Notes under the pieces: model-generated
Seen by the model: the letters and a program-made list of their open reading frames with translations, nothing else
Database searches by the model: none
Told to the model about the DNA's origin: nothing
Assembly (NCBI GenBank): GCA_000708835.1
Contig: DF237069.1
Coordinates: 1-64,000 of the forward strand
DNA length: 64,000 bases
Direction: 5' to 3'
Source of the DNA: Klebsormidium nitens
Lineage: Eukaryota > Plantae > Klebsormidiophyceae
Made by a program: the position numbers and the translations under genes
Shown: positions 1-64,000 of the stretch, piece by piece
How the letters are laid out: the number at the start of each line of letters is the position of its first letter
How positions within the stretch are numbered: the first letter of the stretch is position 1

Positions 1-515
1 GAAATGAGACCATGTTAACCTCCCACGCCGGCCGGGCCCTATATCGACACCGCTCGGCGCCCGGCCGAATCACTTCCGCGCTACACACCCAGCAGGGGGG
101 TCCCGGCCCGAAATTCCTCTACGGTACATGGGCCAACATACCGGCACATTGACGGTTCTCGCCTCCGGAGAGACGTGCCGGCCGCTATCAAGGCCGTCGA
201 TACGCCGCTTGGCACGCGCGAGGAATCTGGGCCGTAAAAATTATGCTGTTCATCAGATGGTGAGCCCCGCGCAAAGCGAAGCGTTACCTCGGACGTCCGA
301 GGTAACGCTTCGCTTTGCGCGTCTGATCCGTCTGAAACTTTGATAGTAGGGCGACTACCGCATGCTCAGAGTTCGAGGGTCTCAAAACATACCCAATCCT
401 GATGCTCAGCAGCAGAGATAAGGGGGGGCAAATTTGGCGCATGTGTGGAAGCGTTCTGAGCTGCTCTTTTACAGCTGAGGAGGAGAGCCATCATGATACC
501 TCCGATGAAGTCAAC

Positions 516-3326
516 ATGAACAGGTTTCAAAGGTTCCAGAAGGCAGCTGAGGCTGATCCTTTTGCTGTGGAGTCGCTGAAAGTCTTGAAACCAAAGGCCT
601 CCAATACTGGGCTGGCAACTGATCCACAACAGACGGCACGCCAAGTTGAAGGACAAAATGATGGAAAGCTAGGAGTTGTAGCAGGTCGTGAACATGGGGC
701 AACGAACGGGCCTCAGACAGGTAAGTCGAGAAAATTTTGTGGCCACCAGTCAGGGGTCATTGGCAATAGTATATAGCAGCATTGCCCGAGTCTGGAGCAG
801 ACCGGTCGGAAGAAGCAGAATCGACATAATGCACTTGGTCCCTTCCACCTTGGTCATGGATATGACGCACAGTCGCTTGAATTCACAGAGCAGAAAGTGT
901 TGGTATCCTCCGTGCGTCACAGTGTTCTGATAACAGGGATCGTGGGCAACAGCTTTCAAGCTCCTTCCGCTTTAGGAACTCATTGATTACTTTTCTTTGA
1001 TAAGTTGGCGAGTCACTCTACTTGCTGCCTCCCTGCACCCCGCGAATCAGTCCCTGGTAAGCGTTCATTTGGAAAAGGCATTGATCAACGTGCTTGCGTG
1101 CAGTCACTGGCTCCACTAGTACCACCGTTGGGGGAGGCGCCACCACTTTTGAGTCTCCCGACTGGGCAACCGAACCACGTCCGGGAGCGTTTTTCCTGGA
1201 GGTGATGAAAGACGGGGTGGGCATCGACCAGCTGCCTCTGGACCGGAGAGCGACCGTCTTCGGCCGGCAGGCGCCGCTGTGCCACTACGTTTTGGACCAC
1301 CCGTCCGTGTCGAGACAACACGCGGCGCTCGTGTACCATAAGAATGGCAGGTACGGAGAGCGCAGTCCCTGCTATCCTTGGTTCCACTGGAAGCAGCACG
1401 ACCTGTCTTGCTGCCTGATCTTGGAAAGTTCATGTCCCCCACTTCCAAGCAAGCGTTCCAAACCTATGCACGATAGACGAATTGACTCTTCACGATAGCT
1501 GTGGGGATCGGACGCTCTTCTAGGCTGCTCTTGCCATCCTCTTTAAAGTTTGTGGACAAGTGCATGAAGTCCTCAACCTGTCTCAAGGACATGTCTTCCT
1601 CTCAAACTATGCGTATCACTCCTCCAGCATGTCTGGATCAGAACAACCGGCAGTCTCTTGGCAAAAACCTTAGCTTTTAAGGTTAATATTTCTCAACGCT
1701 CTGGAAGCTTCTGTCGCCACGGATAACCCATAGCCTATCTGCCCAGAAGCGGCACGTCGAACCGTGCCCCTCTCTCTATTCCCCTTTCATTATTCGTTTT
1801 AGTATACCCGAACCTATCATTTTGGACTCCAGTTTGTACATATAGCAGTTAGTGGCCCAAACTCGCTTAATCCAAGATTATGAAGAACATGGGAAGTGGT
1901 TTATTCTTGTCTAGTAACTCCCTGTCCTTCCCACTCTAGTTTCTACGTGGTCGACATGGGCTCCGCGCACGGGACATTTGTCTCCAACGAGCGCCTGCGA
2001 AAAGACAGCCCTGTTGAGATCGAGCCTGGCCAATCGGTCACGTTCGCAGCCTCGACTCGGTTGTACATGCTCCGGAAAGCCAAGCCGGATGCTGAAGGCG
2101 GGGGGCCCCGGCTACGCGACTCGGCAACGCCTCCCGTCGAAATGCCATCTCCGCCCGATCCTGCAGACACAGAAGCCGTTGTTGCATACCATACTCTCGT
2201 GAACAGGTAAGGGCAGACTATTACTTCTCGATCGACTTCATTTTAGACTGTTCGACTCCTTGTCCTTTCTTATTGATAGAAATCGGAGGTTGGTACCTGA
2301 TTCCGGTGCCTTATCTGAAACTCTGATCAGACATTGTCTGGCAGCCCTGCACTGACAGCTCGTCACATCTGCCTTGGACAAGTCCTGCCCGAAACCGTGC
2401 CGTTCTGGTGGCTGGCGGAACTGTTGGAGCGAGAGTGTGCGGAACGGACTCTTTTTTGTTCAATGAAGTACTCTGTCACTGTAATCAAAGCACGAGCGAG
2501 ACCGGTGGTATACGAAACATTGAAGCCTAGTTTCCCAACTGTGTTTGAGCCCGGTCCGTTTAAGAGGGCTGCTGACCAAGGGTTCAGCTTCGAGACAACG
2601 TCCACTGCTTTAACAACAATCCCGACCTTCAAAATCAGCCCCGCGTTCCTCTTCAACCTTCGACTTACCTTCGTTCACACTTGCTGAAGGCACGGGTACG
2701 ATTCTCCCTTGAACGCCGAAAGGCTCCCTGAAAGAGAGCCGCCCGACAAGGGGCCGTCCAGCGACGAGCGTCCGGATGACGGACCAGCTCCGGACGAAAC
2801 GACGGACGGCCGCCCGACCAAGCGGCAAAGGATGCGAAGCAGAGTTTCGTTTAGCGATCAGTACGGAGGGGCTCTCGCCCAAGTCGTGGGCGTATCTGAC
2901 GGTGCTGACGTGGACCGTGTCGGGCCAGTAGGCGTCCCCGAGGGCCAGGCACTAACCGGGAAGTACGCTTCACTTGTAGAGACGGTAATCGAGCCGTTGC
3001 CAAAGAGGAGTGTCGCATCTCCGAAGCAGCCCCCTGCTGTGTCGGATAAGTTGAAACAGTATCTTAGCTTGTCGAAGGGGTTATATGGGGATTTACCAGC
3101 CCCCAGTACGAGCGAGGCGAGCGGCAGCTCTGGTGGGGCACCAAAAGAGACTCGGAGAACGGCTTCGTTTGAAGCCTCTTCCGCAGCTGCCTCGCCCTCC
3201 GCTCAGCCTCGGGATGATCCTGTTTTTGGAGATGACGATGATATTTTCGAGAACAGAATAGGGGCGCAGACAGATGGTACAAACAGGGAGGCGTCAGGTT
3301 CGTTGTCAAAACCCTCAAGACCGTAA
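516..3326 (+). CDS. NIPP1: FHA-domain PP1 regulatory protein, plant NIPP1/PPP1R8-like, ~451 aa; exons 516-720, 1104-1350, 1940-2206, 2690-3326
   Basis: GT-AG junctions join in frame. FHA core VFGRQ...LDHPSVSRQHA...SFYVVDMGSAHGTFV. PP1-docking RVxF motif RVSF at 2841-2852. PDWATEPRPG and EAVVAYHTLVNR match my recollection of the plant NIPP1-like protein. Confidence 0.88.
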
Positions 3327-3780
3327 CGATCTTTCTGCTCTAGAGCGTCAGCATCCAGGTTGAATGACAAGTTTTGTTTGCATGATTAATGGGCCAGCTT
3401 CAAATGCGTTCGCCTAGGCACGTACATGTGCGAGAGTACACATGTCGTGCTGGCCATTTCAAGACCCTGCTTTGCAATCGGGAATTTTCAATCAGCTTAT
3501 CCGGGCCAAGGCGATCCAATCATTCACCGCATCAGGTTTCAATAATAACTGAGTTGAGTCGAATCACCAACTGAGCCACTGGAACTTCGGAAGCGATTCT
3601 AAATAGAGCATAATTGTACGTTCAATGCTCAGAGATCTAATGTGACCCCAATGCATCGTAGCTTCGTACATAGCATGTCTACATGGACGTAGGCTTTGCG
3701 GCATTGACGTCAGGAGATTCATGCTAAGTTCGGCGCGAAACTTCATCAGATTCTGCAAATAATCCTCAAGTCGTCGCGGC

Positions 3781-4200
3781 CGTTGCATGACATGGCCGGG
3801 CCGGCAGTACATGCCATGGCCTAGCTAGCTTGCAGCTCGATCTGGCGGCCACGTATACGGTACTGGCGCCGGACCTTACATGCGCATCGCCGCACAAGCG
3901 CTGTGCGGTGTATATGTCCCAAATTAACTTGTTCGATGATCCGGATCGATATCGGCCGTACACATGATGCATCGGACGCTGTTTCAAGATATATTCTCAC
4001 GTGTAAAGATGTAGTGGCGATCGCATGGCAATCGATGCAATGCTGCAAAATCGCGATACACTGAGGTGGACTGCGCCCCTGGTCACGCGGCACCTAAGAT
4101 GTTCTCATGGCCGTCTGGACTCGTTTGCATGGCCGCGCGCCATACGTACACCATTTCTTCGAGCTAGAGTCTTACATGCTCTACTGCAATCAGGCCCAGG
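3781..4200. other. Intergenic block dense in short palindromes, between convergent NIPP1 and CRR6
   Basis: Manual count of about 71 four-base palindromes in 420 bp versus about 26 expected for uniform composition. All 16 possible 4-mer palindromes occur within 3781-4060. Confidence 0.75.
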
Positions 4201-4306
4201 TCCAAGAGTCTACCTTAATTGCTCTGAGGAGATCTAAACGCCAACGGAGATCCATATAAGCCTCGTGCGCAAGCGACAAGACTTCAAAATTTTCAAATAT
4301 TTCGAG

Positions 4307-6680
4307 CTAGAACGGAACATAGTCACCACTCGAACCCCTTGGAGGAGGAGGGGGTGGGGGGAAGTCCGATCCGCCTCCTACTTGCAAATCGTCGTCTTTT
4401 CTACGTTCTGCCAAGACTTTCGGGTCTGCAGTCCCCTCGAGAATGTCAAACATGAGCGACTCAACCTTGAATCCCAGCATTTTCAGCATGTCTCGACACT
4501 TCAGATCTGGTCGGCTGAGGCCGTTGTCCTTCATCCACTTGTAACCATGGAACATCTTGTTCATCACAAAAAGCTCCAACGCCTCGGGGTTGAAGACGAG
4601 GCCCTCCCGTTTCGTCATCTGATGAGGGACAAGCATGGCTGCGTACCGAGCCCATTCTCCAGCCTGCAAGGAAGCAGATTGGATGTTACAAGAAGCTTCT
4701 TCCGAGCACAGGGCAGATACGCAATCTGCCTGCTCGTGGATACAGAAAGCAGCACAACAGATGCATGCAGCTTGTAGAATACACCGCTTTTGTTATTTTT
4801 GTCGTGCACTCCGTCACCACAACCCATCTTCAGGCATGGCTCAAAAGAAAACCTTTTTTGGGTCCTTTTCTCCCTCCAAGTTCAAGAGGCTTTTTCCTCA
4901 ACACATCGGGTGCACGGGGAGGGCAGGAGAAGCTCTCAAGGGTCATGGAGAGCGCTTACCTTCCAATCTAGGACCACCGGTAGCCAGGGGTACTCTGCAT
5001 CTAGCCGAACGAACCACAGCCGGATGTCGGGGTACTCAGACAATTCGCGAGGGTCTAGAGGGTTCGCTGGCTGGTAGTCTATTTGGAAACCCACGGTTCG
5101 CTTCATCAGTTCCTCGACCCCTTCTGAGGGCCCGCCTGCAAAGGTGTAGACGGATCCATGATTTTTCATGACGAACAGTGATTCAAGCTCTTATTTAAAA
5201 CCTATCTTTTACAAGAATCTGTTGTCTCGTCTTCAACAACCTGGCCGGCATGTGTCTGCAAATGATGCACACTGAGGGCCAGGTTTGGTGATCAAGCGAT
5301 CCCGCTCTGGCTTTCTTGCAGAAGAGTGTTTTGCACGTGGACATTGATGGTGTCAAGTATGGAGTCAACAAGACAAGACAATGATTGGCAGTAGTTCTGA
5401 CCGTCACGGAACAAAGGGAATGGGTGCTGCAGACATCGTCAGAATCGTGTAGGCAAGTTGGCCAAACTCCTCACCCAGAGGAGTCGTCCTGAGACATCAG
5501 CAATCTAGTATTCTGGTCCAGAGAGGCCGATTGTTGCTTTTCATGTACCATCCTTGAGACAATCCCGTTGAGTTGTGCCTTCAGTTCCAAGATTCATCAA
5601 ACTGTCCGAAACTTTCCTGCTCTGAATGTGGATAGTAGCTCTCCCAAATGCAAACTTCGAAGAATTTCAATCGCAGCGCAGAAGGACAAAACGTAGTGCT
5701 CACCAGGCCCACCCAAGAACGGCTTCAAGACTTCATCAGCAGGAGTGAGGTCCAGAATCTGCATGATTTCATTGTTGATGCGGATCTCAACACGGCCGGT
5801 TGTCGGGGGAGGGGCAGGCACAACATTCGGCCCAACTGCGAGCAGAAGGACAAGAAGCTGACTTTCAAACGCAAAGCCAAGTCAATATTGCAAACAAGCA
5901 TAAGATGGTGAGGGGAGTGACTGCAACCATTTCTTAGTAGACACCATCTTCTATATGTCAAAACAATGATTTCAATTGTTTCTAGGATTCTTTTGGCTGG
6001 CCCCAAAACATCGAGTCTGAAAGGGACTCAACTGCTTTCTCAAAGGGTTTCCTTGTGATTGCAAATAATCTAAAACCACATCAGCGGCTGTGGGGCCACT
6101 GCAAACTTTCCACATGTGTGCCACTAAGAAACTTTTATAGCACGTCCTCTTCCCAGGTAGAACTGGTGATACCAGTGATCGGTCTGTTTCCAGCATTCGT
6201 ATTCGCAGTGATCGTTCTGTTTCCTGCATTGACTTTTACCCCTTTGCTCGGACGTTAACGAACCGCTCTTTTGTGGCGAAGGATGTCACGAAACACAGAG
6301 CTGACCCGTCGGTCCGCCAGTCATTGGTGGAACTTTGGAGCATGAAAGAATATCACCATCTGAAGTCCCACTGCATCACTGCTGGCAGACAAAAAAGTTG
6401 TCCCACCTTCATCACCAAACGCCTCCAACTGTGCCCGTGCTTTGCCACCGACGGATCGCCTCCTGGCGGTCCCGAACTTCTGGCTGCTAGAAAGACCTCG
6501 TTTGTGGTCTGCTACAGTGGTGTGCGTTTGGAATGACTCACTGAGGGGGCTTGCGAACGGGGTTGCAGGAAGCAGTCTATCACGAATGCTTCTTTGACAG
6601 CGCCTACAATCGCCTGCGGCTGCACCACTGAATGCAGCGGAGAGACGGCCATAGTGCAAGGCTGCAGCTGAGGTCTCCAT
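4307..6680 (-). CDS. CRR6: Chlororespiratory reduction 6 (plastid NDH assembly factor, DUF1817), ~312 aa; exons 6680-6407, 5835-5704, 5135-4960, 4663-4307
   Basis: Spliced product contains DPRELSEYPDIRLWFVRLDAEYPWLPVVLDWK-AGEWARYAAMLVPHQ...FNPEALELFVMNK, the characteristic CRR6 core. Exon 1 is a Ser/Arg/Ala-rich, transit-peptide-like segment. Phases are consistent; exon 1 boundaries are less certain. Confidence 0.9.
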
Positions 6681-7651
6681 CCAGTGTATCAAAAGCAATG
6701 CCAACTCACAAGTAAGGGGGCGCCAATGTGGACGCTTTTGAATGTTTGGCGACCAAGTTGGAAGAACCACCACACAAATGTAAGTTGTCAGAAGTATGAC
6801 AAAAGGAGAAGAGCACCAACGAAGGAGCCTGTCAATACTCCTCCAGATCCTAAGCGACAGCCCACATTTCCGATTTGAAACGGCGCTTGGAAGTCTGCCG
6901 CACTTTATTCACATATTGGTGTGCAAAAAAAGAACTTTCAAATGGAAAAGCAGCAACAAGCTCGCCCTGTGCGCAGAAGCTGGCAGCTTAACCAATTCGA
7001 TGAACAGAGAGCGCCCAAGTTGATGACAAATGAGAGCACTTCTGATGGAACCCATGCAGGGTGGTCAAGATTTCTGAACAGACGAGTGGCCACGTTTGGA
7101 ATTGAATTTGTAGCAGAGGCTAGCTAGCTCTGCAAATAGCTGTGGTTCTGCCAAATCTGGATTTCTTCCAGATTGCGGCGCAAACGTTACACTGCGCTGC
7201 CCTATGGTCAGTCCCCAAAAGGGGACCCGGTAGATGTGGTCCGGCTGTTGGTGAAGTGCTAACCGGGGTACGTGACTCCGAGCTTCCGTCATGTGCGCGT
7301 CCCGATTGGTCGAGAGAAAAGGTAACGCTGCTCAAAAGTGCTCGAATCAAAAAGTCGCTGCTCGGGAAAGTCAACAAGGACAGGTTCCAACTTTCATGGT
7401 GCATGCACACACAACTTCTCGGGCTGCATCATGGCGCATTTGAGCTCGTTTCGGAAGCAAGAAGCTTGTACACAGCGCCTCAAGGACGGAGGTTTGAAGT
7501 AGTTACACGGGTTGTGAGAAGCGCTTGTGGGCTCTGAGCTGTTTGTTGAACCCAGCTTTCGGCGTCGCAGAAGAAGCGGTTAGGTCTCTTTGCATTGCAG
7601 CTCCATCAGGGCAATGATCGAGCGGGGCGGGTTTAGAGAGACTTTCAAGCA
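6681..7651. promoter_or_regulatory. Divergent CRR6/URT1 upstream interval (~970 bp), probable shared promoter region
   Basis: Start codons at 6680 (-) and 7652 (+) face away from each other. Positional inference only; no specific elements identified. Confidence 0.4.
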
Positions 7652-10600
7652 ATGAATCAGTACCCTGGGGATGGGTACCCGTCCTATGGTTATCAGGGCA
7701 GGCGCCTGACTTCCCCCCAACAAGCAGGCCAGCTTGATGGTGGCATTCCCAATGGCGCTGGAGGCAATGCCTCCTATCAGCCCGGTTCCGCCTATGGCCA
7801 GGGGCCAGGTTATGGTAACCCGAGCGGCATCTCTGGGGACAGCGGGGCGACGCTCCTGCGACTCCTGCGGAGGGGGGAGACCCTCGGCCAAGAAGATGCA
7901 GTCAAGACTGCCGCTGCGCAGCAGAGGTACTCTGACCTCGACTATCTGACCTCGGCCGAGCAGCGCAAGTCCCCGGGTCCATGGTTTGGCCAACCGGACC
8001 CCGCGGTTGCCGCCATTGGGCCGAGCCGGCCGTCGTACCAGCCGTTCATGGGGGGTGCACACCGGCCCTCCGAGAACGCGAATGGCAGCCAGCAGACCTG
8101 GCAGGGCCCCCCGGATGCACGTCGGCAGAGCTTTGAGGGGGGGGGTCCCTGGTCAGCTGGCATGCACCCCCTGCGAGGCGAGCATTGGAATGGGGGGGAT
8201 GGGTTGGTGGCGAGTGGGAGGTCGCAGGCAGTGCTGCAGAGGCTGGACACATTGCAGCGACTGCCGTCGGATATCTTTGAGGATGGGAGCGGAGACTTGC
8301 TCAGAATGCTGCAGGTGAGGGATCTTTGCTCCTTTGGCGCTCATTCTAGGCGTTCTTACGCATGGTCTGCTTTTACATGTTGTCATTTGGCAAGCTGCTG
8401 GAAGATGTATGAACTGCTTATTTGTCCGGCGTCAATGTTCCTGTTACTTGGTAGCATTCTAGTGATCTGTAATGGAGCTGCCTGCCTGTACAACGTTCTC
8501 AGGGTGACCTTTGTTCACCTCTCTCTCCCGTCCCCTCTCTTGTGGGTTATGCGTCCAGGGACCGAAACGCATCAGCTTTAGCATAAATGTCAAACGTACC
8601 ACCTGTTAAATATACCACCATTTCTGAACGATCTCTGACAAACCCCTAATCCACCCAGGGCAACCAAGATGCAGCATCCGCAACTCACGCACCTCCCAGG
8701 CCGGCTCCAAAGTCGAGCGGCCCATCCTCCGATGACGCCGTCTACCAGCCCGGGGGTCTGCCCCGGGGGCAGTTCCACCACCCCGCGCCCGAGCCCATCG
8801 GGCCGCGGTCAAACCCCCCGCCCGAGGTCCTGGGAGACATCTGGGCTGCGACGGAGAAAGAGAGCAAGGAGTGGGGCAAGGGTGGGGGGGTCAGCATCCC
8901 CGGTGCCCAGCAGGAAAAGTCCACCCCCCCGTTTCAGCAGAGCCTGTCCTTTGGGCGCTGGCAATCGGTGGCCGCTTCCGTGCTGGACAACGACCCGCTT
9001 CCGGGGGAGAGGGTGCCGTCGCCACAGGCCGCTGCGAGGCGAGTCCCCAGCCAGCGGACGAGCTTCGAGGAGGATCTGGCGCGCAGGGGGGGCCTGGGAC
9101 CGGGGGGTCCGCTGGGGACTGTGGAAGAGCGCCCGATGGGGGGGCAGCGGAGCTCGTTTGACGAGCAGTATGCGCGTTATGGTAAGGACCGGCATTTGTG
9201 TGGCCTTTCCTGTGTCCATGTTGCCGTCTGCGAGGGCAACTGAGCTAGGAATCACGTTTGGTGCCAGAAACTGGTTAAAACTCAAGATTGCCACTGTGGA
9301 TATCCTGCCACCTGTGCCAGCTGTGGAAGCAAGCAGCCAGGTGGCACATTGATCCAAAGAGGCCCTTGATGAGACACCTACTGCAACTTCTAAATTCTGA
9401 AAAAGTTATCTTCCAAATGTCATTGCTGTGTTGGCTCTTGTTGACCTCAACAAGTCATATGGTTGAAATCTTGACGAAGTTGGATGCACTTGATGCTTCC
9501 CTTCCAGCACGTTCTGTGATTCAACTGGCGACTGTACTTCCAGGTTGAGACACCAATTTTTTGACTGTAAAATGTGTCTTTGCTGACCCTCCTCTCACCT
9601 TGCTTGCAGCGGAGCAGGTCGCGATGCAGGCCCAGAGCGAGTACTTTTACGCGCAACAGCGGCGCCTCGCGCAGGCGCAGATGGAGCTCTTTTATCAGCA
9701 GCAGGGTGGCGCCCCGAACCGCTCCGCGCCTGGTTCCGGCCGTAGCTCTCGCAGCAACAGCAAATCCCCCCTCCGGCAACCCCGTGGCAAAGGGCCCCGC
9801 TGGCCCGAGTACGACACACCGCCAGGCGGGTTCTCCCAGTATGACCTGCCGCTCAAGCCAGGACAGGGCCTCGGGTACGACGACCCGCTGTATTGGCAGT
9901 CGCAACATGGTCCTCGGGGGCCCTTCAAGGGAATGCACGGGCAGGGGCCTCAGGGGCACTTCCACGAGAAGCCGGGGGCGGGTCCAATGCAGCAGTGGGT
10001 TAAGGTCGGCGACCCGGGCGTAAACCCAGGGTTAGGCCTCGGGCAGCATCTGGCAAAGGCGAACTACGGGGGTGCAAGAATGGAGGGCCCCGACGGGTTT
10101 GGCAGCTTCAGTTTTCCTGTGACGGGGGATCCGAACGGGGGGCAGCGGTTGCAGCATTCGGACAATTCGGGGGGGAGTGGCGAGGGAGGCCACCACCCCA
10201 AGGGGGGGCGCAAGACCCCCAAGAACCGCACCCCCAAGGGAACGCCCAAAGGGACGCCGACCGGGTCACCGCTCCGCAGCAGGCGGGGGGACAGCAAGTC
10301 GCCGCTGAAGGGGCGGGACGGGAAGGAGGAAGGCAAAGAAGGGGGGCGCGGGCGGCGAGGCGAGAGGGAGCCGCAGAAGCCCAAGAGCCACATGGAGTGG
10401 CGGCAGAAGTCTCCCACCCCCCCAAAAGAAGATGGCCCGACGCCCCCCGAGGGGGTGACTCCGCAGGGCCCGACGCCCCGTGCGCAGTCGCCGGAGCGGG
10501 CCGTGGCTGACGCTGACGTCAGCAAGGGCGAGCCGGAGGAGGGGAAGACAGACACCGAGTTCCTGCATGCGCTGGTGCGCCAGCTGTCTCTGGCGGAACT

Positions 10601-13600
10601 GCAACAAGACATGCGCGAGCGGCCGCCACTTCAGGTGGGTCCTTAGAAACGAAGTCGAGACTTTGTTGACATGGGTTTTGCTCGTATGCTAACAGAGGTG
10701 ATGTTCAGCAGCTTTGTAGGCGCTTGTTCCTACTCTTCCATTCCTCTCTCAATCTTTTCGCTCCCCTTTCCCCTGTCGTGCTCCTGCCTTCTACTTACGT
10801 TGCATCCCGTCTTTCAGAGCTTGAAAGGATGTAACCTCCTCCTTTTGATGCTCTTTGTCTTTCTCCGTACCGCCAGGTGCTTGGTCTTTTCCCACAACTT
10901 GCTTGTACTCCTTTCCTTTCCTGGTCTTTTTCTTGCTCGTTTAGCGTTGATGCACAATCCGGCGGATGAGGGTGTGAAGCTAATCATGATCCGTTCCGTT
11001 CCTGGCCCTTTACCTTTGAACAGACCATTGACGTATTCGATACTCATTGGAGAACTGGCTTCACGGTCTTTTCCCTTTGAATAGACCATTGAACGTCTTC
11101 GACACTCAGTAGAGAACTGGCTTAACGGTCTTTTCTTATGAGCTAACCATCCATGCGCATCTCTTGCAGGAGGGCTCAGAAATTCTGGAGCAGCATCAAG
11201 ACATGCCAAGCGGTGAGGAGCGTGCAGGAACGCCAACCGAATTCCTGCTGCACAGCCCGATTGCAATGGCTGGGGAACAGGCACGCGCACAGGCACGCGC
11301 AAATGCGGAGGCGCGGGCGCAAGCGAAAGAGTCCCAGGCGAGGAGCCTGACCCCCCCGCCAGGATTCGGGAGCCTTCAGCGCGGGTTCGGCAGTCAGCAG
11401 CAAATCGTAGAGGGGGGTGAGGAGAAGAAAGTGCTGCAGCGGCTGGAGCCACAGCTGAGCTTCAAGCACCTGGTGGAGGGAAGCCTAGAGGGTCTGGGGG
11501 GCGAGGCGAAGGAGGCAGGGGAGGAGAAACGGGAAGAGGTGGTGTGGAAGGAGGACAATGGGCAGGGCCTGCGGAGCGTGCGGGATGCCCGGCACAGGCC
11601 GGACATGCCACAGGTGGGTGCGATTGTTCAAGGAGCAGCTGTGGTCAGTCGCTACGTTCTGACAGCAACATTGTCTTATTTCTTCGAGTTCTTCATTGCC
11701 CCCTTCTTGCGCCCTTAACCTTTCGCTCCGTCCAGCTTAGCTTGGGTAAGGGCACCAATTGCTTGGGTCTTACGGTGGGACAGCTCGCTTCAGTGAGCAG
11801 CCCAGCAGCGAACGACGAACCAGAAGTACATTGCTTTCAAAACGGCCGTTTTTGGCGCGGGCTGACGCTATTGGTCAGTTCGAGAGATGCGCTGACGTTT
11901 TCCTCGGGCCGTCTCAAAATGGTGCATTTTGAGGCCGAAACGGCCGAGAACCGCTTCTTTCATGGACTCTTTCTAAGGGCAAATTATTCTTCGGGTGCAG
12001 ATCAACGAAGAGCTGCTCGGCCTGGTGGCGGGCCTGATCCCCACAGAGGAGGAGGACAACCAGAAGCTTTCGTTTGTGGGCCGCCTCAAGAGCCTCTTTG
12101 AGAAGGAGTGGCCAGGTGGGTGGTCCAGAGACGAGGCCGTTTTGGAGGTTCTAGACCCGTGCTGTCAGGCGGTGTTTTGGTTGAACAATATGTGTGCTAG
12201 ATTTTCAAGGCGGTATTTCGGTTGAACAATGTGTGTGCTAGATTCTCAAGACCGTATCTGGCTTGTAAGACGGGCAGAAGGTGAGTACCATTCGTTTCTG
12301 ACGCAAAAGCGCCATCTCCAGCGAAGCGAAGACTGTGCGTGCTTTTGGGGAGGCGCCACTTGTTGGCAGACTCGTCAGTCAGTGACGACGGTATTGAAGA
12401 CCTTCGAAAGTTTCTTTAGAAGCGTTTCAAATCTGCGTGCGTCAGCATGTACAAGTCTCACTTTCAAACCCGGCTCTTGCAGGCACCCAGCTGTACCTGT
12501 TTGGCTCGTGCGCCAACTCGTTTGGCGTGCGCAACAGCGACGTGGACATGTGCCTCGGGGTGGGCATGCCCGACGGCACCACCAAGTCGGACGTCGTCGA
12601 GAGAATGGCGGGCATCCTCAACAAGAGTGAGGCGCACGCTCCTCGCTTGTTTTTGCCTTTATTCTGAAGATGCTTGTGGATTTGATTTGAAGCTTGCTGA
12701 AGAACCATGGGCCGGAGTTGCATTTCTCCATTTTAGGAAGCGGACTGATTCTGGGCGAGTCACTCATGACAGAACGACACCGAAAGTCGACTTTCGAGGT
12801 TCTCAGCACTTTATCACAAGCGGAAACTTTTAGATATAACATAAAGCGGGTACTTCCATACATCAAAAAGTGGGTACTTCGCTGCTGTACTCGTTTTGCT
12901 ATCGGCCTGCTTATATCCTGCGGTCCGATCGGGTCACACCGTACGATTCATCTTTTTCGTCGAATATTGTTACTGCGGTATCATTCTCTAGCCCCGTATA
13001 GGACCAGCATGCGCTACGGTTGCGCTGTTGGCGCCTTGCATGCTGAACCCGGTCCACACCCATCACTTACACAAGCTCGTTCCCTATCACAAAGCTTCTC
13101 GTTACTGCGCATCTGCACCGGGTTGCATGCTGGGACCCTGATGACTTTGCTTCTTGAAGCCCGCCTTCCAGTGCTCGATCTCATCATGTCGACTTTTGCC
13201 TCGTACTTTTCGTGCCCAAGAGCTCAAGATCATCTCTCCTGAAGCAACTTTTTCATAAGGGGTTGACGAGTCAAGGTCGGGACATTCAAGATCCGATTCG
13301 AGCCTCCCTTATGACACGTCTGGCTCCCTTTCGGAACCCCACGTTCCAGGTATCTTCCTTGCTCCGCGAATCGCCCGCACTCAAAGCATCGTCAGTTGCG
13401 ACACCAACTTTGAGGGTTCGATATTCTGAACCTCACGCTAACCTCCCCATCTTTTGTCATCCCCAGACGGCATGCTGGAGGTGCAGGCGCTGACGCACGC
13501 GCGCGTGCCGATCGTCAAGTTCCGCGACCACGTGAGCGGCATCGCGTGCGACGTGTGCGTGAACAACATGCTCGCGGTCGCCAACACAAGCCTGCTCTTC

Positions 13601-15372
13601 ACGTACGCCCAGATCGACGGCCGCCTGCGCCAGCTGGCGTTTGCGGTCAAGCACTGGGCCAAGCGCCGGCAGGTCAACGAGACCTACCGCGGCACGCTGT
13701 CCAGCTACGCGTACGTCCTCATGTGCATCCACTACATGCAGGGCCGTGCGCCCCCGATCCTGCCCGTCCTCCAGGTGAGGGGATGCTTGCGCTACTTTAC
13801 TTTCATGTCTGTTTTCCTGTTCATAAACCCTTCTCGATTATTGCTGTTGTTTCTTGACTTCTTTCTCCTTCTTATGTCACATGACCCTTTCTGTTTTGAG
13901 AGCTGGCAGACCTTCGTTGTTTTGAACGCTGCAGCCCGTGGGGTCAGGCTGTCTTCTGAGCCGTGATTCGAGGTCCATTGTTCATCGGGCAAGCTTTTAC
14001 CTGGGGTGCGTACTGAACGGACTCAAGGAACATAGGGGATGGTTTCTTGCCGCTTTTTTCTGAAACTTCGCACAGCCTGATATTCTCGGGAACAATCTTT
14101 TATTTCCTAGGATTAGCTACCAATCCTGCTTTGGATCGGGGTCTCGTGCTGGTTTCGCAGTACCAATCCTGCTTTGGATCGGGGTCTCGTGCTGTTAAAG
14201 TGGGCGTCCGGTTTCAAAGCTCAGGAAATGCACACTCAGTGAGTCTGAGTCTTTTTTGGACGGACCGGATCGGAAGTTCGGCCGATCTGGGCTCCCTGCA
14301 CCGTCGCTCAGATTTAGAGGACGTGCACGTCCTACGCCCACTTTAAAGGGGACAGGTGCAATCTCTTTATGTACTCAGCCCAGCCTGCGGCGGCCCTTTC
14401 TATGCAGGAGGCGCGCCCAATCACGTACCGCTACGAGTTTGGCGGCGTGGAGTGCGCGTACAACGACCAGGTCGAGATCTTCCGCGGCTTCGGCGCGGCC
14501 AACAAGGAGACGCTGGGCGAGCTGCTCGCGGGCTTCTTCGAGTACTGGGCTTTCACGCACAACTACAACCATGACGTCATCTGCGTGCGCCTCGGCAGGA
14601 CCGTCTCGTAAGTGCCGTTTCTGCGGGGAGCCGGGAAGGTCGTTGAGTAGGATGTTTACTTGGCGATACTGGTGTTTATGTACTTCGCGTCGCGATTCTC
14701 ACTTTGTCCCCAATTGCATCCTCGTCCGTATAAGACCTTTTATCTCATCGTCACGATCGTTTTTGACTGGGTTGCCGCATTTGCTCCGCAGGAAGGAGGA
14801 GAAGGACTGGACCCGCAGAATAGGCAACGAGCGCCACCTCATTTGCATCGAGGACCCATTCGAGACCAGCCACGACCTCGGTCGCGTCGTGGACCGCCAC
14901 TCCATCCGGGTAAGAACCGCAGCAGTCTTCGTAAACGCGATTGGGGACCAAATCCTGTTGTCTCCACAACTTGAAAGCAGGCTTGATTCTTACGAAAGCG
15001 GAAGGTCGAGTTTTGTTCCCTGACGCCGTCGCTGGCGCATCGTCGCCACTTCGATCGTCACTTTGCAGTCACCAGATTCCAGCTTTAGCTCTTTTTGCGA
15101 GAAGTTAAGATGTTGAGCTGTTGCAGAGAATTACGGAAGATCAAGAAGCCGCCAAGTTGTCCGAGGAGCTATGTCTCAAGCGTCGTTTGCGTCCTTCCCT
15201 TACATTCCGGATGGCGCCTACTGAGGTGTCATGCTTTCGCGCAATAACGGTCCCCGTTTGGGTGCAGGTGTTGCGCGACGAATTCCACAGAGCCGTCAAG
15301 ATCCTGCGCAACGATCCGGACCCTGTGAAGACACTCTTCGAACCGTATGTGCGCGCAGATAAGGAGTACTAG
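7652..15372 (+). CDS. URT1: UTP:RNA uridylyltransferase (terminal uridylyltransferase), ~1214 aa; exons 7652-8314, 8659-9181, 9610-10634, 11170-11613, 12001-12115, 12483-12626, 13467-13774, 14408-14607, 14792-14909, 15268-15372
   Basis: Pol-beta nucleotidyltransferase signature [24 protein letters not shown]...[20 protein letters not shown]-associated region [29 protein letters not shown], typical of plant URT1. Long disordered N-terminus. Total 3645 nt, in frame. Confidence 0.92.
11013..11135. repeat. Two-copy ~61 bp tandem duplication in a URT1 intron
   Basis: cctttgaacagaccattg...gagaactggcttcacggtcttttc is followed directly by cctttgaatagaccattg...gagaactggcttaacggtcttttc. Confidence 0.85.
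12167..12248. repeat. Two-copy 41 bp tandem duplication in a URT1 intron
   Basis: aggcggtgttttggttgaacaatatgtgtgctagattttca / aggcggtatttcggttgaacaatgtgtgtgctagattctca. Confidence 0.85.
14118..14194. repeat. Perfect 34 bp direct repeat, period 43 bp, in a URT1 intron
   Basis: taccaatcctgctttggatcggggtctcgtgctg at 14118 and 14161. Confidence 0.9.
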
Positions 15373-16259
15373 GATAGCCGATGGGCAGGTACCAAACGCT
15401 ATAGTAGATTGGATATGCAGATAGACCTGGCTGGTTGTTAGTGGCATGGTGCGAGCGTAGTGTAGGGCTGACGTAGGCAGTGCATTGCGAATCAAGGGGT
15501 TTTTGTTGAAAGCAATCTTGCAGCGGAGTTTCGATTTCGATGCTCGATCCATCAGCCCGTGTGATTTGCACGGGAAGTCGTCCATCTAGAGGGGGGCCCG
15601 GTTTGGACAGCGTAACAAGCAATCAAAGGGTCACAACTATGACAATCGAAGCCGTCCCTTTGTTGGCTGTTCACGACATACATTCGCTTTGTAACCTTGA
15701 AGTCGTAACCGTGAATAATCTCAAGGAGTAGAGTTTTCTGTCTCAGTACAAATCCAGCCTCATCCAACAACTTCTTGAGGATTACCGGCGAGCCCGAGCC
15801 CTCAGCACGTGACTCTCCCAGCACACCAAATTACGGACGAGCTTTCTAAGCATGGTCACTACCAGCATGCTCGATCGATCATTCAAAGGGTAAACGTGTT
15901 AAGGTTGCAAACTGTCCTAAATTGGCCCGCGGGCGCGCGCTGAACGCCTTCGAGGAGGTCTTCGTCCGTAAGTCGGGCATGCCGTCATGATTTTAAGCTC
16001 TGTTTCTTGCGTTGGGATGGGCATATGGAAAATGCTGTCTTTTGAGCCCCTACACGGGAGAAAGGAATTAGCGCCTGCCGTATAGCTACTGTGTGCCAGC
16101 TCAAAACATGACGTTTTGAGACTCAATAGGATACGTATACATGCCTGTAGCTCATAACCCTTTAACTTATTTTTTGAGCAAAACCAGTGAGACTCACACA
16201 TACATGCTATTATGTTCATAGGGGACTAGGGGATATCATCGAATTGTACGCAGAACATC

Positions 16260-16281
16260 CCTCTAAGAGATCTTTTAGAGG
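16260..16281. repeat. 22 bp near-perfect palindrome
   Basis: cctctaagagatcttttagagg: 10 of 11 pairs are Watson-Crick, one is G-T. Confidence 0.75.
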
Positions 16282-16811
16282 ATTTTTCCACAATCAAGGT
16301 GCAAAGTTTACACAAATTATGCGAATTTTCTGAAACTAGTTTGAGTCAAGTTTGCACCTTGATTGTGGATACGATCAGGACGGTTTGGAGAAAATCCCCA
16401 GCAAAATCGCACAGTGCAGAGTGCATGCAAAAGAGCTGGCCCATTTCTAGCTTCAAATGTAGTGCAGCTGGGGCCTTGCTACTGGAAGGAGACGCTTCAA
16501 ATTGGCCTGCGTCGCGAGTACATGGACGCAGCGCAAGGCCTTCGAGGGGATTTTAGGCTTTTAGGGTTTCAGCTGGAGATGGGGCGGCATCATTGCGAGA
16601 GCGTACGTACTAATAGGCGGCAATGGCAATTGCAGAATTTGGCTAGTATTTTGTGATTCTGGAAGTGGTGGTCGCATTATGCAGCGCTTCTACAGTCCAC
16701 AGCAGTTCTGAAATACTTTGAGACGGTCAGAGCCTAGAGGCGCTAAAATCGCTTCTTCTGTTCGTCACATCAGGTTCTGTTTATAGACAGGCGGGTCGGA
16801 GAGGGGGAACC

Positions 16812-19800
16812 ATGGAAGGAGTGCGGCACGTCCTGGAGGATGCGCGCAGCTGGCTGGAAGGCTCGGTCGCCGCTACTAGCATCTTCACAACCCTGGGCTT
16901 CTCCCTAGGCGACATGCTCGAGTCCCTTAGAGTTCAATCGCTCTTCATGCCAAAGCAAACGAGGCAGCCAAACCTATTTGCGGCTATCGGCCTGCCCACT
17001 CTTCTGGTCACTTTAGCCATCGGACTTGTTCCCCTGCTCTACTTGCTCTACAATGCCGTCGTGAGAAACTTTTCGGGGGGGCGCAAGCAGAGGGATCCGG
17101 GCCCACGGCGGTACCCCCTGGTGGGCAACATGTTTGAGACAATAAGGAACATTGACAGGAACGTGGACTGGATCATGGAAACGCTGCAGAAGGAGGACTC
17201 GTCGTGGATCCGTCTGTCGTTTCCAGGGGCAAATGCGGTTGTTGTGACAGACCCCCGGGACCTGGAGCATGTGCTCAAGACCAACTTTGCAAACTATCCC
17301 AAAGTAAGACCTTGTAATCAATCATGCACCACCTTCATACCTCAATTCGCAGCAGCGTACATCGGACGGGCTTTGATCTAATTGATGTTGTGAACTTTCA
17401 TCGCAAGATTGTGAAAGTTGCCTAATGGATGTAAAAGCAACTTTGCTGTGTGATGTAATGAAATGCTGTGGGGCCAAACTTCGGCATGAAGGAAACTTCA
17501 CTGGGTGGTGCCATTGGTCGCGCTTTTGAGGAGTCTTGTTGAGATGGGGAGTATCCCTTTTCCATTTTCCGGGGTGTGATTGCTTGACAATCCTGTAACG
17601 AGACAAATTTTCTTGATTCTTCACAGAACACTGCATTTGGACGATTCTTCCTAGTCCCACTCATCAGAAGGGTCATACTTTCCTTCAGGAGCATTGGAGC
17701 AAGGACTGTTGTTGAATTGCTTGCCAGCATGAACCATCCACATCCTATCTGGACGCATGCAAACTGGACTGAGGATGTCTAAGCTTCTGCTTGGCACCAC
17801 CGTCAGGGTGGGGTTGTTCAACTGTGGTCACCTGCTGACAGAGGAGTCCTTGTGTTGGTCATCTGGACTGCCCAAGATACTTATTGGGATGAGCAAAATT
17901 AGTCAAGCATTCCTCGGTTACCATTGCTTGAAGAGTAACCGAAGGCCGTTTTCCACAAACAATGCTGACGGCAGTCGACATGTTCTCCCAAAGAAGCAGG
18001 ACCAATTATGCACCATTTTTGGATCTATCTCAGATGTCAGAAGTGCCTACGCTGAGCTCACTACTTGTAGATGAAACGAATCCTGAACAGGTGGTTCAAT
18101 GCAATCGAGACAAGCTTAGCTCATGCCTGTCCAATTGCGCATGCAAGCAGGATTGCCTAGCGGTGCGACCCAGTGACTGCTATCCAGAAGAGGCAAAGTC
18201 CTTGTACAGTACTCTGTACCCTCACTTCTACTCTGTCACCTCCTCTTTTTCTAGGCTTTGCCCTGCTCTGGAAAACGTCTTACTCTCACTCTCATGCGTT
18301 CCCTCAATGCTCTGCTCTGAGAGTTCTCACACTCTCATGTGTTCCCTAACAGGGCCCCGAGTTCCACGGCCTTCTGGGAGAGTTGCTGGGCGACGGCATC
18401 TTCAACGCGGACGGGGATTCGTGGCGCATGCAGCGCAAGGCGGCCAGCCACGAGTTCTCCACGCGCTCGCTCAAGGAGCTCATGCTCACCACCTTCAACA
18501 ACAAGGTCAACGGAGCGCTGCTGCCGCTTATTGGGGCCTTTGCGGAGAAGGGGGTGCCTTTTGACCTACAGGTAGGGAAGGAGACTGTCAAGTATTAAGT
18601 GCGAGTATTGTACCGTTAGACTGTCAAGATGCTGTAAGAATCGGTTTTGGTTGCATAGAGGATCAGGTGTTTTGCCGAAAGGAGAAGCACAAGAAAGTGG
18701 GCAACTCAATCATGGTCCAAGACTTGCGTTGATTTCTCCCCAATCTGTTATGGGCCTATCTGTTTCTGAATACAAAGCCATGGTTAAGGTGCATTTTTAC
18801 AATCAACCCTTTCCTATTCACGTGGTCCAGCAATTCCCTAGTATCTACAATCTGTGTTTTTTGTTTGCAGGAAATTTTTCAGCGCTACACGTTTGACACC
18901 ATCTGCTCCATGGGCTTTGGGGTAGACCCCGGGTGCATTGCTCCCGATCTCCCGGCCATCCCCTTCGCCCGGGCCTTCGACGATGCCCAAGAAGCACACT
19001 CGCGCCGCTTCATGATGCCCCAAGTGGTGTACAAGGTGAAGCGGTTCCTGGGGATTGGCACCGAGCGGCTGCTTGCGGAGGGGGTCAAGAAGATCAATGA
19101 ATTCGCATACGGGGTCATCCGGCAACGAAGGTGAGTTGCACGGAAAGGAAAAAACTTAAAGTCCCGCCCTACCAGTCTCGTCAGCCTGGTAGTTGGCACT
19201 GCTGTATGTGGCAAAAGTAGAGCCCTGTGCACTGCTTAGAAAGGGTCATGGTATTGCTCACACAGACACCGACGGGAGGTGCAGGGGCTCATTGACCTTT
19301 AGAGAATTGATCGAACCCCATCCAACCGTTTGGATGGTGGCGTGGCCTTGTCAATTCCTTTTGTGAGCTGGTTCAGTGTGCGGAAGTGTGGGCTTTGACA
19401 AATGCCGTGAAAAGTGCGCCCAAGAAAGCATACATCTTTTCGAGGTTCGCAATGGAGGAAAGCTCGCAGCTTATCCTGACGCTCTGCTGACGTCATGTGC
19501 AGGGAGGAGCTGGCAGGGCCGTCCCCCCCAGAGCGCGAGGACCTGCTGTCGCGGTTTATGGCTGTGGTTGACCGGGAGGACGCCCCGGGCACTACGGAGC
19601 ACGGAAGAGAGGGAGCCCCAAGCACATCCGACAGGTTCCTCCGGGACATCATTCTCAACTTCATCCTTGCGGGACGGGACACGACGGCCGTGACGCTGAC
19701 GTGGTTCTTCTGGGTGCTGACTCAGCGGCGCGACGTGGAGCAGAAGGTTTTGGACGAGGTCGAGAAGATAGCTGCGGGCAAAGGGCCGGGGTGGGCAGGT

Positions 19801-21740
19801 GAGCTGGAGTCTCTCAAAGCTGTGCATTGAGCTTGAAATGAAACAGCTCAGTTGGTTGTATGAGAACGTTGGAGAGCTTTATGCTAATTGCATATCTGAA
19901 GACTCGCGTTTAAAAGAAACGCTTCTTCAAGGGAAAGCTTTCTGAATGGACGCTGTTGTGCCTGGAAGAGTTACGGGTTGCAGTTGTGAGAGTTTCAGAT
20001 AAGTGGTTCGAACATCATTTCACTACCAAGGCTTTTCTTTGAAGCGGTTTGCAATGTGGTGCATCCTGTATATTCTCAGTGCGGGTCAACACCAGCAATT
20101 CGACGTCCCTAACTCTTGAATATCAAGCGAGTTGCCTGGTTGACATCCGGTTTGCGAGGGCTTCAGCAACCTTTTCCGTTCCCAACTTTGACCTGTTTCT
20201 GGGTCCCAGGATCTTCATACCACCTCTGTTTCCGCTTTCATGCTTCCATCCGGCCAAGCCTTCTACAAGCACTTCTGGTCAATAAGAGCCGTCAATAAGA
20301 GCCGCTCATCCTTTCTCGCCAAATGCGTCCTTATTCTCATCTGCCGCACCTCACTTCTTGCCAGGCGCGTTCGACTTCGAGGACCTCCGCTCCATGACGT
20401 ACCTCCAGGCCGCTCTCTCCGAGACGCTGCGCCTGTACCCAGCCGTGCCGTCTGACGTCAAGTACGCCGTCGCGGATGACGTCATGCCAAGCGGCGCGAC
20501 TGTAAAAGCAGGCTACCGGTACGGACAACTCATGCATGACCACTTTCTGAGGGGCATTCTTAGACAGAGTTACCTGATTATCTGCCCGCTGGCGCAGAGG
20601 GTATAGACCCTTCCGTAGAGATGCAACCAAGAGATTCTGATCACGTCGGTTCGTGTGACGTCACGTCGGCAGAGAGTCACATGCTGTTCTGCGACGACGG
20701 GGAGGTTGGAAGGGCACCGGTGCGAAAGCACTTGGTCGTCTCCGCTTTTATGAAGGTCAACGTATCATATGCCTTCAGCTGCTTCTAACGCCTTCGATCA
20801 CTCCACGTACTATCCCGCTCACCGTTGGCTTATCGTAATCTCGTCTCATCTCGTCAGGGTGGCGTACCACCCGTACTCCCAGGGCCGCATTGTAAAGATA
20901 TGGGGCGCGGACGCGCTGGGGTTCAAGCCTGAGCGGTGGATCGATGCGGAGGGACACTACATCCAACATTCGCCGTACAAATTCCCCTCGTTCCAGGTCC
21001 GTGTGCTCAAGCGTTTATCTCAGGCATCCAATTACGAAGGTGGTTCCTTTCACTCTCGGCTTGCTAATGCGGGTGCGAGGCTCAAAATAATGATGGAGCC
21101 AAGATGGTAGGTTTGAAATTACGGACTCTGATAGAAGGGGTCGGGGACAAAACTTGTTCGGGGTCATAAAACGCCGCCTGCATTGAAGAACAGGACCATG
21201 GTCCGTTTGCTGTTTGTGTTTGTCCACTTTGACTAGGAATGATTGATCCAGTATTGCCTCTCCAAGAGCTGGAAAAGCAAGATTTGCGGACTATCGGGCT
21301 TTCCTAGTCACGCAGATTCGATGGCTCTGGTTCATTGACCAGACCCGCAGTCGTCAAAGTAGATATCAGCATTCCGATGCGGTCGAAGCTGCATCATTTT
21401 CAAATCAGTTTATTATGGTATTCTGGTGACTGCTTTCCAATGCCGTCTGCTGTGCTGGCCCAGTCTCATCGTCTTCTGGTCGTGCAACTGCTGACGAGCT
21501 TTTTTCGAACAGCCAACATCCCAGGTTTACGATGCGCTTCCTCTCCTTCCCTTTTTGTAGGCGGGGCCGCGGATCTGCCTGGGCAAGGACATGGCGTATC
21601 TCCAGATGAAAGTGGTCGCCGCTTCTCTCCTCCGGCGGTTCAAGTTCTCCGTTGTCCCAGGTCATGTCGTCTTTTACAGGACGACCATTGTCCTGACCAT
21701 GAAATATGGTCTACAAATGACGGTCGAGCGTCGCAAATGA
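16812..21740 (+). CDS. Cytochrome P450, CYP86 clan (CYP86/94/704-like fatty-acid hydroxylase family), ~579 aa; exons 16812-17303, 18353-18571, 18871-19130, 19503-19798, 20365-20518, 20858-20996, 21561-21740
   Basis: N-terminal transmembrane anchor; HVLKTNFANYPKG; LLGDGIFNADGDSWRMQRK; I-helix NFILAGRDTT; K-helix ETLR; PERW; heme motif [10 protein letters not shown]. Total 1740 nt, in frame. Confidence 0.93.
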
Positions 21741-22663
21741 GTCAGGACCACCGGACTGGGTCGAGGCGCCCTTGTACATGGACGGAGCGCTTCGTTGCTT
21801 GAAGATCGATCGACAACGTGAAAGAGATCACTTCGTACATGATTAGCGCTCAATTGGATTGAGCAAGCGCTATCCTCGGATATGAACTCGAGTCGCTCTA
21901 GTTGTACAGTGCCAGAAAAGCTTTGGGTGTGATTGACATGCAGTGCTTCCGTCGTGTGTGTGTAGCTTTGGTGACTTGAGAGGCGCTTCAAGCATTGCTG
22001 GCACGAATAACGGGCAGGTCATTGGTGCCACAGTTTTCAAACGTACGTGTCATTCTCTGACAATCCGCTGATCAGCTGCCATGACCCCAATACATGTTCC
22101 ATGCCCGACCTGTTCCTGCGTATTGTGCGGAAGAATCATGATTGAGGTTCTAGGTGGTGCACCCTCAGTCGTTACCGTAGCTAGTACCTATCCCAAATGT
22201 TCGTGTTCAAGTATAGGCTTCAAGTATACAGATTGGCCATCATACATACTATAACGCTTCTTTGAGAACAGCCGTCAGCGTGCATCGACCATGCATGCTA
22301 TGCTAGAGTTTGCAATTAAGTGGACAAATGCAAAAACACGTACACCAATGGCGCTTCAGCGCGTGAAACTTCTCAGTGCGTCACAATACAAACCGGCTAG
22401 ATAGAGAAAGCCACAACAATATATGATACTGTATATGGTGGAAAACAAGAAAGCCTCAAATCAGCGGAACTTTCACATGCACGCCGGGCGTTGCCAACTT
22501 GCCATTTATTTTGAAGTCATGAGTATCCTACATATCAGCATTTTTTGGGCATCCGTTTCGATTTTTGGTTTTAGCTTAGCTAAATTTTGCTCGCTAGTTG
22601 TAGCAAAGTTGTATTATGCGCGCGCTAATTACGCGAACCCACATTAGATTCTGCAGATTCGAA

Positions 22664-22943
22664 GTGACGTCACACGTTTGACTTTTCAGTTTGTTGAACT
22701 GCCGAGACTTGAAGTTCCTTGACTTGACAACTTGATTGCACCATTATTGCAATTTGCTGCTGCGCGATGCCTCAGTCTGGACTAGCGCGGAAGAGCTTCC
22801 ATAAATTTCAGACCAGCGGCCGTTGCGCGTGACCTCGCGCATCTCAGGTGTCTCTGCCCTTGGTTTTCGCGGATGTCTGGCACCTGATTGGCTGCCCCAA
22901 CTGATTGTAGAAGTTTGATTGGTTCACTCGCAGAAATGACGTG
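22664..22943 (+). promoter_or_regulatory. PDI upstream region with bZIP/UPR-type elements
   Basis: GTGACGTCAC near 22664, ATTGG (inverted CCAAT) at 22887 and 22918, TGACGTG at 22937; 155-435 bp upstream of the PDI ATG. Confidence 0.45.
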
Positions 22944-23098
22944 CTAGACCACAGCCCATGTCGCAGATTCCAATTGTCCCTTTGCTCGTCTTCGCGAGCC
23001 TTGATTCTGAATTAAGTTGAGGTGATCACTTCCTTTCTCTTGTTTCCATTTGCGAAGTCCTGATTTGCACAAGACGAGCGACTGTAGATTCTGGCGCA

Positions 23099-26000
23099 AT
23101 GGCCCTTTCTAGGAGCTGGCTTCTGTGCCTCTTTGGGTTCCTTCTCCTTTCGCAGCAGTGCCTCCAATTGGCATATGCCGAGGAGGCTGCTGGCGATGAC
23201 GATGCGGGCGAGTACGAAGATGATGAGGTGCCACAGGCCGCAGCTGAACCCGCTGCTGTGGAAAACTCCGAGCAGAATGTGCTCGTGTTGACTGAGAGCA
23301 ATTTCGACAAGGTGATGGAACCCCTGAGCCTAAAAAATAGGTCTTTGCTCATTCACTTTGCTTAGTCAAAACATGGATGTATCTATCTCTCTCGTCGAGC
23401 GATATGGATAATCCTGATGCTCCAGCGAGGTCAATTGTCAGCAGCTGCGAAACCCCTGGCAAAAAGGGAAAAAGAGCATCGTGGCAATCCGCCTTTGTTG
23501 AGATGGAAGGCATATACTCAAGCTCAGGGTCTCCCAGAGCAATCCTTCGTTGATGTATGCCCTTGGAAGCGGCTCCCAAGCGCAAGGTTTGTGAGAGCAA
23601 TCCTGTGAAGTGCTCAATGTAGCGGTCTAAGCAAGTTCTGCCGAAGACAATGAGCAATAAGGGGTGCTGTTTTCCATATGGTCCAGTCTTAGGCTAGTCA
23701 TTATTCTTAAGCTGGTCATTGTTCTAAATTGCATCCCCATTCATCTTCAAAAGGGTGGCAAAGGAAGACATGACTGTACATAGGTTAGCTCGCCTTGTAT
23801 TATGGTGGTGAATTTTCTTCGTAAGCTCCTTGATTCTGCTACCTTAAGTTGTATCATGTTTGTTCAGGAGCATATTGCCAATGGGGTTTGCTGAGAATCG
23901 TTGTGGCAGTCTATCTACTTACATCTGCCTCAGATGAGAATCTTCTTCCATGGAGATCCTTTGGATTGTTCCGCAACTTAATGCTGTGCTTTTAAGACTT
24001 GTCCACATTCACCACGTTGTTCTTTCCCGCATATTTACTTTAGTATTACCTACTCTTAAGGAGATTGCCGACAGATTACTAATACAGTGTGTCCCACAAT
24101 TGAGAGCTTGGCTGGCACTTTTGTGACAGTTCCGGCCAATTACACCAGAGTGCGCTCCCTTGGGTTTCAAGCCTTCAGATCCTCTTCAAGCCCCTGATAT
24201 TTCTTTCGCAGACTGTCCAAGGCCACAAGTATGTGCTGGCAGAATTCTACGCCCCCTGGTGCGGGCACTGCAAGAAGTTGACGCCGGAGTACGCTGAGGC
24301 TGCCACCATTTTGAAGGGGTATGAGGAGGACGTTGTCCTGGCCAAGATTGATGCCACCGAGGAGAAGAGCCTTGCGGAAAAGTATGGCGTCAGCGGTTTC
24401 CCTACCATCTTCTGGTTTGTGGATGGGGAGAAGACTGATTACAAGGGTGGGAGGACTAGGTAAGTAGGTGGCACCTCCAAAGCCATCTTTGCGTACGTCG
24501 GGCTGCAAGATATCTTCTCTGGTTGATCCTCCCCTGTTAGGGTTGAGTACTATGTATGCGGAGTGCATTCCAGATTCATGGCAGCCTGTTTGGGTTGCAA
24601 AGCATGGAGTGTGGGCTGTCAACTGATCGCCTGAAGGCGTGCTGCAGAGCAAGCGCTGGCATTCACGGTTTGAAAGTCGGCGAAGCAAATTGAAGACTTC
24701 AAAGGTTTGGCTATTGTTGTTGCCAAAGCATCAGATTCAGATGAGGGTTGTGCTGTTGCAGTGGGGAGATTGTGTCCTGGATCAAGAAGAAGACCGGCCC
24801 CCCGGCAACCACCCTGACCTCCAAGAAGGAGCTGATTGACATCCTTGAGGTGGAGACCGCTGTGGTTGTTGGCTACTTTGACAAGCTTGAGGTAAGTCCA
24901 CTTCCTAGACTTGAACGTATCCGCAACATTCACAAGCCGAGCAGAGTCTCTTGTGACCTTCTAAAAAGACAGCGTGCTCAAAGGAAATGAAAGGATAGAG
25001 GGGCTTTTTGGTCACTTACTCGAACTTTTTGAGCAGAACTGTGCATGGTACCCACTAGGCACACTGGGTAGCTTGCTGTTCGTTGAAGTGAGCAAGCTTA
25101 TGTAACAAAGTGCGAAAGTTCCGCAATCAGCGGTCCTCCTCTAGCATGCTGTGCTGTTGGCGGATCTGCTACAGGGACTTTTTAGCTTGACACTTACAGC
25201 CATTTTTTGTTTCTGCCAGGGCGCTGAGTGGGAGGCCTTCCAGGCTGCAGCCAGGTCCATCGACGATGTTGCCTTTGTCCAGACTACTGAGAAGGTGGTT
25301 GCGGACGAGGCAGCCATTAAGGGCTCTGCGCCTGCCGTTGTCCTGCTCAAGGACGAGGAGGAAAAGCTCTTGCAGTTTGGTGAGGGCTTCAACAGCTTCT
25401 GACGGTCAGCGCATCTTCAGGCCATCGATTGATATCTTCCCTTCTCCGCCAATAAGGAGATAACTGAGCAAAGTCCGTTGCTTGGATTGCAGACTGATCT
25501 GGAATGCTACTGGCTGAGGAACTCAGGTTCGATGTTATACCGGCGCCTGCCAGAATTGCATCAAATTGACAGTTTCAGGCACGGATGTTCCAAGGTGGCA
25601 AAGTTCAGGTACAGATGTTCCAAGGTGGCAAAGTTCTGATGTGTTTGCTGTGGAGTGGAGAGGGCTGAAAGGCTCAAAGGCAGCACAGCTCCTGACTCGA
25701 GCTGCAAAGATCGATTTTGCGTTCTAAAGGGACCTGTACAGACCGGTATTCTGACGGCAAAAGTTGGACCTTTGCAGATGGCAAGTTCAAGGATGCGGAT
25801 CTCAAGGACTTCGTTTCCAAGAACAAGCTCCCCTTGATCGTGGCCTTCTCTCAGGCGACCGGGCCTGCTATCTTCCAGAGCCCTGTCAAGAAGATGGTGT
25901 GTAACAGACGCTTGATTCTTTCGATTGAACCAGTGAATCTATTGCTTGAAGCTGCTTCAATCAAAGGAGCAAGATGGCGGCAGTCCCAGTGGTTTGTGAA

Positions 26001-28131
26001 TCGGCAGTTTCCGCTGCTCCTTCTACTGTTAGGCATTCTTTAGCTGACGCGGCGATAACATTTCCTGAGGCACTGCCCACCTCAGCTTGAACGGTTGTAT
26101 GCATGCCTCACGGGCACAAGAGACTGAGCAACGCTTTCCTCCTGCTGGACAGGCCTTCATTTTCGCCGAGGGAGCCGGCGAAAAGTCGATGAAGGACGCT
26201 CAGGCGGTGGCAAAGGATTTCAAGGGACAGGTAAGTCGCCATGTGTGCTTGTTCCACGTTCCAAGACTACATCTTATCAGCAGTGGCAGCTTTCTGGTTT
26301 GTCGCTGCTATACTAGCTAGAATACCTATTAATAGCACCTTCTTGCGGTTTAGATACTGTCAAAAATGGCCTTTTCGTCCCGTTCGACGAGGTCCTTCGG
26401 GCCGGGTGGATGACTCAACGTTCTTTCTTTGGATGCTCGCAGGTTACCTTCGTTTCTGTGGACGTCAACAGCCAGGAGACCGGCCAGCTCGTTGAGTATT
26501 TCGGTGCCAAGGGCCAGACGTACCCTTTCGTAAGTAATCTAGTCCCTTCTGGTGCCCTTCGTGTGGACCTGACACCTTGAGACAGACGTGAAGCTGGTTC
26601 GTCGGCAATTTTAACCCGTGGAAGTTTGGTGCCGCTTGAGTTGAAGTTAACAAGTTGCTTGCAAGACCTTCGTTTGGGTACCGTGTTCCTCCCTTCAGAG
26701 ATCCGGCTTTTGCTGAACTCATCTTCATCCTGCACAACCTCCGTTTGCAGGTGGTCGGTTACGATTCTGTTGCAACGAAGAAGTATCAGCTGGAGGATAA
26801 GTTTAGCAAGGCGGCGCTGAAGGTACGTTTTGCGCCTGATTTGACTATGCTCGGCCGTCAGATGGACTGTGGACTGTTTGTATGCCTCCGCTACTTTTGT
26901 AACTCATTATAAGGTAAGCAATTAAAAGCATGTTCATCTATCAGCTCGACATTTCCGCCTGGTACGAGTTGGTCTGAAGCACAGGGTGAGAAGTTTTGCT
27001 TGATGTCAAGAGTCGTTCTTTGCCCCAAGTGTTGACGATTTGCCAACTGTGCGGTTGCAGACATTTGCGACAGGGTTTGTCAAGGACACTCTGAAGCCTT
27101 TCTACAAGTCCGATCCGATTCCGGACAAGGTGGGTCATCCTTGAAACATCCAGCCTACGTCTTTGTGCCGATCAGTTCCTCGGTTTGCCTGTCTGTTCAA
27201 CAAGGGTAACACTTTGCTGCAAGCTCGATTGCACGTTCCGATGGCTTTGCTTTGCGTCTGTGTCAAGATACTCATTTACAGTGTGTCAGCTGATTGCATC
27301 GGAACCTCTGCTTACGAGGTTGGACAGTATTTGCCGAGCAGTAGGAGGCATGCAATCAATGCTAGTAGGTGCCATACTCCCTCTGACGCCGTTTCTCCTC
27401 CTGTGCTCGGGCTCGTTCCGTTTCGAATCAAGCATCATCGGAACAATTTCGTTGCTGTCTTCTAGGAGAGCGAGGACGGCGTCACTGTGGTCGTCGGGAA
27501 CAATTTCGAGTCCGTGGTTTTGGACGAAACCAAGGACGTCCTGCTGGAGGTGTATGCGCCGTGGTGCGGACACTGCAAGGCGCTGGCCCCCACCTGGGAG
27601 AAGCTGGGCAAGCGCTTCCGCAGCGTGGACAGCGTCGTCGTCGCAAAGATGGACGGCACCACCAACGAGCACGAGAAGGTCAACGTGCGCGGGTTCCCCA
27701 CGCTGCTCTTCTATCCCGCGGGGTCGAAGGGGAGTCCGGTGAGTGCGGCGTCGCTTAGCAAGTCTATGCTGGTCTTCTGAGGCCCTGGTCGAGTTTGGAT
27801 CTTTCCACTTTTGCACGAGAGTGTCCTTCTTGTCGTACGTTCTGGGCATGAAGATTGAGTTTTCAAGGGTCTTTCTGAGTTTCTAATAGTTCTCCCAAGG
27901 TACGAGTTGACAAGGTTTATCCAACCGGTGAGAAGGAATCAACTTTTGAGGATCGGACGTCTCCCTTTGCAGTTGAACGTCGAGGTTAAGGACAGGACGG
28001 TGAAGGCGTTCACAGATTACATCAAGGAGAACGCCAAGATTCCGTTCGAGTTGAAAAAGAAGGAGAAGAAAAAGGAGGAGGGAATCGAAGAGCCAACAGC
28101 AACGGAAAACGTCAAGAAGGATGAGCTTTAG
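23099..28131 (+). CDS. PDI: Protein disulfide isomerase (a-b-b'-a'), ER-resident, acidic N-terminus, ~535 aa; 11 exons: 23099-23311, 24212-24459, 24762-24891, 25220-25379, 25778-25896, 26153-26230, 26443-26529, 26751-26822, 27061-27129, 27466-27738, 27973-28131
   Basis: Signal peptide MALSRSWLLCLFGFLLL; two FYAPWCGHCK/VYAPWCGHCK thioredoxin sites; C-terminal KDEL. Total 1608 nt, in frame. Confidence 0.95.
25574..25636. repeat. Two-copy 30 bp tandem duplication in a PDI intron
   Basis: ttcaggcacggatgttccaaggtggcaaag / ttcaggtacagatgttccaaggtggcaaag. Confidence 0.85.
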
Positions 28132-29378
28132 ATAGGTTTGAGGAGAATATTTCAGATGCTGGTGGTCAGGCCCCGTACGAAGCATTTGGAGAATTTTTAG
28201 AAGTAACGAAGCTTAGTTTTGAGTCGCAATCCATGGGCAGGGCCGATGTACGTTATTAGTAAAGTCTGTTCCTCGTTGGGAACATGGAGATTCTCATAGT
28301 GGTTCCCTCATTGCTTTCAAAGGTTACATTGCGGATGTTCTTGAGCAATCGGTAGCAAGTGAAGCGCCAGGCCACAAGGCCAGTCTGATCATGGTGCTAA
28401 AGTTTGGCTTGAGGTTGTATGGTCAAAAAGTCGACATGGCTCTGACGCACCGGGTTGCTTCGGATGAATTATCACGTGGGTATTCACAGGCTTTTCAGCT
28501 GCGAGGAGTAGGATTGTACGTATTCTGATGGATGTGTCATGCCAGTCAACCGAACTTCGTTTTCTGCGATTGGGCATTCGACTCAAACCTCATTGTATGC
28601 CACAAATAATTCTTAAAGCCATTAAGGCCGCATGGCGCATTGGTAGAGCGTTTGTAGTGACTGCAACCGACGGTCATCTTGTGGCACCTCGGACTTCAGT
28701 TCCGGTTGGCAGCGCTAGCCGTGCGCTTTTCCTCAAAATTGTCCATGTTTCAGCACCTGCTGCTAGCAGAGCGGGTAGGTAGGTACCTGCTGCAACTTCC
28801 AAGCTATGACTAGTCCTATCCTAGAGAGGTGCTCAACTTCAAGCCTCATGCAGGAGTCATAATCCTGGCAAATGACAAACCAATAGAAACTCGCATTGAC
28901 ACGTGTCCGTACATTCTCCGATCCCGAGCCAGATTCTACTCGGACATTTCCCGCAATTTCTAATTAAATGCAACAATAAGTGCCAAGGTTCTCGGGAGGT
29001 TTCAAGGCTTGACGGAAGCATGCCCGATTGACACCACAAGAGTAGGTGACGAGGGCGTCATCATGACAAGCTGAGACGCGTGACCCCGTCATGCGAGGGC
29101 GAAGACGACGCAGGGCAAGCACACAAGGGTGACGAAACGAGAACTCAAGCTACTGCGTACTAGAGCTTGAAGTTGAAGTTGCAAGGGGGGGCGAACTCCA
29201 GCCGCCGTCATTGCATGATCCTAGCTGAACACCAGCATGGAGACGCGCTTTCCACCTGCCTTGTAGCCCCGATCTGGACGCCAATTTTGGCGAGAAGGAA
29301 AGAGCATCGCCACCAGCATTTGGGGTTTTATGTCCTGCACTGTCTCCTTTATGCATCTAGGTTTTGAGGAGCTCTGCT

Positions 29379-37973
<8,595 letters not shown>

Positions 37974-40196
37974 AAACATTTTCGATAAAGGAGACAAAAG
38001 ACCCGCGGCTTCTGCGCAAAACTTAACCTGTTGATAGTGCACAAAAGTTCATCATGTCGTCAATCCATCGCGGTTTACTATGATTCTTGATCCGTCGGAA
38101 AACAACAACAGCCTCTCAACCTCCTACATTGGTTGTGCAGAGCGTTTGCTGTTGCGGGGTTCTTTTGACACTTCGTAGCTTTGATTGCTGATACTCAGGA
38201 GGGCAGTTACGGCTCTGTCTTTTCCGGCATTCTCAGGCGATTAATCCTCTTCCGCTACCTTCCAGGTGTGCCAGATGGTGCGGCATACGGCTCCATCAAC
38301 CGACTTCCTGAGAAGCGGGTTGGCTGAAGTTCCGGGGACCGTTAGAACTTCTTGCGGCTCGATGCGCAGCCAGTGATCAAGGAATGAAGGGGCAATGCAG
38401 CCGAGTCAAATTCGGAGAGCAAGCCGCGGGAGTTGGAAGTGGAGGAGCAAGTAGATGCAGTAGATTTGCCGCTTTGCGCCATTAGCGCCCACGCCTCCCA
38501 TCGCTACGCCCTCGACGCTACTCGACTTAGGCCCCTTTCGAATCCTCTTCTTGAAGGGTCCCCAGTTCAGTAGCCGTGCATGAGCCTGGCCGATATAGAG
38601 TGGCGCAAGGTAGTCTTGGAAAGAGAGGAGACGATGGGCTAACAAGAGAGGGGCATGTCAAAACCACGGAGCCAAACAGGATTCTCGTTGCTGGTGCTAA
38701 TGCCCACTGCTTTTTTGATGAGAGACCGAAAGGAGAGGTGGGATTGCACGACTTGCTGCGGCCAGCTGCGGTTCGTTGTAAAAGGTTCTGTCTTGGCAGT
38801 GGGGAGAGGTGCGGCAGAGAGTGGTCTGACTGCGGGACAGCGGCAAGGTTCCGGGTTGCCTCGTCTGCTGTATGGGTTCAAAGCAAAGACCCCTTTGAAA
38901 TGCAAGGCGGACCCCTTTGGTGGGTTGAGGACGGCAAGCGCTAATGAGAAGAGGACCTCGTGTGAGGAAGGGAGGTACTGACCATCTTGTTGAGGACGGC
39001 GGAATAGCAGGAGCAGTTGGTGAACGATGTTGCAGGAAGTGCTTCATCTACACGCACCGAGAGGTAAGGAGTGTGCCCCTGTTTTCCAAGAGAGGAAAGT
39101 GTTTGTTTCTAAAGACGCGGTGAAGGGCTTCAGGAAGGTGTCATTCATCCGCGTTCATACTAATGTTGTCCACATTTTGCCGCAATACGTTACTTGCCAC
39201 TTCGACCTGGTACGCCTTGCAATCAAGGGGTTTCTGTACATAGGACTGTGTTTCGTCACCCATTAACCGGGATGGAGGCGTTTTGTTGCTTGGCAGCTGT
39301 TGCGCTACCATATTATTGATTCTTCGTCGCCCAATTTGCTGGAGATGCTGACATTATGATCTGTCATCTTGTCAAGGGCCCCAGATTGCAAGAGGAGAGC
39401 AACAGTAAATGCTGGATTGACGCTTACTTTTCTGCCGCCCAGCAGGTGCTCTTTCGTGATTGTGGCGCCACAAGCATCATTGAGAGAAAAGAGAGAAAGA
39501 GCGGAGCCTGCTTGTAGCATCAAAAGGTGGACTATACACATGCTGTAAGAGATTCACAATGTCAGTTTGTCAAATTACTATCTTCTCTGGAGATAGAAGT
39601 GCCAGAATCCCAATTGTCAACCTCGGGCCATGCACCCATTGGTGGACATTGGATGCATCATGGTGTTATGTGAGTGAATGACAAGTTCCTCAAACCTGCA
39701 GTTTCATCGATTGCGGACGTTGTCTATTAAGTGAGGATTGCAAGTGGGCCCTCCCACCTTTGTTCAATTGCATGGGCAAGCCCCAAGACCTCCCGGAAAT
39801 GGTCCAAGCAGCACATTTGAATGATAGGCCTCAAAATTAATCGATCATGCAGTAATGGTCCTGCTTTTTCGCGCCGTCAAATGGAACTTTTCTAGAGCAG
39901 GATTTCAAAATTCAAAATGTTCTCGGACAGTAGAATTTATCATAGATTTATTGGTCAAAGCCTGCTGTACCATCCCGTGGAGAAGGCGCTGGCTTTCAAA
40001 TTCACATGTGCGGACAACAGTTGAGCCCCAATCATGTCGCACGACTGACGGTCTGACATTTGACATCCACGTGGACGTTGCACGGGCAATCTACGGCGGG
40101 CAAGGCAGCGGGGGACCTTCCATCCAGGATCGAGTTCGATCAAAATTCAGTTGCATGGCCAGCCTGCCCACGTGAAGTGACCCACTGCTAGGTACC

Positions 40197-40252
40197 GCAT
40201 AGTGCACATGCTTGATGGCTGATCTGTGCAATGCCATTGATGTGCACTATGC
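40197..40252. repeat. Inverted repeat: 13 bp perfect arms plus an inner stem
   Basis: gcatagtgcacat (40197-40209) and atgtgcactatgc (40240-40252); inner tgatggc/gccattg pairing around a 13 nt loop. Confidence 0.7.
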
Positions 40253-42148
40253 AGGCAACTTTGCTGAGCACGCCGTCAGCTGGCTAGCATGGCCTGGAGG
40301 AGTCGAGGACAGTATCAAGAGCTCATGAACGACTCTCAGGAAAAAGTGCTCAAGGTAGAACTTCGAAGTTCACCAAATGACCCCAAAAGTGGGAGCAGCA
40401 GTCAGTACCGTCTGTGTCATCTCGCTAGGTGGCAGCATTTGCTGAGTTTGCTTTGAATGGTTCATGCTTGCATGTGCTGAGCTGAGGAAGGATTTCAGTA
40501 GATGTATCATGTTGCAGGCATTCCAGGGCTGAGGAAAGGTTACAGGATCAAGGAGGATCGGGTTTCCTCATTCATGCAAATGGGGAAGCTGTGAAGAGTG
40601 GAAGTTTTCTAGGCCTGTCGCATCGTTGTGGTGGAGTTAGACTGGTGTAAACTCATGGTAAGTACTGCTAATTGTCAGTTATGAGACTTTGGTTTGCTTA
40701 CTGGAAGAGTGGTACTGAAGAATCCACTTACACTGTTTTGATCGGAGTCAATGTTGCGCAACTCTGCAAGCGCAGTGTAAGGGCAATGGACCTCAGAGCT
40801 TGTGAAAATGAATGATGATTGTAGATCAGGGGTCCTCACCAGGTTACTGACTGGAGAATGGTCCTCCGTCACATGATATCCGAAGCGGAAGCACTGCTGT
40901 ATGCAATTGCATAGAGAGCACTCCTCACCCTTGATCACCTAGCTCGTCAAATGGTCGTCGCAATTGGTCATGTCCGATGATACTTCCTGGTGTAAAGTTC
41001 AGCAAGGGTTTTTCAATCCTTACTGGAATTGATGTAGAACTAGAACCTTTAAGTTAGCTGCTGATTCACTGATTGAACCATAAGTAGAATGCACTGTCAT
41101 CAGATTGTATCATGATCCAGATTTCAGCACTAGTGTGCATTGATTCCAGAAGTTATGGAAAGCTATACTTTTGGAACGCTACTCACCTAGACAGAATGTT
41201 CAAGGTGTCGATGGAAACGTGAGGGTTAGAATCTCTAGCAGATTGGTGGTGGTCTACATTTCAAAGCTCCTTTCGATAAATATTAGGATGGAGCTTTCTG
41301 GGAGTTTTCACCGGTCAATCTGATTTTCTCCCTGATGCTGTGGTCTGCTTCCTTTTAAACTGCGTGCCTCAGCCAGTAGTCAGTTTGCTGCAGCTTCCCC
41401 CCTTCGGTACTGACCTTCTATCAGTTAGTAACATCAGTAGTTTAGCTCCCCTTCATATCAGACGTGCCTGTTGTTCGTACTTCTGCAGGGCCTGATAATG
41501 TCAGGACTGAAGGTGCCAAGAACGGCGGTGGCACTGCTCCTGTTGGCGGGGCTGCTGAATATGTTGCCTGCGATCGGAGGTAGGTCAGATCGACATTCAC
41601 TCTCTTCGTACATATGGACCAACTTGTAGACTGCATCAGGACACTTCAGTGGCCAGGACAAGGTGCTATTACCCCCCGTCAGAACTTTGAGAGGTTGCAA
41701 GCGAGGAGCAGCTCTTAGGCCAGCATTGGCAGAATAACTGAGGTGCCCTTGGAATAACAGGCAGTGAGATGCAACGCTGTGTGGCCTCATAGTTGTCCTC
41801 ATCAACCACAGCTTTTGAGAAAGCTGTTCATCTTTAAGCTCTGAGTAAGGAAGTATGTTTTGTATTGCTCAGTGATCTTTTGTCAACTGATAGCAGGCCC
41901 TTTAAATGTGTCACCAAGTTGTTTTTGGAGCAGAGAGGCAAGTTCTTGGGTGTGCGCCTTTCCTGCTGGCAGAGACCAGGGAATAGAAAAAGAAGCTGAT
42001 GGCGCCTGGCCAAATTTTCTATGCGGAATTGACAAAATGGAACAGAAGGGAACATTGCTCAGGAGTGGGAAAAGTGGTCAGCATGGAGGCGGAGCTCTGC
42101 TGAGGTGGCATTTTTTGATGTCTCATGCACTGCCCCGACTCTTTGCAG

Positions 42149-45100
42149 CTGCACTTATCAGCAGCTACTGGCCGGCTGTTGGCTCTTACGCAGGTAAGAT
42201 AGCGCTCCTGTCAGAACCAATGCCACTTCAACATGTCGACATAGCAAGAAGCGTACATTTTTCGGTAGCTTTCAATGAGAAATCACACTTGATTGGAGAG
42301 GCACGGCTGTGGAAAGGCAAAGTTGTGGAAGATGAGCGTATTTAGCAAGTAGCAGACCATGCGATGTAGCATATCAGGATGACAAACATATTGAAGGGGT
42401 CCGGGAGTCAAGGATCAAAAGCTTGCATCGACTTTTATAAAGGCAAAGCCCCTCTGAACGATGCTCTTTTGATGAGCTTGACCTACAGGCGGATTGTGCG
42501 GTGGCAGCAACCTAAGCTTTGCGCAGAACTACCATAGAGAGCCTGACTTGAGGAAGCTCCATCTGTATCAACTCGTCCAAGCAGAGCTGGAAGGTAAAGA
42601 CCTCGGCACTGTCTAAGCTGCCTTATCTTTGCAGGTGGCACCCAGCTTTCTATCGTTCTCGAGAACCCTCTCAACGTCACGCAGACAAACGGCTGGGTGT
42701 ACTGCCGTTTTGGGTCAACGATTATCTTCAGCGCAGGCTACGACGCAAATGCAACTGCAGGCCCGACTGTCACGTTCCTTGCCCCAGCTTCTCTGAGCGG
42801 CAAGGCGGAGGTGGATGTGGCGTTCAGTGCGAATAGAACCACCTTCGAGATCTTTGGAAGATTCATCTACCACGGTGAGTGTTGGGGCCGGCTCCAATCC
42901 AGATTCTATTAGAATCCCGCATCACCGAGCTTGGACAAGCTTGCAGCGATCTCAATTATGCTGGCAGGTTAGCCCCTCGTGCATGGGTCTTTTCTGCGAG
43001 ATCAACACGCATTTTTTACAATCCAAGTTGTTATCAGCCGTCGGTAGAAAGACCTGTATTCTTTTGACCTGTAAGGAACTTCGAGTTGGTGGCTCTTGCT
43101 TTGATCCTTCACATGCACCAAAGAGAGCGAGCCAGTAACGGACAGTTTTCGTCACGGAGTACTTCCAACCGATTTTCACGAACTCTGGCAAAGCAGCGTC
43201 GTAGCTGATGCCAGGCAGGGGAAAACGACCATACTCTGCTTCGATCAAAATTCAAACTCTCCGTCTGTGCTTGAAGATACTGCGTCCCATTCGACAGATT
43301 CCCTGCTCCGCATCTTATCAACACGCAATCAGGATAGGGTAAAAAAAAGTAATGGTAAAGCTAGTCTTCCAGCATCTCAGCCCCTGCTTCATTCTTGCAG
43401 AGCCCCTGATGATCCAGTCGGTGGAGCCCGCGGCTGGGCCCGTCGCCGGTTATCACCACATTTACGTCACCCTGCGTAACCGGAACCCGCTGCCGAGCCA
43501 GCTCACCGGCAACGACATCAAGCTCCTGCTCGATCCCGCTTGTACCTTCCAGAACGTCACCGTGCCCGGGAGCTTCCACCGATCATCCGCGGACTTCCCC
43601 TGGGCCTATGTTCGCTGCAAGACCCCGCCTAGGACTGCGGGTCCGGTCAACTTGACCGTGTCCCTGAACGGCCAGGAGTGGTCGGTCCTGCCGGGAACGT
43701 ATACGTACGTAAACTCCAGCCAGCTGACGGTCGCGGCGATTGCAGAGTACCAGGGGGGCAACGACCCGGAGGCGTTTACGTCGTGGATTGACTCCCAAAC
43801 GGACTCCAACGGGACCGTCAGCCACTTCTACAACGCATTCTACGGCGTCGCTGAAAGTGAGAGTTCTTTGTCCAATGATCAAAGCAGCTTTCAATCTGCA
43901 GCCGCGTTTGGCACAAACTTTCTCTGGCAGGTTCTTTGCGGGTTGAATCAGACTCGGTCCTTCGATCGTTTGCAAAGCTCGGTGGAAGTTCGCAGGCGTT
44001 GCGGTCCGATCTCTGCTTCGACAGTGCCTATCAATCTGTTCGGGGCTCCTTCAGTTCGTGCCCGCCAACTCTCGGACTGGAACAGTATCAAGAGGGCGTG
44101 TGACGGAAAGGAACGAAGTGTTGGAGCGCACAGGACAACCAGTCTGTTCGGTTTCTGGTCCTTTGTAGTTCACGACACAGGAAGGAAGTAAGCAAGCGAT
44201 GACTGAACGTCGCGTCTTAAGTCTTCCAGAGTGAAGGATAACAATATGAACGATTTTGAAGAGGTGAGAGAAAAGCTCTGGTGAATGAATTAAAGCTGCC
44301 CAAACGTTGTTTGACGATTCCAGTTTGTGCGACTGCTCCGGCTTTGCAAAAGAGAGAGTTCCGTTTAAGGTCATTTTCAAATGTAAAAATACACTACTCT
44401 TTCAATCTGATGCTGCACGTCGTGAAACACCTGTCGTAGGTCTTTGACTACTCTCAAAATCCTTCCTTGTGAAGCCCTTTGTAAGCTTCTTTTTGATGGC
44501 TACAATAGTCCTTTATCAAGTGCGATCTGATGAGCAGACCGAGATATGCATTCTAAAGTTGCAGCTGAAAACGATGACCAAAAGGTAGGAGGTCCCTTTA
44601 CCAGTTCTGATCAAGTTGCACCTGGTCAAAGCATTTGCAGGGTCTGAAGACGTATCATCGAGCTGACGAGGTTTCCAAAGCACTCATGAATTTCTGTATG
44701 CTGTATCTTCAGACCAAGGATCGGGCTATTTGTACAATGAGACGGTGCAGACGCCTACAAAGTTCTACTACTACGACCCTTTGGCTGGGCCGAGTAAGTG
44801 ACGCGACCCTGCTCGAACTGTTTAGGTTGCGTCCCATTTGATAAGTAACGGCTCCAGCCAAAGCTCGGTTTTCTTGTCTTTACCAGACATCAATCGACTC
44901 GACGTTTGCATCTATGCTTTAGGTTGAGCCTTTGGTGTTTTGCAGCAACCTGTCGTCGTGACTCGCGAAGGAGGCAGACATGGTTGCTCAGGCGTCTCGA
45001 TTTTGTTTGCTTCATGCACAGACGTATGCTTATCCAGATTGCGAACCCGCCCTGTAGAGGTGTTTCACAGCTTGGTGATCAGAGACTTTCGCGCTCGCAA

Positions 45101-48100
45101 GACTCGGAAACATCTGATCGTTGTGCGCTTCTCGGGGCGGTCAGCGCCAGCGACGGGATCCTCACTCAAGTCTTTCGCGTCGACAATCTCACATCCAAAT
45201 TTGAGGCGAAGCGAACGCTGCTGCAACGTCGTCGCCAGCTCTGACAGAACCTCAAAACTCACTAGAAGCCTAGCCGTACCGTCGTTGTTGCTTCTTCTGT
45301 TTCTGCTCTAAATCGCTACTTGCATTTGGTTGGGTTCTCGACCTTGGCTCGTCTTGCATCTCTCACTCGCGCTTAGCTTTGATTTTTGCAGTGCCTCAAT
45401 ACCCCCCCCCTGTCCCTATCGTGGACGTCTACGTGCAGTCCGTCTCTAACACCTTCGCGCTGGTAGGACAGAACCCTACCATCACCGTGATGATCTCCTA
45501 CCAGGTCCCCTTCCCAAGCGGCCAGGGAATAGAAGTAAAGCCCTTTATGTGCAGCTTCGGCCAATACAAACAGTTGGCATCTTTTGTAGAGTACTACCCA
45601 AGCCAAGCGCGCGTGTCTTGTCTGGTCCCCCTCAAAGGAACGCCACAGACGGTGCCCTTCAGGTTGAGCCTCGACGGGAACAACTTCACGTCAGCGAGCT
45701 TTGACTTCACCTACTATGGTAGGTCAAGTAAAACGCAAGTCGACGCGAAGTGTAGGTCATCAAGAACATCCATCAAACAATGTTGGTTTGCCATCTGTTA
45801 GGGTAATCAGATACATTATCTTTTGGATCTGCTGATCAAATGGTGTGCAACGTCAAATCAGCGATTATTGACCAGGTTTTTAAGAATGGAAGCGGCGCTG
45901 ATGTCACTCGAAGTTCCCGGGATCCCGGTTGCACTGGTGACACGCTTGCCTAACCTCGGAGGTCATGATTCTTAGATACGCGGTAGCCAGAATTTCTGCA
46001 AATGCAGGGTTAACGGCATTCAAGAGCTGACACGCTATATACCAGCAGCTACCTCCTTGATCGGTGGCTCCGAAGTTGCTCCACATTCTTTGGATCCTGA
46101 GTGCCTCAAAAGTCAGTGCACGATAAGTGCATATCAAACAGCCAGATTGGCAGAAGGATAAACATTTTGGCTGCACCAAGCTGGTATTTGCCTCCTCCTC
46201 GCAGCATTCTTTTACACTTTTGTTTCGACCATTGTCCAAGTGGGTGCTGGAGCTACAATTCCATCATCAGCTCATTCAGAATCTTTCCAGCTCACTTCTT
46301 TGTGGTGTCCTCTTCTGTCGAGTTGATTCGAACGCCGCCAATTGCCTCCGAGCGTCCAATCTACCCAATGATGAGCGAAAAGCTCCTGATCTCAATCCTT
46401 TCCCATCAGAACCAGGTGTTTAAACTCTATAACAGCAGAAGCGACCGCTACAGGTTCTTGTGAGTCCGACAATCCCCCACTCAATAGATTTTGCAGTTAC
46501 GTGCGTCTCGATCCAGATCCCAGAACATCTCTTGCAGGCATGCCTCAAACGCCGAGAGTGGTCAACGCCCCCACCGTCATCAACTCCTTCCAGAGCTTCG
46601 AGGCCATCATCCCCTTCACCACCAGCATCTTCCCCGCCAATTTCACCGCCTTCGACCAGCTGGCCAATCGGGCCAGGTGCATCATGGACCAAGTCGGCTG
46701 GCCCGCTGCAGTCTTCCCTCCGGACCAGAACTACACGTTCGGCTCCGTGCGCTGCGTGATCTACCCTACCGGGTTCCTCGTGATCTACCCTGAGGTTCCA
46801 AGGCCCTCACCTTCACCCTCGACGGGTTTTCGCCGCCAATCCAAGTGCAACAGCTGAACTTTCAGGCTCCTGCGCCGGGCGCAAACGCTTCTGCCCCGAT
46901 TCCTAGCCCTGACCTTGGGCTCTGGTACCCCGGGGTTGGCTATCTGTTCGCTACCCGCGCTCCCCCCCAATTGGCCGTCACCGCGCCCTACAATCCAGCC
47001 TTCCGCCTCCAGTACCGGACGGATAACACGAGCATGGGCGCCTACTTGGGGAACCTTACTCTCGCGGGGGGCACCATAACGCCCGACGTCAACAGCACCA
47101 CGTTCGCTTACAAGGCAACCGGCAACAACCAGTCGACCCTGGCGTTCTCGTTCGGCGCCTCCGCTGACCGGCCGGGGGCCACCATCGCAAGCTTCACGCA
47201 AGACTCCATCAAAGACAACGTCGGCGTTGTGAGCACCTCCAGCGACGCCACTCCCGTGTACAGCCTCAGCGCCAACCTGTGGTACGGGCCGCGCGACCTC
47301 AAGTTCCACGTCGTAGCACCGAACGGCGTCGTCATGCGGAAATACACGCTCACGGCGTCCTCCTCCGTCCTCCCGGTGGCCACGTCGATCTCCGTCAGGG
47401 CGGTTCCAGAAGTGGGAAATTACTGGGTACCCACGCTGACGCCGGCCTTCGCGTCCAACGTCTACGACTACAGCTTGACGGTGGACGTGGCAACGGTGAA
47501 TCTCCATTTCGAAGTCAGGACCAACATTCCGGACAGAGGGGCCTATTTCGTCGCGTCGCCGGCCGCCGTGAACGCCAGCGGGATGCCCCCGCTGTACCCC
47601 ACCAGCCCGGGCTCAATGGTCACCCTGCAGGCGCCGCCCGGTTACACGCCGCTGCCCATGTGCGCCAACCTCTCCACGTCAGTCCCGGTTCCAGCTGCCG
47701 GCCCGGGGACTCTTTGCGACGCGTGCTTCCCAACTCCACGCAACTGGAAGTCAAGCTACGGCTACGACATTATTACCAACGTCCCACTCACGTGCGCCGG
47801 CACCAGCCACTTCTACGTCTGGACGACCGTAGACGGCAACAACACGGTGGTGACCTACAACTTCCACGTCTTTCGGAAGCCGCCCTCTGGACCCCCCGGG
47901 ATTGCCAACCTCACCGTGCTCTCTGGCGGGTATAACCTTTTGGGACCGGTCTGGATCCCTTTCAAATCCATGTTCGCGTACTCAATGAAAGCCTATTCGG
48001 CTTACCAGCCGATAGTCCTGGGCATTCAGCCTAACATCTCAACCTCCAGCATCACCATCGTGCAGAGCCCGGTGACCCTAGTGACTAAATTACCTTCAGT

Positions 48101-51100
48101 TCGACCCCCCGATCTGACGATTCTTCTGGTGAGTTGGGACGGGGTTAGAACCACAGGTTACATCCTGACGATTGTTGTCCCAGGCGCAATGCTTGCGCAG
48201 GTTTTCATCTCGTCATGGGCGCAGAACGCGAGCGCCCCCTACGGCCTGAGGTCCTGGCCGGTGTCGCCTCCCTTTCTAGGCTGGAAGGACAAATTGGGCA
48301 ATTGGGACCAAGTCAGCAACGTCACTATTGGCGACTCCAGCCCTTACGTCATCGCCACTCTCTTCGTGTGGGACGCCTCTACCGTGGTCTCTCCCCACAA
48401 ATACGCCTGCTTTAGCGGCTGCTCATACCTGCCGGTATCCGACTCGCGCTACACATCCGCCGCTCTCCCACTCAGCAACAGCACCCTGATGCCAAACAAC
48501 ACCGTGCCTGCCAACGGCTGGGTCTCTCGGATGACCGTTTGGGCTGTGAACCTTGCTTTCGGGTATCAAGGAGTGGTCTTTAATTCGCTGGACTCCACTT
48601 TCGGGTGGGGCGCTGATTACGGCTTGAACCTGTACCGTCCGAGCCCGGCGCCCAAGGACGCCTCCATCACCCGGTTCCTGATGCAGAGCACGGACGGCAG
48701 CATGACCTTCGCGGATCCCCCGTTGATCTCCGGGACTTTCGACTACGCGATCAATGTTCCGCTCAGCCTTTCGACGACTGTCTGCTTCGGCGTCCTTACG
48801 GCGGACCCTGCCATCGTAACCCCGCTTGGGGGATCCATCAGTCTGACGATCAACTGGATGCTTCGGAACCCCAGCCAATGGAGCTCTTACAGCTTCACCC
48901 CTTCCACGGCCACATTGAACTTGCTCAGCTACGACCTCCAGTCTCAAGACGACCCGATGCTCCGGTACTGGAAGTGGACGTACCCGTTTGAGAGAACCCC
49001 GGGGGCCCCAAGCCGACTGAACGTGACCCTGAAGGTGCAATCAACCGGGGCCGCGACCAGCAACTACACGTTCACGGTGGAAAGGCCCAAGAGCAGCGAT
49101 GCCTCCGTCAGCCAGTTCGGGTACTACCTTGCGAATGGCCAGCCCGTCCCGCTCAACTTCCAATCCTTCACCACCAACGGAAACCAGAGGGTGAGCGCTC
49201 GCCCTTCCGTTCTGTCAGCAGTACTGTTTTACAATTTGGAATACGGTTGCTGGACGGATGGGCCATTTGCAAAACGAATTCAAGGTCCGAGTTGGCCTCA
49301 CGCTTGTCCAGATGCTACCGTTCTACAATCGAAGCTTGTGAAAACATGTTGACCACAAGTCTTTGACTTTATGAAAGTTGCGCTCGCTTTTCTACCAAGC
49401 ACTTAACATCCTCTTGTTCGAGAGCTATCAATCACAGCAACGATTACTTTTCAGCGTAGTCCTTTCAGTAACAAAAAGTACGGTAATTTTCATGTCAACC
49501 TGAGCTGCACGTCTTTGTTTCCCAAGTCATAGTTTACATATTGCTTATTTTGGTTGCAGATGAATCAGAAGCGTGAATGCTTAAATCACCTGTAAATTCC
49601 GCTCCGCTGCTTAATTTGATGATTGTCACAAGTGTCAGGAGCTGGGTCTGACCGTCATTTCCATGCCGCTTATGCAGATGTACACCCTAACTTTAAGCAA
49701 GGGCATCACCGCGGTCGGCCTCTATGCGGTGCCAACCGACCTCATGACGACATTCACCATGGTGACCGGGGCTTCCTTTACGCCGAACTCGCCGAACCCC
49801 AGCCTGACCGCCCCAGGTTACTGGTGCAACTTCGCCGCCTCGTACCGGCTCGCAGTGCCGGGAGCGTCCACTCTGTTCATCATAACCGCCACTGCTGAGG
49901 ACGGCGTCACCCGGCAGGTATTCCTCATCGCCGTCATCCAGGACTTCAGCCATGACGCCACCCTGAGCTCGATGCAAGTCTCCGTCCAGGGGAAGAAGGG
50001 CTTTAGCCCCGGGTACTTGTATTCTTACGCAGCGACCGCCGCTTGGGCTCCCAATTCCCTGAGCATCGCGGTGAGCGGCGTGACGGGCGGGGCGCTGAAA
50101 GCGAATTTCACCGGGGCGAACACAACCGATGCGGACGCCACCGTGGTTTACTCTGCGGACGGAGTGTCCTGGTCGCCGGCGCCCTTCGCGATGCCCCTCG
50201 TCGCCGGGACGACCAACCGCTTCTCGGTGCGCGTCACCGCGCAAGACGGGAGGGCGACCAACCAGTACGCGGGCACCATGGCGGTGCCCCTGGATGCGAC
50301 CTCCCTGGCGAACCTCACCGTCTCGGTCGGCTTCCTCCGCCCGCCGTTCGCGAGCAACGTCTACGAGTACGCCGTGAGGGTCCCAAGCAACGTGTTCCGA
50401 ATCAACATCAGTGCGACGCCCGTCGTAAACACGTCGACCGTTTTTTCCGGGTGGTCTCTTACGGGACTCAGCACCGGCGTGACGCCGGTCACTCTCACAG
50501 TCCAGGCCGCGACCGGGACAGCGCAGGCTGGTGCGACAATGGAGTACAAACTGATCCAGGACTACGTCCCCCCCTCCGACATGATGCCCTACGTGCTGGC
50601 GTCCGCCACCCAGGCGGACATGAACTACCAGGCTGCCCCCGGGGGCCCGACTGCCGCCAGCCTCAACCTCGGGGGGCTCGTCACGAACGCCGGGCAGCAG
50701 ATGTCGGTACAAATGGCTGTTGACTGTCCCAAGTACGAGGCCGATTTTGGAACCGCAGGGGGCGCGAGCTGCGCGGGCTTCGCACACCTCACGCTGGTGC
50801 AACTGAACTTTATTCCCCTACCGGCCAACGTCACTGTCATCAACACCGGCGCATCGGGTCTGCTCGCTGCCGGAGTGCTCACCTACAACGTGACGCAGCC
50901 GGTCGGGACGTACGTCGTGGCGATCACCGCAAAAGGCTCCGGAACGATCAGAGCTCCACTAACTCAGGTGAGGAGGACCTCTCAAGGGCTGCGTATTGGT
51001 ACCGCTCGCACACCCCAATACCGCAGAGCTTGAACCCCTGCACGTGCCTGCGTGCAACAGGGCAGGCGTGCCTTTACTATTCTTGTTCCGCTTGCAAAGA

Positions 51101-54100
51101 GATCCGTCTCTCGAAGATCCCTCAAAGCTCTGGTGCTGACAGCACTTTGTCCAGCTGCGCCCGAGAAACGGAGCGTTATTTCCCTTCTGTCCTGTTGGTT
51201 CTTCCCCTTCATCTGTTCTGGTTGGGGCTCCCTCCTTGTCAGAAACGGAAAATCCTTCATCTGCATGGGCAGCATGTGCTAATGATGTAGAACATGTAGT
51301 CGAAGACCGTACTGATTTGTGGTTCAAAGATTGGCCGTGCGCAAATTCACTAAGCTTAAGCCTCGGATTCCGCTTGTTCACTGTGCAAGGTCTCAACTCA
51401 GAACTCTGCTGTTCCAGGCTGCGTTTCAATCTCGAAAGTTGAGCGTTATTCCTGTTGTCACCGTCGAGCAGCGCCAAAAGCTTCCAGCTCAAACAGGATC
51501 TCACTGCTTTTCCTCCTTCTCTTCTCCCCTGCAGACGGTGATGGTGGTACCCGCTATCGATATGAGCCCGGTCAGAAGCGTGCTGGCGTTGTGGATTGCC
51601 TCGATCGACGCCTCCGGGGTCGTCAAAGCGGCCTTCACTCCGGTCGATACCTGTGAGCCTACTAACATTTGACCAGATCTTTGGTCTTACTGGAACGGGT
51701 ATTCATAACAGGACGTATTGCAGAAAACTGCGAGCCCCATAAATGGCCACACGGCGCTTCCCATCGGCTCATACTGAGGATCTCGTTATGCGGTTGCGCC
51801 TTTGACAGGCTCCTTGATTTGAAAGCTACATTCTCCAGCGGCACTTTCTGTTTGTTGTGATTTTTTGCAAGGTTCTGACTGCCCCAATTCTTTTTATTAC
51901 AGACGGCAACAAGCAGACGACCGTTCCATTCTCCGTGGTCGCCTGCCCGCTTTCCGAAACCTCCAACTCGACCTTCTGCCCGGTTACGAATCTGACGGTA
52001 AACGCCACCTGGAACAGCCAGTTACTCGCGTACGACCTGAATTACGTCACACACCTGGTCGGCACTTACCGGTTGGTTGTGTTCGACTATAACGGGGCAC
52101 GTGTCATGGACGGACTTCAAACCGTGGGCCTCGCCACGAGCACGCTCAACGACGCAAACATGTCCTCTGCGGTTATGCAAGGTATCGATGCGTCTTCTGG
52201 TACTCCAAAACTCAGGTGAGAACCAGATTTCTGCATCTCGAATATAGAAGCACTTAGAACCTTGCCCGCGGGCTTGCCCGTCCTTTTCATGAATTCTATT
52301 TTCGCTTTGACGCACTTCCGTAAGTTTTGGATCTTCAAGAAGGTCGTTCCCCGACAGTGAATCAGCATTGACACTGTCGAAGTCATCTGCGAGCTTCATT
52401 GAATGAAGCTTGCCGAATGCCTGTGCTTCAATGTATTCCCTTCAAGAGCAGCACACCTGACGGATATGAATGTTCTTGCTGAATTTTGAAAAGTACTCTT
52501 ATTTCGCACCATGAAAGACCTTGTCTGTCATTGTGATTGGCTTCTCCTTTGACCTGATTGGTTGATGGGTCATTTTCCTCAACTCAACTTAGAATTGAGA
52601 GCTTCTCTTGTTGCTTCATCGAAACGTGCGAAGTACTGTCCGTTTGATACTCGGTAGTCCCGTATGCAATGCAGTCTGGAATCGACGCGGCTTCAGATAG
52701 GCAATCACTGACTGGCTGACTTTCCGTACTTGTTTTCAAAAGCACTTAGGTGCTTTTGTTTAGACAAGCTTCTTTCTAGACTCAAAAGACAAGCGGACGA
52801 CTTTGCACAGCACGCTTCACAGCTTTCATCAACCAGCTGCGATGACCACACTACACAAAATTAAGCTTCACAAAACCTTTTCGAAGGCCTCAACCGCCAC
52901 CTTTTTGTCCTCTGCAGCGTTTACGTGATTCCCCGAGACAAGTACGGGAATGCCATCCAAGTCTCCAATGACATGTTCAGCCTGGCCCTCGCGTTCACTC
53001 CGGCAACCGGGACTCTTCTCAACGCAAACGTCGTGGCCGCCAGCTACACCTCCGTACCTGGTGCTCCTAGCGTGTTCGCTCTGCTCGCGTCCGTATGGAT
53101 GCTGAAGCCCGGGGGCAGCTACCAGGCCTCGGTCCTGGCCCACGGAGTACCGCTGAACGCGTCCCTGCCCTTTACGCTCGCCGCCGCAATCAACGCAAAG
53201 TCCGTCACGGACTGGTCGCAGCTTACGGCCGCGGGGGGGAATGTCAGTGCCGGCACGCCGTTCTCGTACTCGGTGCAAGGCCGCAACGCGGGCGGCGTTG
53301 CTCTGACGTTTGGGGGGGAGACCGGCTCAATCGCTGTTTACCTATGCTCGCTGCTCAAGAGGACCAACACCACCAACGCCTGCCCCTCGTACCTGCCGTT
53401 CGCGTCGGTTCCCCTCGACTACAGCAACGGCAACTACCTCATCACGGTCACAGCGCCCCCCGATGCCGCCACGTACCAGGTGCAGACAAAGATAGTCGGC
53501 CAGCCTCTCGTGGAGCCCGTCAAAAGTCTGGTTGTCGTTCCCCCTCCGCCGCCCCCCACCCCTGCGCCCACCCCTGTTGGCCAGTACAACATCACCGGGT
53601 TCGGTCTGTTCAGACTGCTCAACCGGACGGTGACCCCTACCGTCTACAACCAGAGCTTCAGCTTCTCTGACTACAACAGCACCCTCAAGCCCGGCCTCGC
53701 GTTCCTGTTCCTGCTGTCTCCGGGGAACGGCGCGCAGACCTCCATTCCGCCCGTGGCGTTCCGGTCCGTTCCGGGGGCCTTCCCCGGGGGCTACACCGTG
53801 AGCCTCGCCACGAGCTATGGCGGGCAGTACAACCTGTCGGTGTACCTGTGCGGCCAGCCCACGTGCTATGACGTCATCTCGGCGGACAACCAGACGCAGG
53901 CGTCCGCGCGGTCGATCCTGGACCTCACGGAAGCCTTCCCCGTGGGGGCGATCAGTGCTTTTGCCACCAAAACCGAATGGTCCTTCAGCATCCTGGCCAA
54001 CGCGCTCAGTAGTGTTAAGATCACGGCGAAGGATGCGAACGCCGTGATCAGAGGGCAGGCGCGCGACGCGAGCCGTTTCAAAGTGACTGCTGACCGCGCG

Positions 54101-57100
54101 ATCGTCGCGGGGACCGTGGTGGACAATTTCGATGGGTCATACGCGGCGCAATTCGTGCCCACAATGGTGGGGCAATACGTCGTGACCGTCTCACTGGTGA
54201 GCGAACGAGATTCTTTTGACTCTCCTCACTCTGCCAGCGCATCTCGGTAGAGCTATCATCGCCGACCCGTTTTGCTCGTTTACAAATCTGCTTTGACGAG
54301 CGGTGAATTAAAGCGAGGGTAAAATGGACTTCGGCTAGAAATCGATGGATCAACTTACACTGAAAGAAGTTCGGAAAGCAGAGTCAATATCCATGCTATT
54401 TGCCTTTTAGCGTTTGGGGCTTATGAAAGAATGGAGTTCTGCCTTGCAAGCCCTGGCCCAATGGCTTTGCGTTTTGTCTGCTCTGTTTTCTTGTTAAGCG
54501 ACTTTTCAAGGCTGTGCTATCGAGCAGAGAATCTAACAATAGTGCGCAACGAGTCTGTCAGAAAGTCGGAAGCTTCTTTCTCCCACATCCACCGGTGCCA
54601 ACACGGCTCGACTCTACTAGTCTTTCAACACCGTACTGTATCCATGGCAGTCTCTTTCACCTGCAGGACAACACGGCCTTCTCAAGCGGCACCATCGACG
54701 TCGCCGCCAACCCCGCTGACGCCAGCAGCCTTGTCTTGGGGAACCCGGGCATGATCATCGTCGGACAGCCCGTCCCTTTCGTGATCGCTCCCCGTTTCAC
54801 CAACTACACCACGGTCAACCCGTTCGCCCTGAGCTACATTCAGCTGGACTCGACGGGGACTACAGTCCTCACGAGCGGCCCGATCAGCCCCAACCCGTGC
54901 ACAGACGTGACGTCACGCCAAGGGACCCCCGGTGCTGGTTCAACTTCAACTTGACTGTGGCGGGGCCGTACAACGTGTCCGCCGCGATCGGCTCCGCCCA
55001 GGTCGGCGGCAGCCCGGCGAGATTTGTCCTGGCACCGGAAGCGCCGTCTTACCTCCTGTCCCCCGTCACGCTCCAAAACGGGCCGGTCACCGCGGGCGCG
55101 CGCGCGGTCTTCTCCGCCAGCTTGAGGGACCGGTACGGAAACCCGGCCCGGGCGACCCTCTCGGCTTTCATTGTGGCCGCGGGGGGGTCATCAAAGAGCG
55201 TCACCGTTGTGCCCAACGAGCCCGTTCCGTCGCCGCTCTCGTTCCTTCCGGCGACCTCCTTTGACGTTGCCACCCGCTTCACGGTCACGAGCGAGCCTCT
55301 GACTGCCCGGGGCACGTACACCGCCTCCTTCATGGCCAAGTCGGACGCGCCGGCCATGCCGGTCGGGCTGAATACGACAAGATTCACGGTACTTCCGGGG
55401 GGCCCCGACCCGACCAACACCGCCAAAGCGCTCACCGGAACCGCGTTGCAGGACGGAACAGTGGGCACGCTGCTCTCACTCTCGGTGCCGCTCTACGACG
55501 CGTACCAGAACGCTCTAACCCCGAGCGACGCCCCGGGCGTGGCGGTCGGGTTAACGCTCCGGTTAGCGGGTGACGAGAAGGTGAACCAACTGCTGACGTG
55601 GAGCGCGAACGGGACGCATTTGCTGACGGCGCCGTTTAACGTGACGACGGCGGGGCAGTATGAGGTGGCGGTGAGCATGGGGCCCAACAGCGGCAGCCTT
55701 AGCAGCATCTACAGCAAAACAGTCAACATGGCGGCGGGCCCCTATGTTTTGGACAACTCGCTGGTCGCCGGGATGGGCAGTACGACGGCAGGGGTGGCCG
55801 GGACCTTCACGGTACAGCTGCGGTGAGTGCGCGTGGGCCGGTGAAAGCGCCGGCAATCTGCGCCTTGCCTTTTGCTCTGCTTCTCGTTCATAGGTGTCGC
55901 TAGCATGCCGCTGCAGTACTGCTAGATGTTTTGCGCGATGCAGAGGAAGACGCAGGATCAGGGTTCTAATAAAAGTTGATGAGGATGGTATTAAAGGTTT
56001 GATCAAGCGTCGTCTGTTCTTGGTTGTGTACTCGGCTGGTTGCAAGCAAGGATGAGTGCGCGGAATCTATTCCCTCTGATGCTGCGTAGGAAACAGTACA
56101 GACGTGCTGGTCGCTCAAGTGGGCAGTCAATGAATAGTTGGCAATCTAGCCAAAGTCCGTTGAATTCATTGGCTCTGAGCACCAAAGACATTCATGGCCT
56201 TCATCTTGGTGAGAAGTCAAGCAGAAACAAAGGCGCGTTTTTTATCAGCTTTATTCTGTGACGTTTGTTTCTGCTCTAGGACTTAAGTTCGATTCAAGGA
56301 TCATTGCTGACAAGCAGGCTGTTTCTTGACCAAGGCTAAACTTGTTGCTCCATTAATTCTTGCCATTGCAGTCATCCCCAGTCGCATCTGCTTCCCTTTT
56401 TCGTAATGCTCTGTATTGCTTGATAGTCAAGTCTGTCAGATCCATATAGGGAACAGGCATCTTGAACAGATACTTTGGAGGGAGAGTTGTGCTGGGTGAA
56501 AGTTTGCGGAGAACCAGTTTCTGTATCAAGTTTTCAAAGGGAGCATCTAGAAACGAGTTTTGCTCTTTGCTTAGGGGTCAGCTTGTTGACGCGCACCTCC
56601 GGGTGGCTTCCCTCTCCAGTCCCTCTCCCATTTTCATTGCTTCTCACCGGCAGATCCTTTCCTCGCTCTCAAACAGGGACGCTTTCAACAACCCGGCAAC
56701 AACCACGACGCTCCCCACCACTCTTTTCAGCGGGACCTACCTGGTCTATGGCTCCACCAAACTCCTACTGCAGCAGGGTTCGACTTCTTTCGTCGTCGCC
56801 GCCGCGCGTGCGGACCAGCCGGGCCTGTACATATTTACTTACAAGACGACCTACGCCCGGGCATATACCGCCCACATTCTGATCCAGTCGAAGGAGGTGC
56901 CCAATGTTCCCAGTGGACCGGTCGTACTGCCGGGACCGCCCGCGAGCGGGTCTGCCTCCGGGTCGCTATGGGGCGGAACTGTTGGGCAGAATCAGACGTT
57001 TATGATCGTACTTCAGGACAGGTGAGGCGGCAGGTAGCAAGGAAACAGCCGCTCTGACTTCGAGAAAACTGCGGCCTTTGTATTTTCCTGTTTCGTGACG

Positions 57101-60100
57101 GAATTAAGGAATGGTGATGAGCTTGCCCCTGAAACCGTTTGTTCTGCGAGACGGCTCCGCATCAGGTTCTTCGCGGACGTCAAGTTGACGTTGAAAGAGG
57201 GTTTTAAAAGAGCTACTAAACACTTCTGTTTGAAGCCTGCTCTGCTATCCGAGTACTTCCAAACGCTTTTGATAATTTCCACGACAAAGTTGTCGCCACC
57301 GCATCTGCTCTCTTGCACCCAGAGCTGAGGGCCTTCGCAAGCAACAAAATCTATATTCTTCCCTTTCTCGTGAAAAGTATGCACTTGTAACCCCACTCTG
57401 GTTCCTCTTGCAGCTTCTTCAACCTCCGCACAGGCGGTGACGTCACTGCCGACCAGCTTGTCGTCAACGTCACCGTCACCAGCGCCGCGACGAAGCAGAC
57501 TGTGGCAGTGCCCTTCCGAGGCCCGACCTTCGACTTCGCCAAGTCCCTGTATACGGTATCCTTCATGACCACAGTCGCGGGGAAATCGACTATCTCTATG
57601 TCCACTGCCGGGATCCCAATCCAGGCGTCCCCCTTCATCGGGAACATGAAGAGCGGTCCCGTCAGCGCTGCCGGCTCCCGGTTGACAGGCGCCGGGCTGG
57701 CGGGGAGCATCGCGACCCTGGCCAGCAGCTTCACCATTCAGGCAGCGTGAGTGAACGGCCAGACTGCCGCTAAGAACGCCTGTTTGACACTTTAGAGAGC
57801 ACTTGTATAGCTGATTCTCTTGGAGATTACTGCCAAAGCGTTCCTTCGTAGTCGAACCTTAAGGTGTCATGTAGGACTTCTTCGGTCAGTGTTTGATAGC
57901 CTTCGAGATTTTCACAAAGGAAGTGTGCTTCAAAGTGCGCTCGAAAGCAGCGACCTGAACTTTGAGATTTTCGTCCTGGTTATGCTTCAATATGCACTTG
58001 AAAGCAGCGACCTTAGCATATCCAGTGACTTTTTGCACGTCGATTCCTCTAGTTCGGCCTCTTGTACCTGTCGTTGCAGATTCACTTTCAGCTTCTCGAT
58101 TGACCCATTTGCACCGGCAGCTTTGGAGCAGGACACGACGCAATCCTTTGTGGATTTCTAGACCCTTGTTTGGTTGCCCCGCTTGTTTGAGTAGTCGCTT
58201 TCTTCCTGGTTATAATCTGCTTTTCCGAAATGCATTTTCTTTCTTTTGTCGGTCTGCTGGCAGATTGATCAAATTTCTCTGTCAATTCTGGTGCACAATC
58301 GCTGGTGCAATTCTCAAGGCAGGACGCAAAGCTGGTCGAATAAAACATAATGTGAGCCGCCTGCCTGATGCTTTGGCACAACCTGAAACTGTCGCTTCGC
58401 TCTGCTTTCTCCTCCAGCGACGTCTATGGCAACGCCGAGACAACCGGCGGCAGCAATTTCCTGGTCAGCCCCCTGGGCACTTCATGCACCCCGGCCACGT
58501 GCTCCGCTTACGTCACCGACAATGCTGATGGCACCTACACCGTCTCCTACAACTTTACGAGCAACGGCACTTACCATATGGCCGTCACGCTCGACGGCCA
58601 GCCAGTGGGTACTGCGAACAGCGTCAGCAGCCCCCTCACGCTGGAGATCCTCAGCCCGACCGCGAACCGGCCGATCGACGTCAGCAAGACCCTGGTTTCC
58701 GGCGTCGGGCTAGCCGGAACGACGGCCGGAACGGCTGCCGCCTTCAAGATCACGACCATGGACGCCAACTCGATCCCGCTCATCCAGGGGGGTGTCGATT
58801 TCCAGCTGATTCTGGCCCCCAGCGCCAACACGACCTCAAACATTGTGGACAACAAGGACGGAACGTACCTGGTCGTATATACCGGCAAGGTTGCGGGTGG
58901 TTACACCGCCAACCTTCTGATCAACGGAACCATTCCGGTCCCCGCCCTGAACGGAACAAAGCTAACGGTGACTGCGGGGGCCACCGCTCCCAGTACGACA
59001 ACGCTAGCGCCTCCCGGCTTCGCGGCCAACCTGACCGCTGGCCAATCGGCCCAGGCGCTTATAGTTCCGTCAGACGCTTATGGGAACCCGGTTGTGTACG
59101 GACCAGACTATCCCCCGAGCAAGGACGCCTTCTCCATCCGGTTGCTTGACGGGGCTGGAAACACTCTGCGAGACGTCCCGGTTGTCCCCTCGGCAGATCA
59201 GACCTTCCGCCCGTCGATGGAGCTCACGAAAAGCGGCGTCTATTCGCTCCAAGTTCTTCTCGCCCAGCAACCGATAGCCGGATGGAAGTCCCCGGTGACC
59301 GTTTCCCCGAGCCCTATCAGCGTCACCAAGAGCTTCGTCTTGGGCTCGAATCTGGGCGAAGGTTCGGCCGGGGCGCTAAAAAGAGTCGGCGTGTCGCTTC
59401 TCGACGACTTCGGCAACCAGATCAGCGCCGCCAATGGGGCGACGTGCGCGATAACGCTCGCCTCACTCGATGGGCCAAGTGTTACGGCGCCCTGCACGGA
59501 CGCTGGCGGACAGTTTCTGGCGGTAGCGCTTCTGAACACTTCCGGCAGCTACCAGATGACCGCTTCTGCTTCGTACGGCGGTCCAAACGTGACCCTCACT
59601 TCGGGGGTCCCAGATCCTGTCACCATCCAAGCTGGGCTGCCGGCCGCTGCGCAAACCACTGTGTCCGGTATGGGCGTAACCCTCGGGGGCCAAGCGGGAA
59701 GACCTTCCAGCTTTTTGATCGCGGTTAAGGACGATTGGGGTAACTCAGTCGCTAACCCATCCCCGGACGGTGTGGGAGTCACGGTTACAAACGTTGTAAG
59801 CGGCAAAGAAACCTCCGGCACCGTGACCCAAGCGGAAACGGGCCGTTGAAGGCCTCCTACTACGTGACGTCAGCCGGTACCTACCAGGTTGCCGTGCGGG
59901 TGAACTCGGTGCTGATCGCCTCCGGTCAGAACATCCTAGTGAACTTCACTGCTGCGGCGACCAGTGCGGACAACTCCTACGCCCGCCTCGGGGGATCCCT
60001 CTCAAGTCCCCAGTTAACAAAGGGGATGGTGTTCACCGTTACAGCGGGCCAACAGAACAAGCTGATTGTGAGCACAATCGACGTTTTCGGGAACCCTCAG

Positions 60101-63100
60101 GTGGACCAGAGGGGGGTGGCGTGGCGGAACGATAGTTTCATGGTGACGTTGGACCCACCAACGGCGGCAGACAACAGTGCCACAGGCGCAGTGTGCAGCG
60201 AAGCTATCAGCAACAACGATGGTGAGCTGTCATCAGTGTGCCTTTGTAAGCGGGAATCTTTTCTTTTCAGAGATTGGCACTTCGACGTCTTCAAACGTCT
60301 GGCGGTCGAAAGTAATTTTTAATAGAAACTTGAACGAGCTGCATTGGTTGCTTCATGACCAACTCCACTGATTGCAATCATGCAAAGGTCCTGGAATCTG
60401 GTCGCTTCCGCTCTTGTATAAGAACACTTCGCAAAATTGATTCAAAGCAGAGTTTCGGTCCAAGAAATTCAGCTCTTATGTGAGAATCTTTCCAAAAACG
60501 CACACGGAAGTTTCTATTGGAGAGGTCAAGGACAAGTTTCGTCATGAGATCGACATTCTGACTAACGGTGGCATCTTAGAACGCTTGCCGATCTGCATCT
60601 TCAAAGCTAGAGCAAACGAGATAGTTTCCTGCTTTTACCCTTCTTCTGGCACTGTACCAGTAAGCCCTTTCTTTTCCCTCTTCTTGACAATTGAAGTGGA
60701 CATCACGCGGGTGTAAAGCAAATCGAAAGTCGGTTTCTGCTTACCTTCAGAGAAATCAGTCCAATGTCCAATCATCCCTTCCCTCCCTTCCAGGAACCTA
60801 CACCATCACTTTCGGCGCCAAGAAGACCGTGGCCGCCGCCGGCAATTCTACCTCGGCGCCCATCACTTACTCTCTGGCGGTCACTCTGCTCACCAGCTCC
60901 GTCGGCCCCTCCGCAATCTCCGGCAGCCCCTTCCTCTTTACGCTTCTCCCCGGCCCGATCGACCCCGCCTCCTCCGTCATCACCCCGGCCGGCACCGGCG
61001 AGACGTCCTCCGGGCTGACGTCATCGTTCGTGCTGACGACAGCCGACGTATTCGGCAACCCGGGGCAGTACGTGCCGGGCACCTTTTACAGCATCGACGG
61101 GACGGCTGTGCCCTGGGTGTCGCCGGGCAACGTCACCGGGGCAGGGCCCCGGTTCGCTGTCGTCAACAAATACGATGGTACATATGCGCTTACGCTGACT
61201 ACCACCCAGGCAGGCCGGTACAACGTCACCGTGAGAATGAGCGGGGTGGCGATCGGGACCGGCCAGGGTTCAGGGGTTACTTTCACCGGGCTCGTTATCC
61301 CCCCAGGCCGACGCAAACGCGCCGCTTTCACTGCCAGTGGAGATTGTCTCGGCAGCGCTTCTTGCCGCGCAAGAGCCCCCTCCCGTCTCGTCATCCAGGC
61401 ACGTGACCAGTTCGACAATCCCATCGAGGAGGACCTGACCTCACTGGCCGCCAATCTGACGTCAGCGCTCCAGGTCCGAGCCGGCACTAGCGGCAGCTTC
61501 GTCACCTTTTCCGGGGGGGATGCGGCCTCTGTGTCGCCGGTTCAAGTTGGGGACCCGGGGCAGCTGATCCTTCCGTTCACCCCCTTTAAGGCCGGAATTG
61601 TCGCCGTCTCTCTTGGATTCCCGGATGGAGTGCAGCTCCAGGGGAGTCCGTACTCGGGGGCAGTCACAGCGGGGGATCCCTTAGCAGCCAACTGCGTCGC
61701 TTCCGGTTCCGGTCTGGTGGGCGCCCTCTCGTGCCCCTCCCTTTCGGAATGCCTAGACGCCACCGTTTATCTGACCCCCCGGGACGCAAACCGCAACGCC
61801 GTACTGGACGGGTCTCAGGACGCCACAGCAGCTGCCGCCCTGTGCGCGCGCTTCATCATCGCCTTTTCCACTCCCTCGGATGTGCTCGCGAGTGCATCCC
61901 CCAAGTTCGACACGTCTGCTCAAGGGCGCTGCGTCTTTTCGTACGTCGCGAAAAGCGCCGGTCAGCAGGTGGTAACCGTCACTTTCGACGGGCAGTCCAT
62001 TTCTGGAGGGGGGGTGTACAACGTGGCAATCCAACAGGGGATCGGACTGGCGAGTGCTGCCCAGAGCACGCTTTCCGGTGACGGCATCAATTCCGTCGTC
62101 GTGGCCGGACAAGCCTGCAACCTCACGCTGACGCTCGTCGACGCCAACGGAATCCTGCTGAGGAACGGAACCGCCACGAACGTGACCACCGTGGTGACGT
62201 CAGCGAACGGCACGGACGCAGCACCGGGCGTCCGCTTCGCTGACGCACGCAACGGCCAGTACTTCGCCAGCTTCAGGCCCCTCGTGAGCGGAACCTTTAC
62301 GGTTACCGTTTCCGTCAACGGCCAGCCGTTAGCGGCGTACCCCAACGGCTTTACGACAGCGGTGGCTTCCGGCGCAACGGATCCCCTAACGACGCGCGTT
62401 GAGATTTCCCCCGCGACGGCAAAGCGCGTGCCCGGTCCCGTAGTCATCCGCATCCTTCCCCGGGACGCGAATTCAAACCCCCTGGACTACCTCATTGCGG
62501 GCCTTGACGCCTTCTCCGTTGTCATAACCCACCCCGACAGCAGCACGGTCACCTTAACCGCCACCCTAACCCAACACAACGGGACCAACGCTTTTACGGC
62601 CAGCTTCGCGCCCCTGCAAGTGGGCGCTTACAAAGCCCAGGTGCTGATGTGCAGCCCCAGCCGGCCGGAACTAGGCGCGGCGACAATCGGAGGGGCTGGT
62701 TACGTCAGCGCTTTTGGCGTGACGTCAGGGTTGCCGGACGCGAGCAAGACGGAGCTGCACTGGCAAGCCCTGGCCGGCATGCAAGGCGTCACCCTGGCCC
62801 GTGCGGGGATTCCCGCGCAGCTGCGCGTGGAGCTCAAGGACACCGGTGAGCGATTCAGTCGTCTTTCTGGGCTGCGATCCATTGAGAAAGGATATGCTTT
62901 TCCTCTGGTAAGCGAGTGTGTGTGTGTGCGGGTGCATCTCAAAGACGAACTTCAATTGCACTGTTTCGAGTTTGTGATAGGTTCCCTACAATACTCTGTG
63001 AGCAGCAGAGTGGATCGTAAGAGGTCCATAAAGCCAGTTGGCGAAGTATCCCCTCAAAATCATCTAACCGTGTCTGAAGCACACTTTCAAACTGACTTCT

Positions 63101-63465
63101 GAGACTAAGCCGTTCTCAAACGTCAGAGGCAGCATCGAGGAGCAGCATACGCAGTGTTGTGACAATTGCAGCTTTCTTTTCTTATGTTGCAGACGCAAGC
63201 CTCAAAAGCTTCATTGCTTCTTTGAAATGTGCAGGGGGCAACCGCGTTTCCGTTAGCGATCTGAAGGCCAACCCTCCGACGGCTGCCGTCAGCGCGTCTC
63301 AGAACGCCACCTCCAATGCAACCGTGTCCTGGAACTACGCGCTTGATCCCCTCCTGGGCGACATCTACAACGGCACTTACGTGGCGGTCCAAAGCGGGGA
63401 CAGCGTCTTGGACTTCACCGTCACAAATAAGACCCAGCGCTTCCCCGGCCCTCTGGTGATAGCAG
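42149..63465 (+). CDS. Giant multi-Ig-fold protein, probably secreted or cell-surface (IPT/TIG-like, cadherin-like beta-sandwich, filamin-like repeats), at least ~4240 codons. 5' end unresolved, 3' end beyond the window, three -1 frame breaks. Exons: 42149-42193, 42635-42874, 43401-43856, 44713-44793, 45392-45718, 46538-49190, 49678-50967, 51535-51652, 51903-52215, 52918-54196, 54667-55822, 56677-57021, 57414-57746, 58418-60221, 60794-63465 split as 60794-62845 and 63235-63465
   Basis: All splice phases are compatible except one missing base in each of three large exons. TIG-like ISSYWPAVGSYAGGTQLSI and IQSVEPAAGPVAGYHHIYV. Cadherin-like LTPAFASNVYDYSLTV and LRPPFASNVYEYAVRVP. Filamin-like D-x-(Y/F)-GN and DN-x-DGTY-x-V-x-Y motifs. 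Many N-x-S/T sequons. Domain names come from motif recognition, not an HMM search. Confidence 0.8.
44528..44610 (+). ncRNA. Candidate intronic box C/D snoRNA-like element
   Basis: TGATGA (44528), CTGA (44565), CGATGA (44572), CTGA (44607) in C-D'-C'-D order over 83 nt. Flanks gtgcga/ttgcac can pair. No guide target identified. Confidence 0.22.
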
Positions 63466-64000
63466 GTAATGCTTTGGAAAATCCATTGCACACTGTGACT
63501 AAAATTTTTTTTGGGTTAATTCGTACGACATCTACACAAGTATCTCGGTATCTAGTACCCACTTTGTTTTTGACGCAGGCAGACCTAGGTTAAGCACGTT
63601 TGTCAGGTCTCGTCGACATGGCCAGTCGCAGAAGAGAGTCGCAACGCGTTCTCTCAAAACGGGATGCGGTGACAATCGAGGGAAAATGCTTTCAAGGGCT
63701 TTGCTCTCGCATCGAGACCAGAGCCCCTGCTGCGTAAGATCGGCCGATTAAAAGGCGGTAGACAAAGGGGTGAACCTCCACGAAACAAAAACCCCTGAAC
63801 AAGTCCTTAGACCGTTTCCGTTTCCTTTCTACGCTTTTGCACGCTTTGGCTTTTCCTGGTCATCACTTTGCCTTTTTCCTGATACACCTTGTCAATGAAT
63901 TCTTCTCCGAAGCTCAAGGAAGGACACGTTAAGAAAGGAATGTGATTCTGGCCTGTTACGATTGTCGTTGTCTTGATTGTGTGAAGCAGAAACTTGGAAC

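Follow-up and report, generated by a model that had tools for sequence, protein, structure and literature searches.

The window (the whole 64,000-nucleotide stretch of Klebsormidium nitens DNA analysed here) probably covers the opening ~4,200 codons of a single giant gene whose product is built of beta-sandwich modules throughout. The overall reading that we favour, with some reservation, is of a gene for a giant secreted or surface-exposed rod, in which an N-terminal head is carried on a filamin-type stalk. Three module types, TIG, cadherin-like and Filamin, each pass their Pfam thresholds, which confirms the composition proposed in a first-pass annotation made from the DNA letters without database searches.

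On the plus strand, positions 42118–63465 resolve into a single coherent 15-exon gene model (Table 1), in which every intron is GT-AG and the coding sequence within the window totals 12,673 nt, or ~4,224 codons. A large spliced plus-strand gene of 12.7 kb and >4,200 aa had been proposed here, and the model bears out both its presence and its size: long stop-free segments lie in a single orientation (852, 804, 497, 472, 461 and 368 codons), and codon-bias scoring flags these same segments as coding. Exon 15 closes at 63465, and 63465–64000 is without coding signal; as the last modelled exon ends at a donor site, the gene extends beyond the window. No tandem DNA repeats were found across 35–64 kb, indicating that the module array has not been recently amplified. 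All protein searches reported below were run exon by exon, not on the joined spliced protein.

Table 1. Exons of the gene model and positions of the frame breaks (window coordinates; slashes in donor sequences mark the exon end, carets the missing base).
Feature	Coordinates	Strand	Description
Exon 1	42118..42193	+	ATG and signal-peptide-like leader MSHALPRLFAAALISSYWPAVGSYA; ends in phase 1; donor CAG/GTAAGA
Exon 2	42635..42874	+	Single beta-rich module of ~80 aa; phase 1-1; TIG-like by residue pattern only
Exon 3	43401..43856	+	IPT/TIG domain, then tail of ~50 aa; phase 1-1; PF01833 E ~1e-6
Exon 4	45392..45718	+	TIG-like module; phase 1-1; Atlas feature look-alikes
Exon 5 (2,653 nt)	46538..49190	+	TIG-like module followed by cadherin-like beta-sandwich units, two of them strong and about two weak
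Exon 5 interior	46538..49190	+	Beta-rich stretches of no assigned fold separate the cadherin-like units
Exon 6	49678..50967	+	2-3 cadherin-like beta-sandwich units; C-terminal ~130 aa of no assigned fold
Exon 7	51535..51652	+	With exon 8, an additional Ig-like unit; the first clear filamin-type unit then begins
Exon 8	51903..52215	+	Unit pattern carries on into exon 9
Exon 9	52918..54196	+	Four filamin-type units; Pro-rich linker between units 2 and 3; PF00630 E=5e-8
Exon 10	54667..55822	+	Three and a half filamin-type units
Exon 11	56677..57021	+	Filamin-type; unit cut by phase-2 intron just upstream of D-x-[FY]-[GN]-N motif
Exon 12	57414..57746	+	Filamin-type; phase-2 intron split just ahead of D-x-[FY]-[GN]-N motif
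Exon 13	58418..60221	+	About six filamin-type units; PF00630 E=2e-31
Exon 14	60794..62845	+	About six filamin-type units; PF00630 E=7e-29
Exon 15	63235..63465	+	Finishes the last filamin-type unit of the window; donor CAG/GTAATG
Frame break 1	46790..46796	+	Exon 5; one base lost at GAG^GTT
Frame break 2	54900..54935	+	Exon 10, inside a filamin-type unit; runs CCCCC, GGG, GG
Frame break 3	59838..59846	+	Exon 13; base missing between GGG and CC, ACGGG^CCG

The claim that the gene forms one spliced frame has to be amended, as there are three frame breaks inside long exons (5, 10 and 13), and at every break a short G/C run lacks one base. An imperfect 24/23-nt tandem duplication (46756–46802) contains the first, which falls in the second of its two copies. 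Here a TGA closes the downstream frame up to 46793, the homology of the upstream frame stops right after, and three homologues (P0001–P0003), which span the entire exon 5 in a single frame, continue without interruption. At the third break, the exon 13 ortholog P0009 is unbroken, and the two frames of the window align residue for residue with length unchanged. The second break is placed only to the interval given in Table 1 because no ortholog of exon 10 was retrieved.

Short introns were considered at the three breaks and rejected: the coding signals of the two frames abut or overlap, with no room for an intron, forced intron candidates score poorly (~4.7–6.1), and homologues are unbroken at two of the three. 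Programmed −1 frameshifting was considered as well, all three shifts going one way, which has a 1-in-4 chance; it was set aside, as in the relatives a single frame encodes the same residues.

With three frame breaks, the copy in the assembly may be a pseudogene. On this alternative the gene family is the same, but the strain carries a young pseudogene with real deletions and makes no full-length protein, a serious possibility that we nevertheless stop short of calling probable. It is favoured by the occurrence of three independent breaks within 12.7 kb of coding sequence, all shifting in the same direction, and by the setting of the first: the run there is just GG, shorter than would be expected of a consensus homopolymer error, and the odd 24/23-nt duplication lies beside it. 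In addition, the protein libraries returned no matching protein from this genome. However, ~4,200 codons are free of in-frame stops or larger lesions, all splice sites are intact, and conserved positions are retained to much the same degree as in the nearest relative: at columns agreeing in three homologues, the window copy keeps 72% and P0001 73%. Single missing bases in G/C runs are, moreover, typical sequencing under-calls. We consider it slightly more likely that the breaks are sequencing or assembly errors than that they are real lesions; if they are real, the strain would yield at most a truncated protein of ~550 residues. The breaks need to be resolved ahead of functional work.

The stalk of the proposed rod is made of filamin-type units. 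The Pfam Filamin profile PF00630 (cut-off 26.9) scores 109.1 bits in exon 13, 100.9 in exon 14 and 34.1 in exon 9. With a unit profile we count ~21–22 units, where the first-pass annotation had given ~19; its D-x-Y-G-N-type motifs are genuine and all occupy one conserved position in the unit, and the Pro-rich linker that it described (PPPPPPTPAPTP) is found at ~53.53–53.57 kb. The units are mutually only 20% identical. For a model of the unit predicted from 18 units of the window (pLDDT 74.9), the best Foldseek matches in the PDB are the filamin domains of Lin41, TRIM3 and filamin B/C (TM ~0.6, E = 4e-3 to 1e-2), and PDB sequence matches of exon 14 are to the filamin domains of TRIM3 and FLNA. 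As modelled, the stalk unit has the filamin-type Ig beta-sandwich fold.

Such modules raise the question of whether the protein belongs to the GEX2/FUS1 family of gamete adhesins, as a single-pass membrane protein that would bring gametes together, through an ectodomain of filamin-type Ig domains, ahead of HAP2-driven fusion. The Ig_GEX2_N profile PF23616 (cut-off 27) is exceeded in exons 13 and 14 (36.1 and 42 bits), and GEX2 and FUS1 are the green-lineage surface proteins known for filamin-like Ig domains, FUS1 resembling filamins B and C by Foldseek (PMC13601591). However, those same units are overlain by far stronger Filamin matches (101–109 bits), and the FUS1 ectodomain has seven Ig-like domains (PMC13601591) as compared with ~35 modules here, TIG and cadherin-like ones included. 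What stands of the link to GEX2/FUS1 suggested at first pass is the shared filamin-type Ig module, with PF23616 above threshold and nothing beyond the module level, and we regard family membership as improbable.

In the favoured reading of a rod with a distinct head, the N-terminal region has modules of two other types. Exon 3 matches TIG PF01833 at 27.0–29.2 bits (cut-off 20.9). A profile comparison connects the beginning of exon 5 with the exon 3 TIG (E=4e-7); in the exon-wise scan this part of exon 5 has no Pfam match as a TIG. For exon 4 there is no Pfam match and marginal similarity to exon 3, and its look-alikes in an Atlas search by language-model features are IPT/TIG clusters (0.95, 198 features in common); exon 2 has neither a Pfam match nor significant similarity to other N-terminal units. 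The initial estimate of ~4 TIG units is therefore upheld in part: one passes Pfam, the exon 5 start is backed by profile and exon 4 by look-alikes, while the unit in exon 2 lacks support. Judging from sequence, the TIG-like modules of this region would number three or four, of which one to three can be counted as supported.

The cadherin-like profile PF12733 (cut-off 24.2) scores 43.7 bits in exon 6 (E=4e-11) and 21.6 bits, under the cut-off, in exon 5, whose homologues P0001–P0003 score 30.1, 71.1 and 44.6 bits; the cadherin-like units of both exons are also recognised by a unit profile. The classical cadherin repeat PF00028 has no match in any exon scanned (E<=0.1), exons 7+8 alone have no Pfam match, and a PDB sequence search with the exon 5 profile and the exon 6 sequence gave nothing at E<=1. 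An AlphaFold model of exon 5 (799 aa, from an alignment with four homologues) has a mean pLDDT of 34 and is unusable. PF12733 cadherin-like modules belong mostly to bacterial surface proteins, and the sole Atlas look-alike cluster with recorded taxa, from the exon 5 search, is bacterial.

An alternative is that the exons are split among at least two neighbouring genes, for example, those of small TIG, cadherin-like and filamin-repeat proteins. Exons 1–4 are connected to exon 5 solely through splice-site logic, and the longest intron, of 1,535 nt between exons 3 and 4, could conceal something. Against this, splice phases agree at all of the 14/14 junctions, with strong consensus sites; none of exons 2–15 opens with a leader, and none of the 15 exons closes with a stop. 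The filamin-type units are interrupted by six introns, which ties exons 8–15 into a single transcript, and the TIG-like unit opening exon 5 continues into the cadherin-like block. Exon-sized ORFs matching exons 5, 6, 13 and 14 (at 42, 49, 67 and 72% identity; P0001, P0013, P0009 and P0005, respectively) are, furthermore, all assigned to a 42,626-nt contig, which is very probably one and the same. We accordingly give little credence to a division into separate genes.

For a single gene with head and stalk, comparison with relatives reveals a difference in tempo. The homology of the orthologs of exon 6 (P0013, 49% identity) and exon 14 (P0005, 71–72%) stops at both splice sites, and the exon 13 ortholog is 67% identical. 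The head, at 42–49% identity to the nearest relative versus 67–72% for the stalk, evolves much faster. Recognition proteins typically have an outer part that evolves fast, and on sequence grounds the combination of fast head and slow stalk agrees with a distal end for binding or recognition, mounted on a structural spacer. As identity is 20% among the units but 67–72% between them and the corresponding units of the relative, the array is old and stable. Of 1.84 billion representative proteins, only three are related to the most distinctive exon, and none of these has a name; in the literature searched we found no paper describing a protein of this kind. The first-pass remark that this domain order is that of no named plant protein holds as far as these two sources go. 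Two metagenome DNA scans for relatives (one with the alignment, one with P0002) gave pattern matches, none of which was confirmed.

Several features point to the secretory pathway. The exon 1 leader, at the predicted start ATG, has by eye a basic start, a hydrophobic core and small residues at −3/−1. N-glycosylation sequons, described earlier as dense, are indeed enriched (76 versus 40.1±5.4 in shuffles), and in composition Lys and Glu are scarce, and Ser, Thr, Ala and Pro are abundant. No clear membrane helix or cytoplasmic domain was found within the window, and a calponin-homology actin-binding domain is absent from all exons scanned. The idea of an extracellular rod of Ig-fold modules is well supported by the leader, the phase-1 domain exons and the sequon excess, as well as by the ~35 beta-sandwich modules and the absence of actin-binding or other cytoplasmic domains. 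The protein is probably secreted or surface-exposed, and is predicted to be N-glycosylated. That it is instead an intracellular filamin-like cytoskeletal cross-linker, as the sequence and predicted fold of its stalk modules might suggest, is very improbable given the lack of a calponin-homology domain, the N-terminus of leader followed by TIG-like modules, and a sequon excess and composition that indicate the secretory pathway.

We propose that the cleaved leader would route the protein into the secretory pathway. The head would comprise three to four TIG-like and ~6 cadherin-like PF12733 modules with beta-rich inserts between them, and would sit atop a stalk in which at least 21 filamin-type Ig modules follow one another; if extended, this stalk would span well over 100 nm. 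The product would then be a secreted or surface-anchored, heavily N-glycosylated rod with a role in adhesion, tethering or recognition, its head presumably distal and its anchor at the C-terminus. Sticking or tethering the cell to something seems the most likely role, although, because the C-terminus falls beyond the window, we can only infer both the adhesion role and the anchor.

Land plants are not known to have the large Ig-superfamily surface adhesion proteins of animals and amoebae, and the only well-studied green-lineage proteins with filamin-type Ig chains that we know of, GEX2 and FUS1, are small gamete adhesins. A rod of 4,200+ residues, conserved in several relatives, is on a different scale from these, and suggests that early streptophytes possessed a protein-based toolkit for adhesion or tethering that was later lost or reduced. 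The host alga is close to the origin of land plants, and the protein is a candidate for how unbranched filaments cohere or grip soil surfaces, as well as a test case for the origin of the GEX2-type module. More speculatively, and in our view unlikely as things stand, the gene may represent a streptophyte-alga family of giant surface glycoproteins, with a fast-evolving head of TIG and bacterial-type cadherin-like modules and an old and stable filamin-type stalk of >20 modules, serving cell–cell, wall or substrate recognition. If true, this would be an algal counterpart of the Ig-superfamily adhesion systems of animals and amoebae, of a kind not known in land plants, and the GEX2/FUS1 gamete adhesins might be a small branch that survives from this wider pool.

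Among known systems, filamin and the ABP-120 gelation factor share the module type with the stalk, by Pfam (<=109 bits), PDB sequence and predicted fold (TM ~0.6). Unlike them, the protein described here has no actin-binding domain, and has a leader, an excess of glycosylation sites and other module types at its N-terminus. Extracellular IPT/TIG arrays are used for cell–cell recognition or adhesion by Dictyostelium TgrB1/TgrC1, plexins and fibrocystin. The likeness to these proteins, offered as a lead, lies in the IPT/TIG beta-sandwich modules, whereas here one to three TIG modules are supported, and Sema, PSI, PA14 and G8 domains are absent. GEX2 of land plants and FUS1 of Chlamydomonas are likewise surface proteins of the green lineage, with filamin-like Ig domains chained together in the ectodomain; they differ in scale from a protein of at least 4,200 residues, and TIG and PF12733 modules are not described in them.

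In overall build, long stalks of tens of tandem Ig-like modules are reported for giant bacterial adhesins, such as SiiE, MpIBP and other RTX adhesins, and the 7,651-residue Mobiluncus adhesin (PMC6272769, PMC5550230, PMC10619420). The repeats here are not near-identical but deeply diverged (20% identity), and the present gene is eukaryotic and intron-rich, with a eukaryotic leader and N-glycosylation sites; T1SS, RTX and LPXTG features were not seen in it. The resemblance is one of working logic and not of family membership: the bacterial stalk is reported to hold binding modules off the cell surface, and the filamin-type stalk of the algal protein may do the same for its head.

The sequence at approximately 42.1–63.5 kb contains a real and conserved giant gene for a probably extracellular rod of Ig modules. 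Stop-free segments of 852, 804, 497, 472, 461 and 368 codons lie on the forward strand of this part of the window, and a codon-bias score, trained on the long stop-free segments themselves, gives a coding signal in a single frame at any point and none in the gaps. Chaining the segments via GT-AG sites, with fitting frames required, results in a model of 15 exons (e01–e15) totalling 12,673 nt, or about 4,224 codons, in which 14 of 14 junction phases fit. All donors are GT (GTGAG in 12 cases, the remainder being GTAAGA, GTAGGT and GTAATG), and in nearly all acceptors a pyrimidine tract is followed by CAG. As e15 ends at a donor (CAG/GTAATG) and no coding signal follows it up to base 64000, the gene is unfinished within the window, in agreement with the first-pass annotation, which had described it as still open at the window edge. 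The longest intron of the model (43857–45391, 1,535 nt) shows a faint coding-like signal around 45135 in frame 1, and may hold an extra small exon. All searches were run exon by exon, rather than on the joined spliced protein.

Exons of the giant gene model and other features of the window
Feature	Coordinates	Strand	Match
e01	42118-42193	+	
e02	42635-42874	+	
e03	43401-43856	+	
e04	45392-45718	+	
e05	46538-49190	+	
e06	49678-50967	+	
e07	51535-51652	+	
e08	51903-52215	+	
e09	52918-54196	+	
e10	54667-55822	+	
e11	56677-57021	+	
e12	57414-57746	+	
e13	58418-60221	+	
e14	60794-62845	+	
e15	63235-63465	+	
Open frame, 708 codons	35847-37970	+	no Pfam match
PAP_assoc (Cid1-type poly(A) polymerase)	14199-15020	+	26 bits, above cut-off 22.6
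Cytochrome P450	16722-17378	+	19.7 bits, below cut-off 22.8

Judging by their sequence, the exon-sized PAP_assoc and P450 frames are ordinary neighbouring genes upstream of the giant gene. The 708-codon frame occupies the stretch where the window's GC content is highest (66%), and its low-complexity product, rich in Gly, Ser, Pro and Gln, looks like a disordered protein or a piece of a neighbouring gene.

Relatives of the giant gene are few. Among 1.84 billion representative proteins, the 852-codon segment of e05 has only three (42, 33 and 32% identity), all ORFs of approximately 870–905 aa from read-archive or metagenome assemblies and none a named protein, while word searches found four relatives each for e13 and e14 and one for e06. 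The best matches, P0005 to e14 (72%), P0009 to e13 (67%), P0013 to e06 (49%) and P0001 to e05 (42%), come from a 42,626-nt contig, very probably one and the same for all four, so that block order would be kept in that relative; another contig (22,987 nt) also combines a relative of e13 with one of e14. Homology to the relatives' ORFs ends at the splice sites of the model, which supports the exon structure and shows that intron positions are conserved. Identity to the nearest relative climbs along the protein, and the head (e05, e06) appears to evolve much faster there than the stalk (e13, e14). No named protein was found among the relatives, nor any protein from the K. nitens genome itself, and the literature searched holds no description of TIG, PF12733 and filamin modules together or of a giant Ig-repeat protein in Klebsormidium. 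The gene is apparently undescribed, and its domain order had not been recognized at first pass from any named plant protein.

The proposal of one spliced frame does not hold, as the coding frame drops one base at three places inside exons (e05, e10 and e13), with no space for an intron at any of them. The first break, at GAG^GTT (~46792), is pinned by a TGA that closes the new frame just before it and by the loss of homology in the old frame just after it. The three e05 homologues (P0001, P0002 and P0003) read through it in one frame. An imperfect 24/23-nt tandem duplication (46756–46802; GTGATCTACCCTACCGGGTTCCTC then GTGATCTACCCTGAGGTTCCAAGG) has the break in its second copy and adds, right there, about eight codons (VIYPTGFL) absent from these homologues. 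The second break is somewhere in 54900–54935, a stretch holding the runs CCCCC, GGG and GG, and the third is at ACGGG^CCG (~59840), where P0009 continues without a shift and the two frames of the window line up with it position by position. At each of the three sites one base is missing from a G/C run, and assembly error is slightly the more likely cause. That the copy in the assembly is a young pseudogene is a serious possibility, since three breaks are many for consensus errors in one gene and GG is a short run for an error of the homopolymer kind; however, ~4,200 codons contain no stop, every splice site is intact, and of the columns on which three homologues agree, 72% are retained in the window copy, against 73% in the nearest relative.

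All three proposed module types, TIG, PF12733 and PF00630, were found by Pfam. Of the approximately four IPT/TIG-like units first suggested, the one in e03 is matched directly (27–29 bits, cut-off 20.9), and the one at the start of e05 (the first 87 residues plus the start of the second frame) is significantly similar to it via the N-termini of the homologues. The unit in e04 is assigned to IPT/TIG by the Atlas feature search only (score 0.95), and e02 is TIG-like only in its residue pattern. The cadherin-like beta sandwich PF12733 scores 43.7 bits in e06 (cut-off 24.2) and 21.6 bits, below that cut-off, in e05, with 30–71 bits in the e05 homologues. A second unit profile places two or three cadherin-like units in e06 and others in e05, at residues 83–181 and 205–286, with two weaker ones further along that are clear in the homologues. 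The beta-rich stretches that separate and follow these units have no fold assignment. The AlphaFold model of e05 is uninformative (pLDDT 34), and PDB profile searches on the cadherin-like head region gave no match.

In the stalk, Filamin (PF00630) is matched in e09, e10, e12, e13 and e14 with up to 109 bits (E=2e-31), and PF23616 (Ig_GEX2_N) is matched above cut-off beneath stronger Filamin matches on the same units. In an iterated search of the window's exons with a profile built from them, the units follow one another directly, from e08/e09 through e15. Their filamin-like kind is thereby upheld, while their number rises from the ~19 first counted to ~21–22, intron-split ones included. The D-x-[YFA]-[GN]-N motifs noted at first pass prove to be a single conserved position of this unit, and the Pro-rich linker is present in e09, between units 2 and 3. 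Structure prediction bears out the fold: a single unit, modelled with an alignment of 18 of the window's units, reaches a pLDDT of 75 and most closely resembles, among PDB structures, the filamin domains of Lin41, TRIM3, filamins B and C and the Dictyostelium gelation factor. Searched against the PDB by sequence alone, e14 likewise hits filamin domains. As the units are only 20% identical (maximum 29%) and no DNA-level tandem repeat was found in the module array, the array is old, and not recently amplified. Four introns (52215/52918, 55822/56677, 57021/57414 and 57746/58418) occupy the same place in the unit, in phase 2 immediately before the D-x-[FY]-[GN]-N motif, which suggests that units first duplicated with their intron and that most intron copies were lost later, giving long multi-unit exons.

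Several features point outside the cell. The first exon encodes MSHALPRLFAAALISSYWPAVGSYA, a signal-peptide-like leader whose N-terminus is basic and whose core is hydrophobic, with small residues at both -3 and -1. All four junctions of exons 1–5 (42193–46538) are phase 1, and e02–e04 hold one module each; phase-1 single-module exons are the classic layout of exon-shuffled extracellular modules in animals. The dense N-glycosylation sequons reported earlier are upheld: N-x-[ST] occurs 76 times, where shuffling the same pieces gives 40.1±5.4. Composition is high in Ala, Ser, Thr, Val, Gly and Pro and low in Lys and Glu. Within the window there is no convincing membrane helix, and Pfam finds no cytoplasmic or catalytic domain.

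We infer that the leader would send the protein along the secretory pathway and that heavy N-glycosylation would take place there. An Ig-like domain measures ~4 nm, so that ~35 beta-sandwich modules in a row could form an elongated molecule of well over 100 nm if extended. The conserved filamin-type stalk may act as a spacer and the fast-evolving TIG and cadherin-like head would be the likely binding or recognition end, assuming anchoring by a C-terminus that lies outside the window. Adhesion or tethering is the role such an arrangement suggests.

The same working logic is seen in bacterial giant adhesins and in animal and amoebal Ig-superfamily receptors, although the present gene is outside those families. 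Filamin shares the module type of the stalk, but the present protein differs from filamin proteins in having no actin-binding domain. GEX2 and FUS1 also share this module type; FUS1 has seven Ig-like domains, filamin-like by fold (PMC13601591), an architecture from which the ~35-module protein departs.
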